20,000 nucleotides of DNA from an uncultured virus (IMG/VR IMGVR_UViG_3300017963_000250) (taxonomy: Duplodnaviria > Heunggongvirae > Uroviricota > Caudoviricetes). The DNA is taken from IMG/VR virus record IMGVR_UViG_3300017963_000250; one strand, given 5' to 3'. This document shows positions 1 through 20,000 of the stretch, piece by piece. The notes beneath the pieces were generated by a model. The model saw only the letters and a list, made by a program, of their open reading frames with translations. It was not told the DNA's origin and ran no database searches. Made by a program: the position numbers and the translations under genes. Position 1 is the stretch's first letter; each line of letters starts with the position of its first letter.

Positions 1-271
1 GCAGACAAAACGTACTCTTGCCCGAGCCCGGTTCGCCATGCACCATCATGATGAACTTTTTGGCAAGGTCGCCCAGGAACTCGAACCCTGACAGCCGTTC
101 GTAATTCGTGTTCTCTTTTATCAGGCTCGCGGCGCTTTTGGTCTTGCGTTCGTTCTGCATCACCTCGTATTCGCGGTTGGGGATATTGATGATGCTGAAC
201 GGCTCGCCGCAAAAGCAGTAATCGCGGTACGACCTGTCGTACCGTTCGCCGCACCGAAAACATATGTACAT
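1..271 (-). CDS. Zn-finger + P-loop ATPase (RadA/Sms- or RecA-like architecture), truncated at window edge
   Basis: Absent from the ORF track. Manual translation from ATG 271 (AGGAG RBS upstream): MYICFRCGERYDRSYRDYCFCGEPFS...FLGDLAKKFIMMVHGEPGSGKSTFCL. It has a CxxC...CxC motif and a Walker A GEPGSGKST after a hydrophobic strand. Confidence 0.85.
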   Translation of the reverse strand, partial: MYICFRCGERYDRSYRDYCFCGEPFSIINIPNREYEVMQNERKTKSAASLIKENTNYERLSGFEFLGDLAKKFIMMVHGEPGSGKSTFCL

Positions 272-284
272 AGATGGTCTCCTT

Positions 285-599
285 TTATTTTCGGTTGTTC
301 TCGGATAATTTTTGTACGTAATAGTAAAACGCTATCGTCGCCCACGGGATAACGACGCCTGACCCGAGCGCGACCAGCATCGCCTTCTGGTGGAGCTTGA
401 CGTTCTGCCAGTCCATGTTCTTGAGGTTGCTGTACGCTTCCTTGCCGGACTCGATCACGGTCGGTGCCATCCTGAACGCGATCCCGGCGAAGATGAGACT
501 GCCGAGTATATTCTTCGTGTTCGGCTTTACCTCGAAATTCTCGACGGCACCCATGCCGTTCACTACCTTTTTGATGGTATCCAGTTCGGTGTTTTTCAT
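285..599 (-). CDS. Small membrane protein with two hydrophobic segments
   Basis: Coupled to the upstream gene (TAATG overlap at 599). Hydrophobic stretches ILGSLIFAGIAF and MLVALGSGVVIPWATIAFYYYV; NGMG motif near the N-terminus. Confidence 0.75.
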   Translation of the reverse strand: MKNTELDTIKKVVNGMGAVENFEVKPNTKNILGSLIFAGIAFRMAPTVIESGKEAYSNLKNMDWQNVKLHQKAMLVALGSGVVIPWATIAFYYYVQKLSENNRK

Positions 600-1006
600 T
601 ATTCAGAAAGCTTTCCGTGAAAGTACAACCTGAACGCGGTCTGTGCCGATAGTGACGTGTTCGTGAACCGAACCCGTGCCAGGGGCGCTACCGTCGTTAC
701 ACGGAACGTCTGCCGCGTATTCTTCGTGTACAGGGTCTGTTCTACCCCGTCCCAGTTGCTGCCGCCATCGGACGAAAAATCGACGAAAAGAGTACCGCTC
801 TGGTCCGCAAAACAGGTGCCTGTTATAAATGAAAAATTGTTGCAGGCGAAAGAAGAAGAGGGGTACGTCGCGCCGGCACCGAGCGGGGTCGTCGTGTTTC
901 CGATCGCACGGATATCTGTAGACACCGGGAATATAAACGTCCCACCGCCCTCGACCCCAAGCAGGGTAGCGAGAAATTCCACCTCGTAACGTGCTCTGTT
1001 CGACAT
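599..1006 (-). CDS. All-beta virion protein, putative single jelly-roll (vertex/spike-like)
   Basis: AAGGA RBS. Alternating beta pattern (FADQSGTLFVDFSSDG, ARVRFTN, FRLYFHG). Resembles 3604..3969. Confidence 0.6.
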   Translation of the reverse strand: MSNRARYEVEFLATLLGVEGGGTFIFPVSTDIRAIGNTTTPLGAGATYPSSSFACNNFSFITGTCFADQSGTLFVDFSSDGGSNWDGVEQTLYTKNTRQTFRVTTVAPLARVRFTNTSLSAQTAFRLYFHGKLSE

Positions 1007-1019
1007 CAGCTATTCCTTA

Positions 1020-1265
1020 TTATTGTGGTATCGCCCCGCCATAAAGGGTCGAAAGGTTCGCGATCTGCTTGCCGCCGGCACCGGCCTCAGGGGCGACCTC
1101 CTCCTGCGGTTCGGTAACAGATGGTGCCGGAACGCCTCCGTTTACGACGAGATTGGTGGGGACGCCACCACCGTTAATCGCCGGTGCCGCCGGTCGCTTC
1201 TTGTACCAGTTCCAGACAACCACGCCGCCTATGCTAAGTGCTACCAGTCCGATAATCTTTTTCAT
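1020..1265 (-). CDS. Small N-terminally anchored membrane protein with Pro/Gly/Ala-rich tail
   Basis: Start revised to ATG 1265 (GAGG RBS upstream). MKKIIGLVALSIGGVVVWNWYKKR is one TM helix flanked by basic residues. Confidence 0.7.
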   Translation of the reverse strand: MKKIIGLVALSIGGVVVWNWYKKRPAAPAINGGGVPTNLVVNGGVPAPSVTEPQEEVAPEAGAGGKQIANLSTLYGGAIPQ

Positions 1266-2088
1266 TTTGTTATACCTCATAAAATGGTGGTTACTGGTTC
1301 AAAATAACGATTTTCAGGAATGGAAAGAGGTGGCAACTCAAAAATCACCCTCTCTTTCCCCTCTGTGGTTATTTCTGTCATCACAAACTCAGGTGGAAGA
1401 ATATCTCCCTCTGCATTTAACCTCTCAAGCAATATGTCATACAGCATGTGCAGTATGTTGTCTATGTCGGTACGCGAAACGTGGGAACGGGACCGAAATG
1501 CAATTTTTACACGCCCTAATTCAGACTGTAAAGAAAGAATGGTCCCGACGTACAAGTCGAATTCCAGGTCTAAACCTAAAAAGGTATAACTACCTGTAAA
1601 GCTCTCTGAGACTTCGCTTCTGCCAATCGACAATGTTTTCCCGTTGTGCGTTAAAGTGATGTTGCTACCATCGTAATCAACATACACCGTATATATGGGA
1701 AAGGCCCCTGCCGGAGCAACCTCCCTACGCCAGTTGATTTTAAAGGGGACGGTGGCATCAAAAAGAGACACCATCCCATCGGAGAAAGCGTCCTGCGTAC
1801 TCATGGGCACGGTTCTCTCAATAAACATATTTACCGAAACCTCGCCATATCTTTGCCCTTTTTCCAATATCTCCTTTGAGAACGCTTCTATAGGGTGCTT
1901 TGCCAGTTGCCCATTTTCCATCCTGTACGTCGCTGCCCCGTTGTAGTAAATATCAATCGTCTTTTTCCCACGCCACCATTTCCATGCTAAATATCCTGCG
2001 GTTCCTGCCGCTCCAGCAGCAAGTATTCCCGTGCCTAATTTCCCAAACAAGCCCGGATTACATCGTTTTTTCATTTTGTTATACCTCA
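1258..2088. repeat. 22-bp direct repeat flanking one gene (copies at 1258-1279 and 2067-2088)
   Basis: TTTTTCATTTTGTTATACCTCA occurs twice. On the minus strand it reads TGAGGTATAACAAAATGAAAAA, which supplies a stop codon, RBS and start (MKK). Confidence 0.9.
1277..2074 (-). CDS. Membrane-anchored protein: NP motif, TM helix, paralogous alpha/beta domain and extra C-terminal domain
   Basis: Start revised to ATG 2074 (RBS within the repeat). KKRCNPG...AGYLAWKWWRGKK is followed by a domain weakly like those of the two upstream genes. Visibly AT-richer than its neighbours. Confidence 0.75.
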   Translation of the reverse strand: MKKRCNPGLFGKLGTGILAAGAAGTAGYLAWKWWRGKKTIDIYYNGAATYRMENGQLAKHPIEAFSKEILEKGQRYGEVSVNMFIERTVPMSTQDAFSDGMVSLFDATVPFKINWRREVAPAGAFPIYTVYVDYDGSNITLTHNGKTLSIGRSEVSESFTGSYTFLGLDLEFDLYVGTILSLQSELGRVKIAFRSRSHVSRTDIDNILHMLYDILLERLNAEGDILPPEFVMTEITTEGKERVIFELPPLSIPENRYFEPVTTIL

Positions 2089-2516
2089 ACTACATGTTTG
2101 TAAACCTCTACCTTGAACGGCATCGTCCCCGCCTCGTTCGCTATCTCCGAAAACTTCAATGAAGTCGACTCGGACGCGACGCCCGGCACGAAATTGACAT
2201 GCACTACTATCCTGCTGACCATGTTCGCTAAGTCGAGGAGATCCATCCTCATCCGATCGAGCGAATACGGCAGGTAATACGCAACCCCGTTCTCCGACTG
2301 CTTCACGCGGAAAAATTCGTCGCCTTTGTGTAAAATATTGATATACCCCGTATCGCGGCGACGAAAATACCTGTTCCACGCCCACGCGGCCACGCCGGCA
2401 ATGCCGATAATTTTCCAGCTTATCCCGAACGGGTTACCGCGCAACCTTCGCATCTTTGGAGGTTTCCCTGTCCTCGGACAAATCATTTGTGCCCCTCCGG
2501 TATCTCTGGTTTCCAT
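2079..2516 (-). CDS. Membrane-anchored protein, paralog of the C-terminal part of 2516..3604
   Basis: RRLRGNPFGISWKIIGIAGVAAWAWNRYFRR aligns with RRNPFGVSWTKIALGAGIAGVGWWAWNRFLRK; RIVVHVNF with KIVVRVFF; PFKVEVYKH with PYPIEIQKH. TGATG coupling at 2516. Confidence 0.8.
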   Translation of the reverse strand: METRDTGGAQMICPRTGKPPKMRRLRGNPFGISWKIIGIAGVAAWAWNRYFRRRDTGYINILHKGDEFFRVKQSENGVAYYLPYSLDRMRMDLLDLANMVSRIVVHVNFVPGVASESTSLKFSEIANEAGTMPFKVEVYKHVVEV

Positions 2517-3604
2517 CAGTCGAAGTGTTTCTGTATCTCTATGGGGTATGGGAAATTCTTTACGAATTCCATAAGCAACCCGAACGTGGTGTCGGCGACA
2601 GTGCTCGCGATCTGGCGCGAGAAGAACACCCGCACCACGATCTTGTCGTACTTCTTGCCGAGAGAGTTCAGGTCGTTCTCGAACTGCTTCATCTCGTAGG
2701 CGACCATCTTGTTCTGCGCCTTGTCGAAAATGAAGGCGTTCACCCCGTCGTGAAACACGGTCATCACGGCGGCGGCGATGCCGGCACCGAAGTGTTTCTG
2801 TATCTCTATGGGGTATGGGAAAGTCTTTACGAATTCCATAAGCAACCCGAACGTGGTATCAGCGACGGTACTCGCGATCTGGCGCGAGAAAAACACCCGT
2901 ACCACGATCTTGTCGTACTTCTTGCCGAGGTAGTTCAAGTCGCCCTCGAATTGTTTCATCTCGTAGACAACCCTCTTATTCTGCGCCTTGTCGAAAATGA
3001 AGGCGTTCACCCCGTCGTGAAACACGGTCATCACGTAAAGCGGTTGTTTGCGCAGAAACCGGTTCCACGCCCACCACCCGACACCGGCAATGCCGGCACC
3101 GAGCGCGATCTTGGTCCAGCTAACGCCGAACGGGTTACGGCGGATCAACCTGTCCGCCTGCTTTTTGGGGTATCTTCTCCGTATCGCTTTTTTCATGTCA
3201 TCGTCCATCTTCCAGAACATCTGCCGGCGGTGCGATCTCAGCCAGGACTTCGCCTTCGACTTCGTCCACCGCTGGTACGGTTTCAACTGTATCGTCCGGC
3301 CCTGGTGCGTGATCGACCTACCGGTGGGGAACACCAGGCCCTGCACCCTGGTCGCGCGTCCGCCCTCGTACTTTGTCGACGGTTTTGCGCCGTACGGCGA
3401 CCCGAATCGGAGCAGGATCGGGCCGTGCTCCTTGTGCTTCAACCCTACATACTTGCTCCGGAACCACCGTTTGCCGGCGCGTTCCTGGAATATTTCCTTG
3501 TCCTTCAGTGTATAGTGTACCGAACGCGGCTTCTCGGCCCACCGGCCCTCATCGGCGAGCATATCCAACATCGCCGCCATACCGATCACCGGTTGCGGAG
3601 GCAT
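2516..3604 (-). CDS. Basic N-terminal domain + RRNP + TM helix + tandemly duplicated ~82-aa domain
   Basis: Coupled at both ends. K/R-rich N-terminal half, one TM segment, and MTVFHDG...IQKHF present twice. Confidence 0.85.
   Translation of the reverse strand: MPPQPVIGMAAMLDMLADEGRWAEKPRSVHYTLKDKEIFQERAGKRWFRSKYVGLKHKEHGPILLRFGSPYGAKPSTKYEGGRATRVQGLVFPTGRSITHQGRTIQLKPYQRWTKSKAKSWLRSHRRQMFWKMDDDMKKAIRRRYPKKQADRLIRRNPFGVSWTKIALGAGIAGVGWWAWNRFLRKQPLYVMTVFHDGVNAFIFDKAQNKRVVYEMKQFEGDLNYLGKKYDKIVVRVFFSRQIASTVADTTFGLLMEFVKTFPYPIEIQKHFGAGIAAAVMTVFHDGVNAFIFDKAQNKMVAYEMKQFENDLNSLGKKYDKIVVRVFFSRQIASTVADTTFGLLMEFVKNFPYPIEIQKHFD
2521..3035. repeat. Intragenic tandem duplication, ~248-bp copies (2521-2768 and 2788-3035; period 267 bp)
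   Basis: Alignment by eye gives about 18 mismatches, mostly synonymous, with 5 amino-acid changes. Confidence 0.95.
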
Positions 3605-3969
3605 TACGCTATCCCCCTCGCGTCGAAGTTCGCCCTGATAGTCGCGGTGAAACCGGACGCATTGGTCAAGGTCACCCGCGCGAAATTGCCGTGGACCGGC
3701 ACTATCCGCGCTTCGGTCGTACCGGCAGCGACGGTCACCGTCGGGATACTGTGGTCGTACGTCAGCGTACCGCCCCGGTCGTCGACTCCCTGCTCGACAT
3801 CGAGCGAAATCGTCTGGGACGAATAGACCTGGCCGAATATGACCGAATACCCCTCGATCGGCGTCTCGAACGAAACGCTGCTGCCGGTCGCGAGCGTACT
3901 CACGTAATCGGCGATCGTGATCGGCTCCTGATACCCGATCTGCACCTTCCGTACTATCGGTATTGTCAT
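3604..3969 (-). CDS. All-beta virion protein, putative single jelly-roll
   Basis: Beta-strand periodicity throughout. VYSSQTISLDVEQG and FARVTLTNAS parallel CFADQSGTLFVDFS and LARVRFTNTS of 599..1006. Confidence 0.6.
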   Translation of the reverse strand: MTIPIVRKVQIGYQEPITIADYVSTLATGSSVSFETPIEGYSVIFGQVYSSQTISLDVEQGVDDRGGTLTYDHSIPTVTVAAGTTEARIVPVHGNFARVTLTNASGFTATIRANFDARGIA

Positions 3970-3970
3970 C

Positions 3971-4669
3971 TTACTGCTCCTGTGTTGGGACCGGGTACGC
4001 TATGCCGCGGATATAGATCCTGAGTCCATGGTTGTACACCGAACTCTGGTTCGAGACCAGGAAGTACACCGTCTCCTGCTCCCTCGCCATGCCGGCGTTA
4101 CCGGACTCGTATACCCAATAGTTGTCGGGGAAACCTATGCCGCTGGTGCTACTGATGGTCGATGGCGGTACCCCGACGATCCCGGTCGTCCGCGTCTCGG
4201 TAACCAGCACCGGATCGTCGAACGGCGGCACCGTCGCGACCGAGTCCACCTTCCCGCTCTGGAACACCGAGTCGTCGCCGAGGAACAGCCTGACAATGAT
4301 ATCCTGCGCGCCCTGGCAGGTAAAGTATTCCCACGAATAATCGGTAAGCTCGAAAATCGTGTTCCTGGGGACGACGACTATCGGGATGTACAGGTTGGAA
4401 CTCGGCGGGATCTTTCGTACCTGCGGCGACAGGTTCACTTCGCGCACCTGCTTGTCGCCTCTGCCGTATGGGATCTCTATGTTCTGGATATAGTTCGGAA
4501 GAAGCGCATACGGGTTGTCAGGCCGGAGCGTCGACAAATCCTCGAACGTCGACGCCAACCGCGCACCGACCCCTCGTGGTTCGGTATAGTACGGGACCCG
4601 CGACCGATCGGGCACCTTCCGGCAACGAAACAAACTCTCAATGCTAAATTCGTCCAGGAAACCACCCAT
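3971..4669 (-). CDS. Beta-rich putative minor capsid/penton-like protein
   Basis: 1-bp gaps to both neighbours. Beta-rich C-terminal two thirds ending TVYFLVSN...LRIYIRGIAY, like the terminal strands of the adjacent proteins. Confidence 0.55.
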   Translation of the reverse strand: MGGFLDEFSIESLFRCRKVPDRSRVPYYTEPRGVGARLASTFEDLSTLRPDNPYALLPNYIQNIEIPYGRGDKQVREVNLSPQVRKIPPSSNLYIPIVVVPRNTIFELTDYSWEYFTCQGAQDIIVRLFLGDDSVFQSGKVDSVATVPPFDDPVLVTETRTTGIVGVPPSTISSTSGIGFPDNYWVYESGNAGMAREQETVYFLVSNQSSVYNHGLRIYIRGIAYPVPTQEQ

Positions 4670-4670
4670 C

Positions 4671-5549
4671 TCAAGTTCTCCGGTAATATATATTGAACCC
4701 GGCCAAAGCGAAATACACGGTGTTGGACGACCCGGTGAGGTTTTGAAAACGTAGCTTGAATTGCGTCTTGCGTTGAAATATCTGCGGTTCGAAGTCGCGA
4801 TAGTATTCCGCGTTGCCGCCGATCATGCCGCTGTGTATCCACCCATTCATGAGTTCAAAACCGGTACCGACATTCGACACCCTGACCTTGTACGCGCCGG
4901 TACTGTACGTGAGCATCCGACGCAGGTAAAAATCGGCGTCACTTATGAAGGTGATATATGCCACGACCTCGGTCCCGACACCGGCACCGATCGTTATCCC
5001 GGAATCGGTCGTGTAGAAAAACGGACGTGCCATCCGGCTCGCCGGCGACAGTTCGTCAATGAGACTCCTGGCGTCGAAATAGTATCGCTGGCCTTCGAAC
5101 GCGAGCCTGACGTCATTCGGCGCGCCGGACAGATCCGCCAGGTCGACGACAAGTGACTGGGTCTCGTGTAAAAGCATCGGGATCGGAAGCTCGAACGGCC
5201 GTTGCCCGTTCCCGACAATGAGGCGGCTGTGGATCGGCCTGTTCGACATGTAGCGTTGATACTCGTTGTCGAAAATGAACAGGGTATAATCCTGCGAGGT
5301 CGCGATCCCCTTCAGGCGTCTCAGGTCTATCGCGCCGGCCTTGTCGTTACTCATGTTCCTCCTGGCGGTCCCGGCGGCAGGCACGGACACGACACTGTCG
5401 CCGGCCTGCTCGTCCCAGGTCAAGTCGTACGGGGTCGACGCGATCAAGACACTGTTCGGCTGTAGGCCACGAGTCTCGCTCTCTATGAGGGGCGCGAAAT
5501 TTGACAGTGACTCAAGATATATCGGCGTTATTTTGTTCTCTACCACCAT
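4671..5549 (-). CDS. Internally duplicated beta protein, putative double jelly-roll capsid protein
   Basis: The two halves align: LRRLKG/LRRMLT; YMSNRPIHSRLIVGNG/ELMNGWIHSGMIGGNA; LVVDLADLSGAPNDVRLAFEGQRYY/FKLRFQNLTGSSNTVYFALAGFNIY. GAGG RBS. The fold is inferred. Confidence 0.6.
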   Translation of the reverse strand: MVVENKITPIYLESLSNFAPLIESETRGLQPNSVLIASTPYDLTWDEQAGDSVVSVPAAGTARRNMSNDKAGAIDLRRLKGIATSQDYTLFIFDNEYQRYMSNRPIHSRLIVGNGQRPFELPIPMLLHETQSLVVDLADLSGAPNDVRLAFEGQRYYFDARSLIDELSPASRMARPFFYTTDSGITIGAGVGTEVVAYITFISDADFYLRRMLTYSTGAYKVRVSNVGTGFELMNGWIHSGMIGGNAEYYRDFEPQIFQRKTQFKLRFQNLTGSSNTVYFALAGFNIYYRRT

Positions 5550-5609
5550 TAGATGTTTACCTCAAATCTGATTTTGTTGAATCCCACCCACCACCCGAGA
5601 TTTTTTTCT

Positions 5610-5939
5610 CTATTTTACGATGCTGTGAGGCTCGATGATGAACACTTCCAGGTTACCGGTCGCGTTGACACCGTCCTCGTTCGTGAGCGTGATCGTGTCG
5701 GTCGGTGCCCCGCTCTTGGCAACGCTTACGAGCGGGGTGCCCGCTGCCGGCGAGGCCGCATGGTTCACGACCGGCCAGGTGTTGTCGCTGATGCCGGGAT
5801 GGGTCGAGGGCAAAGTCACGTCGCCACCGCCACCCGCAGCCGTGATGGTGCCGTTTGCACCGGCGGCAAGCGAGATCCCGGTGATGCGGGCCGCGTACTT
5901 ACCCTGAGAAACTACTACTGCTGTTCCCGTGAAAGCCAT
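5610..5939 (-). CDS. Ala/Gly/Thr-rich small beta protein (decoration/spike-like)
   Basis: AAAGGT RBS. Small-residue-rich composition; lies directly downstream of the capsid candidate. Confidence 0.65.
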   Translation of the reverse strand: MAFTGTAVVVSQGKYAARITGISLAAGANGTITAAGGGGDVTLPSTHPGISDNTWPVVNHAASPAAGTPLVSVAKSGAPTDTITLTNEDGVNATGNLEVFIIEPHSIVK

Positions 5940-5981
5940 TTTTGTTACCTTTCAAAAATTTTGTCTCCGTGTACAAAAGGC

Positions 5982-6021
5982 GAAAATAACCGTGACGTCG
6001 GCTAAAAACCAACGCCACGGT
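5982..6021 (-). terminator. Hairpin/intrinsic terminator after the 192-aa gene
   Basis: Minus strand reads ACCGTGGCGTTGG-TTTTTAG-CCGACGTCACGGT (13-bp stem with two G-U pairs that only form on this strand), followed by TATTTT. Confidence 0.65.
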
Positions 6022-6043
6022 CAGAAAGAAGCCAGTGTGCCTG

Positions 6044-6622
6044 TTAGGCGGGACGTCCCAGAATTCCGTGCAGGTAGCACCACAGGTCGATCGTCGCGGT
6101 GAAGGCGACGGTGTTTACCGTGGTCAGCGTGGCCTGGAAGTCTTGCTGGCTGGGGATATGGAGAGGCTCGCCTTCCAGATCCAGCGGCAGATACACCAGG
6201 GGGGACCCGATCCCGTTCTGGAGTTCCAGGATGGTGGTCGCGGTGACGGTGGTCGCGGCGACTCCAGTCAATCCGGCAGCGGCGGGGATCATGTGGTACA
6301 TGGTCCTGAGGTACGGTTTCGAGGAAAGCTTGAACTCGAAATACGCTTCGTTCATCAAGCGTTCCAGGTCCGCGACCGCGGTGCCCTGCTGCACGAAGAT
6401 ACTCACTCCGAACGCATCGAAAGTGTGCGGCGCGGCGAGCGATCCATCCGAGGTCATGTTCGTGTCGCGGAGGGTTCCGCCGAGAAAGGTCTTGAAGAAC
6501 GTCACCGACTGGGCCGTGCCGGCGGCGAGTTGTTTGCGATCGTAGATGGGCTCGCGGAGATATTCGAGTACCGCTCTTCCGGTATCGTACTTGGCTGCAC
6601 GTCTGTTTCCTGGCATTGCCAT
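6044..6622 (-). CDS. Putative major capsid protein, single jelly-roll type
   Basis: Strong AAAGGAG RBS, hairpins on both sides and mostly C/G-ending codons. Beta-rich with EPIYD...VTFF...TNM..DGSL..PHTF...LHIPSQQDFQATL...LWCYLHG. The function is inferred. Confidence 0.6.
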   Translation of the reverse strand: MAMPGNRRAAKYDTGRAVLEYLREPIYDRKQLAAGTAQSVTFFKTFLGGTLRDTNMTSDGSLAAPHTFDAFGVSIFVQQGTAVADLERLMNEAYFEFKLSSKPYLRTMYHMIPAAAGLTGVAATTVTATTILELQNGIGSPLVYLPLDLEGEPLHIPSQQDFQATLTTVNTVAFTATIDLWCYLHGILGRPA

Positions 6623-6687
6623 AATCTATACTCCTTTGCTTTACTGTTTTCCTTGCATGAAAAAAACGGTTCTTTCTTTGATAAACT

Positions 6688-6726
6688 GTGGGTGCGTGAA
6701 TAACTGGTCAGTTTTCACGCACCCAC
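6688..6726. repeat. REP-like palindrome in the leader of the capsid candidate
   Basis: GTGGGTGCGTGAA (6688-6700) pairs perfectly with TTCACGCACCCAC (6714-6726); an inner AACTG/CAGTT pair extends the stem. Confidence 0.75.
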
Positions 6727-6739
6727 GACGAAACTCTAT

Positions 6740-8329
6740 CTATCTACGTCCGTAATACCCGCGCGGCATCCACGGCGCGTATTTGTACCTTCTGGCGTTA
6801 CGGAGAAGTTCCTCGTCGAACTGCTGCATGTACCCGCCGTAGTAGGAACCGAGCGATGCGCCCCGACGCGGCAGCGTCAGGTAATCGCCCATACCCTGGT
6901 TTTTCTTGTCCGGGAGGGTGAGGTAGTCGCCCATGCTGTTCTTGTCCGGCAGGGTGAGGTAGTCGCCCATGCTGTTCCGACGCGGCAGGGTCAGGTAGTC
7001 GCCCATGTTGTTGTTCTGGCGCGGCAGGGTCAGGTAGTCGCCCATGTTGTTCCGGCGCGGCAGGGTCAGGTAATCGTCCATCCCGACCGGAGCGACGTAG
7101 GGGGTGCCCCACTTCTTGCGGATGCACCCGATCGCCTGTACCGTCTTCAGGACGCCGACGATCCCGGCACCGACCTGGAGCGCGAAGGTGTGCCTCGGAG
7201 CCAGCCCCGGCGAGAAGTAGTCGAGGGCCTTCCCGACACCATAGGAAAGGGCGGCGACGCTGCCCCAGGTGGTGGCGACCGGCACCATCTCGTCTACGAC
7301 ATGGAGCACGTTCGCTCTCTGGGTCACGTTCTTGCGGAGCATGTCGTTTACCCAGTAAGCGAGTTTGCCGCTCTGCTTCTTCACCCACTCGTGGCCGCTC
7401 ACGAAATGCACGGCGGCACCGGCGATCGCGCCCTCGCCACCGTAGACCGCCCATTCCTGCCAGGTGAGAGGCGGGTTGACATGAACAAGGCCAAGTCCAC
7501 TGCTTCTTATGGTCGACTTCAGTTTTCCGTAATCGCCACCGGCACCGGCAATGATACCTTCCGCGACCTCAGACGGCACCTTTTCCCGCAACCGTCTGGC
7601 GAGAAACGCGAATTTCTTCTCGCTTGTTTGGAGTTCGTTGATTGAGCGAACCTGCCTCGGAGTCAACAACTGCATGGTACCCGGTTCCGCTTCTCTGATG
7701 CGGGTGGGCCTGCGCCTTCCGGCGACCGCGCCGCGTTCTTTGCGCCGCGTCACTGCCGCCTTGCCCTTCTTCGTCTTCGGTTTCGGTTTCCCGTTCTTCG
7801 GTTTGGCTTTGCGCTTCCGTTTCGGGCGGTATCCGCGCGCGGCGGCGTAAAGGGCTTTTCTTTCGGCAACACTGAGCTTCGACCAGTCGGCGTACGGCCA
7901 CATGAAGGGTGACCCCTTGTAGTCCTTGCCGTCATATTTCCACGACCCGTCCCAGCCCATCTGCTTGGCGAAGGTCTTGGACACGGTGACGCCCTTGTGC
8001 CCCTTGAGGTACCGCTGGTACTTCTTCGAAGCTTTCGGGTAACCCTTGATCGACTTCTTGGTTCGCTTCCGCTTCGCGACGGCCTCGACAGCCGGTGGCG
8101 AGGGGATGTTCTTCATGATCTTGCGCGCGTCACGATACCGACCGGCCCGCGTGAGTCCGGGGTTCTCCATCGCGGAGATCCGTTGGGCGGTCTGCCACTG
8201 GGTGAGGCCGGGATACTTCCGCCCGGTCTTGCCAAACCGGTACGTTGCCCGGTCTCGCTTGTAGGTGCGTTTACCTTTCTTCTTACGACGACGCTTCCTT
8301 CTCGGCGGGTTCAACATAAGAACTGGCAT
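6740..8329 (-). CDS. Large basic core/membrane protein with NP motifs and C-terminal MGDYLTLP repeats
   Basis: The start is probably ATG 8329 (MPVLMLNPPRRK; AAGGAG RBS) rather than 8377. K/R-rich N-terminal half, hydrophobic helices after VNPP, then a repeat tail. Confidence 0.85.
   Translation of the reverse strand: MPVLMLNPPRRKRRRKKKGKRTYKRDRATYRFGKTGRKYPGLTQWQTAQRISAMENPGLTRAGRYRDARKIMKNIPSPPAVEAVAKRKRTKKSIKGYPKASKKYQRYLKGHKGVTVSKTFAKQMGWDGSWKYDGKDYKGSPFMWPYADWSKLSVAERKALYAAARGYRPKRKRKAKPKNGKPKPKTKKGKAAVTRRKERGAVAGRRRPTRIREAEPGTMQLLTPRQVRSINELQTSEKKFAFLARRLREKVPSEVAEGIIAGAGGDYGKLKSTIRSSGLGLVHVNPPLTWQEWAVYGGEGAIAGAAVHFVSGHEWVKKQSGKLAYWVNDMLRKNVTQRANVLHVVDEMVPVATTWGSVAALSYGVGKALDYFSPGLAPRHTFALQVGAGIVGVLKTVQAIGCIRKKWGTPYVAPVGMDDYLTLPRRNNMGDYLTLPRQNNNMGDYLTLPRRNSMGDYLTLPDKNSMGDYLTLPDKKNQGMGDYLTLPRRGASLGSYYGGYMQQFDEELLRNARRYKYAPWMPRGYYGRR
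6864..7081 (-). repeat. Six in-frame copies of M(G/D)DYLTLP with short R/K/N linkers
   Basis: GGCAGGGTCAGGTAGTCGCCCAT-like unit repeated six times on the + strand at 36-42 bp periods, with synonymous variation. Confidence 0.95.
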
Positions 8330-8361
8330 ACGTTTCTCCTTTGCTTTACTGTTCTTCCGTT

Positions 8362-8796
8362 TTATTTGTGTAACCAACCATCTTTTTTCATGATCGTTTC
8401 GCCCAGCATGTAGACGTTGCCCTCTGTGTCGCTCACCAGAAAGGTTTGGGGTGCCTTGTGGACATACTTGTATGGTTGCTTACGAGAGTTTCTCCTTGGG
8501 GTGTAATAGATATTCTCCATGACCCCGATGTGCGAGACTATCTTTACCTTCCGCTCATCGATACCCGGCGGGGTTTTTTGCAAAGTGATTTTGTCCGGCA
8601 AAGCGTGGTGTTGTCGCCAGAAATCTTTCACCGAGGCGTTGAATTCCTTGCGCGTCAGACTAATACCCGCCTTCCTCGCCAGACGCTGCGCGTCCAGCCA
8701 CAGGTTCTCGACCTCGTCCGACTTGAGGTCGAGCGGCGGGTTCACCCGGAGCAAAAGTGGGTTCTGTTTCCGCTTCGCCTTCTTCCGCTTCGCCAT
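8362..8796 (-). CDS. Basic protein with two NP motifs followed by a globular domain
   Basis: Abuts the upstream stop. MAKRKKAKRKQNPLLLRVNPP leader. Confidence 0.8.
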   Translation of the reverse strand: MAKRKKAKRKQNPLLLRVNPPLDLKSDEVENLWLDAQRLARKAGISLTRKEFNASVKDFWRQHHALPDKITLQKTPPGIDERKVKIVSHIGVMENIYYTPRRNSRKQPYKYVHKAPQTFLVSDTEGNVYMLGETIMKKDGWLHK

Positions 8797-9381
8797 TTAT
8801 CTGCCCCATCCCCATTTGCGCCACATCCACCTGCCGCCAAAAAACGCGGTAGCGCCAAGAGCGACGGTGCCGACAACCGTGCCGATCCCGATACCGGGTT
8901 TGGCTGGTGCTACACCTGGTACCTTGGACACGGTCGGCGCGACGGGTGCTTCCGGAGCAGCCGGCGCTTTGACTTTGGCGATGTCGTACATTGCCTGCGC
9001 GTTGGTTTCGAGCGATTCGAGCATCCGGTAGGCGTCGGTAAAGTAGACGTACGCGCCGGTATCTCTCGCGGCTTTCACCTGCTTCGCAAACTCGCTGAAC
9101 GAATTTATGAGCGCGTCGAGATAGATAACGAGATCGGGATCGCTCGCCCACGTCGCTCTAACTTCGCCGTCAATTTGATTCAAGACCGGTTGAAGGCTGC
9201 TCAATATCGCGGTGATATCTTCTTCGAGCAAATTTCCGAGTTCGGACGCTTCTTCGAACGTCATAGCCCCCCCGCCGCCGACAGCAGCAAGTTCGGCTAT
9301 CATCTGGTCTACTTTCGCGTCCAGGCTTGCTCGGATGTTGCTAATGAGCGCCAAAAAATCGGTCAAAGTATTTTGCAACAT
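8797..9381 (-). CDS. Acidic helical protein with Pro-rich linker and C-terminal TM anchor
   Basis: GGAG RBS. Ends GIGIGTVVGTVALGATAFFGGRWMWRKW. Confidence 0.8.
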   Translation of the reverse strand: MLQNTLTDFLALISNIRASLDAKVDQMIAELAAVGGGGAMTFEEASELGNLLEEDITAILSSLQPVLNQIDGEVRATWASDPDLVIYLDALINSFSEFAKQVKAARDTGAYVYFTDAYRMLESLETNAQAMYDIAKVKAPAAPEAPVAPTVSKVPGVAPAKPGIGIGTVVGTVALGATAFFGGRWMWRKWGWGR

Positions 9382-9384
9382 TTT

Positions 9385-9879
9385 TCATCTCCGACTCTTG
9401 TAAAAATAACCCAAAAAAAACCCGAGTGTCGCGAAAGCGACGCCTCCGGCGGCGACTCTTCGCCAATTAACACTCACCTCTGGTTCGGACGCGCTGGGAC
9501 AGCCCATACATCCGAGTTGCGGGTTGTACGTGTCGCGCGGCCACGATGCCGTCGGCGGCATTACGTTACCCATTTGCGATCTCGATTCCAGCGGTTCGCT
9601 CACCCACTCCGGTTCGCTCTTCTTGGCAACGTCCTCGAATTCGACAAAACGTTCCGCGATCGCCGCGCCCAACTCCTCGCCGGTCTCGACACGTTCCTGC
9701 TCGACCTCTTCTGCCCGTTCCGGCAGTGTCTCATCGAGCACCATCTCCTGACGTGACGCGGCAAAGTTCTGCGGGTGGATCGCGGCATCGAACCCGCCCT
9801 GAAAATTCTTCCGTTTATAGTTCGTGCTCGACTTGCTGTCTCTGTGAGCACGGTATGAGTTCGTACCCATTATGTCCAT
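9385..9879 (-). CDS. Low-complexity protein with C-terminal TM anchor
   Basis: Fits the operon packing. Ends WRRVAAGGVAFATLGFFLGYFYKSRR; contains QMG and QLG motifs. Confidence 0.75.
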   Translation of the reverse strand: MDIMGTNSYRAHRDSKSSTNYKRKNFQGGFDAAIHPQNFAASRQEMVLDETLPERAEEVEQERVETGEELGAAIAERFVEFEDVAKKSEPEWVSEPLESRSQMGNVMPPTASWPRDTYNPQLGCMGCPSASEPEVSVNWRRVAAGGVAFATLGFFLGYFYKSRR

Positions 9880-9888
9880 GTTTTACCC

Positions 9889-10578
9889 CTATTTCCTGAC
9901 GGCGAGTCCGACAAGTATCACCGCTCCCGCGGCAAGCGCCCACGGGCCGTATTTCTCCACCGCGCTCTTTTCGGGCGCAACGGCAGGGGCGGTAGGAGTC
10001 GGATACGGCACGATGCCCTTTTGCTGCGCCACCGCCAGTCTCTGCGCTTCAATCATACGACGCGCGGCCTCGATCTGCTGCTGGGTCATGAGTTGCTGCT
10101 GTGTCACGGCCGTCGACGCCAACTGCGAGGTCTGGGCCGCGAGGTCGGCGGCAGACCCGGCGACAGTCGCGCCGGGCACGGTGGTGCCAGACTGAAGCGA
10201 CTGCAATACCGCAGCGGTACCGAACCCGGCGTTCTTCAAGAAATCGCCGGCACCACCGAGAAGCGCGCCCCAATCCTCACCGGTCCAGGTCGGCTCCTGG
10301 GGAGACTCCGCGATCTCGCTTTCCGTGAAGCGCGGGTACTGCGAGAACATCTCCGGCGACTCCTGCAACCATTCAACGCCGGTACCGGTCGGCGCGGTCT
10401 CGAACGCCCACTCAGCGCCGGTCCCATTCGTGGGCGGACCGACAGACTCTGGAAGGGGAAACGACTCGGGATCAAGATCTTGACCGAGGTCCCCGAGAAA
10501 GCTTCGACGCATACTCGGGCTCTTTGCCCTCGACTTCATCGTCGAGCGAAAACTTCTTCCTAGAAAAGCCATATACAC
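9889..10578 (-). CDS. Protein with basic leader, Gln/Ala helix and C-terminal TM anchor
   Basis: GAGGAG RBS. The leader ends at FLGDLGQ; the protein ends PWALAAGAVILVGLAVRK. Confidence 0.8.
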   Translation of the reverse strand: MYMAFLGRSFRSTMKSRAKSPSMRRSFLGDLGQDLDPESFPLPESVGPPTNGTGAEWAFETAPTGTGVEWLQESPEMFSQYPRFTESEIAESPQEPTWTGEDWGALLGGAGDFLKNAGFGTAAVLQSLQSGTTVPGATVAGSAADLAAQTSQLASTAVTQQQLMTQQQIEAARRMIEAQRLAVAQQKGIVPYPTPTAPAVAPEKSAVEKYGPWALAAGAVILVGLAVRK

Positions 10579-10587
10579 TCTCCTCTT

Positions 10588-10860
10588 CTATATCCGGCCC
10601 GCCGCTCTGAGCACGCTCCTGACGCCAATTCTCTTGAGATCGGCCTTGCCGAGACGCATCATGTTCTGAAGCGCAGCGGGCGACGGCGACGGGAAACCAC
10701 CGGTCCTCTCCAGCCTGCTCGCCGGCGCTAAACGCTGGTGTTCAGGCATAGACCACATTTTCGTGCCATACACGTTGCGCCCGCGAAAAAAACGCTTGCG
10801 CAGCGATGGACTGTTCATGGTGGACCTCATACTGGATGAAAAACCGTTACCCAAATACAT
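10588..10860 (-). CDS. Small basic protein sharing an N-terminal leader with 9889..10578
   Basis: AAGGAG RBS; Arg-rich. YLG..F...RSTM.SPSLRKRF compares with FLG.SFRSTM....SPSMRRSF. Confidence 0.7.
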   Translation of the reverse strand: MYLGNGFSSSMRSTMNSPSLRKRFFRGRNVYGTKMWSMPEHQRLAPASRLERTGGFPSPSPAALQNMMRLGKADLKRIGVRSVLRAAGRI

Positions 10861-10903
10861 TAAAAAACTCCTTCAATAAAGACGCCATAGGGAGGGAGAG
10901 GGG

Positions 10904-11062
10904 ATTCACCGCAGAGACGCAGAGGACGCAGAGATAAGAGAAGGATAATTCATTACCCCCCGTCAAAGTTTTTGAAGGGGGTCTGGGGGAAACTTTTTCC
11001 AAAAAGTTTCCCCCAACTCTTCTCTTTCTTCCCTCTGCGCTCTCTGCGTCTCTGCGGTGAAT
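10904..11062. repeat. Nested palindromic (REP/MITE-like) element
   Basis: Outer arms 10904-10933 and 11033-11062 match at 28/30 (ATTCACCGCAGAGACGCAGAG...). Inner perfect 15-bp inverted repeat TGGGGGAAACTTTTT-CC-AAAAAGTTTCCCCCA at 10984-11015. Confidence 0.9.
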
Positions 11063-11086
11063 TCTTCTTTCCCCATCATCGTGTCG

Positions 11087-12025
11087 TTACCCGTTCAAAG
11101 TGACTCGTCTCGCGACCGGTGCCGGTTTTGACGCGGCAACGGCGACCGGTGCCGCGACGTATTTCTCGTACAAGCGATCTCCCATCAACCCGCGAACAGA
11201 AAGCGCCGGTCCGCTGTATGTCGGCTGGTTGGTGTACCGCACGGAATCGGCGGTAATCGTCGACTCTTCGAGTAATGGCTCGGCGATAAAGTCCTGTGGC
11301 CGGCGCATGATCTCCAGTTTCCTGATATCCCTTATCTGTTCCTCGGCGGCAAGCAATTGCATCTTGGTCTCTGCCGCTGCCTCCGACCATTTCTGGCGTA
11401 TGATCGCGACCTCTCCGTCGTACCGTCTCTTTTCGGCCTCTTTCGCTTCGTTCAGTTGTTTCAATATGATCGCCAACTGCTCGTCGCGGTACTTCGTCCA
11501 GCGTTGTTTCGATTCGCGTTCCTCTATCTCGTCGCGTGCGGCCGGCACGATCACCGTGAAGATAAGCCCGATCTCGCTCGTGAGTTGCGGGTCACCGAGC
11601 ACATTTATCGAATTGAATATTATCTGGTACCACTCGCCGGTATCGCCGTGCGGGAACAGTTCCTTCTTGAGATACGCCTTGTTGTTCCATACGACCGCGA
11701 GCCTGGCCTTCTCATCTTTGAGCAGGTTCGGGTAATCGCGCCATAATTTGAACAGTTCCTCGGTCGTCTCCTTCTTGACCTTGGCCTCCCATGACTGGTC
11801 GTATATCGCCTCGGCCCAGTATTGCGCCAGATGGAGCAGGATCGGGAATTCTTTGATAAAAAAGTCATATTTTATCCTGAGTTTTTGCGTGATCGCGCCC
11901 TGCTGGCGGATATTGGCAACGAACGCGTTCCGTGCCTTCCACTCGTCATCCACCGTGTCGCCGATGATCTGTGGTCTGTCACTGAACACCGACATGAGTT
12001 TGTCTATCGCTTCCGACCTGCTCAT
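11087..12025 (-). CDS. Helical/coiled-coil hypothetical protein
   Basis: ATGA overlap with the upstream gene and AGGGGA RBS. Charged heptads in the C-terminal half. Confidence 0.8.
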   Translation of the reverse strand: MSRSEAIDKLMSVFSDRPQIIGDTVDDEWKARNAFVANIRQQGAITQKLRIKYDFFIKEFPILLHLAQYWAEAIYDQSWEAKVKKETTEELFKLWRDYPNLLKDEKARLAVVWNNKAYLKKELFPHGDTGEWYQIIFNSINVLGDPQLTSEIGLIFTVIVPAARDEIEERESKQRWTKYRDEQLAIILKQLNEAKEAEKRRYDGEVAIIRQKWSEAAAETKMQLLAAEEQIRDIRKLEIMRRPQDFIAEPLLEESTITADSVRYTNQPTYSGPALSVRGLMGDRLYEKYVAAPVAVAASKPAPVARRVTLNG

Positions 12026-12726
12026 TTGCGTCCCCTAAGTAAAACGAGTCCACCGACCACCACCGCTGCCGCCGCCGGTAGCAACCAGGGCTTCTCCTCA
12101 AGCGGCGGGGTGATCGCACCGGGTTCGAGTCGTTGTATCGCGAGATCTGTCGCTTCCTGTGCCCCAGTTACAACAGCCTCTTCTATCTGTCGCGTTCGCT
12201 CCTCTACCCCGGTAGCGATCGTTTCCGCAGCCGCACGCTGCTCTACCGCAGCAGCAGCTACCGCTTGTTCCTGCTCGATTATCTCGCGCGCCGACGACTC
12301 GACCTCACCGGCCCATTGCAACCGTTCGAGCTCCTGACGCGCTCGCTCTTCTGCGATTTGCGCCTGGAGCTCCTGCTCGCGTTTGACCATCTCCAGTTGC
12401 TCACGCAAGGCATCGGCCTGCATCTGCGCGATCTCCAGTTCGATCACTTGCCGTTCGGCGATCCCGGACGCCTGGATGTCGACGATCCTGCTCTGCGCAG
12501 CGACCAACTCCTCTTCGAGTTCGAACCGTTTCCGGGCGAGTTCCGCTTCGAGCTCCTGCTGCTCTTCCGCGAGTTCGAGCGTTTTTACCGTGCCGTAGAT
12601 CTGGACGCCGGCACTCGCACCGGTACCGACTATGCCGACGATCCCGGCAACGATATCGAGGAACCCCAACTGGTTTTGCGCGTTCCTTACCCCGTATCTG
12701 GATGATGGATAATTGTTGTAATACAT
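12022..12726 (-). CDS. Coiled-coil protein with N-proximal Gly-rich hydrophobic segment and C-terminal TM anchor
   Basis: NQLG-FLDIVAGIVGIVGTGASAGVQIYG, a long E/Q/A heptad region, and the ending PWLLPAAAAVVVGGLVLLRGRK. Confidence 0.85.
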   Translation of the reverse strand: MYYNNYPSSRYGVRNAQNQLGFLDIVAGIVGIVGTGASAGVQIYGTVKTLELAEEQQELEAELARKRFELEEELVAAQSRIVDIQASGIAERQVIELEIAQMQADALREQLEMVKREQELQAQIAEERARQELERLQWAGEVESSAREIIEQEQAVAAAAVEQRAAAETIATGVEERTRQIEEAVVTGAQEATDLAIQRLEPGAITPPLEEKPWLLPAAAAVVVGGLVLLRGRK

Positions 12727-12729
12727 AAT

Positions 12730-13005
12730 CTAGCTCTTTAAGTGGAAAACAGGGGTGCGACGCTTGCCGCGTATCCAGTACCCGGCGATGAATCCGACCC
12801 CCCAGGCGAGGAGCAGAGGCCCCGATTTTTTCGCGACGCTCGTTACCTGCTCGGTCGTTATCTCGCCGATATTGCCGCGTATGTTGAGATCGTAGTAGTA
12901 CGGTGCCAACGCGCCCTCGCGTTCGTGCCCGTACTGCCCCATGCCGTTCCGCTGACACAGGTACCCGATCCTGTTCCGGTTATCATAGTAATTCATATCA
13001 CTCAC
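12730..13005 (-). CDS. Small protein with C-terminal TM anchor
   Basis: AAGGTG RBS. RIG, GMG and NIG motifs; LLLAWGVGFIAGYWIRGKRR. Confidence 0.75.
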   Translation of the reverse strand: MSDMNYYDNRNRIGYLCQRNGMGQYGHEREGALAPYYYDLNIRGNIGEITTEQVTSVAKKSGPLLLAWGVGFIAGYWIRGKRRTPVFHLKS

Positions 13006-13006
13006 C

Positions 13007-14458
13007 TTAAGTGTAAAGGACGAACTTTTTCTGGTCGACTAACCCCTGCCATGGCGACGACTGCCGGTGCGTGTCGACCGGGATCGGCACTTCGATATTC
13101 TCGCGCGTTTCCTGGAACGCTATCGAATGGTCGGCGCGCGCACGTCGTTGCTCGATCTCTCGTTTATATTCGAGTTGCTGTCTGAATTCCTCCGGAGAAA
13201 GGCCGGCCTTTTCGACGTATTCATACATGGCCTTGCGCGCGAAATCGACCGCCCACCGTTCGGTCGCGGCCTTGATCTCGCCCTTGTACCTAGATATCTC
13301 CGCTTCGAACCCCTCCTTCTGCGCGACCTTCTCGCGTTCGAGATCTTCCTTCAGTTTCTTCTGGTAGAGCGCAAGTTCAAACTCTGCCTCTTTCTGCTTG
13401 GTGAGCAGCATCTCCATTACCTCGATATCGGCCTGGAGCTTGTTGATCGCCTCACGCTGCGCGCGTTTCTCCAGCGCCACCCGCGCCTTTTGTGCCTTGA
13501 GTTGCTTCAGTATCTTCTTGCGTTTCTTCAGTTGATCGTGTACCTCTACCGCGCTCGTGGCCGCGTTCGCGACCGATACGGCGGACGAGACGAGAAGCGC
13601 CGCCGTGCTACCGCCGGTGATGACGGTCAGTATCCCCGACCCGATGACCGACCCGAGTTTCGCCAGGAACTTCCACTCTTCGGACGTCATCTTGAACGGG
13701 GAGTCTTCCTCGAACTGGGACACCCAACCGATCGGCGTCAGGAGCACCACCCCTTTCACGAGTACGTTGAGGAAATGGCCCAGGAACCCGTGCTTTTCTT
13801 TCCACCGGTTGAGTTCCTTCGCTATCCTGCGTTCGACCCGGTCTATCTCGGCCTTTATCCGTCTTATCGCGCGTTTGATCTCTTTTTTTATCCGCTTCCA
13901 TGTCTTCGAAAACCATCCGGAAAGTTCCTGGTATCCGCCATCAATATCCCATACGGCGAGACGGTGATAATCGGGCGGGAACCAACCGGGGAAAGAGCCC
14001 GGAGTAGCGGGATCATAGGATACCCAGCCGTTTTGGGTCTGGGCTTGCAGGAGGATGTGGGAATAGTTTGGGTTGCCTTTCTCGGCGGCCACGGTGACGA
14101 ATCTGACAGGAATTCCAAGTCCGAGCAACATCGCGGCCAGACTGGTACACATGTCGTCGCAATCGCCGTACCCCGTTTTCACGGTGATAGCAGCGGACTG
14201 CACCAGTTCCGCCGTGTAGGGGTCGCGCACGAATTTTATATTGTTTTTCACCCACCAGAAAAGCGTGTTCGCCATGTGGAGGTTGTCGCGCGGCGCTGAC
14301 TCATGTGTGAGCTTGCGCGCGATCGAGATGACGTCCCAATCGGTCGACCCCTTCTTCGACTCCTCGACGATCGCCTCTATGGTGACCTTCGTGCCGGGCA
14401 CCCCGTATGGGATCTCCTGAAGCGACACCTTGTTCGGTTTTACCATCTCATGTGGCAT
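13007..14458 (-). CDS. Transglutaminase-like (papain-fold) cysteine enzyme fused to amphipathic, hydrophobic and coiled-coil regions
   Basis: Transglutaminase-like core: WVKNNIKFVRDP, GDCDD (Cys), GIPVRFV, YSHILL (His), WVSYDPA (Asp). GAGGA RBS. Confidence 0.85.
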   Translation of the reverse strand: MPHEMVKPNKVSLQEIPYGVPGTKVTIEAIVEESKKGSTDWDVISIARKLTHESAPRDNLHMANTLFWWVKNNIKFVRDPYTAELVQSAAITVKTGYGDCDDMCTSLAAMLLGLGIPVRFVTVAAEKGNPNYSHILLQAQTQNGWVSYDPATPGSFPGWFPPDYHRLAVWDIDGGYQELSGWFSKTWKRIKKEIKRAIRRIKAEIDRVERRIAKELNRWKEKHGFLGHFLNVLVKGVVLLTPIGWVSQFEEDSPFKMTSEEWKFLAKLGSVIGSGILTVITGGSTAALLVSSAVSVANAATSAVEVHDQLKKRKKILKQLKAQKARVALEKRAQREAINKLQADIEVMEMLLTKQKEAEFELALYQKKLKEDLEREKVAQKEGFEAEISRYKGEIKAATERWAVDFARKAMYEYVEKAGLSPEEFRQQLEYKREIEQRRARADHSIAFQETRENIEVPIPVDTHRQSSPWQGLVDQKKFVLYT

Positions 14459-15392
14459 GTCTTGTCCTCTGATATATACGTCTTATAAAATTGTCAAAGC
14501 TATTTACCGTGTCATCGACATGCACCACTGTCCCGCCGTCCATTTTCATCCTATTTGGAATGTACATGTCAAGCATGTCTGAATCAAACCAGCCCGCCTT
14601 CTTCGCCATCTCTTTTATCCTTCGACCAAGAAGTCGTGAACTGCTGACCTCAGAATACTGATATCCTAACCAGCGAAGATATTTTATAGACATCCTGTTG
14701 TACAATTGGGTATACGTGACCCCTTTTTTTCTTAGCCGGGCTCTAAACTTTTTTACCATACCAAAATGTCCAATTTCTTCTCCAACGCCCATAAATTCAT
14801 CTAGTTCCATTAGGGTCATAAACGGTCCGCCCATCTCGTCGGTAAGAAGGTCGTCAATATCTTCTATCGCCGGCTCGTACAGGGTACGTTTAGAAACTGG
14901 AGGAGACATAACTAATGCATACCTGTCCAAAGAAGTAATGTAAACAATAAATAACGGAGCATAGTTCAAAAACTTTGTGTCCCCTGGTGTCTTTGCGCCA
15001 GATACGCTAAAGGTTGTGTCGTCTGGATGAGAATGTATCGCAAAAATATTCTCCAACCCGCCAATTTCCATTACAACCTGACCAGGTATCTTCGAGGTAA
15101 GATAGTTCTTTCCATCTGCGATCAGGGTGTTTTGTCCCTCATATACAAGATACAAACCTATCTCATGTCCCTGTTTTGCTTTGTTTTTTGCAACTCTCTC
15201 AAAAACATCCATATTGCGAAAGACAAACCTGGCATAATAAAAAACAGCAAACCAAACCTTCTCCTTTTTCTTGTATCCTCCTCGATACTTCATGGGCTTC
15301 AGTGTCCCGTGCGTTCCGCTCTTCGTCAAAACTATCCGCTTTTTGTTTTTGTGTTCTAATATATCGCCTGGTTTGTATCCCTTCTCTGCCAT
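14448..15392 (-). CDS. JAB/MPN-like metallopeptidase domain protein (atypical spacing)
   Basis: HEIG (Glu) and IHSHPDDTTFS...GD resemble the JAMM E...HxH...S..D motif, but the Asp is further from the Ser than usual. Visibly AT-rich gene. Confidence 0.55.
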   Translation of the reverse strand: MAEKGYKPGDILEHKNKKRIVLTKSGTHGTLKPMKYRGGYKKKEKVWFAVFYYARFVFRNMDVFERVAKNKAKQGHEIGLYLVYEGQNTLIADGKNYLTSKIPGQVVMEIGGLENIFAIHSHPDDTTFSVSGAKTPGDTKFLNYAPLFIVYITSLDRYALVMSPPVSKRTLYEPAIEDIDDLLTDEMGGPFMTLMELDEFMGVGEEIGHFGMVKKFRARLRKKGVTYTQLYNRMSIKYLRWLGYQYSEVSSSRLLGRRIKEMAKKAGWFDSDMLDMYIPNRMKMDGGTVVHVDDTVNSFDNFIRRIYQRTRHAT

Positions 15393-15403
15393 TTTACTTC
15401 CTT

Positions 15404-15625
15404 CTACCTTTTCTTTTTCGTCGCCTTCTTCGCGGTTTTCTTCTTCGCGGCAGGTTTCCTTGCGGTCGTTTTCTTTTTCGCGGCGGGCTTTTTCTTCGCG
15501 GTTTTCTTTTTGGCGGTCGTTTTCTTTTTGGCTTTTTTCTTGGGTTTCGCGCTTTCGAGCATACCGCCCAAAATGCGCAAAGCTTTCTTCCTTGCCGGGG
15601 TCATTCTCACCATTTCTTCTGCCAT
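15404..15625 (-). CDS. Histone H1-like Lys/Ala-rich DNA-binding protein
   Basis: AAAGGTG RBS. KKTTAKKKTAKKKPAAKKKTTARKPAAKKK repeats. First gene of the leftward operon. Confidence 0.8.
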   Translation of the reverse strand: MAEEMVRMTPARKKALRILGGMLESAKPKKKAKKKTTAKKKTAKKKPAAKKKTTARKPAAKKKTAKKATKKKR

Positions 15626-15638
15626 AGTTTTACACCTT

Positions 15639-15791
15639 TATCACAAAAGTTTGACTGATATATCACGAAAGTTTGACTGATCTATCATATCGTATATATA
15701 GTAAATTACGTAATTGCAGGCGTGTCAATTAAAAAAGTATGACTGATCAGTCATATTTATCTTGACAAAAAGTCAAATATCAATATAGAAT
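15639..15791. promoter_or_regulatory. Divergent promoter/operator region
   Basis: Two 22-bp tandem repeats (15639-15682) and a perfect palindrome TATGACTGATCAGTCATA (15738-15755). Back-to-back TTGACA boxes on the minus (15723-15728) and plus (15762-15767) strands; the plus box has TAGAAT at 15786-15791. Confidence 0.7.
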
Positions 15792-15899
15792 AGGCAAAAT
15801 ATAGGGTCGGTTAATTTTTGGCCCTGTTATAAGTCACAACAACGTTTTGAAAGGTACGGCAGAAATGAAATAAAAAAAAATTTTTTCAGGAAAAAAAAC

Positions 15900-16499
15900 G
15901 TGAAAAGAAAAAGTAAAACCAAGGCAAAAAAACTCGCCAAGATAGAGGCGAGGAAAAAACGCCGGATAAACGTGTACGTGTGCCCGTTCTGCCTGGGGAT
16001 GAACAACTACATCCAGCCGTCGGTCGGCAACCACAAAAATTACTTCCGGTGCGATATCTGCCACGCTCGCGGGTTCGTCGAGGAGCAGATAGTAAAAGAA
16101 TACCTGATGATAGTCGAAGAGGTGATCGACAAGGAACTCCCGAACAAGCTTTACCGCGAAGACACCATCCCGCCCGAAAAGCAAGTGGATCTTATTGCGA
16201 AAGAGATCGCGATCAAAGAAGAAAAGGAGGATACAAAACGTGTGAGCCAATGGGACCGGACACTGTGGCTAAAAGAGTACCTGTGTCCGTTCTGTTTTAC
16301 CATGGAGACTTCCATCAAGATGAACAGGGGACTTGCGCACTACACCATCTTTTGCAAGCAATGCGCTTCGATATTTTTCCTTGACCGGATGGAGCGCGCG
16401 ATCCCGACGATGATGTTCATCGAACGCCTTCTTATCAAAAACTATTCGACCACTGACGCGGCCAGGCGCATTGCCAACAGTCGCACAAGGTCGATCTAA
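15900..16499 (+). CDS. Double Zn-ribbon protein, putative transcription regulator
   Basis: YVCPFC...CDIC and YLCPFC...CKQC; basic N-terminus. The GTG start is uncertain. Confidence 0.75.
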   Translation: MKRKSKTKAKKLAKIEARKKRRINVYVCPFCLGMNNYIQPSVGNHKNYFRCDICHARGFVEEQIVKEYLMIVEEVIDKELPNKLYREDTIPPEKQVDLIAKEIAIKEEKEDTKRVSQWDRTLWLKEYLCPFCFTMETSIKMNRGLAHYTIFCKQCASIFFLDRMERAIPTMMFIERLLIKNYSTTDAARRIANSRTRSI

Positions 16500-16516
16500 T
16501 TTTTAGGAGAGAGTAA

Positions 16517-16894
16517 ATGGTTGACGAAGAAAAACAAGGACAAGAACAGACCCAGGAACAGGGGCAGGACCCCGTAGTTACAGGCACACACTGCCCGCTG
16601 ATTTCGTCCTTCACGACGATCACTGAGCAGATGCGCGGCATCGTGCCGCCCGGCATGATGGGGCAGCATATCCCGCTGCTCGGCACCTGCATCGGCCCGA
16701 AATGTAAACCGTTCTGGCACCCGAAGCTGAACGAATGCCGGTTTGTCATCGCCACCGACATCCTCCACGACATCGGGTACTACCTGCACCGGTACTTCGA
16801 TGAGCTCGAAGACGAAGAGGACGAGCAAGAGCCCGAAACGGCAGACACCATAGGGGAGAAAGAAAGCGAGCCTGCCGGGCAGGAACCGAAATAA
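16517..16894 (+). CDS. Cys-containing hypothetical protein with acidic termini
   Basis: AGGAG RBS. CPL...CIGPKCKPFW...C is a possible metal site. Confidence 0.75.
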   Translation: MVDEEKQGQEQTQEQGQDPVVTGTHCPLISSFTTITEQMRGIVPPGMMGQHIPLLGTCIGPKCKPFWHPKLNECRFVIATDILHDIGYYLHRYFDELEDEEDEQEPETADTIGEKESEPAGQEPK

Positions 16895-16905
16895 GGGGGA
16901 CATCC

Positions 16906-18705
16906 ATGGCAACACTGACACCACCGAAAAAGAGAGAGAGGGACACCTCGTCGAGAGATATCCCGAAAAGCGAACTGCAAAACGAAGTCGCAAAGGCGAT
17001 AAAATCGCTGCCGGGCGACGCGAGCGCGTTTTACTGGTTGATAAAGAAAAAATCGGCAACAGGCGGGCTGCAAGAGACCGCGAAACTGCCGGCGAACGAA
17101 CCGGTCGAAGACAAGATCGCCGACTCCGAATGGGGCGGGCCGGGCGAATACCGGCTCTATCTCTTCGATAACGACGACAAGCGGATCGAGGAAGTAAAGA
17201 CCATGCGCGTCAACATCCCGGACCCGATCACCCTCAATATAGAGGACGATGACGACGACGATGACCGGCCACTGCGCAAACGCGGACCGTACGTGTATCG
17301 TGACCACCCGGAAGCGCCGTCGAGGCCGGAGGACTACATGGAGGTGCTCCAGCAAAACCATCGCCGCATGATCGAAACCATGCAGATGATGCAGATGCAA
17401 AAAATCCAGACGAACATGCTGGTCTCGGACGACGACGCAAAACCTCCCCCTCCCCAGGAAAAAAAAGACGACCCGACCATGGAGGCGATGCGAACGATAC
17501 TTGAGAACATGCATCGGCAAACGACCGAGACGATGCAAAAGATCGAGTCCGCGAAGCAACGCGACGACATAGTCTCGCAGAACGCACAGCAACGCCAGGA
17601 GACCCGCGACCTGATCCTGGCACTCAGCAAACGGGACGACGGGTCGGGGAACCTCACACAGCTTATCAGCAGCATGAACCAGCAGACCCAGGCGATGATG
17701 CATCAGATGAGCGAACAGAACCGAACCATGGTACAAACGATGATGGAGTCGACCAGGAGCCAGGTCGAGATGATCGCGAAGCAGATAGAGATCATGACCA
17801 AACCGCGTGACACCGGGTGGCAAAAGGTGCTCGAAAACCCGCTATTTATAAAACTCGCAACCGACCTGGTCAAAAGACCAGAATCGTCCCCGCTCGAAAA
17901 AATGGTGCCAGAACTTATCGGAGGCGTCGCGACCACGATGATGTCGACGAGCACGGCGATGGTGCAAAAAGTGATGGAGTTCCAGCACGCACCGAGTGAG
18001 GACCCGTTAATGCAAAAGGTCGAGGCCGCGCAAAAAATCGCCGGCATGATCACGCCGGCCATAAACGAGATCGTGGAGAAGATCGCCATAAGGCAACAGG
18101 AGCCTGCGCCATCGGCCGCGATCGACCAACCGCAACCGGCGATCCACGCCGCGCCGCCGACGCCTACTCCGCATCGGTTGCCGCCACCGGCACATTACCG
18201 ACCGGAACCGACCAATTACCAGGCCGAACCGGCCACGCCGCCGCAACCGAGTCCGGCCACGCCACCGACGAGTACGATCTCGGCCCACAACCCGTACATG
18301 CTCTTCCCGTCCGAACCGGTAACGGCGACCCCGACCCTTGGCGAGCAACCGATGCAACCTCCTCCGGAACCGGAAAAATCGCCACCACCAACACCTGCGC
18401 CCGCACAGGATCAGGTCATGGAGCCTGCCACCGAGGAGGAACGCAAGATCAAGGCCGAAGTGCAGAAAGCGTTCGCGATAATGATAACCTGCATCAAAAA
18501 GGACAAGCCCGAGTTTGACAAAGCGTTTGAGCAGGTACAAGCACAGACCCCGTTTATCGACAACATGATCAAAAACGCGACCATGGACGAACTCGTGGAA
18601 TTGATTAGCAAGTTCGGTCTCGACACAAAGACGATCGAGAAGCTAAAAGAGTTTTTCTTATTCTACAAAGAGAAAGCCAGAGAAGGAGCGCCGGCAAATG
18701 GATGA
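16906..18705 (+). CDS. Large Met/Gln-rich coiled-coil and Pro-rich protein of unknown function
   Basis: AAGGGGG RBS. Globular N-terminus (WGGPGEYRLYLFD), acidic tract, M/Q helices, long Pro-rich linker and helical C-terminal domain. Confidence 0.85.
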   Translation: MATLTPPKKRERDTSSRDIPKSELQNEVAKAIKSLPGDASAFYWLIKKKSATGGLQETAKLPANEPVEDKIADSEWGGPGEYRLYLFDNDDKRIEEVKTMRVNIPDPITLNIEDDDDDDDRPLRKRGPYVYRDHPEAPSRPEDYMEVLQQNHRRMIETMQMMQMQKIQTNMLVSDDDAKPPPPQEKKDDPTMEAMRTILENMHRQTTETMQKIESAKQRDDIVSQNAQQRQETRDLILALSKRDDGSGNLTQLISSMNQQTQAMMHQMSEQNRTMVQTMMESTRSQVEMIAKQIEIMTKPRDTGWQKVLENPLFIKLATDLVKRPESSPLEKMVPELIGGVATTMMSTSTAMVQKVMEFQHAPSEDPLMQKVEAAQKIAGMITPAINEIVEKIAIRQQEPAPSAAIDQPQPAIHAAPPTPTPHRLPPPAHYRPEPTNYQAEPATPPQPSPATPPTSTISAHNPYMLFPSEPVTATPTLGEQPMQPPPEPEKSPPPTPAPAQDQVMEPATEEERKIKAEVQKAFAIMITCIKKDKPEFDKAFEQVQAQTPFIDNMIKNATMDELVELISKFGLDTKTIEKLKEFFLFYKEKAREGAPANG

Positions 18706-18895
18706 CCGGTCAATCAACAGAAACACGGAAGCGATAAACCGGCTGGCCGAGGCGATCGAGAGCATGAACGACACCATAGAGAATATCGTCTCGGTGAGCT
18801 TCAACCCGCCACCGGGCGGCGGCGGCAGCGGGCCGGCCTGGGGCGACATACTCGGCAACGCCGCGGACTTCATAAGAAACATGAAGAAAGGATAA
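18698..18895 (+). CDS. Small protein: short coiled coil, PPPGGGG linker and amphipathic C-terminal helix
   Basis: Overlaps the upstream stop; AAGGAG RBS. Confidence 0.7.
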   Translation: MDDRSINRNTEAINRLAEAIESMNDTIENIVSVSFNPPPGGGGSGPAWGDILGNAADFIRNMKKG

Positions 18896-18898
18896 CCC

Positions 18899-19192
18899 AT
18901 GGAGGTCGCCATATATTCCGGATGCGGGGTAGTGCTCCTGGTGGTCGCCCTGGCCGCATTTCTCCTGTACAGGAGACACCAGGAACGGGGACTCCTCAAT
19001 ATGATCGATAAGTACACCCGGCTGCGTGAGGACGAAATCTCCAAGATATGGCCGGTGGAAGTCCCCATGATACGTGCGCCAGGCCAGTTTTTTCTCAAAA
19101 AAATGCTCGCAAAACTGAAGGCTGAAAACCGAATCGGGTACGACACTATCAGAAAAGAATTTACGTCAAATCGCATCAGAAAACTTTACTAG
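18899..19192 (+). CDS. Small protein with N-terminal TM helix
   Basis: AAAGGA RBS. CGVVLLVVALAAFLLYRR. Confidence 0.7.
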   Translation: MEVAIYSGCGVVLLVVALAAFLLYRRHQERGLLNMIDKYTRLREDEISKIWPVEVPMIRAPGQFFLKKMLAKLKAENRIGYDTIRKEFTSNRIRKLY

Positions 19193-19456
19193 TCATAACT
19201 GCTAGTTTTGCACCAATGTTCATAACCCCAGTTATGAACCAATGTTCATAACAACGACGTGATAGTGTGAAAAATTTTGCACAGTACCACATCGTCCCCT
19301 GGTCTCGCAAAAAAGTTTGTGCCGACAATGGCCTGGGGGTGATGTCGCAGAATTTCCCCTGTGCAAGTGTCACTATGTGTCATGGTCACAGGGTGACACT
19401 TGCGGGACAAATGCGGCATTGCCCCGGTGTTAACATTATTATATTGAGAAAAAATA

Positions 19457-19484
19457 TTGACTTATCCGGGGATTGTGGTATACT
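19457..19484 (+). promoter_or_regulatory. Possible sigma70-type promoter
   Basis: TTGACT-16 bp-TATACT with a TGn extension. Confidence 0.4.
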
Positions 19485-19602
19485 ATAAGCGTATCCAGAA
19501 CTGGATAGTGTCCAATTTTGGAGAATTCACTGTCCTCTTTTTAGGACACTTTCAATAAAAACAAGCTCGTACCTGTGCCGCAACAAAGCCAGGTTGAATT
19601 TT

Positions 19603-19663
19603 TTAAGTTGTTGAGCTGTAACAACTTAAGGCTAAATAAACTATTGTTGGCACAGTGTTTGCT
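19603..19663 (+). promoter_or_regulatory. Sigma54 (-24/-12) promoter with upstream IHF-like inverted site
   Basis: TTGGCAC-AGTGT-TTGCT at 19647-19663 has exact GG-N10-GC spacing. TTAAGTTGTT-N7-AACAACTTAA at 19603-19629 contains a TCAAnnnnTTA IHF-like core. Confidence 0.7.
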
Positions 19664-19673
19664 TTATACCTCT

Positions 19674-19987
19674 ACTGCCCGCGGCAGGGCGAAAGCCAGC
19701 CAGACCGCGCGGCGCTCTTTGACAATTATATACAGAGGGAGATTGACGCAGGATAAGCTACAGAAAAGCGAAACAGGCTGCCGGAAACGGTAAGTGTTTA
19801 GAGGCGCAAAAGTGCAACGAGCAAAAGTAAGTAGCTTATGACATGGCGGAGAAATTAGCTACCACTAATAATCCGCTCCGGGCGCAATAGAAACATTGCG
19901 TTTTTACCGGTGCCGAAATTAACCCTATAATACCCCTTTACCCCTAAAACAAAAGCCCCGGAAAACTTCGGTTTTCCGGGGCTTTTG
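19674..19987 (+). ncRNA. Candidate structured non-coding RNA or leader (~310 nt)
   Basis: Bounded by the predicted sigma54 +1 (A19674) and a terminator. Contains several hairpins with GAAA loops, a 9-bp long-range helix and boxA-like GCTCTTTGACAA. No credible ORF. Confidence 0.5.
19950..19987. terminator. Intrinsic terminator, probably bidirectional
   Basis: CAAAAGCCCCGGAAAAC-TTCG-GTTTTCCGGGGCTTTTG is a perfect 17-bp stem with a cUUCGg loop and A/T tracts on both sides. Confidence 0.9.
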
Positions 19988-20000
19988 CTATTTATAGAGA

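Follow-up and report, generated by a model that had tools for sequence, protein, structure and literature searches.

We describe a large, unnamed family of double jelly-roll (DJR) proteins in which the duplication is visible in the sequence and which is encoded by viruses with genomes of 44–93 kb. The member studied here is 292 aa long and lies in a 20,000-nucleotide stretch of DNA from an uncultured virus (further referred to as the window), which probably represents the structural gene module of a dsDNA virus that has not been cultivated and whose contig measures at least 84–93 kb. In the reading that we consider likely, the module encodes a DJR capsid lattice, a 192-aa penton protein, minor proteins and a packaging ATPase, and the virus is tailless. 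The features of the module are listed in Table 1.

Table 1. Features of the putative structural module (window coordinates)
Feature	Coordinates	Strand	Basis
292-aa double jelly-roll protein, proposed major capsid protein	4671..5549	(-)	
N-terminal jelly-roll, residues 1–166 of the 292-aa protein, ends ...DLSGAPNDVRLAFEGQRYYF	5052..5549	(-)	
C-terminal jelly-roll, residues 167–292 of the 292-aa protein, ends ...NLTGSSNTVYFALAGFNIYY	4671..5051	(-)	
192-aa single jelly-roll, proposed penton (vertex) protein; alternatively a second capsid protein	6044..6622	(-)	
109-aa Gly/Ala/Thr-rich small protein, between both jelly-roll genes	5610..5939	(-)	
232-aa protein immediately after the DJR gene	3971..4669	(-)	
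121-aa beta protein, perhaps a remote paralog of the 135-aa protein	3604..3969	(-)	
135-aa beta protein	599..1006	(-)	
104-aa protein, two hydrophobic segments	285..599	(-)	
P-loop ATPase (255 aa), first 90 codons, Walker A GEPGSGKS, proposed genome-packaging	1..271	(-)	
Perfect 13-bp hairpin, 13-nt loop	6688..6726	(-)	read from sequence

Relatives were compared as a set of 17 loci (L-numbers), among which L001, L002 and L014 are near-identical copies. Ten of the 17 hold DNA upstream of the DJR gene, and in seven this gene is located at the contig end. The 192-like and DJR genes are neighbours, in the same order, in all ten assessable loci.

Structure of the 292-aa protein

The AF2 model of the 292-aa protein (pLDDT 96.7, pTM 0.92) has two eight-stranded jelly-rolls that follow each other in one chain, placed in the mutual orientation of DJR proteins. 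Short helices assigned by DSSP to residues 108–111 of the N-terminal half and 240–243 of the C-terminal half occupy equivalent positions. Foldseek matches of the model include the major capsid proteins (MCPs) of STIV and PRD1, and the top BFVD match is a 256-aa viral protein (TM 0.59/0.66), equal in length to gp47 of Salisaeta phage SSIP-1. The family profile matched no PDB chain in a profile search.

The preliminary description had proposed a fused double jelly-roll with two alignable halves, and both the model and the profile comparison bear this out. BLASTP aligns the halves with E = 3e-4, or 2.9e-6 for the best of four split points; in half-versus-half controls treated by the same procedure the values were 0.03 for PM2 P2 and 8.8 for PRD1 P3. 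At the level of the family (an alignment of 125 sequences), HHalign aligned the profiles of the N- and C-terminal halves over 120 columns with a probability of 99.9% and E = 6.8e-33. In the window protein, each half-HMM picks out the opposite half (58.9 and 86.1 bits), and the C-terminal half of this protein also matches the N-terminal half of distant homologs at approximately E = 1e-6. The motif common to both halves is ...N.PIH...G.G..P..LP.P......L...F.DLSGAPN.V...F.G..YY. Both halves stem from one tandem duplication followed by fusion, which, unusually, is still plain in the sequence.

At 50% identity the family falls into no fewer than 1,791 clusters. In the tree of 125 N-terminal and 125 C-terminal halves, a single branch (SH-like support 92) separates the two sets, and one change suffices to explain the distribution, compared to about 84 in shuffles. 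Since the two kinds of halves form separate clades and family members are down to 20–25% identical, the duplication predates the radiation of the family, and the fusion is not recent, contrary to what had been suggested.

In the trimer prediction, a ring of three copies closes by itself with ipSAE 0.93, compared to 0.09 for the best of three controls, although this result may mirror the resemblance to already solved DJR trimers. In the calibration of the tool, 20 of 30 proteins solved as pairs attained the ipSAE mark, as did one of 23 with single-chain structures. At least 92% of contacts recur among the runs, with partner pLDDT of at least 90, and the predicted interface brings residues 16–157 of one copy against residues 169–292 of the next one, that is, an N-terminal half against a C-terminal half. 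The 292-aa protein would be the major capsid protein, with three copies arranged head to tail, the N-terminal jelly-roll of each facing the C-terminal jelly-roll of its neighbor, and such trimers would serve as pseudo-hexagonal capsomers tiling an icosahedral shell.

Relation to Salisaeta phage SSIP-1

SSIP-1 is an isolated, culturable phage of Salisaeta from a salt lake, tailless and membrane-containing. The DJR family profile matches its gp47 (256 aa) with HMM E = 1.9e-6 among 25 proteins; in HHalign the probability is 67% (E = 5e-5, 71 columns), compared to at most 1.6% for seven control capsid proteins from PM2, PRD1 and HHIV-2. A faint internal repeat is present in gp47 as well (E = 0.008). 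The gp46 gene is located directly upstream of gp47, so that a protein of about 200 aa is followed by one of about 260–290 aa, as in the window; the similarity of gp46 to the 192-aa family profile is weak (HMM E = 0.0017, HHalign probability 9.6%). The third link is the ATPase, which is 29% identical to gp40 over 162 aa (BLASTP E = 4.4e-15). Hence, genes for a gp40-like ATPase, a gp47-like protein and, with weak similarity, a gp46-like protein are common to the window viruses and SSIP-1. All three proteins are annotated as "structural protein" in JN880423.

SSIP-1 differs from the window viruses in genome size (43.8 kb versus contigs of at least 84–93 kb) and has no detectable homologs of the remaining window genes. 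It is unclassified in the NCBI taxonomy. In two reviews it is not given as a DJR virus, being said to "encode two MCP types" (PMC6356626) and marked "single jelly roll?" in a table (PMC6260650).

The 192-aa protein and the proposed capsid lattice

The model of the 192-aa protein shows one jelly-roll, of the viral capsid type, as had been anticipated. Its closest structural match is a protein of HHIV-2 identified as the penton (PMC6414509). Judging from this model, the 192-aa protein, encoded two genes upstream of the DJR protein, most likely forms pentamers at the fivefold vertices.

The preliminary description had instead taken the 192-aa protein for the major one and suggested a mixed capsomer. 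In such a two-protein lattice the 192-aa protein would share the shell with the DJR protein, as an additional or possibly the principal capsid protein, the capsomers being mixed or alternating, with a different protein forming the pentons. A second major protein remains conceivable in view of the two MCP types ascribed to SSIP-1 in PMC6356626 and of the conservation of the 192-aa protein, which is at least as high as that of the DJR protein (73% versus 59% in L004). Moreover, in distant homologs of the 192-aa protein about 110 aa, first acidic and then basic, are added at the N-terminus, which would be unusual for a penton, and the 232-, 135- and 121-aa beta proteins might be alternative penton candidates. 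The expression signals said to favor the 192-aa gene are at most suggestive. The gene does have its own 117-bp upstream intergenic region and a strong Shine-Dalgarno site, AAAGGAG, 8 nt ahead of the ATG, and the hairpin is situated upstream of it, 14 nt past the stop codon of the 545-aa gene. However, a scan of 3500..8500 revealed no excess of promoters or terminators over shuffles (2 vs 1.7 and 4 vs 5.4, respectively), the hairpin is absent from the terminator scan output, and the 109- and 292-aa genes likewise carry Shine-Dalgarno-like sites. We consider the two-protein lattice unlikely, given that the DJR trimer is predicted to close alone with high confidence and that the 192-aa model most closely resembles a penton protein. 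We also know of no solved capsid in which DJR and single jelly-roll subunits are mixed in hexameric capsomers.

Other proteins of the module

The single and double jelly-roll-like proteins had been described as paralogs within one genome, and this was not supported: the 192-, 232-, 135-, 121- and 109-aa families aligned with either half of the DJR protein at HHalign probabilities of at most 8%, and among the 24 window proteins searched with the half-HMMs no other protein was significantly similar to either half. Similar C-terminal strands are indeed present in the translations (FRLYFHG, LRIYIRG, LWCYLHG, VRLAFEG and VYFALAG), but comparisons of last-strand profiles were not significant (E 0.004–0.008, probability 5–8%). 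The reported resemblance between the 135- and 121-aa proteins is weak, with BLASTP E = 0.076, and HHalign probability of 5% and E = 0.0076 over 85 columns for alignments of two and three sequences. It is somewhat supported by synteny, as the gene following the 232-like gene is 135-like in L004 and 121-like in L005 and L009.

The 232-like gene is conserved after the DJR gene in L004, L005, L006, L008 and L009. The ESM Atlas model of the 232-aa protein is poor (pLDDT 0.50), and its structural neighbors are single beta-sandwiches of the GOLD and PHM types (TM 0.4–0.46); this weakly points to residues ~73–228 as probably a beta-sandwich. The 109-aa protein, with homologs within the same module in L004, L005, L006 and L009 and no Pfam or PHROG family, may be a minor structural protein. 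The 135-aa homolog in L004 is 49% identical, and a homolog of the 104-aa protein is encoded in the same locus between the 135-like and ATPase genes. Kyte-Doolittle hydrophobic segments at residues 31–49 and 73–91 suggest that the 104-aa protein is a membrane protein, and such segments in several neighboring small proteins would fit an internal membrane. The small beta and membrane proteins encoded after the DJR gene may be minor components of the vertices or the membrane.

The ATPase gene runs off the window start; the complete gene (L003:10741-11508) encodes 255 aa. The protein is RadA/RecA/KaiC-like (PDB RadA, E = 4.6e-7; Pfam KaiC, 28.4 bits versus the cutoff of 26.6), and L004, L005 and L009 keep its gene downstream of the module. 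Standing at the module end, this RecA-like ATPase is a candidate for DNA packaging.

Comparison with known systems

The DJR MCPs of prokaryotic Bamfordvirae (STIV B345, PRD1 P3, PM2 P2, FLiP and phiCjT23) resemble the 292-aa protein in having a helix in the same place of each half, in the ring-shaped trimer (predicted in our case) and in the adjacent single jelly-roll gene. Sequence and profile similarity to PM2 P2 and PRD1 P3 was not detected: HHalign comparison of the 292-aa family with these single sequences gave probabilities of at most 0.8%. Where Bamfordvirae would be expected to have an FtsK-HerA (A32/PRD1 P9-like) packaging ATPase, the window has a P-loop ATPase that could not be recognized by sequence as PRD1 P9-like and showed no BLAST similarity to PRD1 P9, PM2 P9 or the HHIV-2 ATPase. 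Genome sizes differ too, the window viruses being 4–5 times larger than the "<20 kbp" given for prokaryotic DJR viruses in PMC8812541.

Helvetiavirae (HHIV-2, HCIV-1, P23-77) have two separate vertical single jelly-roll capsid proteins and a penton protein; the small membrane proteins of the window module are a point of likeness. A lattice of this type, with two separate single jelly-roll MCPs, was rejected, as a single ORF of 292 codons, uninterrupted by stops, encodes both jelly-rolls as a fusion. In HHalign, HHIV-2 VP4, VP7 and the gene 22 protein showed no profile similarity to the DJR family.

The window might also belong to a tailed phage, with the DJR and single jelly-roll proteins being accessory parts (tail fiber, baseplate or head decoration) rather than the shell. 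Automatic labels place the nearest ESM Atlas clusters mostly in Uroviricota; genomes of 78–93 kb are typical of tailed phages; many BFVD matches of the 292-aa model are tail proteins, though at TM ~0.2; and the related genome G001 (78 kb, CheckV 100%, 138 ORFs) contains at 80-544 a tail-fiber-like match to Gly_rich_2 / phrog_863 "tail fiber assembly". However, no terminase, portal or HK97 capsid family was detected with Pfam and PHROGs in the 27 window ORFs, nor in the ORFs of G001 that were scanned (76 of 138, those of at least 100 aa, with Pfam; 44 of 138 with PHROGs), although divergent versions could evade these profiles. Taken with the three genes common to the window and the tailless SSIP-1, this makes a tailed phage improbable.

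Least probable is that the 292-aa protein is a virus-borne carbohydrate-active enzyme of the DUF2961/GH172 type (e.g. a depolymerase): its model is similar to the cellular DUF2961-type DJR proteins 4kq7 and 7v1v, and to 8ic8, of the same GH172 family, in structure only, it matches no Pfam family at E ≤ 0.1, DUF2961 included, such proteins are longer (369–447 residues), and the 292-aa gene stands in a viral structural context, conserved beside a penton-like jelly-roll gene, with the homologous gp47 annotated as structural.

Implications for the origin of double jelly-roll capsids

The DJR capsid protein serves as the hallmark of an entire virus kingdom, with members ranging from small phages up to giant viruses, and how this protein arose is a matter of dispute. 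To our knowledge, sequence similarity is too faint to be used, both between the halves of known DJR capsid proteins and from one family to another, and the debate therefore rests on structure. According to PMC8812541, one view derives the DJR protein from the fusion of two single jelly-roll capsid genes of a helvetiavirus, and the other, from a cellular protein, DUF2961-like and double to begin with. A populous DJR family with halves aligning at about E = 1e-33 supplies sequence data for this question. It also extends the genome range of DJR viruses of the prokaryotic type from <20 kb to ~90 kb, and the culturable SSIP-1 offers an experimental handle on the family.

Tentatively, the SSIP-1-like viruses may represent a large overlooked lineage of tailless, membrane-containing prokaryotic viruses with genomes of 44–93 kb, whose little-diverged DJR protein, basal or independently duplicated, would stand structurally between DUF2961 and the classical DJR capsids. 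If so, the long-unclassified SSIP-1 would gain a placement, and the step from the single to the double jelly-roll could be given a root and an order from sequence trees, not from structure alone.

Internal repeat and fold of the 292-aa protein

The 292-aa double jelly-roll (DJR) protein consists of two homologous halves (residues 1–166 and 167–292), as the preliminary description had held. By BLASTP the halves match each other with an E-value of 3e-4, which improves to 2.9e-6 when the best of four split points is used. Profiles of the halves, based on a family alignment of 125 sequences, were aligned by HHalign over 120 columns with a probability of 99.9% and an E-value of 6.8e-33, and the repeat is thus significant. 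The HMM of each half matches the opposite half of the window protein, whose C-half also matches the N-half of distant homologs. In the family consensus the halves end in the motifs DLSGAPN..R.AF.G.RYY and NLSGAPN.V.F.L.G...YY, respectively. The same BLASTP comparison of halves yielded E-values of 0.03 for PM2 P2 and 8.8 for PRD1 P3, used as controls, 0.008 for gp47 of SSIP-1 (Salisaeta icosahedral phage 1), and 5e-6 for the distant relative encoded in G001, a complete viral genome from IMG/VR.

Near relatives of the protein, itself included, numbered 12 in a set of 5.8 billion proteins, and the family profile reached 1,791 representative clusters at E ≤ 1e-3 (221 at E ≤ 1e-30). No match was found for the 292- and 192-aa proteins by tblastn against 50,697 phage records, or for the 292-aa protein in a single-protein scan of IMG/VR; the best match of the family profile among PDB sequences was not under E 0.4. 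The only match in a scan of GTDB genomes, on a 3.2-kb contig of a MAG, is uninformative on the host. Two adjacent genes of the related locus L018 (3409–4314 and 4236–5342) both match the DJR protein (E-values 1e-23 and 1e-7), and this locus may carry two DJR paralogs.

The AlphaFold2 model of the 292-aa protein, built from the 125-row alignment (pLDDT 96.7, pTM 0.92), contains two beta-sandwiches with a short helix equivalently placed in each (108–111 and 240–243). It was compared by VIA-align with 48,161 PDB representatives, and the top ranks were all occupied by DJR proteins, in agreement with a predicted jelly-roll topology. Foldseek was consistent with this ranking, with lower TM-scores. 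The best structural match in BFVD was a 256-aa viral protein (TM 0.59/0.66).

VIA-align scores of PDB structures matching the model of the 292-aa protein
PDB ID	Protein	Score
8ic8	Arabinofuranosidase	11.5
2bbd	STIV major capsid protein (MCP); 229 aligned, rmsd 4.4	11.2
7v1v	Difructose dianhydride I synthase/hydrolase	10.5
4kq7	DUF2961 protein	10.5
1w8x	PRD1 P3	9.3
2vvf	PM2 P2	9.3
1sdw	PHM	8.9
6ncl	PBCV-1 MCP	8.6
5oac	FLiP MCP	8.6
7zzz	phiCjT23 MCP	8.0
1pgs	PNGase F	7.8

The reading of the 292-aa protein as a DUF2961-like enzyme keeps some weight; PMC8812541 leaves open whether DUF2961 shares the duplication event with other DJR proteins. The predicted trimer, suggested as a check in the preliminary description, came out as a ring of three copies with an ipSAE of 0.93 versus 0.09 for the best of three controls. 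Contact agreement of the runs was at least 92% and partner pLDDT at least 90; of the calibration proteins, 20 of the 30 solved as pairs reached the mark, as did one of the 23 solved as single chains. The predicted interface places residues 16–157 of one copy against 169–292 of the neighbour, and the modelled ring has the head-to-tail arrangement known from DJR capsomers. Because DJR trimers have already been solved, this outcome may reflect likeness to them.

Age of the duplication

The fusion had been proposed as possibly recent, and the phylogeny speaks against this. In the FastTree tree of 125 N-halves and 125 C-halves, the two sets lie on opposite sides of a single branch (SH-like support 92; one change versus about 84 in 500 shuffles), and therefore the fusion is older than the sampled family. 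The tree gave no sign of concerted evolution or repeated fusions inside the DJR family.

A truly recent in-frame domain duplication is found in another gene of the same module, that of the 362-aa protein: 267 bp are repeated in tandem (1.9 copies, 92% matches), giving two near-identical units of about 89 aa. This gene is one of four in succession (86, 270, 145 and 362 aa) whose products have in common a hydrophobic segment rich in Gly, Ala and Trp, with basic residues after it; the N-terminal sequence MRYNKMKK is shared by two of them. In the related locus L004 no such block separates the 232-like from the 135-like gene, so that here it seems to be an insertion, in the form of an expanding family of paralogous membrane-anchored proteins.

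The 192-aa protein and other beta proteins

The 192-aa single jelly-roll protein has eight close relatives (56–100% identity), and 23 proteins were reached by the search with its family profile; the family alignment had no match in IMG/VR. In distant members of the family (L014:8796-9710, L012:59-1006 and L010:227-1090) the N-terminus is extended by about 110 aa, with a strongly acidic stretch preceding a strongly basic one; the window protein lacks this extension.

The other beta proteins had been regarded as paralogs as well. This was not borne out by all-versus-all HHalign of the 192, 232, 135, 121 and 109 families and both DJR halves, in which the N-half and C-half formed the sole significant pair; except for the 192 family and the halves, the alignments held only 2–5 sequences. 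The 192 family matched the DJR halves with E-values of 0.006–0.007 and a probability of 6%, confined to the last strands. For the 121 and 135 families, with their small alignments, the E-value was 0.0076 and the probability 5%; synteny suggests that these two are positional equivalents. Judging from a poor ESM Atlas model, a beta-sandwich is the probable fold of the 232-aa protein. Searches of SSIP-1 and G001 proteins with the 232, 121, 135 and 109 family profiles gave nothing beyond two marginal 135-family matches, both in G001 (E-values 0.002–0.004).

Related loci and the link to SSIP-1

The order 192-like, (109-like), DJR, 232-like, 121- or 135-like, (104-like), ATPase recurs in three related loci (L004, L005 and L009). 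A 192-like gene adjoins and precedes the DJR gene in all ten loci having DNA upstream of the latter; in the remaining seven of 17 the DJR gene lies at a contig end. At the BLAST level this pair comprises the only genes common to the window and G001 (78,468 bp, CheckV 100%, 34% GC).

The nearest ESM Atlas labels are mostly Uroviricota, and the reading as a tailed-phage accessory protein keeps some weight. Terminase, portal and HK97 capsid protein were not found in G001 (Pfam was run on 76 and PHROGs on 44 of 138 ORFs); among the matches were helicases, an integrase, a methylase, TnpB and an intein-bearing ThyX. In this genome (L019-L022) the intein interrupts ThyX and a LAGLIDADG insert lies in a helicase; also present are a tyrosine integrase, an AbiEii toxin domain, an SPFH protein and two TnpB/IS605 OrfB genes.

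SSIP-1, unclassified in NCBI taxonomy, is a T=49 phage with a 44-kb genome; it has a membrane but no tail. Its gp47 (256 aa) was matched by the DJR profile with an HMM E-value of 1.9e-6 among 25 proteins, and by HHalign with a probability of 67% and an E-value of 5e-5, versus 1.6% or less for seven control capsid proteins of PM2, PRD1 and HHIV-2. The 192-family profile weakly matched gp46, encoded directly before gp47. The ATPase, in sequence RecA/KaiC-like rather than PRD1 P9-like, matches gp40 (29% identity over 162 aa, E-value 4.4e-15). All three SSIP-1 proteins are annotated as structural. SSIP-1 is entered as "single jelly roll?" in PMC6260650 and said to encode two MCP types in PMC6356626; a role of the 192-aa protein as a second major protein keeps some weight.

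Layout of the window

Between about 285 and 15,625 the genes are tightly packed and nearly all on the minus strand. Metagenome contigs 84,340 and 93,198 bp long also include the window sequence. L003, the window's own DNA reaching 5.3 kb past its start, encodes a 407-aa protein (13456-14679; Pkinase, E-value 2e-16) about 2 kb downstream of the ATPase gene.

Features of the window
Feature	Coordinates	Strand	Remarks
255-aa P-loop ATPase	1..271		First 90 codons, including Walker A motif; runs off window start
104-aa protein	285..599	-	
135-aa protein	599..1006	-	
Block of four genes	1020..3604		
362-aa gene	2516..3604		
267-bp tandem duplication	2521..3035		
121-aa protein	3604..3969	-	
232-aa protein	3971..4669	-	
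292-aa DJR protein	4671..5549	-	
192-aa protein	6044..6622	-	
545-aa protein	6740..8377		
36-bp repeat array	6863..7081		
483-aa protein, transglutaminase-like core	13007..14458		Pfam 48.8 bits vs cutoff 23; three hydrophobic segments
Low-GC region	15000..16900		40% GC
22-bp direct repeats	15626..15687		About 2.4 copies

For the 27 window ORFs, Transglut_core was the sole Pfam family to pass the cutoff, and PHROGs gave only weak matches to families of unknown function. No tRNAs were found in the window, and promoter and terminator scans were at chance level. In the low-GC region, which holds the 22-bp repeats, gene orientation changes from minus to plus; it could be a divergent promoter or origin region. 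The N-terminal third of the 545-aa protein is extremely rich in Lys and Arg. The 36-bp array encodes about six 12-aa repeats, MGDYLTLP(R/D)(R/K)NN, and conservation in L004 is limited to the C-terminal 200 aa; the protein is a candidate for an internal core protein or one that binds DNA.

Interpretation

In a literature search covering few subscription journals, no paper was found on a fold link between SSIP-1 and DJR proteins or on prokaryotic DJR viruses this large; PMC8812541 states a size range of under 20 kbp for the latter. The 80-kb "Ekchuahviridae" (ANME-1 viruses) were considered as DJR viruses and rejected, being described in their paper as head-tailed. Most likely, the module belongs to a large, tailless, SSIP-1-like virus and encodes its DJR MCP together with a vertex protein of the single jelly-roll type, and the internal duplication of this MCP is most likely ancient and unusually well preserved.

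Follow-up and report, generated by a model that had tools for sequence, protein, structure and literature searches.

A tandem array of short conserved motifs in the tail of a polybasic protein encoded beside candidate capsid genes of an uncultured virus

The repeat-protein gene and its neighbourhood

A single open frame crosses positions 6740-8377 on the minus strand of the window, by which we mean the whole 20,000-nt stretch analysed from an uncultured virus (IMGVR_UViG_3300017963_000250). The ATG at 8329 was taken as the likely start, since it is preceded by a Shine-Dalgarno site (AAGGAG, 7-12 nt upstream), giving a protein of 529 aa (Table 1). The GTAAAGCAAAGGAG string of this ribosome-binding site also precedes the 192-aa gene, and a Shine-Dalgarno-like tetramer is found before 15 of the 23 minus-strand genes, against 17% of random positions. 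An identical 529-aa protein is on record, in contigs of up to 93,198 nt.

From the N to the C terminus, the protein consists of a polybasic half, three hydrophobic blocks and a tail carrying the motifs. The net charge of the basic half by segments of 50 aa is +18, +11, +6, +20 and +8, a core-like composition that agrees with the preliminary description of this DNA, where the product was called a core protein. This half is basic in 4 of the 5 proteins compared, being weakly so in the counterpart from locus L006 (some +20 in its first 200 aa and -6 thereafter). The Kyte-Doolittle peaks of the hydrophobic blocks (19-mer) range from 0.95 to 1.52 in the window protein, where only the third exceeds 1.2, and from 1.24 to 1.71 in that of L005. 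The blocks are possible membrane segments, and their alignment columns (about 371-391, 431-442 and 473-481) coincide in all five proteins. A search of 101,397 aa of six-frame ORFs finds the short N-terminal element V-L-x-[LM]-N-P-P 4 times, each time at the start of one of the four positional counterparts. Past the array, APWM is common to the window protein and two homologous sequences (P0015 and P0016), while G-Y-x-M-P-[VI] forms the C-terminal end of the L006 and L008 counterparts.

The 529-aa protein has no match in Pfam, PHROG or NCBIfam, adenovirus families included, and no relative in IMG/VR. Neither this protein nor the 292-aa one matched GenBank phages by tblastn, and PDB sequences gave no match to the tail, to the five-protein profile or to the capsid-protein profile. 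A word-index homology search with the single sequence and with a five-sequence profile returned only the protein itself, with lysine-rich words saturating the candidate list. We found no paper matching the protein or its motif in the literature, and no RNA run is listed among the public runs that contain the DNA.

Table 1. Position of the features described at the repeat-protein locus.
Feature	Position	Strand	Remarks
529-aa repeat-protein gene	6740..8329	minus	Stop 6740-6742; ORF and translation
AAGGAG ribosome-binding site of the repeat-protein gene	8336..8341	minus	Read from the sequence
N-terminal element V-L-x-[LM]-N-P-P	8303..8323	minus	Residues 3-9
Polybasic N-terminal half	7580..8329	minus	Residues 1-250, net charge +63
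Three moderately hydrophobic Gly/Ala-rich blocks	7130..7450	minus	Residues about 294-312, 341-369 and 376-400
Six M(D/G)DYLTLP units	6869..7081	minus	Polar or basic linkers RRNN, RQNNN, RRNS, DKNS, DKKNQG
C-terminal tail past the array, with conserved APWMP-containing element	6743..6868	minus	Alignment
144-aa protein, conserved neighbour upstream of the repeat-protein gene	8362..8796	minus	Basic N-terminus; similar hydrophobic-x-hydrophobic-N-P element
Strong RNA hairpin between the repeat-protein and 192-aa genes	6688..6726	minus	Folding
192-aa single-jelly-roll protein, penton/minor capsid candidate	6044..6622	minus	Immediately downstream of the repeat-protein gene
292-aa double-jelly-roll capsid candidate	4671..5549	minus	AF2 model and structure matches

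The gene belongs to a module of fixed order, composed of the genes for the 144-aa protein, the repeat protein, the single-jelly-roll protein, a 109-aa protein and the double-jelly-roll capsid protein. Directly upstream of the counterpart gene, L005, L006 and L008 have a homologue of the 144-aa protein, and homologues of the 192-aa protein occupy the equivalent position in L005, L006, L008, L009 and L019. Between the repeat-protein and 192-aa genes, the RNA of positions 6623-6745 folds with an MFE of -34.4 kcal/mol (z -5.2; 0 of 200 shuffles as stable), and the hairpin found there was not scored as an intrinsic terminator.

The capsid identities of the two downstream neighbours rest on predicted models. 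The AF2 model of the 192-aa protein (pLDDT 72) is one jelly roll, for which VIA gives matches of middling strength only, with the HHIV-2 capsid chain (Z 8.3), SPV1 (7.7), SPMV (7.4) and HCIV-1 (7.1). That of the 292-aa protein (pLDDT 87.8) presents two consecutive jelly-roll domains, with beta-sandwiches at 38-157 and 174-288, as would be expected for a major capsid protein of the double-jelly-roll type. In VIA it matches the STIV MCP (Z 11.4, rmsd 4.4, 227 aligned), PRD1 P3 (9.7), PM2 P2 (9.4), FLiP (8.3) and PBCV-1 (8.2), but cellular two-jelly-roll enzymes reach scores as high against it (8ic8, Z 12.0; 4kq7, Z 11.2), and in Foldseek the STIV MCP is only the 26th match (TM 0.41). These models are in line with the earlier remark that the repeat-protein gene lies immediately upstream of a capsid candidate.

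The motif array and its conservation

The array was previously placed at 6864-7081, a position found to be off by at most 5 nt. Its six units start at residues 417, 429, 442, 454, 466 and 480 (spacing 12, 13, 12, 12 and 14), with cores at 7058-7081, 7022-7045, 6983-7006, 6947-6970, 6911-6934 and 6869-6892, and DYLTLP is invariant across all of them, as had been described. Tandem Repeats Finder reports a period of 36 (4.9 copies, score 210) and another of 111 (score 287).

The codons had also been said to vary. This is the case for four of the eight core codon columns, which vary synonymously, with one more varying non-synonymously (G/D), and the pairwise codon differences among the units are 26 synonymous and 5 non-synonymous. 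The variation is modest, however, as the codon is identical in 74 of 100 same-residue comparisons within the gene. With so high a share, the window gene alone leaves room for recent duplication or gene conversion, which may have taken place, and the 91% DNA identity among the units makes some homogenisation likely.

The unitigs of two public runs containing the DNA break inside the array, and a 32-nt word present twice in the window reaches 2.5-2.6 times the single-copy depth in these runs; for both reasons, a variant with seven units may exist in the population. The two runs, available as contigs only, may themselves derive from the source sample. Two-copy degenerate DNA patterns of the motif were found at 0 places in 2.9 million viral contigs. 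The single match of a one-copy pattern (MGDYFTLP, in L001) was judged to be due to chance, since it is in an 84-aa frame overlapping a longer ORF on the opposite strand.

The closest full-length homologue is P0015 (L005:768-2294), with 33% identity (E 5.8e-26) and six units in the same order. The residue after the P of each unit is R, R, R, D, D and R in both proteins, so the six-unit array is older than their split. The same codon is used in 37 of 82 comparisons within the L005 array, and in 39 of 178 between L005 and the window gene. P0016, a fragment of 114 aa, keeps five units, and the positional counterparts in L006, L008 and L019, undetected by phmmer, have 2-3 copies of [GS][DE]-aromatic-[LVM]-T in their C-terminal tails. 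In the six-frame ORFs (101,397 aa) the pattern [GS][DE][YW][LVM]T has 21 matches, of which 17 fall within the five tails, and profile-profile comparison aligns the motif stretch only (E 3.5e-4, probability 37%). Nine further phmmer matches (P0017-P0025) hit just the repeat stretch; four of the nine were read (P0018, P0021, P0024 and P0025) and proved to be unrelated low-complexity tandem repeats.

Judged from these alignments, the motif and the seven-residue N-terminal element are the only recognisable parts of these fast-evolving proteins. The preliminary description would have been contradicted by homologues devoid of the motif, and it is instead their best-conserved part. As L005 keeps the six units at 33% identity with scrambled codons, the sequences indicate that each unit of the peptide is under purifying selection, which gives support to the selection proposed earlier. 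They also leave hardly any credit to the idea that the repeats arose neutrally, by slippage during replication, and serve no function. The 91% DNA identity of the window units and the assembly graphs breaking at the array would fit slippage, but not the preservation of number and order under different codons, nor the retention of the motif in distant counterparts where nothing else aligns.

A few resemblances were discarded. The beta-clamp-binding motif, ITAM/YxxL and the sortase LPxTG resemble the unit in its window version only, as the L-P and Y-x-x-L spacing is not conserved in relatives. The linkers as cross-linking substrates of a transglutaminase (Q/K) were also rejected, since Q follows every unit of P0016 and none in L005.

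Possible roles of the tail

We tentatively favour, at somewhat less than an even chance, that the tail is a multivalent set of short docking motifs, by which a core protein associated with genome and membrane would be tethered to the shell. The proposal starts from what is directly seen: the array exists and is conserved, the protein has three parts, and its gene lies among candidate capsid genes. The protein would be internal to the virion of an uncultured prokaryote virus with a double-jelly-roll shell; double-jelly-roll viruses of this type carry an internal membrane. Its polybasic half would bind and condense DNA, the three hydrophobic blocks would sit in or on the internal membrane, and the C-terminal tail would be a flexible string of six hydrophobic-[GS]-D-Y-L-T-[LVI]-P motifs, each about 12 residues apart. 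Each motif would dock on a site repeated along the inside of the capsid lattice, the major capsid protein being the likeliest place, so that one molecule could staple core and membrane to several shell subunits via avidity, during assembly, in the finished particle or both. As to topology, an odd number of membrane passes would put the N-terminal half and the tail on opposite faces. We infer the internal membrane, this topology and the binding partner, as well as binding itself, the latter from anatomy and context.

Several points favour such a tether: the layout, with the basic half in 4 of 5 proteins and the blocks and motif tail in 5 of 5; the place of the gene in a capsid module of fixed order, along with 5 of the 27 translated window ORFs (194, 164, 229, 234 and 91 aa) whose final stretch was read by eye as a membrane anchor; the purifying selection on the units, the motif being the most durable part of the protein; precedents in the same capsid lineage (adenovirus VII/VI and SGIV VP88); and, by analogy, an acidic motif of a distant clade, described below. 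Counted against it are the moderate hydrophobicity of the blocks and the middling matches of the 192-aa model (Z 7-8). The copy number ranges from 2 to 6 across relatives, and therefore no fixed stoichiometry with the shell is expected. A comparison of charge between tail and capsid protein, made to look for co-variation, was inconsistent, the tails having +5 and +9 with capsid proteins of -2 and -1, 0 and -3 with -6, and -25 with +1. In a stronger version, which we consider unlikely, the protein would be a staple of genome, membrane and shell, the first of its kind from a prokaryotic double-jelly-roll virus. It would condense DNA in the way of adenovirus protein VII, cross the membrane and insert six identical peptides into the shell bases, one per jelly roll of the pseudo-hexameric capsomer, and the spacing of the jelly rolls would fit the 12-residue period.

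Conservation and multivalency show that something recognises the motif, but not what. The partner could be outside the shell, such as an assembly chaperone, a RecA/RadA-like ATPase, a transglutaminase-like enzyme or a host protein, a possibility to be taken seriously even if we consider it unlikely. In L004, L005 and L006 the structural block is followed by an ATPase with weak matches to KaiC, AAA_25 and RadA/Sms (no FtsK/HerA family, the type of packaging ATPase expected in the morphogenesis module of a double-jelly-roll virus, was reported for it), and the gene block also encodes, at a distance of 6 kb, a protein with a transglutaminase core, that is, a cysteine-protease fold (E 9.8e-13). 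On the other hand, structural genes flank the gene at every locus seen, and for a host protein, two scans of reference prokaryote genomes, run with the families of the 292-aa and 192-aa proteins, gave no relative. A more distant clade is also informative by analogy. There, an acidic motif, G/E-D-Y-D-D, is confined to the positional analogue, on its C-terminal tail, and the single-jelly-roll protein itself, on its N-terminal arm (4 matches among 110 ORFs totalling 20,279 aa, 2 per protein), the behaviour that would be expected of a portable docking motif, and one that points to a structural partner. We treat the comparison as an analogy because homology of the acidic-tail protein was not demonstrable (probability 0.6%).

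The units could alternatively be sites of a virion protease, with maturation releasing peptides of about 12 residues or freeing the core protein from the shell, as happens to pVI, pVII and pX in adenovirus. The spacing is regular, the eight conserved residues have about the length of a protease recognition site, and the same transglutaminase-core protein could supply the enzyme. In the adenovirus precedent, shell binding and cleavage are reported to go together (10.1101/857581). This is nevertheless improbable: many units of the relatives have V, L or I instead of the M preceding G, and G alternates with S, making a strict M|G cut unlikely, and no adenain-type (Peptidase_C5-type) family was found among the 27 window ORFs. 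The adenovirus cleavage consensus is (M/L/I)xGx|G or (M/L/I)xGG|x, which the units (N-M-G-D-Y) do not fit. Some cleavage during maturation may still occur.

The same variation of M weighs against the earlier proposal of a polyprotein cut at MG in the manner of a multi-core precursor, and with it against an origin of secreted or modified (RiPP-like) peptides. The near-identical short tandem units do recall such precursors, but a protein of 529 aa with a polybasic domain of 250 aa and hydrophobic blocks is not a leader followed by cores, no modifying-enzyme family was found among the 27 window ORFs, and the gene has a fixed place inside the capsid module, so that we find this origin extremely unlikely.

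We also give a very low chance to the phosphorylation of the invariant Thr (and Tyr) by a virus-encoded kinase, which would switch the tail between states. A protein with a Pkinase domain is encoded by the same virus (L004:13456-14679, E 2e-16), about 8 kb beyond the left edge of the window, and Thr is kept in every unit matching the loose pattern in the five tails, although the pattern itself requires Thr and one off-pattern unit of L005 has Ser. A kinase plus a Thr makes no link, however, and no kinase family was found in the 70 ORFs of at least 100 aa on the 78-kb record of a distant relative, the other related loci being too short to judge.

Comparison with known systems and the virus lineage

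In adenovirus, whose shell is also of the double-jelly-roll type, the internal core protein VII is basic and serves to condense the genome. Core protein VII and minor coat protein VI are reported to share one binding pocket of the hexon monomers (10.1101/857581). The window protein would likewise be internal, and its proposed principle is that of VII, with a short peptide holding a DNA-bound protein to the shell. Unlike them, the 529-aa protein carries its peptide sixfold in tandem, at the C terminus and behind hydrophobic blocks, with no sequence or family relation to VII or VI; no adenain-type protease was found among the 27 window ORFs, and the host of this virus is probably a prokaryote, judging from translation signals and the gene content of relatives. 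In SGIV, the anchor protein VP88 is described as having its transmembrane regions within the inner membrane, with an ectodomain in contact with adjacent capsid proteins (PMC10090177), a membrane-to-shell link like the one suggested for the 529-aa protein, but its ectodomain is a folded 'crown' and not a motif array, and it has no polybasic domain.

Phage phiX174 protein J has the two-ended logic of a tether, its basic N-terminal part lying on DNA while the short hydrophobic/aromatic C-terminal part binds the inner surface of the coat protein. It is, however, a protein of about 37 aa with one site, from a small ssDNA virus devoid of a membrane, against 529 aa and six sites in the window protein. 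PRD1 P16 is, like VP88, a membrane-anchored minor capsid protein of a double-jelly-roll virus. For the 529-aa protein, no homology to any solved chain was detected. The likeness to multi-core RiPP precursors is restricted to the tandem near-identical short units, and does not extend to size, domain content or gene neighbourhood.

The translation signals and the gene content of the relatives indicate a prokaryotic host. The lineage is represented by contigs or records of 78-93 kb in which almost no gene has a known family, while genomes of 7-18 kb are reported for prokaryotic viruses with a double-jelly-roll capsid protein (PMC5894146). If the staple proposal is true, the lineage carrying it would be unusual, its contigs or records being several times larger. 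The array thus draws attention to an unstudied lineage with a putative double-jelly-roll capsid protein and translation signals of prokaryotic type, and the motif can be used as a lineage signature where ordinary sequence similarity fails.

To our knowledge, the coupling of genome, membrane and shell in viruses with an internal membrane is known in detail for few cultured viruses, in each case by way of folded minor proteins. If the tether proposed here is true, a polybasic membrane-associated protein with conserved short motifs in tandem would achieve this coupling in another and very simple way, and peptides together with recombinant capsid protein would suffice to test it directly, even though the virus is uncultured.

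The repeat array and its conservation in close relatives

The repeat protein is encoded on the minus strand, in a single open frame spanning 6740-8377. The ATG at 8329 was taken as the start, giving 529 aa, since AAGGAG lies upstream of it at -7 to -12, inside the string GTAAAGCAAAGGAG, and an identical string precedes the next gene. The array reported in the preliminary description is real, with six M(D/G)DYLTLP units, and was detected by Tandem Repeats Finder with a score of 210, a period of 36 and 4.9 copies. The variation of codons under a constant peptide, also reported there, is modest in the window gene: synonymous variation is found in 4 of the 8 core codon columns and non-synonymous variation in 1, the unit cores have 91% DNA identity, and the codon is the same in 74/100 same-residue comparisons among units. 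This is modest codon evidence for selection, and the repeat could, judged by the window on its own, be young or homogenised. Unitigs from public runs are interrupted within the array (6981-7051), where a 32-nt word found twice in the window reaches 2.5-2.6x single-copy depth and the intervening 67-nt piece 1.25-1.4x; a variant with one extra unit may exist in the population.

With the repeat protein as query, phmmer searched 1.84 billion representatives exhaustively and returned 12 proteins at E <= 0.001, the query itself counted among them. Two are true relatives: P0015 (509 aa, 33% identity, aligned over residues 60-526) and P0016, a fragment of 114 aa. The other nine matches cover only the repeat stretch, and the four of these that were inspected are unrelated low-complexity repeats. 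P0015 has six units of the form [LM][GS][DQ]YL[TS][VI]P and P0016 has five. In the P0015 gene (L005:768-2294) the codons are indeed scrambled, being the same in 37/82 same-residue comparisons within the gene and in 39/178 against the units of the window gene. The residues that follow the P of successive units read R,R,R,D,D,R in P0015 and the window protein alike, so the six-unit array predates the split of the two viruses, which share 59% identity in their capsid proteins. Every unit has been individually retained since then, and the relatives settle the question of selection on the peptide in favour of the earlier claim. A neutral origin of the repeats by slippage is poorly supported.

Positional counterparts in more distant loci

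Scanning metagenomes with the 292-aa family, the double-jelly-roll capsid candidate, recovered 16 loci, among them L004, which is the same virus. The gene order is kept across loci, running from the 144-aa family through a 380-530-aa protein to the 192-aa, (109-aa) and 292-aa families. In L006, L008 and L019 the middle protein gave no phmmer match using P0002, P0015 or P0016, and in a profile-profile comparison of window plus L005 with L006 plus L008 the motif stretch alone aligned (E 3.5e-4, probability 37%), for which reason we call these middle proteins positional counterparts. Three hydrophobic blocks occupy identical alignment columns across the five proteins (window, L005, L006, L008 and L019), and the N-half is basic in the counterparts, weakly so in L006. 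The start M-x-V-L-x-[LM]-N-P-P, absent from the L019 counterpart, has 4 matches in 101,397 aa, all at the beginning of these proteins.

The C-tails of the L006, L008 and L019 counterparts have 2-3 copies of [GS][DE][YW][LVM]T, and 17 of the 21 occurrences of the looser pattern [GS][DEST][YFW][LVMI]T in the 101,397 aa fall within the five tails. A partial gene in L009 encodes SDFVT, SDMVT and GDIVT. The residue ahead of the G/S is M, V, L or I, and the motif can be summarized as hydrophobic-[GS]-[DE]-aromatic-[LVM]-T, to which the window's clade adds [LVI]-P. The multi-core precursor proposed beforehand is not supported, and a cut at MG is unlikely as stated, since the M and G/S positions vary in relatives and no adenain-type protease was found among the 27 window ORFs; a RiPP-like reading is poorly supported, and cleavage at the units during maturation seems improbable to us. 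The Thr is retained in the units and the same virus encodes a 407-aa Pkinase-domain protein (E 2e-16; L004:13456-14679, past the window's left edge), but we consider phosphorylation of this residue very improbable.

The 529-aa and 144-aa proteins also have a common N-proximal element, hydrophobic-[LM]-x-hydrophobic-N-P-[PSNQ] (8303-8323 and 8731-8754), with 7/7 matches in the 101,397 aa falling within their families. The element may act as a signal for targeting or processing. In the 362-aa protein and its paralogues of 145 and 270 aa, encoded by adjacent genes, R-x-N-P-[FG] is found immediately ahead of a membrane-like segment.

A putative docking tail

The N-half of the repeat protein has a net charge of +63 across 250 residues and the three hydrophobic blocks are Gly/Ala-rich, with weak Kyte-Doolittle peaks (0.95-1.52 in the window protein). 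In the tail, the six motifs are punctuated by Pro/Asn/Arg and followed by a conserved APWMP element. We tentatively suggest that this tail is a multivalent tether or assembly nucleator, a putative binder of the inner capsid face. The basic N-half would bind DNA, and the hydrophobic blocks would lie within the membrane or at its surface. If they crossed it an odd number of times, the protein ends would be on opposite faces and the tail would point toward the shell, where its motifs would bind a site that recurs across the inner face of the capsid lattice. Docking motifs are favoured because they are short, portable and conserved singly where the rest of the protein fails to align, and this comparative evidence makes capsid docking plausible. 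Against it speak the weakness of the hydrophobic blocks, a copy number that ranges from 2 to 6, and an inconsistent test of charge co-variation between tail and capsid protein. A serious competing reading, although we regard it as rather unlikely, is that the motifs dock to something other than the shell.

Precedents of the tethering principle are found in the same capsid lineage: in adenovirus, core protein VII and protein VI sit in a pocket of hexon monomers (10.1101/857581), and the SGIV anchor protein VP88 connects the inner membrane with the capsid (PMC10090177).

In a distant clade (L002, L011 and L013), the positional analogue terminates in GDYDDV and EDYDDV, and the N-terminal arm of the single-jelly-roll protein has DDYEEI and EDYDDL, the acidic DYDD-type pattern being confined to these four places among 110 ORFs of the clade's record. 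Homology of the analogue to the repeat protein was not demonstrable (probability 0.6%); by analogy, an acidic motif on two proteins hints at a portable docking motif. This single-jelly-roll protein (L002:8796-9707, L011:227-1087, L013:59-1003) has a 100-aa N-terminal extension of acidic D-Y-D/E repeats and then a Lys-rich stretch.

The surrounding module and the kind of virus

Coordinates of features in the window and related loci
Feature	Location	Details
Six M(D/G)DYLTLP units	cores 6869-7081, minus	start at residues 417, 429, 442, 454, 466, 480
Tandem duplication, 267 nt	2521-3035	1.9 copies, 92% alike; inside 362-aa gene
17-bp hairpin	6688-6726	between repeat-protein stop and capsid genes; z -5.2
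Perfect 15-bp palindrome	10984-11015	
Transglutaminase-core protein, 483 aa	13007-14458	Pfam E 9.8e-13
73-aa Lys/Ala-rich protein	15404-15756	A-K-K-K-type repeats
ATPase after structural genes	L004:10741-11508; L005:5858-6670; L006:6689-7207	

Among the 27 window ORFs, only the transglutaminase core exceeded a curated Pfam cut-off, and PHROGs gave weak unnamed matches only. The 292-aa protein is encoded at 4671-5549. Its model (pLDDT 87.8) has two jelly rolls and, against 48,161 PDB representatives, matches the major capsid protein of STIV (Z 11.4), PRD1 P3 (9.7), PM2 P2 (9.4), FLiP (8.3), PBCV-1 (8.2) and phiCjT23 (8.0), with cellular two-jelly-roll enzymes equally high (Z 12.0 and 11.2); the top Foldseek match is a peptidylglycine monooxygenase, with the STIV protein at rank 26. 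The 192-aa model (pLDDT 72) has one jelly roll and most closely resembles virus capsid chains, at middling Z of 7-8. Putative membrane anchors were recognized by eye at the end of five translated ORFs (194, 164, 229, 234 and 91 aa), and a Shine-Dalgarno-like tetramer precedes 15/23 minus-strand genes (17% of random positions). In the 78,468-nt record of a distant relative, rated complete by its source, Terminase_6N had no match, and the 70 ORFs >= 100 aa gave no tail, portal or HK97-capsid family; TnpB, AbiEii and a phage integrase are among them. The anchors, the tetramers and this gene content point to a virus of a prokaryote. Taken together with the models, the region is probably the morphogenesis module of a prokaryotic double-jelly-roll virus, and from the anchors and general knowledge of this virus kingdom we infer an internal membrane.

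The ATPase weakly matches KaiC, AAA_25 and RadA/Sms models rather than FtsK/HerA, the kind of packaging ATPase that this virus kingdom usually has; its N-terminus is Cys-rich in L005 and L006. The 483-aa protein is a candidate protease, lysin or cross-linker. By eye, Cys (GDCDD), His and Asp are all in place, and hydrophobic and coiled-coil segments come after them. The distant clade encodes a 358-aa protein (L002:3690-4766) that has a similar G-D-C-D-D string and no Pfam match. The hairpin, with no T-run after its stem, may be an attenuator or transcript-stability element. Upstream of the 73-aa protein, an AT-rich gap contains a palindrome together with three to four direct repeats of 22 nt, and this looks like a regulatory region heading the long minus-strand gene block. 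Another assembly of the virus, the contig behind L004, ends at about window position 11011, positioned by offset, within the 15-bp palindrome, probably an assembly break and not the genome end.

The contigs containing the window virus have 84,340 and 93,198 nt, of which the viral share may be less than the full span. Sizes given in the literature are about 7-18 kb for prokaryotic viruses with a double-jelly-roll capsid protein (Yutin et al. 2018; PMC5894146) and 10-11 kb for ANME-1 tailless viruses (PMC9894754). The repeat protein had no match in Pfam, PHROGs, NCBIfam, PDB sequences or GenBank phages, the strings DYLTLP, GDYLTLP, DYLTVP and DYLTIP are absent from about 8.4 million full texts, and the literature matches listed, although no proof of absence, describe neither such a protein nor a large prokaryotic double-jelly-roll virus. 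With contigs of 84-93 kb and a relative of 78 kb, these viruses may form an undescribed lineage of large prokaryotic double-jelly-roll viruses. We regard the repeat protein as a new family in an unstudied virus lineage, the known principle being that of internal proteins tethered to the shell via short peptides.

Follow-up and report, generated by a model that had tools for sequence, protein, structure and literature searches.

The passage of tailless, membrane-containing phages through the cell wall and membranes has been outlined for only a few small model viruses. The known prokaryotic double jelly-roll viruses have an internal membrane, and in double jelly-roll viruses of eukaryotes cysteine proteases trim particle proteins during assembly. 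Adenovirus, a double jelly-roll virus, has the cysteine protease AVP, whose fold differs from the transglutaminase fold, and protein VI, whose lytic amphipathic helix is freed next to a Gly. According to the available text of PMC5894146, genes for lytic enzymes (lytic transglycosylase, GH25, NlpC/P60) are a regular feature of double jelly-roll phage groups, and Salisaeta phage SSIP-1 is described in the available parts of PMC6356626 and PMC6260650 as a tailless phage with an internal membrane. As far as the available part of PMC2989375 goes, the pseudomurein endoisopeptidases PeiW and PeiP of methanogen phages are wall-cutting enzymes that act in lysis and have a C-H-D triad homologous to that of transglutaminases. 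LapG is presented in the available text of PMC4359373 as a true protease of the transglutaminase fold, with calcium ions near its active site.

Here we describe a gene at positions 13007-14458 of the window, i.e. of the whole stretch of 20,000 nucleotides, from an uncultured virus, that was analysed. The gene lies on the minus strand, starts with ATG, is preceded by an SD-like GAGGA 8 nt 5' of the start and encodes 483 aa. A sequence-only reading had given exactly these coordinates; the strand to be read is the minus strand, and the plus-strand translation has stops. A plus-strand ORF at 13067-14299 (410 aa) was rejected as a shadow of the gene, all homology being on the minus-strand product. 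With 3355 matching proteins in the database at E<=1e-3, and 25 full-length relatives from an exhaustive HMMER search, this is a real gene and not a chance ORF. The full-length family discussed below consists of these 25 relatives and the window protein (26 sequences), and the wider comparison set of 134 relatives. No match for the 483-aa protein was found in PHROGs. We conclude that it is a membrane-anchored Cys enzyme with a transglutaminase fold, which probably cuts peptide bonds, either at entry or during maturation. Its features are as follows.

13007..14458, minus strand: whole gene, encoding a transglutaminase-fold domain, tether helix, hydrophobic hairpin and helical tail (ORF, GAGGA, 25 full-length relatives)
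13925..14428, minus strand: transglutaminase-fold catalytic domain, aa 11-178 (Pfam PF01841, AF2, VIA, triad conservation)
14159-14161, 14057-14059 and 14012-14014, minus strand: catalytic residues Cys100, His134 and Asp149, respectively
13910..13927, minus strand: junction ELSG/WF, aa 178-183, domain boundary and putative cleavage site (conservation in the family)
13793..13915, minus strand: cationic amphipathic helix, aa 182-222, with ~11-residue repeats (moment, periodicity, AF2)
13721..13786, minus strand: hydrophobic segment 1, aa 225-246, with near-invariant Lys235 (hydropathy; K235 in at least 90% of 26)
13670..13720, minus strand: acidic loop, aa 247-263, with the conserved motif (N)PFK-x-T-x-EEW (Pro254) (family alignment)
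13547..13669, minus strand: hydrophobic segment 2, aa 264-304, rich in Gly, Ala and Ser and interrupted by TGGST at 281-285 (hydropathy, alignment)
13094..13546, minus strand: basic patch (KKRKK) and, after it, a long stretch of helix, aa 305-455 (AF2 helices, conservation)

The N-terminal domain matches Pfam PF01841 (Transglut_core) at aa 55-150 with E 9.8e-13 and 48.8 bits against a cutoff of 23, and in the Pfam scan the same family is matched by 130 of the 134 relatives. Its triad, C100 (within GDCDD), H134 and D149, is kept by all 25 full-length relatives, thus being invariant in 26/26, and is at least 90% conserved in the 134 sequences, so that the intact Cys-His-Asp domain of the earlier reading holds. 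AF2 models aa 11-178 with pLDDT 93-99. In VIA comparisons, the predicted model of the domain reaches Z 15.4 to 3kd4_A (149 aa, rmsd 2.9), 12.3 to 3isr, 11-12 to factor XIII and transglutaminases 2 and 3, and 10.8 to LapG. Structurally it lies closest to 'putative proteases', animal transglutaminases, PNGase and LapG, with the Pei enzymes ranking lower, so that the predicted fold on its own does not single out a substrate. Acidic residues flank the nucleophile (D99-C100-D101-D102), and D99, C100 and D101 are invariant in the 26 full-length sequences. One relative carries an intein-like insert exactly at the catalytic Cys, which suggests that the active site is constrained.

The domain is followed by a helix that the sequence-only reading had described as strongly cationic and amphipathic. 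Its first part is WFSKTWKRIKKEIKRAIRRIK (aa 182-202), and AF2 extends it over 182-222/223 (~41 residues). The description is accurate for the window protein, in which the hydrophobic moment of the helix is 0.93, the net charge of aa 178-232 is +10 and basic residues flank a narrow apolar stripe, but it does not extend to the whole family, where the net charge ranges from -6 to +15 and is negative in 4/26. The hydrophobic period is 3.68 residues, which 0/1000 shuffles reach; across the family it is 3.66-3.74 in 21/26, close to 11/3 (3.67 residues). The helix ranges between 40 and 84 aa in length, and apolar residues make up only 32-47%. An 11/3 period is that of apolipoprotein-type surface helices. 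Given this period, the variable length and the relatives in which it is not cationic, the amphipathic helix looks like a surface-lying tether rather than a fixed lytic peptide.

The two hydrophobic Gly-rich segments noticed earlier are found at 225-246 and 264-304, the second interrupted by TGGST and modelled by AF2 with low confidence. There is no signal peptide; the N-terminus of the protein is hydrophilic, and the first hydrophobic stretch outside the domain core begins at aa 225. In the tail, a core of the form E-x-R-x-Q-R-E-A-I-x-K-L-x-x-D-I is conserved, with E336 invariant and K340 present in at least 90%. A long coiled coil had been proposed for this region. AF2 does predict long helices at 287-322, 328-418 (pLDDT about 81-91) and 422-455, but heptad statistics for 305-455 are weak (mean a/d score 0.29 vs 0.243+-0.033 in shuffles, reached by 26/300), a single register holds only over about 305-353, and a hydropathy Fourier test gave no 3.5 period. 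A search of the ESM Atlas with the C-terminal module produced no useful match (best score 0.75, TM at most 0.35), and PDB profile matches to it were dismissed as low-complexity helix noise.

Both the enzyme domain and the membrane-active-looking module of the earlier reading are real, and their fusion is kept in the 25 full-length relatives. The architecture does not hold beyond these: in distant viral relatives the domain stands alone, or has a single N- or C-terminal membrane segment, or a basic tail. That these relatives attach the domain otherwise or not at all suggests that the C-terminal module serves as an anchor, with the enzyme as the conserved effector, and the N- or C-terminal membrane segments of other viral relatives indicate that membrane tethering of the domain recurs. 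Ten full-length relatives that we looked up were all metagenome singletons, and two (P0029 and P0006) had no match in the viral contig collection.

The gene context is that of a virus particle operon. The transglutaminase-like gene is near the head of a minus-strand operon, which contains a capsid gene ~7.5 kb downstream and is headed by a control region.

4671..5549, minus strand: double jelly-roll capsid protein gene (AF2 pLDDT 87.3, pTM 0.86; VIA)
15400..15900, no strand assigned: AT-rich divergent control region heading the minus-strand operon (GC 0.40)

The model of the 4671-5549 product has VIA Z-scores of 11.7 to the STIV MCP, 10.4 to PRD1 P3, 9.2 to PM2 P2, 8.7 to PBCV-1 and 8.2 to the FLiP MCP, although cellular double jelly-roll proteins score alike (e.g. 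8ic8, Z 11.9). The transglutaminase-like and capsid genes occur together in 17 loci including the window, with a capsid HMM match downstream in the 16 others. Among the 14 best genome loci the pairing is present in 10, and the remaining 4 include 3 contigs no longer than 5.4 kb. The (pro)viruses with this pairing are assigned to Planctomycetota, Nitrospiraceae and Proteobacteria, and further to cyanobacteria, Saccharibacteria and Methylomirabilia. Because it travels with the double jelly-roll gene across phyla, the domain behaves as a hallmark gene of a large, almost unstudied virus group. In 8 related viral contigs, with 145 ORFs between them, no structural gene of tailed phages was recognised. 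The operon also encodes many small membrane proteins, which, together with the known prokaryotic members, suggests a membrane inside the particle. Within the full-length family, gene context rests on the window and on one syntenic provirus-like element (L028) in Candidatus Uabimicrobium amorphum, so that a related element is present in a cultured bacterium. The L028 counterpart of the 483-aa protein is encoded at 9974-11440. As a possible packaging ATPase near the capsid genes, the L028 gene at 18002-18835 encodes a Walker A motif and matches a KaiC-like family weakly (26.9 bits vs a cutoff of 26.6), which does not place it in a family; the cut ORF at window positions 2-271 matches it (39% identity, E 6e-10). 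In the control region, sigma-70-like sites lie at 15673-15702 and 15762-15791 on the plus strand with 11/12 matches, but shuffled sequence yields at least as many such sites. The particle or entry setting proposed from sequence fits, given the double jelly-roll capsid gene of the operon and a homolog annotated as structural, SSIP-1 gp34. We regard the fold, the triad, the architecture with its conservation and the viral capsid context as established.

It is tempting to speculate that the protein is a cysteine hydrolase tethered to the virion membrane and used against the cell wall at entry, a reading that we favour tentatively, at somewhat less than even chances. We infer presence in the particle, topology, substrate and timing as follows. 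The protein would be a structural part of the internal membrane in a tailless bacterial virus with a double jelly-roll capsid, and its N-terminal domain an active Cys-His-Asp hydrolase. As there is no signal peptide, the domain would be synthesised on the cytoplasmic side of the membrane, the side that would end up facing the capsid in the particle. There the long 11/3 amphipathic helix, lying on the membrane surface, would hold the domain, the hydrophobic hairpin would anchor the protein, and the C-terminal helical region would probably contact other particle proteins. During infection, once the viral membrane is exposed or remodelled, the tethered enzyme would cut peptide or isopeptide links of the host wall and let the genome pass. 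Such a role would make it the counterpart of muralytic enzymes in other membrane-containing phages, with a chemistry resembling that of PeiW/PeiP. Supporting this idea are the annotation of SSIP-1 gp34, which has the domain and a C-terminal membrane segment, as structural, the double jelly-roll capsid and small membrane proteins encoded in the same operon, the appearance of PeiP/PeiW among the fold matches, and the regular presence of lytic enzymes in double jelly-roll phages. On the other hand, it is weakened by the absence of any Pfam wall-binding domain in the 134 relatives and by stand-alone relatives having no obvious way into the particle. It is also weakened by the predicted cytoplasmic position of the enzyme beside particle proteins at assembly, which suits a maturation protease at least equally well. 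A Pfam scan found no muralytic domains of the kinds present in membrane-containing phages in the 23 window ORFs. NlpC/P60 enzymes, too, are papain-like cysteine peptidases. The window covers 20 kb of a contig that may reach 93 kb, so another muralytic gene may sit elsewhere.

Maturation is the alternative that survives best, though we consider it rather unlikely. The domain would trim particle proteins during assembly and might in addition release itself by cleavage at the L-[S/A]-G|aromatic junction; the membrane-bound helix, with its new Trp/Phe N-terminus, could then act on host membranes at entry. The ELSG noted earlier after the domain is found at aa 178-181, and the prospect that homologs might not conserve the junction is not borne out within the full-length family. 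There the consensus L-[S/A]-G|[FWIV]-F contains only one Gly: Gly181 is kept in 23/26, position -3 is hydrophobic in 24/26, the residue after Gly is hydrophobic in 26/26 and Phe is at +2 in 21/26. Stand-alone relatives stop within ~10 residues of the same point, which argues for processing, as do the predicted cytoplasmic location of the domain and the position of the gene near the head of the particle operon. However, the Gly and aromatic pair is equally well explained as a helix cap and an interface anchor at a domain boundary. The adenain site consensus is (M/I/L)XGG|X or (M/I/L)XGX|G, and E-L-S-G|W-F, lacking the second Gly, does not fit it. Nor are candidate sites enriched in the window's 22 operon proteins: G[LFM]G occurs 6 times vs 4.5+-2.2 (reached by 150/500 shuffles), GMG 3 times vs 0.94 (73/1000 shuffles) and the junction-like motif 3 times vs 2.1 expected, and the same motifs show no enrichment in L028 proteins. 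Another candidate cleavage code, [LM]G.[YFW], was rejected since its 11 occurrences vs 3.8 are mostly six tandem repeats in one protein. Anecdotally, the N-terminus of the L028 protein at 14629-15171 reads ...DLSGIAW..GGMG... Also on the side of maturation, putative proteases are the solved structures that come nearest, and a true protease of this fold exists in LapG, judging from the available part of PMC4359373. If the domain does act in this way, bacterial double jelly-roll viruses would match the protease of their eukaryotic members with one built on a different fold.

An unlikely combination of entry and self-processing would be a device in one chain, in which a calcium-switched self-cutting protease frees a wall-cutting enzyme and unmasks a membrane-breaching arm. 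Once the particle opens, the protein would cut itself at the L-[S/A]-G|Trp/Phe junction; the arm, consisting of the 11/3 helix, the Gly-rich fusion-peptide-like segments and a long helical stalk, would fuse with or breach the host membrane, and the enzyme might also trim other particle proteins. If true, this would be a bacterial-virus counterpart of adenovirus AVP plus protein VI, or of primed fusion proteins.

Two other explanations are less probable still. A true transglutaminase, which would stabilise a large capsid or membrane layer by isopeptide cross-links between particle proteins, seems doubtful to us. The fold is as close to factor XIII and transglutaminases 2/3 as to hydrolases, the triad is intact and, by the predicted topology, the domain would be on the capsid-facing side. 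Yet the microbial Transglut_core members tested so far are mostly hydrolases, and the domain is minimal (~170 aa), without the extra barrels of animal transglutaminases and with no conserved Gln/Lys-rich substrate seen. Similarly doubtful is an assembly factor, with the 11/3 helix, hairpin and long helices bending or sizing the vesicle under the capsid and the enzyme being secondary or only binding. The 3.67 period is that of apolipoprotein-like helices, and the helical tail is long and variable; 2/134 relatives reach Pfam Apolipoprotein, the 483-aa protein itself having no such match. However, it is the enzyme domain, and not the helical module, that is conserved across the wider viral family, and the invariant triad argues for catalysis. 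Finally, a membrane-anchored endolysin or holin-like fusion releasing progeny is very improbable: PeiW/PeiP do act in lysis according to the available text of PMC2989375, and the hydrophobic segments have Gly-rich stretches, but with no N-terminal signal or signal-anchor the enzyme stays cytoplasmic, the gene is in a structural operon by capsid genes and the SSIP-1 homolog is annotated as structural.

Cecropins are short secreted peptides in which a cationic helix, a hinge and a hydrophobic helix follow one another; the order of the two helices is present here too, but within a 483-aa protein and with a variable helix. The 11-residue repeats of apolipoproteins and alpha-synuclein have the same 3.67 period, an analogy of form and not homology. 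In adenovirus the enzyme and the helix are separate proteins, whereas in the window virus both are in one chain. LapG/BTLCP (Peptidase C93) is a compact bacterial protease with the transglutaminase fold of the window domain; the acidic residues flanking the nucleophile here may be set beside the calcium near its active site. LapG is secreted and periplasmic, as stated in the available text of PMC4359373, whereas the 483-aa protein has no signal peptide. Its match to Pfam C93 (PF06035) is 17 bits, under the cutoff of 27, and 1/134 relatives reaches E<=1e-3. PeiW/PeiP (MEROPS C71), by the available parts of PMC2989375 and PMC4592898, are virus-encoded, have the transglutaminase fold with a Cys-His-Asp triad and cleave a peptide link in the wall. 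Their Foldseek matches to the domain are weak (8z4f, E 1.6e-3; 8jx4, E 5.3e-3; Q77WJ4, E 1.8e-3), and no sequence-level match to the 483-aa protein was found. Unlike the window protein, they have N-terminal wall-binding repeats, no membrane anchor and archaeal pseudomurein hosts; Pfam detects no pseudomurein-binding repeats in the 483-aa protein, whose domain starts at ~aa 11.

The nearest counterpart is SSIP-1 gp34, the only relative in a cultured phage and the top viral fold match (304 aa, E 3.5e-11). Its copy of the domain is 34% identical over aa 43-153 (tblastn E 3e-12) and, as in the window protein, is paired with a membrane segment. This is a single C-terminal hydrophobic segment, without the 11/3 helix, hairpin and long helical tail. 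The other window genes have no BLAST match in SSIP-1. Among the papers searched, none names both Salisaeta and transglutaminase, and jelly-roll, capsid and transglutaminase-like come up together in only one, on eukaryotic viruses. PRD1 P15/P7 and the muralytic genes of double jelly-roll phages, as described in the available parts of PMC6356626 and PMC5894146, share both the proposed role and the kind of virus. However, the muralytic enzymes of membrane-containing phages have lysozyme-like folds or belong to another family, and none has the tether architecture of the window protein, which, if it is indeed a wall hydrolase, would add a new type to the lytic enzymes of virions, one that brings its own membrane tether.

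The ORF proposed at window 13007-14458 stood in its coordinates, but the coding strand is the minus one, where it starts with ATG and encodes 483 aa; its plus-strand frame is interrupted by stops. GAGGA is found 8 nt upstream of the ATG, and the beginning of the gene shares 11 nt with the stop end of its upstream neighbour, 14448-15392. A plus-strand ORF at 13067-14299 (410 aa) was rejected as a shadow of the minus-strand gene. The Pfam profile Transglut_core covers aa 55-150 with 48.8 bits (cutoff 23) and E 9.8e-13, and the Cys-His-Asp domain recognised earlier is indeed there, with the triad C100 (in GDCDD), H134 and D149. An AF2 model (134 sequences; mean pLDDT 78.6) shows the domain (aa 11-178, pLDDT 93-99) as a plain transglutaminase core. 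Its VIA matches were as follows:

3kd4_A, putative protease: Z 15.4
3isr, putative protease: Z 12.3
Factor XIII and TG2/3: Z 11-12
PNGase: Z about 11
LapG: Z 10.8

When the fold was searched against a viral structure library, the top match was a 304-aa protein, probably gp34 of the tailless, internal-membrane Salisaeta phage SSIP-1, and PeiP of phage psiM2 came eighth. This range of matches proves a catalytic scaffold without choosing between wall-peptide hydrolysis, proteolysis and cross-linking.

Behind the domain, ELSG was found at aa 178-181, as claimed. The cationic helix described in the sequence-only reading is present at aa 182-202, although its true extent is longer, to about residue 222; AF2 places a helix at aa 182-223. 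It has a hydrophobic moment of 0.93 and a hydrophobic period of 3.68 residues (equal strength in 0/1000 shuffles), with a net charge of +10 across aa 178-232. Set out 11 residues per line, it repeats E-I/L-x-R-x-x-R-R-I-x-x. The two hydrophobic segments were located at aa 225-246 and 264-304, AF2 confidence being low at aa 238-257 and 269-301. Further AF2 helices span aa 287-322, 328-418 and 422-455, followed by a disordered tail. The long coiled coil suggested for this region holds as far as helices are predicted, but the heptad test on aa 305-455 is weak (observed mean reached by 26/300 shuffles), and one register holds over about 305-353 only.

In word-indexed protein searches the enzyme matched only itself. 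Exhaustive HMMER returned 3355 proteins at E<=1e-3, of which 856 reach E<=1e-10 and 29 reach E<=1e-30. Full-length relatives number 25 (414-560 aa, 25-40% identity; alignment A2), and the ten looked up are all metagenomic, with 1-2 members each and no informative name. Checking the domain architecture revealed one plan common to all 26 full-length sequences:

1. enzyme domain, with invariant R48, D79, E84, G98, D99, C100, D101, H134 and D149
2. PGW-x-P motif
3. junction (ELSG|WF, aa 178-183 in the enzyme)
4. basic repeat helix
5. EF-x-RWE...G-x-FGKFL leading into hydrophobic segment 1, with Lys235 near-invariant
6. Gly/Ala/Thr-rich hydrophobic insert of up to ~60 aa, in many relatives
7. (N)PFK-x-T-x-EEW loop, with Pro254
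8. hydrophobic segment 2
9. basic patch
10. conserved helix E-x-R-x-Q-R-E-A-I-x-K-L-E-x-D-I, with E336 invariant
11. helical tail, variable

Across the wider family the enzyme domain stays constant and its mode of attachment varies. Stand-alone domains of ~180-200 aa in metagenome and IMG/VR contigs end at most ~10 residues from the junction position. In other contigs the domain gains a hydrophobic segment at the C-terminus (L011, L015, L021) or at the N-terminus (L022, L023, L026), or several such segments (L027). In provirus-like genome contigs (L029-L041) of Nitrospiraceae, Alpha- and Gammaproteobacteria, Thermomicrobiales and Leptolyngbya, the domain carries a different C-terminal extension, basic and Trp/Arg-rich without a membrane segment (~320-370 aa in total). 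Pfam matches among 134 relatives were Transglut_core (130), DUF553 (34), CEP76 peptidase-like (9) and Apolipoprotein (2), and no second catalytic or wall-binding domain was found by Pfam in this set. One stand-alone relative (L008:2670-4295) is interrupted by an intein-like insert of ~350 aa, which splits GDC|DD exactly at the catalytic Cys, has a LAGLIDADG-like motif and ends in HN.

Pfam and PHROG matches are almost absent across the window. A minus-strand operon runs from 15392 down to the window start; many of its products are small and contain hydrophobic segments, and several are beta-rich. The capsid gene at 4671-5549 (minus strand) encodes 292 aa, confidently modelled as two beta sandwiches (pLDDT 87.3, pTM 0.86; 13 sequences). 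By VIA structure comparison the product matches double jelly-roll capsid proteins along its whole length, with similar Z for cellular double jelly-roll proteins (8ic8, Z 11.9):

STIV MCP: Z 11.7, 225 aligned residues
PRD1 P3: Z 10.4, 236 aligned residues
PM2 P2: Z 9.2, 204 of 269 aligned residues
PBCV-1: Z 8.7
FLiP MCP: Z 8.2
phiCjT23: Z 8.0

Counting the query, this protein has 12 relatives in the database. The capsid-family HMM found a same-strand match downstream of the enzyme gene in 15 loci besides the window and the L028 element described below, 3.5-4.3 kb away in several, including most of L029-L041. Ten of the 14 best genome loci have a capsid-family gene, and three of the four without one are contigs of <=5.4 kb. 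Among 145 ORFs on eight viral contigs, PHROG profiles picked out replication genes; near the enzyme gene they recognised no terminase, portal, HK97 capsid or clear tail gene. SD-like motifs precede most window genes, and the divergent, AT-rich region has sigma-70-like sites; both point to a bacterial host. The count of these promoters is not above shuffles.

The best genome match to the enzyme is a full-length relative on the chromosome of the planctomycete Candidatus Uabimicrobium amorphum (9974-11440 of locus L028; 30% identity, E 1e-45, over residues 1-461 of P0014, the first sequence in the query alignment). L028 (NZ_AP019860.1, 3848240-3869637) is a provirus-like element that carries, besides the enzyme and membrane proteins, two genes of jelly-roll type and an ATPase (18002-18835) in which a Walker A motif is present; a HEAT-repeat cellular gene borders it on one side. 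It is syntenic with the window:

window 16906-18705: L028 about 9000-9206
window 6044-6622: L028 15206-15823, E 9e-27
capsid gene, 4671-5549: L028 15850-16752, 33% identity, E 2e-41
window 3971-4669, 599-1006 and 2-271: partners in L028

Several other genes deserve mention. Window 6740-8377 (minus strand; 545 aa) is very basic in its N-terminal half and has six tandem MGDYLTLP-type repeats at its C-terminus; its position-equivalent, L028 14629-15171, has three TGAYLT-type repeats, and repeats of this sort were found at no other locus. Window 12022-12726 (minus strand), two genes after the enzyme gene, begins and ends with hydrophobic segments and is charged and helical in between; it looks homologous by eye to L028 13240-13833, a pair not reported by BLAST. 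The first gene of the divergent operon (15900-16499, plus strand) encodes a double zinc-ribbon protein (Pfam Lar_restr_allev, E 9.5e-8), and a Cys-rich protein of similar kind (L028 9386-9844) adjoins the enzyme gene there. Three adjacent paralogous membrane proteins (1277-2089, 2079-2516 and 2516-3604, minus strand) have in common an NPFG-x-SW...W-x-WNR hydrophobic motif, the last with an internal duplication of ~100 aa. The otherwise unlike products of 10588-10860 and 9889-10578 (minus strand) have a similar ~25-residue leader, MY..G..F.S.M.S...SPS.R..F, and the small proteins of 285-599 and 12730-13005 have NGMG 15-21 residues from the start.

Our best reading, a tentative one, is that the enzyme is a virion-membrane-tethered cysteine hydrolase with the wall as its target at entry. 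The sequence has no signal peptide; it is strongly basic before hydrophobic segment 1, acidic in the following loop, and has KKRKK after segment 2. Given the positive-inside rule for membrane proteins, the likeliest topology from this pattern is N-in, hairpin, C-in, which would put the enzyme domain and the helical tail on the cytoplasmic face. In internal-membrane phages, as PRD1-type assembly work indicates, this face becomes the capsid-facing side of the vesicle, where domain and tail would then lie. From junction to segment 1 the helix measures 40-84 residues across the 26 sequences, with a best period of 3.66-3.68 in 15 and 3.66-3.74 in 21; its net charge ranges from -6 to +15, being negative in four. 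The 11/3 period, the narrow apolar stripe with Lys/Arg flanks and the variable repeat number fit a flat helix on the lipid surface, serving as a tether or spacer for the enzyme, better than a pore-former of fixed design.

In a close rival reading, which we consider somewhat unlikely, the enzyme would be a protease of particle maturation that might also cut itself at the junction; self-processing was the idea of the sequence-only reading. The junction is conserved: Gly181 is present in 23/26 sequences, the -3 position is hydrophobic in 24 (Leu in 18), a hydrophobic residue follows the Gly in all, and Phe occupies +2 in 21. A candidate Gly-motif cleavage code was assessed by counts in 22 operon proteins:

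G[LFM]G: observed 6, shuffles 4.5+-2.2, at least the observed number in 150/500
GMG: observed 3, shuffles 0.94, at least the observed number in 73/1000
junction-like [LM][SA]G-hydrophobic: observed 3, shuffles 2.1, at least the observed number in 346/1000

Since these motifs are not enriched here or in L028, such a code is without support in the window, on small counts, although a few N-proximal NGMG sites are present. A cross-linking enzyme is compatible with the scaffold, and we regard it as improbable. The same low probability attaches to a membrane-shaping role in assembly, which a lipid-bound helix might serve; the triad is invariant in the full-length family. A role in lysis is very improbable.

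PeiW and PeiP are described as phage enzymes cutting methanogen wall peptide, with a C-H-D triad homologous to transglutaminases (PMC2989375; PMC4592898). LapG is a transglutaminase-fold protease with calcium ions close to the active site (PMC4359373). A virion-associated muramidase is reported for PRD1 (PMC6356626), and lytic transglycosylase, GH25, NlpC/P60, lysozyme or M15 genes are described as common to double jelly-roll phage groups (PMC5894146). Our literature search, which did not include the original SSIP-1 report, found no paper in which jelly-roll viruses of prokaryotes are associated with a transglutaminase-like gene. Virion enzymes are already known from membrane phages, and so are viral enzymes with the transglutaminase fold. 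SSIP-1 gp34, a 304-aa product with the annotation 'structural protein', combines the same domain with a single hydrophobic segment at its C-terminus. Two aspects are new: the fused tether architecture, and the position of the enzyme gene as a hallmark next to a double jelly-roll capsid gene across (pro)viruses from many bacterial phyla.

Follow-up and report, generated by a model that had tools for sequence, protein, structure and literature searches.

A sigma-54 promoter joined to an rRNA-type hairpin and boxA, followed by a putative structured RNA, at the end of an uncultured viral contig

Gene Content and Gene-Free End of the Element

The window analysed here is a stretch of 20,000 nucleotides from the record of an uncultured virus (IMGVR_UViG_3300017963_000250), and its features are collected in Table 1. 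The element is unclassified and probably viral, and its proteins are orphans. When 28 ORFs of the window were compared with Pfam and PHROGs, a transglutaminase core and a Lar-like zinc ribbon were recognised and all other matches were weak; no tRNA was found in the window, and a protein atlas search with the proteins of the element returned nothing usable. Proteins of 599 and 545 residues were both singletons in a word-based search. For the second of them, an exhaustive search recovered 12 proteins including the query, among which one other is full-length (33% identity); this relative is absent from the viral contig collection. The C-terminal domain of the 545-residue protein, of about 80 residues, is repeated in very large proteins, and could thus belong to an adhesin or a fibre.

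The 199-residue protein with two zinc-ribbon-like units, in addition to its similarity to Lar restriction alleviation proteins, shows a weak match to a Q-like antitermination family of PHROGs (E 6.8e-4), and possibly regulates the genes that run rightward. Next to it lies an AT-rich divergent control region (15393–15900, G+C 0.40), in which AAAGTTTGACTGAT is repeated, a palindrome surrounds GACTGATCAGTC, and a promoter of the TTGACA type is present.

The right-hand end of the window holds no convincing gene over 808 bases, and its first part (19193–19410), upstream of the promoters described below, is dense in repeats to which proteins may bind, as at an operator, an origin, or a packaging site. 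A metagenome contig of 9068 bases (L005) is identical to the window in 5353 of the 5353 bases fetched and has the same terminal base; this shared end could be a genome terminus, a recurrent assembly break, or a strain-divergence junction. It has to be considered, although we regard it as unlikely, that the promoter and the boxA described below are real, but that this 800-nt end acts mainly at the level of DNA (packaging, replication origin, or module junction), the stems at 19745–19905 having no function as RNA. The complete lack of genes, the lower G+C content (0.445 versus approximately 0.56), the many direct and inverted repeats (the 23-nt copies at 19204–19252 and the palindrome with 17-nt arms at 19363–19403), and the identical contig that stops at the last base of the window are all consistent with such a role. 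However, the repeats that resemble protein sites lie upstream of the promoters and none of them inside the transcription unit, and the folding of that unit, as discussed below, also argues against it.

Table 1. Features of the 20,000-nt window discussed in the text, with coordinates counted from its first base.
Feature	Position	Strand	Description
545-aa protein	6740–8377	−	Singleton in word-based search of 5.8 billion clusters
Small lysine/alanine-rich ORF	15393–15626	−	Adjoins divergent control region
199-aa protein with two zinc-ribbon-like CxxC units	15900–16499	+	Lar restriction alleviation, E 9.5e-8 (Pfam)
599-aa protein	16906–18705	+	Singleton in word-based search of 5.8 billion clusters
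Gene-free end region	19193–20000		808 bases without convincing gene; G+C 0.445 versus ~0.56 in coding part
23-nt direct repeats, also palindrome-forming	19204–19226 and 19230–19252		Repeat search
24-nt palindrome	19254–19295		Repeat search
17-nt-arm inverted repeat (palindrome)	19363–19403		Repeat search
Sigma-70-type promoter-like site	19457–19484	+	TTGACT, 16 nt, TATACT, TG before −10; 10/12 matches plus extended −10
Perfect 10-nt inverted repeat, TTAAGTTGTT / AACAACTTAA	19603–19629		7 nt between arms; 100% complementary; ends 18 nt upstream of −24 element
Sigma-54 (−24/−12) promoter	19648–19662	+	TGGCAC-N5-TTGC, then T; sole exact match in 20 kb
5′ leader hairpin, boxB-like in position	19676–19714	+	Outer stem 19676–19684 with 19705–19714, enclosing GGC-GAAA..GCC
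boxA, GCTCTTTGACAA (12-mer)	19714–19725	+	Candidate NusB/S10 loading site; single exact occurrence in window
RNA domain 1	19753–19839	+	9-bp closing helix around three small hairpins, one GAAA loop, one AAAA loop
RNA domain 2	19845–19877	+	Two-part hairpin GGCGGA..AUUAG / CUAAU..UCCGCU; pair probabilities 0.95–0.96
RNA domain 3	19882–19905	+	Hairpin GCGCAAU/AUUGCGU, then UUUUU; pair probability 0.57
Strong intrinsic terminator	19950–19996	both	17-bp perfect stem (19950–19987), CTTC loop, A-run before, T-runs after on both strands

Promoters and Upstream Elements

The assignment of the unit to sigma-54, made in a preliminary description of this DNA from its letters alone, agrees with a perfect match to the promoter core, in which the GG of the −24 element and the GC of the −12 element stand at their fixed spacing. 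When one mismatch is tolerated, three matches to this core are found in the window, against 1.02 expected. In sigma-54 promoters the start site lies at a usual distance from the −24/−12 elements, and transcription is thus predicted to start near position 19674. Promoters of this class stay inactive unless they are switched on by an ATP-driven activator. No Pfam match to the enhancer-binding activator domain was found among the 28 ORFs scanned, and the activator, for which the window shows no gene, is therefore probably that of the host.

Upstream of this promoter lies a site resembling a sigma-70-type promoter, from which another transcript, independent of sigma-54, could run through the unit. 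Four such sites are present in the region against 1.7 expected, a count that is not significant by itself. The perfect inverted repeat that lies between both promoters is a candidate protein-binding site by its form, and a palindrome just upstream of the promoter is also present in another family of loci with the same layout (L006/L030). The palindromes of the window at 19603–19629 and 19363–19403 could serve as upstream binding sites of the activator.

Leader Hairpin and boxA

The leader begins with a hairpin in the position of a boxB, whose pairs reach probabilities of 0.88–0.99 in the partition function. The elements previously noted in it, a CTGCC/GGCAG hairpin and a GGC-GAAA-GCC motif, lie at 19675–19687 and 19688–19697, respectively. 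The 40-nt leader folds with −20.0 kcal/mol, corresponding to a z-score of approximately −1.7 (15 and 22 of 300 shuffles were as good in two runs). The hairpin ends at the boxA, which starts about 40 nt after the predicted start and is unpaired, except for its first G, in both the minimum free energy and the centroid folds. Between the sigma-54 core and the boxA, both exact, there are 51 nt.

What had been described as a boxA-like word is an exact GCTCTTTGACAA, a variant that also occurs as the boxA of rRNA leaders in Planctomycetota (see below), and the order of hairpin and boxA is that of rRNA leaders, as had been proposed. Compared with the gamma-proteobacterial consensus GYTCTTTAANA, as given in PMC5725501, 10 of 11 positions agree and position 8 is a G. 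No boxC was recognised after the boxA when the sequence was read by eye, without a boxC consensus from a relevant host as a guide. By analogy, NusB/S10 binding and Rho resistance are predicted for this boxA. The boxA also contains a TTGACA, which could be taken for the −35 box of a sigma-70 promoter; this possibility was discarded, as there is no −10-like hexamer 16–18 nt downstream and the promoter scan lists none.

To place the 12-mer among the boxA elements of cellular rRNA operons, 16S rRNA genes were located with the Rfam model RF00177 in Planctomycetota genomes, and 761–1500 nt upstream were read for 17 of them. The exact word lies 100–310 nt before the 16S rRNA gene in three of these 17 genomes, a total that rises to 11 with up to one mismatch and to 15 with up to two, whereas no boxA-like word was found upstream of the gene in the remaining two. 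At least one phylum thus uses this word natively as the boxA of its rRNA leaders, although this does not identify the host of the element. Linking the boxA to the 27F primer site gave no case in 151 Planctomycetota genomes, a result that carries no information.

The RNA Body and Its Terminator

Downstream of the boxA, the transcript is predicted to fold into three domains followed by a terminator, and here the stems previously listed were all recovered. In domain 1, ATAAGCTAC (19753–19761) pairs with GTAGCTTAT (19831–19839), a helix of 9 nt that is 100% complementary in the repeat search, reaches a pair probability of 0.99, and encloses the hairpins TGCCG-GAAA-CGGTA and GCGC-AAAA-GTGC. The two further stems correspond to domains 2 and 3, and the helices of the unit have mean pair probabilities of 0.95–1.0, with the exception of that at 19882–19901 (0.57). 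Domain 3, with its run of uridines, resembles a pause site or a weak terminator ahead of the main one, although it is absent from the list of the terminator scan. A helix between leader and trailer is predicted to be weak (0.53–0.66).

The perfect terminator that had been described was confirmed as a hairpin of 17 pairs, nine of them G-C, with a 4-nt loop and a T-rich tail. It is bidirectional, the T-run being better on the − strand, and 13 nt separate its stem from the contig end.

The stability of the fold was compared with that of shuffled sequences. Domain 1 has a z-score of −3.98 and the core 19745–19905 one of −3.0 (−3.02), none of 300 dinucleotide shuffles being as stable in either case, while 19726–19945 has a z-score of −2.77 (3 of 300 as good); these sub-windows were picked after the fold had been seen, and their z-scores are somewhat optimistic. 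For the 272 nt from 19674 to 19945, without the terminator, the z-score is −1.94 on the + strand (6 of 200) and +1.61 on the − strand (195 of 200), whereas the 323-nt RNA with the terminator included reaches −5.2. This strand asymmetry speaks reasonably well for an RNA transcribed as the + strand. A strand-specific signal is not what a DNA-level role of this region would predict, and its concentration exactly between the boxA and the terminator fits an RNA role better.

No ORF of at least 20 codons starts after the predicted start on the + strand, and a small protein gene in the unit was accordingly rejected. The RNA family had not been recognised in the preliminary description, in line with the lack of matches to Rfam 15 at gathering scores over the whole window; at E-values up to 10 there are 16 sub-threshold matches, the best of which are terminator look-alikes on the 19950–19987 hairpin, on either strand. 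Relatives of the RNA core were found neither by locus search, nor by blastn against the phage collection, nor via the neighbouring proteins. Thus, the earlier interpretation as a structured non-coding RNA is supported in part: it gains from the ORF-free body, from folding on the + strand only, and from the recurring layout described in the next section.

Recurrence of the Promoter–Hairpin–boxA Layout

Three public collections were scanned with a strict pattern of 22 fixed bases, consisting of the sigma-54 core, 36–66 nt, and the boxA. Viral contigs yielded three loci, compared to none when the boxA was reverse-complemented (a control run for viral contigs only), and one further locus when the E. 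coli-type A variant of boxA was used; the exact promoter word of the window is absent from this collection. Metagenome contigs yielded 27 loci and species genomes 14, of which 13 belong to a single Planctomycetota genome and one to Brackiella. The Brackiella locus (L039) lies inside an open frame of 548 codons and is hence a chance match. None of the 20 recurrent loci tested contains rRNA or any Rfam family.

Identical and paralogous copies were collapsed to 17 independent representatives, including the window. Their segments from the predicted start to the boxA have a mean z-score of −1.20 (Stouffer Z −4.9 versus shuffles), and eight of them fall below −1 (the window, L002, L003, L004, L006, L016, L020, and L022), with hairpins that end 0–7 nt before the boxA in the loci where they are clear. 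The other nine show no clear hairpin, and some of these are probably chance co-occurrences. Two features that the pattern does not require are also shared: an A or T after TTGC in 15 of the 17 representatives, and a TT after the boxA in 6, where about one would be expected. In the related loci L016 and L025, moreover, the hairpin is kept through two compensatory pair changes among nine predicted pairs. Altogether, the layout recurs in roughly eight independent families.

These scans also bear on whether the promoter-like and boxA-like words of the window stand together merely by coincidence, with no such transcription taking place, which we consider very improbable. The pattern does match by chance in large databases, as illustrated by the matches elsewhere that lack a clear hairpin (about half of them) and by at least one, L039, inside a 548-codon frame, and under uniform base composition genome_contigs, with its 596 billion bases, should contain about two matches. 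Nevertheless, under the same assumption the joint pattern is expected only about 7e-8 times per 20 kb. Moreover, in the window it stands in an ORF-free setting, in the right order with hairpin and terminator, and with both unrequired features, the T after TTGC and the TT after the boxA.

The context of the comparable loci differs from that of the window. Among the seven other families with a clear hairpin, the first mechanically called ORF of at least 60 codons begins 16–137 nt after the boxA in five (L002, L003, L004, L006, and L016), 20 nt after it in L022, and 455 nt after it in L020. This proximity in most comparable loci suggests that the usual job of the module is that of an mRNA leader. 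Several contexts are those of phages: L002 lies near a transglycosylase and L003 near a small terminase, both have runs of small ORFs, and in L030 a virion protein is encoded downstream. The records of L002 and L003 carry direct terminal repeats and, together with that of L045, are rated complete. The sigma-54 activator domain PF00158 was found in none of four viral records with the same layout, three of them rated complete, and these promoters, if they work, would consequently depend on a host activator. The phage RNA polymerase domain PF00940 was found in none of three records, an uninformative result, as the control had no match anywhere either. Terminator scans of L007, L018, and L020 revealed no clear terminated non-coding unit like that of the window. 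L011 and L014 are identical in their sigma-54 promoter, leader, and boxA, and diverge completely six bases past the boxA; either the cassette may move between contexts, or the strains may differ at this junction, which is of the kind considered above for the shared end of the window.

A Multi-Copy Family in One Planctomycetota Genome

An 8-Mb Planctomycetota genome (G001) holds 24 exact copies of GCTCTTTGACAA, versus one of the reversed control word, and 13 of these copies lie behind an exact sigma-54 core, with a hairpin of invariant stem and variable loop. Across the metagenome and genome scans (L031–L044, L004, and others) the 26 loci fetched for this family have 15 distinct leader sequences, which precede glycoside-hydrolase, oxidoreductase, and other genes. 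The 16S leader of G001 itself carries the one-mismatch form GCTCTTTGAAAA. Outside the 13 sigma-54 matches, 11 further copies were fetched (L046–L056), in five of which the 28-nt word TTGAATAGAGACAGCATTGAGCTTTCAG or a close variant follows the boxA; an exact copy is also present in L050 and L051, which are truncated by contig ends. Soon after TTGAATAGAGACAGCATTGAGCTTTCAG a number of contigs of this genome stop, which suggests a multi-copy element.

The G001 leaders share with the window the strict pattern and the boxA 12-mer followed by TT, their hairpin ending 4 nt before the boxA. However, they are cellular, occupy 13 places in one genome, and stand before protein genes, and neither their hairpin nor the RNA downstream resembles in sequence that of the window.

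Comparison with Known Systems

Antitermination based on boxA is well established for rRNA operons and lambdoid phages. More recent extensions concern suhB (PMC5725501) and, as mentioned in PMC13753749, CRISPR operons.

A close parallel in layout is the rrn leader, in which a boxB hairpin, boxA, and boxC act with NusB, S10, NusA, NusG, and SuhB. Like rrn leaders, the unit has a hairpin in front of a boxA that is predicted to be single-stranded, both in the first 50 nt or so of the transcript, with a boxA identical to that found before the 16S rRNA in some Planctomycetota, and like rrn operons it continues with a structured untranslated RNA and finishes at an intrinsic terminator. On the other hand, its promoter is of the sigma-54 and not of the sigma-70 type, no boxC was recognised in it by eye, its RNA body measures some 0.2 kb and has no counterpart among rRNAs or in Rfam, the leader–trailer helix is weak, and the unit lies on an orphan, probably viral element.

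Phage precedents exist as well. In T7 (L057), GCTCTTTAACAA occurs exactly at 813–824, 63 nt after the host promoter A3 and before gene 0.3, and is not annotated in the RefSeq record. The early leader of T7 (A1–A3) thus resembles the window in joining an exact rrn-type boxA to host-type promoters without a protein of the lambda N type, and also in its tandem promoters, a disposition that the window possibly shares (19457–19484 and 19648–19662). A phage leader that links host-type promoters to an rRNA-type boxA is, consequently, a known arrangement. The differences are that the T7 promoters are of the sigma-70 type and lead straight into protein genes, whereas the window combines a sigma-54 promoter with a folded, ORF-free RNA and a terminator. 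Lambdoid nut sites also recruit Nus factors through a boxA and a hairpin on the nascent RNA. In them, however, boxA precedes boxB and the phage N protein is required, while in the window the hairpin precedes the boxA, so that it does not have the form of a nut site, and no match to the N-protein family was found in Pfam or PHROGs among the 28 ORFs scanned.

As for the product, GlmY/GlmZ, Qrr, and CrcZ are small RNAs dependent on sigma-54, GlmY and GlmZ combining sigma-70 and sigma-54 promoters. The unit of the window is similar to them in its sigma-54 promoter, short non-coding RNA, and intrinsic terminator, but its RNA is longer, lies on a mobile element, and has no sequence or structure match in Rfam. 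To our knowledge, no boxA has been reported in any of these RNAs. A full-text literature search, judged from titles and abstracts, returned no description of the combination of sigma-54 and boxA.

The novelty claimed at the outset holds, therefore, for part of the unit: what is new is the sigma-54 promoter before the boxA and the uncatalogued RNA body, the latter known from a single sequence, while a phage leader with a boxA behind host promoters was already present in T7.

Regulatory Model of the Unit

The reading we tentatively favour, giving it a little less than even weight, is that of a non-coding unit that is complete in itself, has the layout of an rRNA operon in miniature, and produces a stand-alone RNA of approximately 315 nt. 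Host RNA polymerase with sigma-54 would start near 19674 once an enhancer-binding activator, probably encoded by the host, is active. The first 40 nt would then fold into the hairpin, exposing the boxA, which would load NusB/S10, together with NusA and NusG, onto the polymerase. This loading would shield the untranslated transcript from Rho, and may also aid its folding. About 200 nt of multi-stem RNA would be made before transcription stops at the strong terminator (19987–19996), releasing the product of about 315 nt. As to its function, our guess is that the RNA would serve in regulation or as a scaffold, and would be produced only while the activating signal is present.

Several observations speak for this stand-alone RNA. 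Both the sigma-54 core and the boxA are exact, and the hairpin ends at an unpaired boxA. The 12-mer is a real rrn-leader boxA, and the same succession of promoter, hairpin, and boxA recurs elsewhere. The body is free of ORFs, with a core that folds better than shuffles on the + strand only. In ribosomal RNA operons, which serve as the model here, transcription likewise finishes at intrinsic terminators, and the terminator of the unit is very strong. Terminators with A- and T-runs on both sides usually sit between convergent units, and the bidirectional form of this one thus argues against co-directional genes just downstream and favours a stand-alone RNA.

Other observations weigh against it. 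The searches recovered no homologue of the RNA core that could lend support through covariation, and the z-score for the whole 272 nt is just −1.94. Comparable loci mostly place an ORF soon after the boxA (16–137 nt in five of seven), and the unit lies 13 nt from a contig end that is common to an identical contig and is possibly a terminus or a module junction. In addition, according to PMC13753749, intrinsic termination is likewise subject to interference from the rrn antitermination complex, so that read-through of the terminator may occur.

These last points lead to a possible, although doubtful, alternative in which the unit would be an antitermination leader, the resistant polymerase, in some or all transcripts, reading through 19882–19905 and 19950–19987 into genes beyond position 20000; if the contig end is a genome end, the target genes would lie across the joined ends. 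The module usually lies 16–137 nt before a mechanically called ORF and in the same direction as the downstream genes, some of the comparable loci being phage operons (the virion protein of L030 and the small-ORF runs of L002 and L003), and in T7 the boxA is placed after the early promoters of host type and before gene 0.3. The succession of a weak and a strong terminator also resembles a graded barrier. It is the ORFs that follow the module elsewhere, together with the interference of the rrn complex with intrinsic termination reported in the same source (PMC13753749), that keep this leader under consideration.

Within the window, however, no downstream gene is visible, and the terminator that the polymerase would have to cross is both bidirectional and very strong, with 17 perfect pairs. 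The E. coli rrn system acts mainly against Rho, and not against strong intrinsic terminators. The well-folded, ORF-free RNA of about 225 nt between boxA and terminator also exceeds what a simple leader would need.

Beyond the window, a broader proposal, which we put forward as a speculative one and hold with some doubt, is that uncultivated phages and at least one Planctomycetota lineage share a cassette in which a sigma-54 promoter is fused to an rRNA-type hairpin–boxA loader. Such a cassette would make transcription dependent on a host activator and resistant to termination, and in this element it would drive an uncatalogued structured RNA of approximately 315 nt instead of an mRNA.

Biological Significance

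The RNA body described here would be a new structured RNA, and its value, resting on a single sequence, is that of a lead. The recurrent fusion of sigma-54 promoters and boxA in phage-like DNA, if true, would mean that entire operons or non-coding RNAs of some phages are gated on a host signalling pathway, and that these phages borrow the machinery with which their hosts elongate rRNA.
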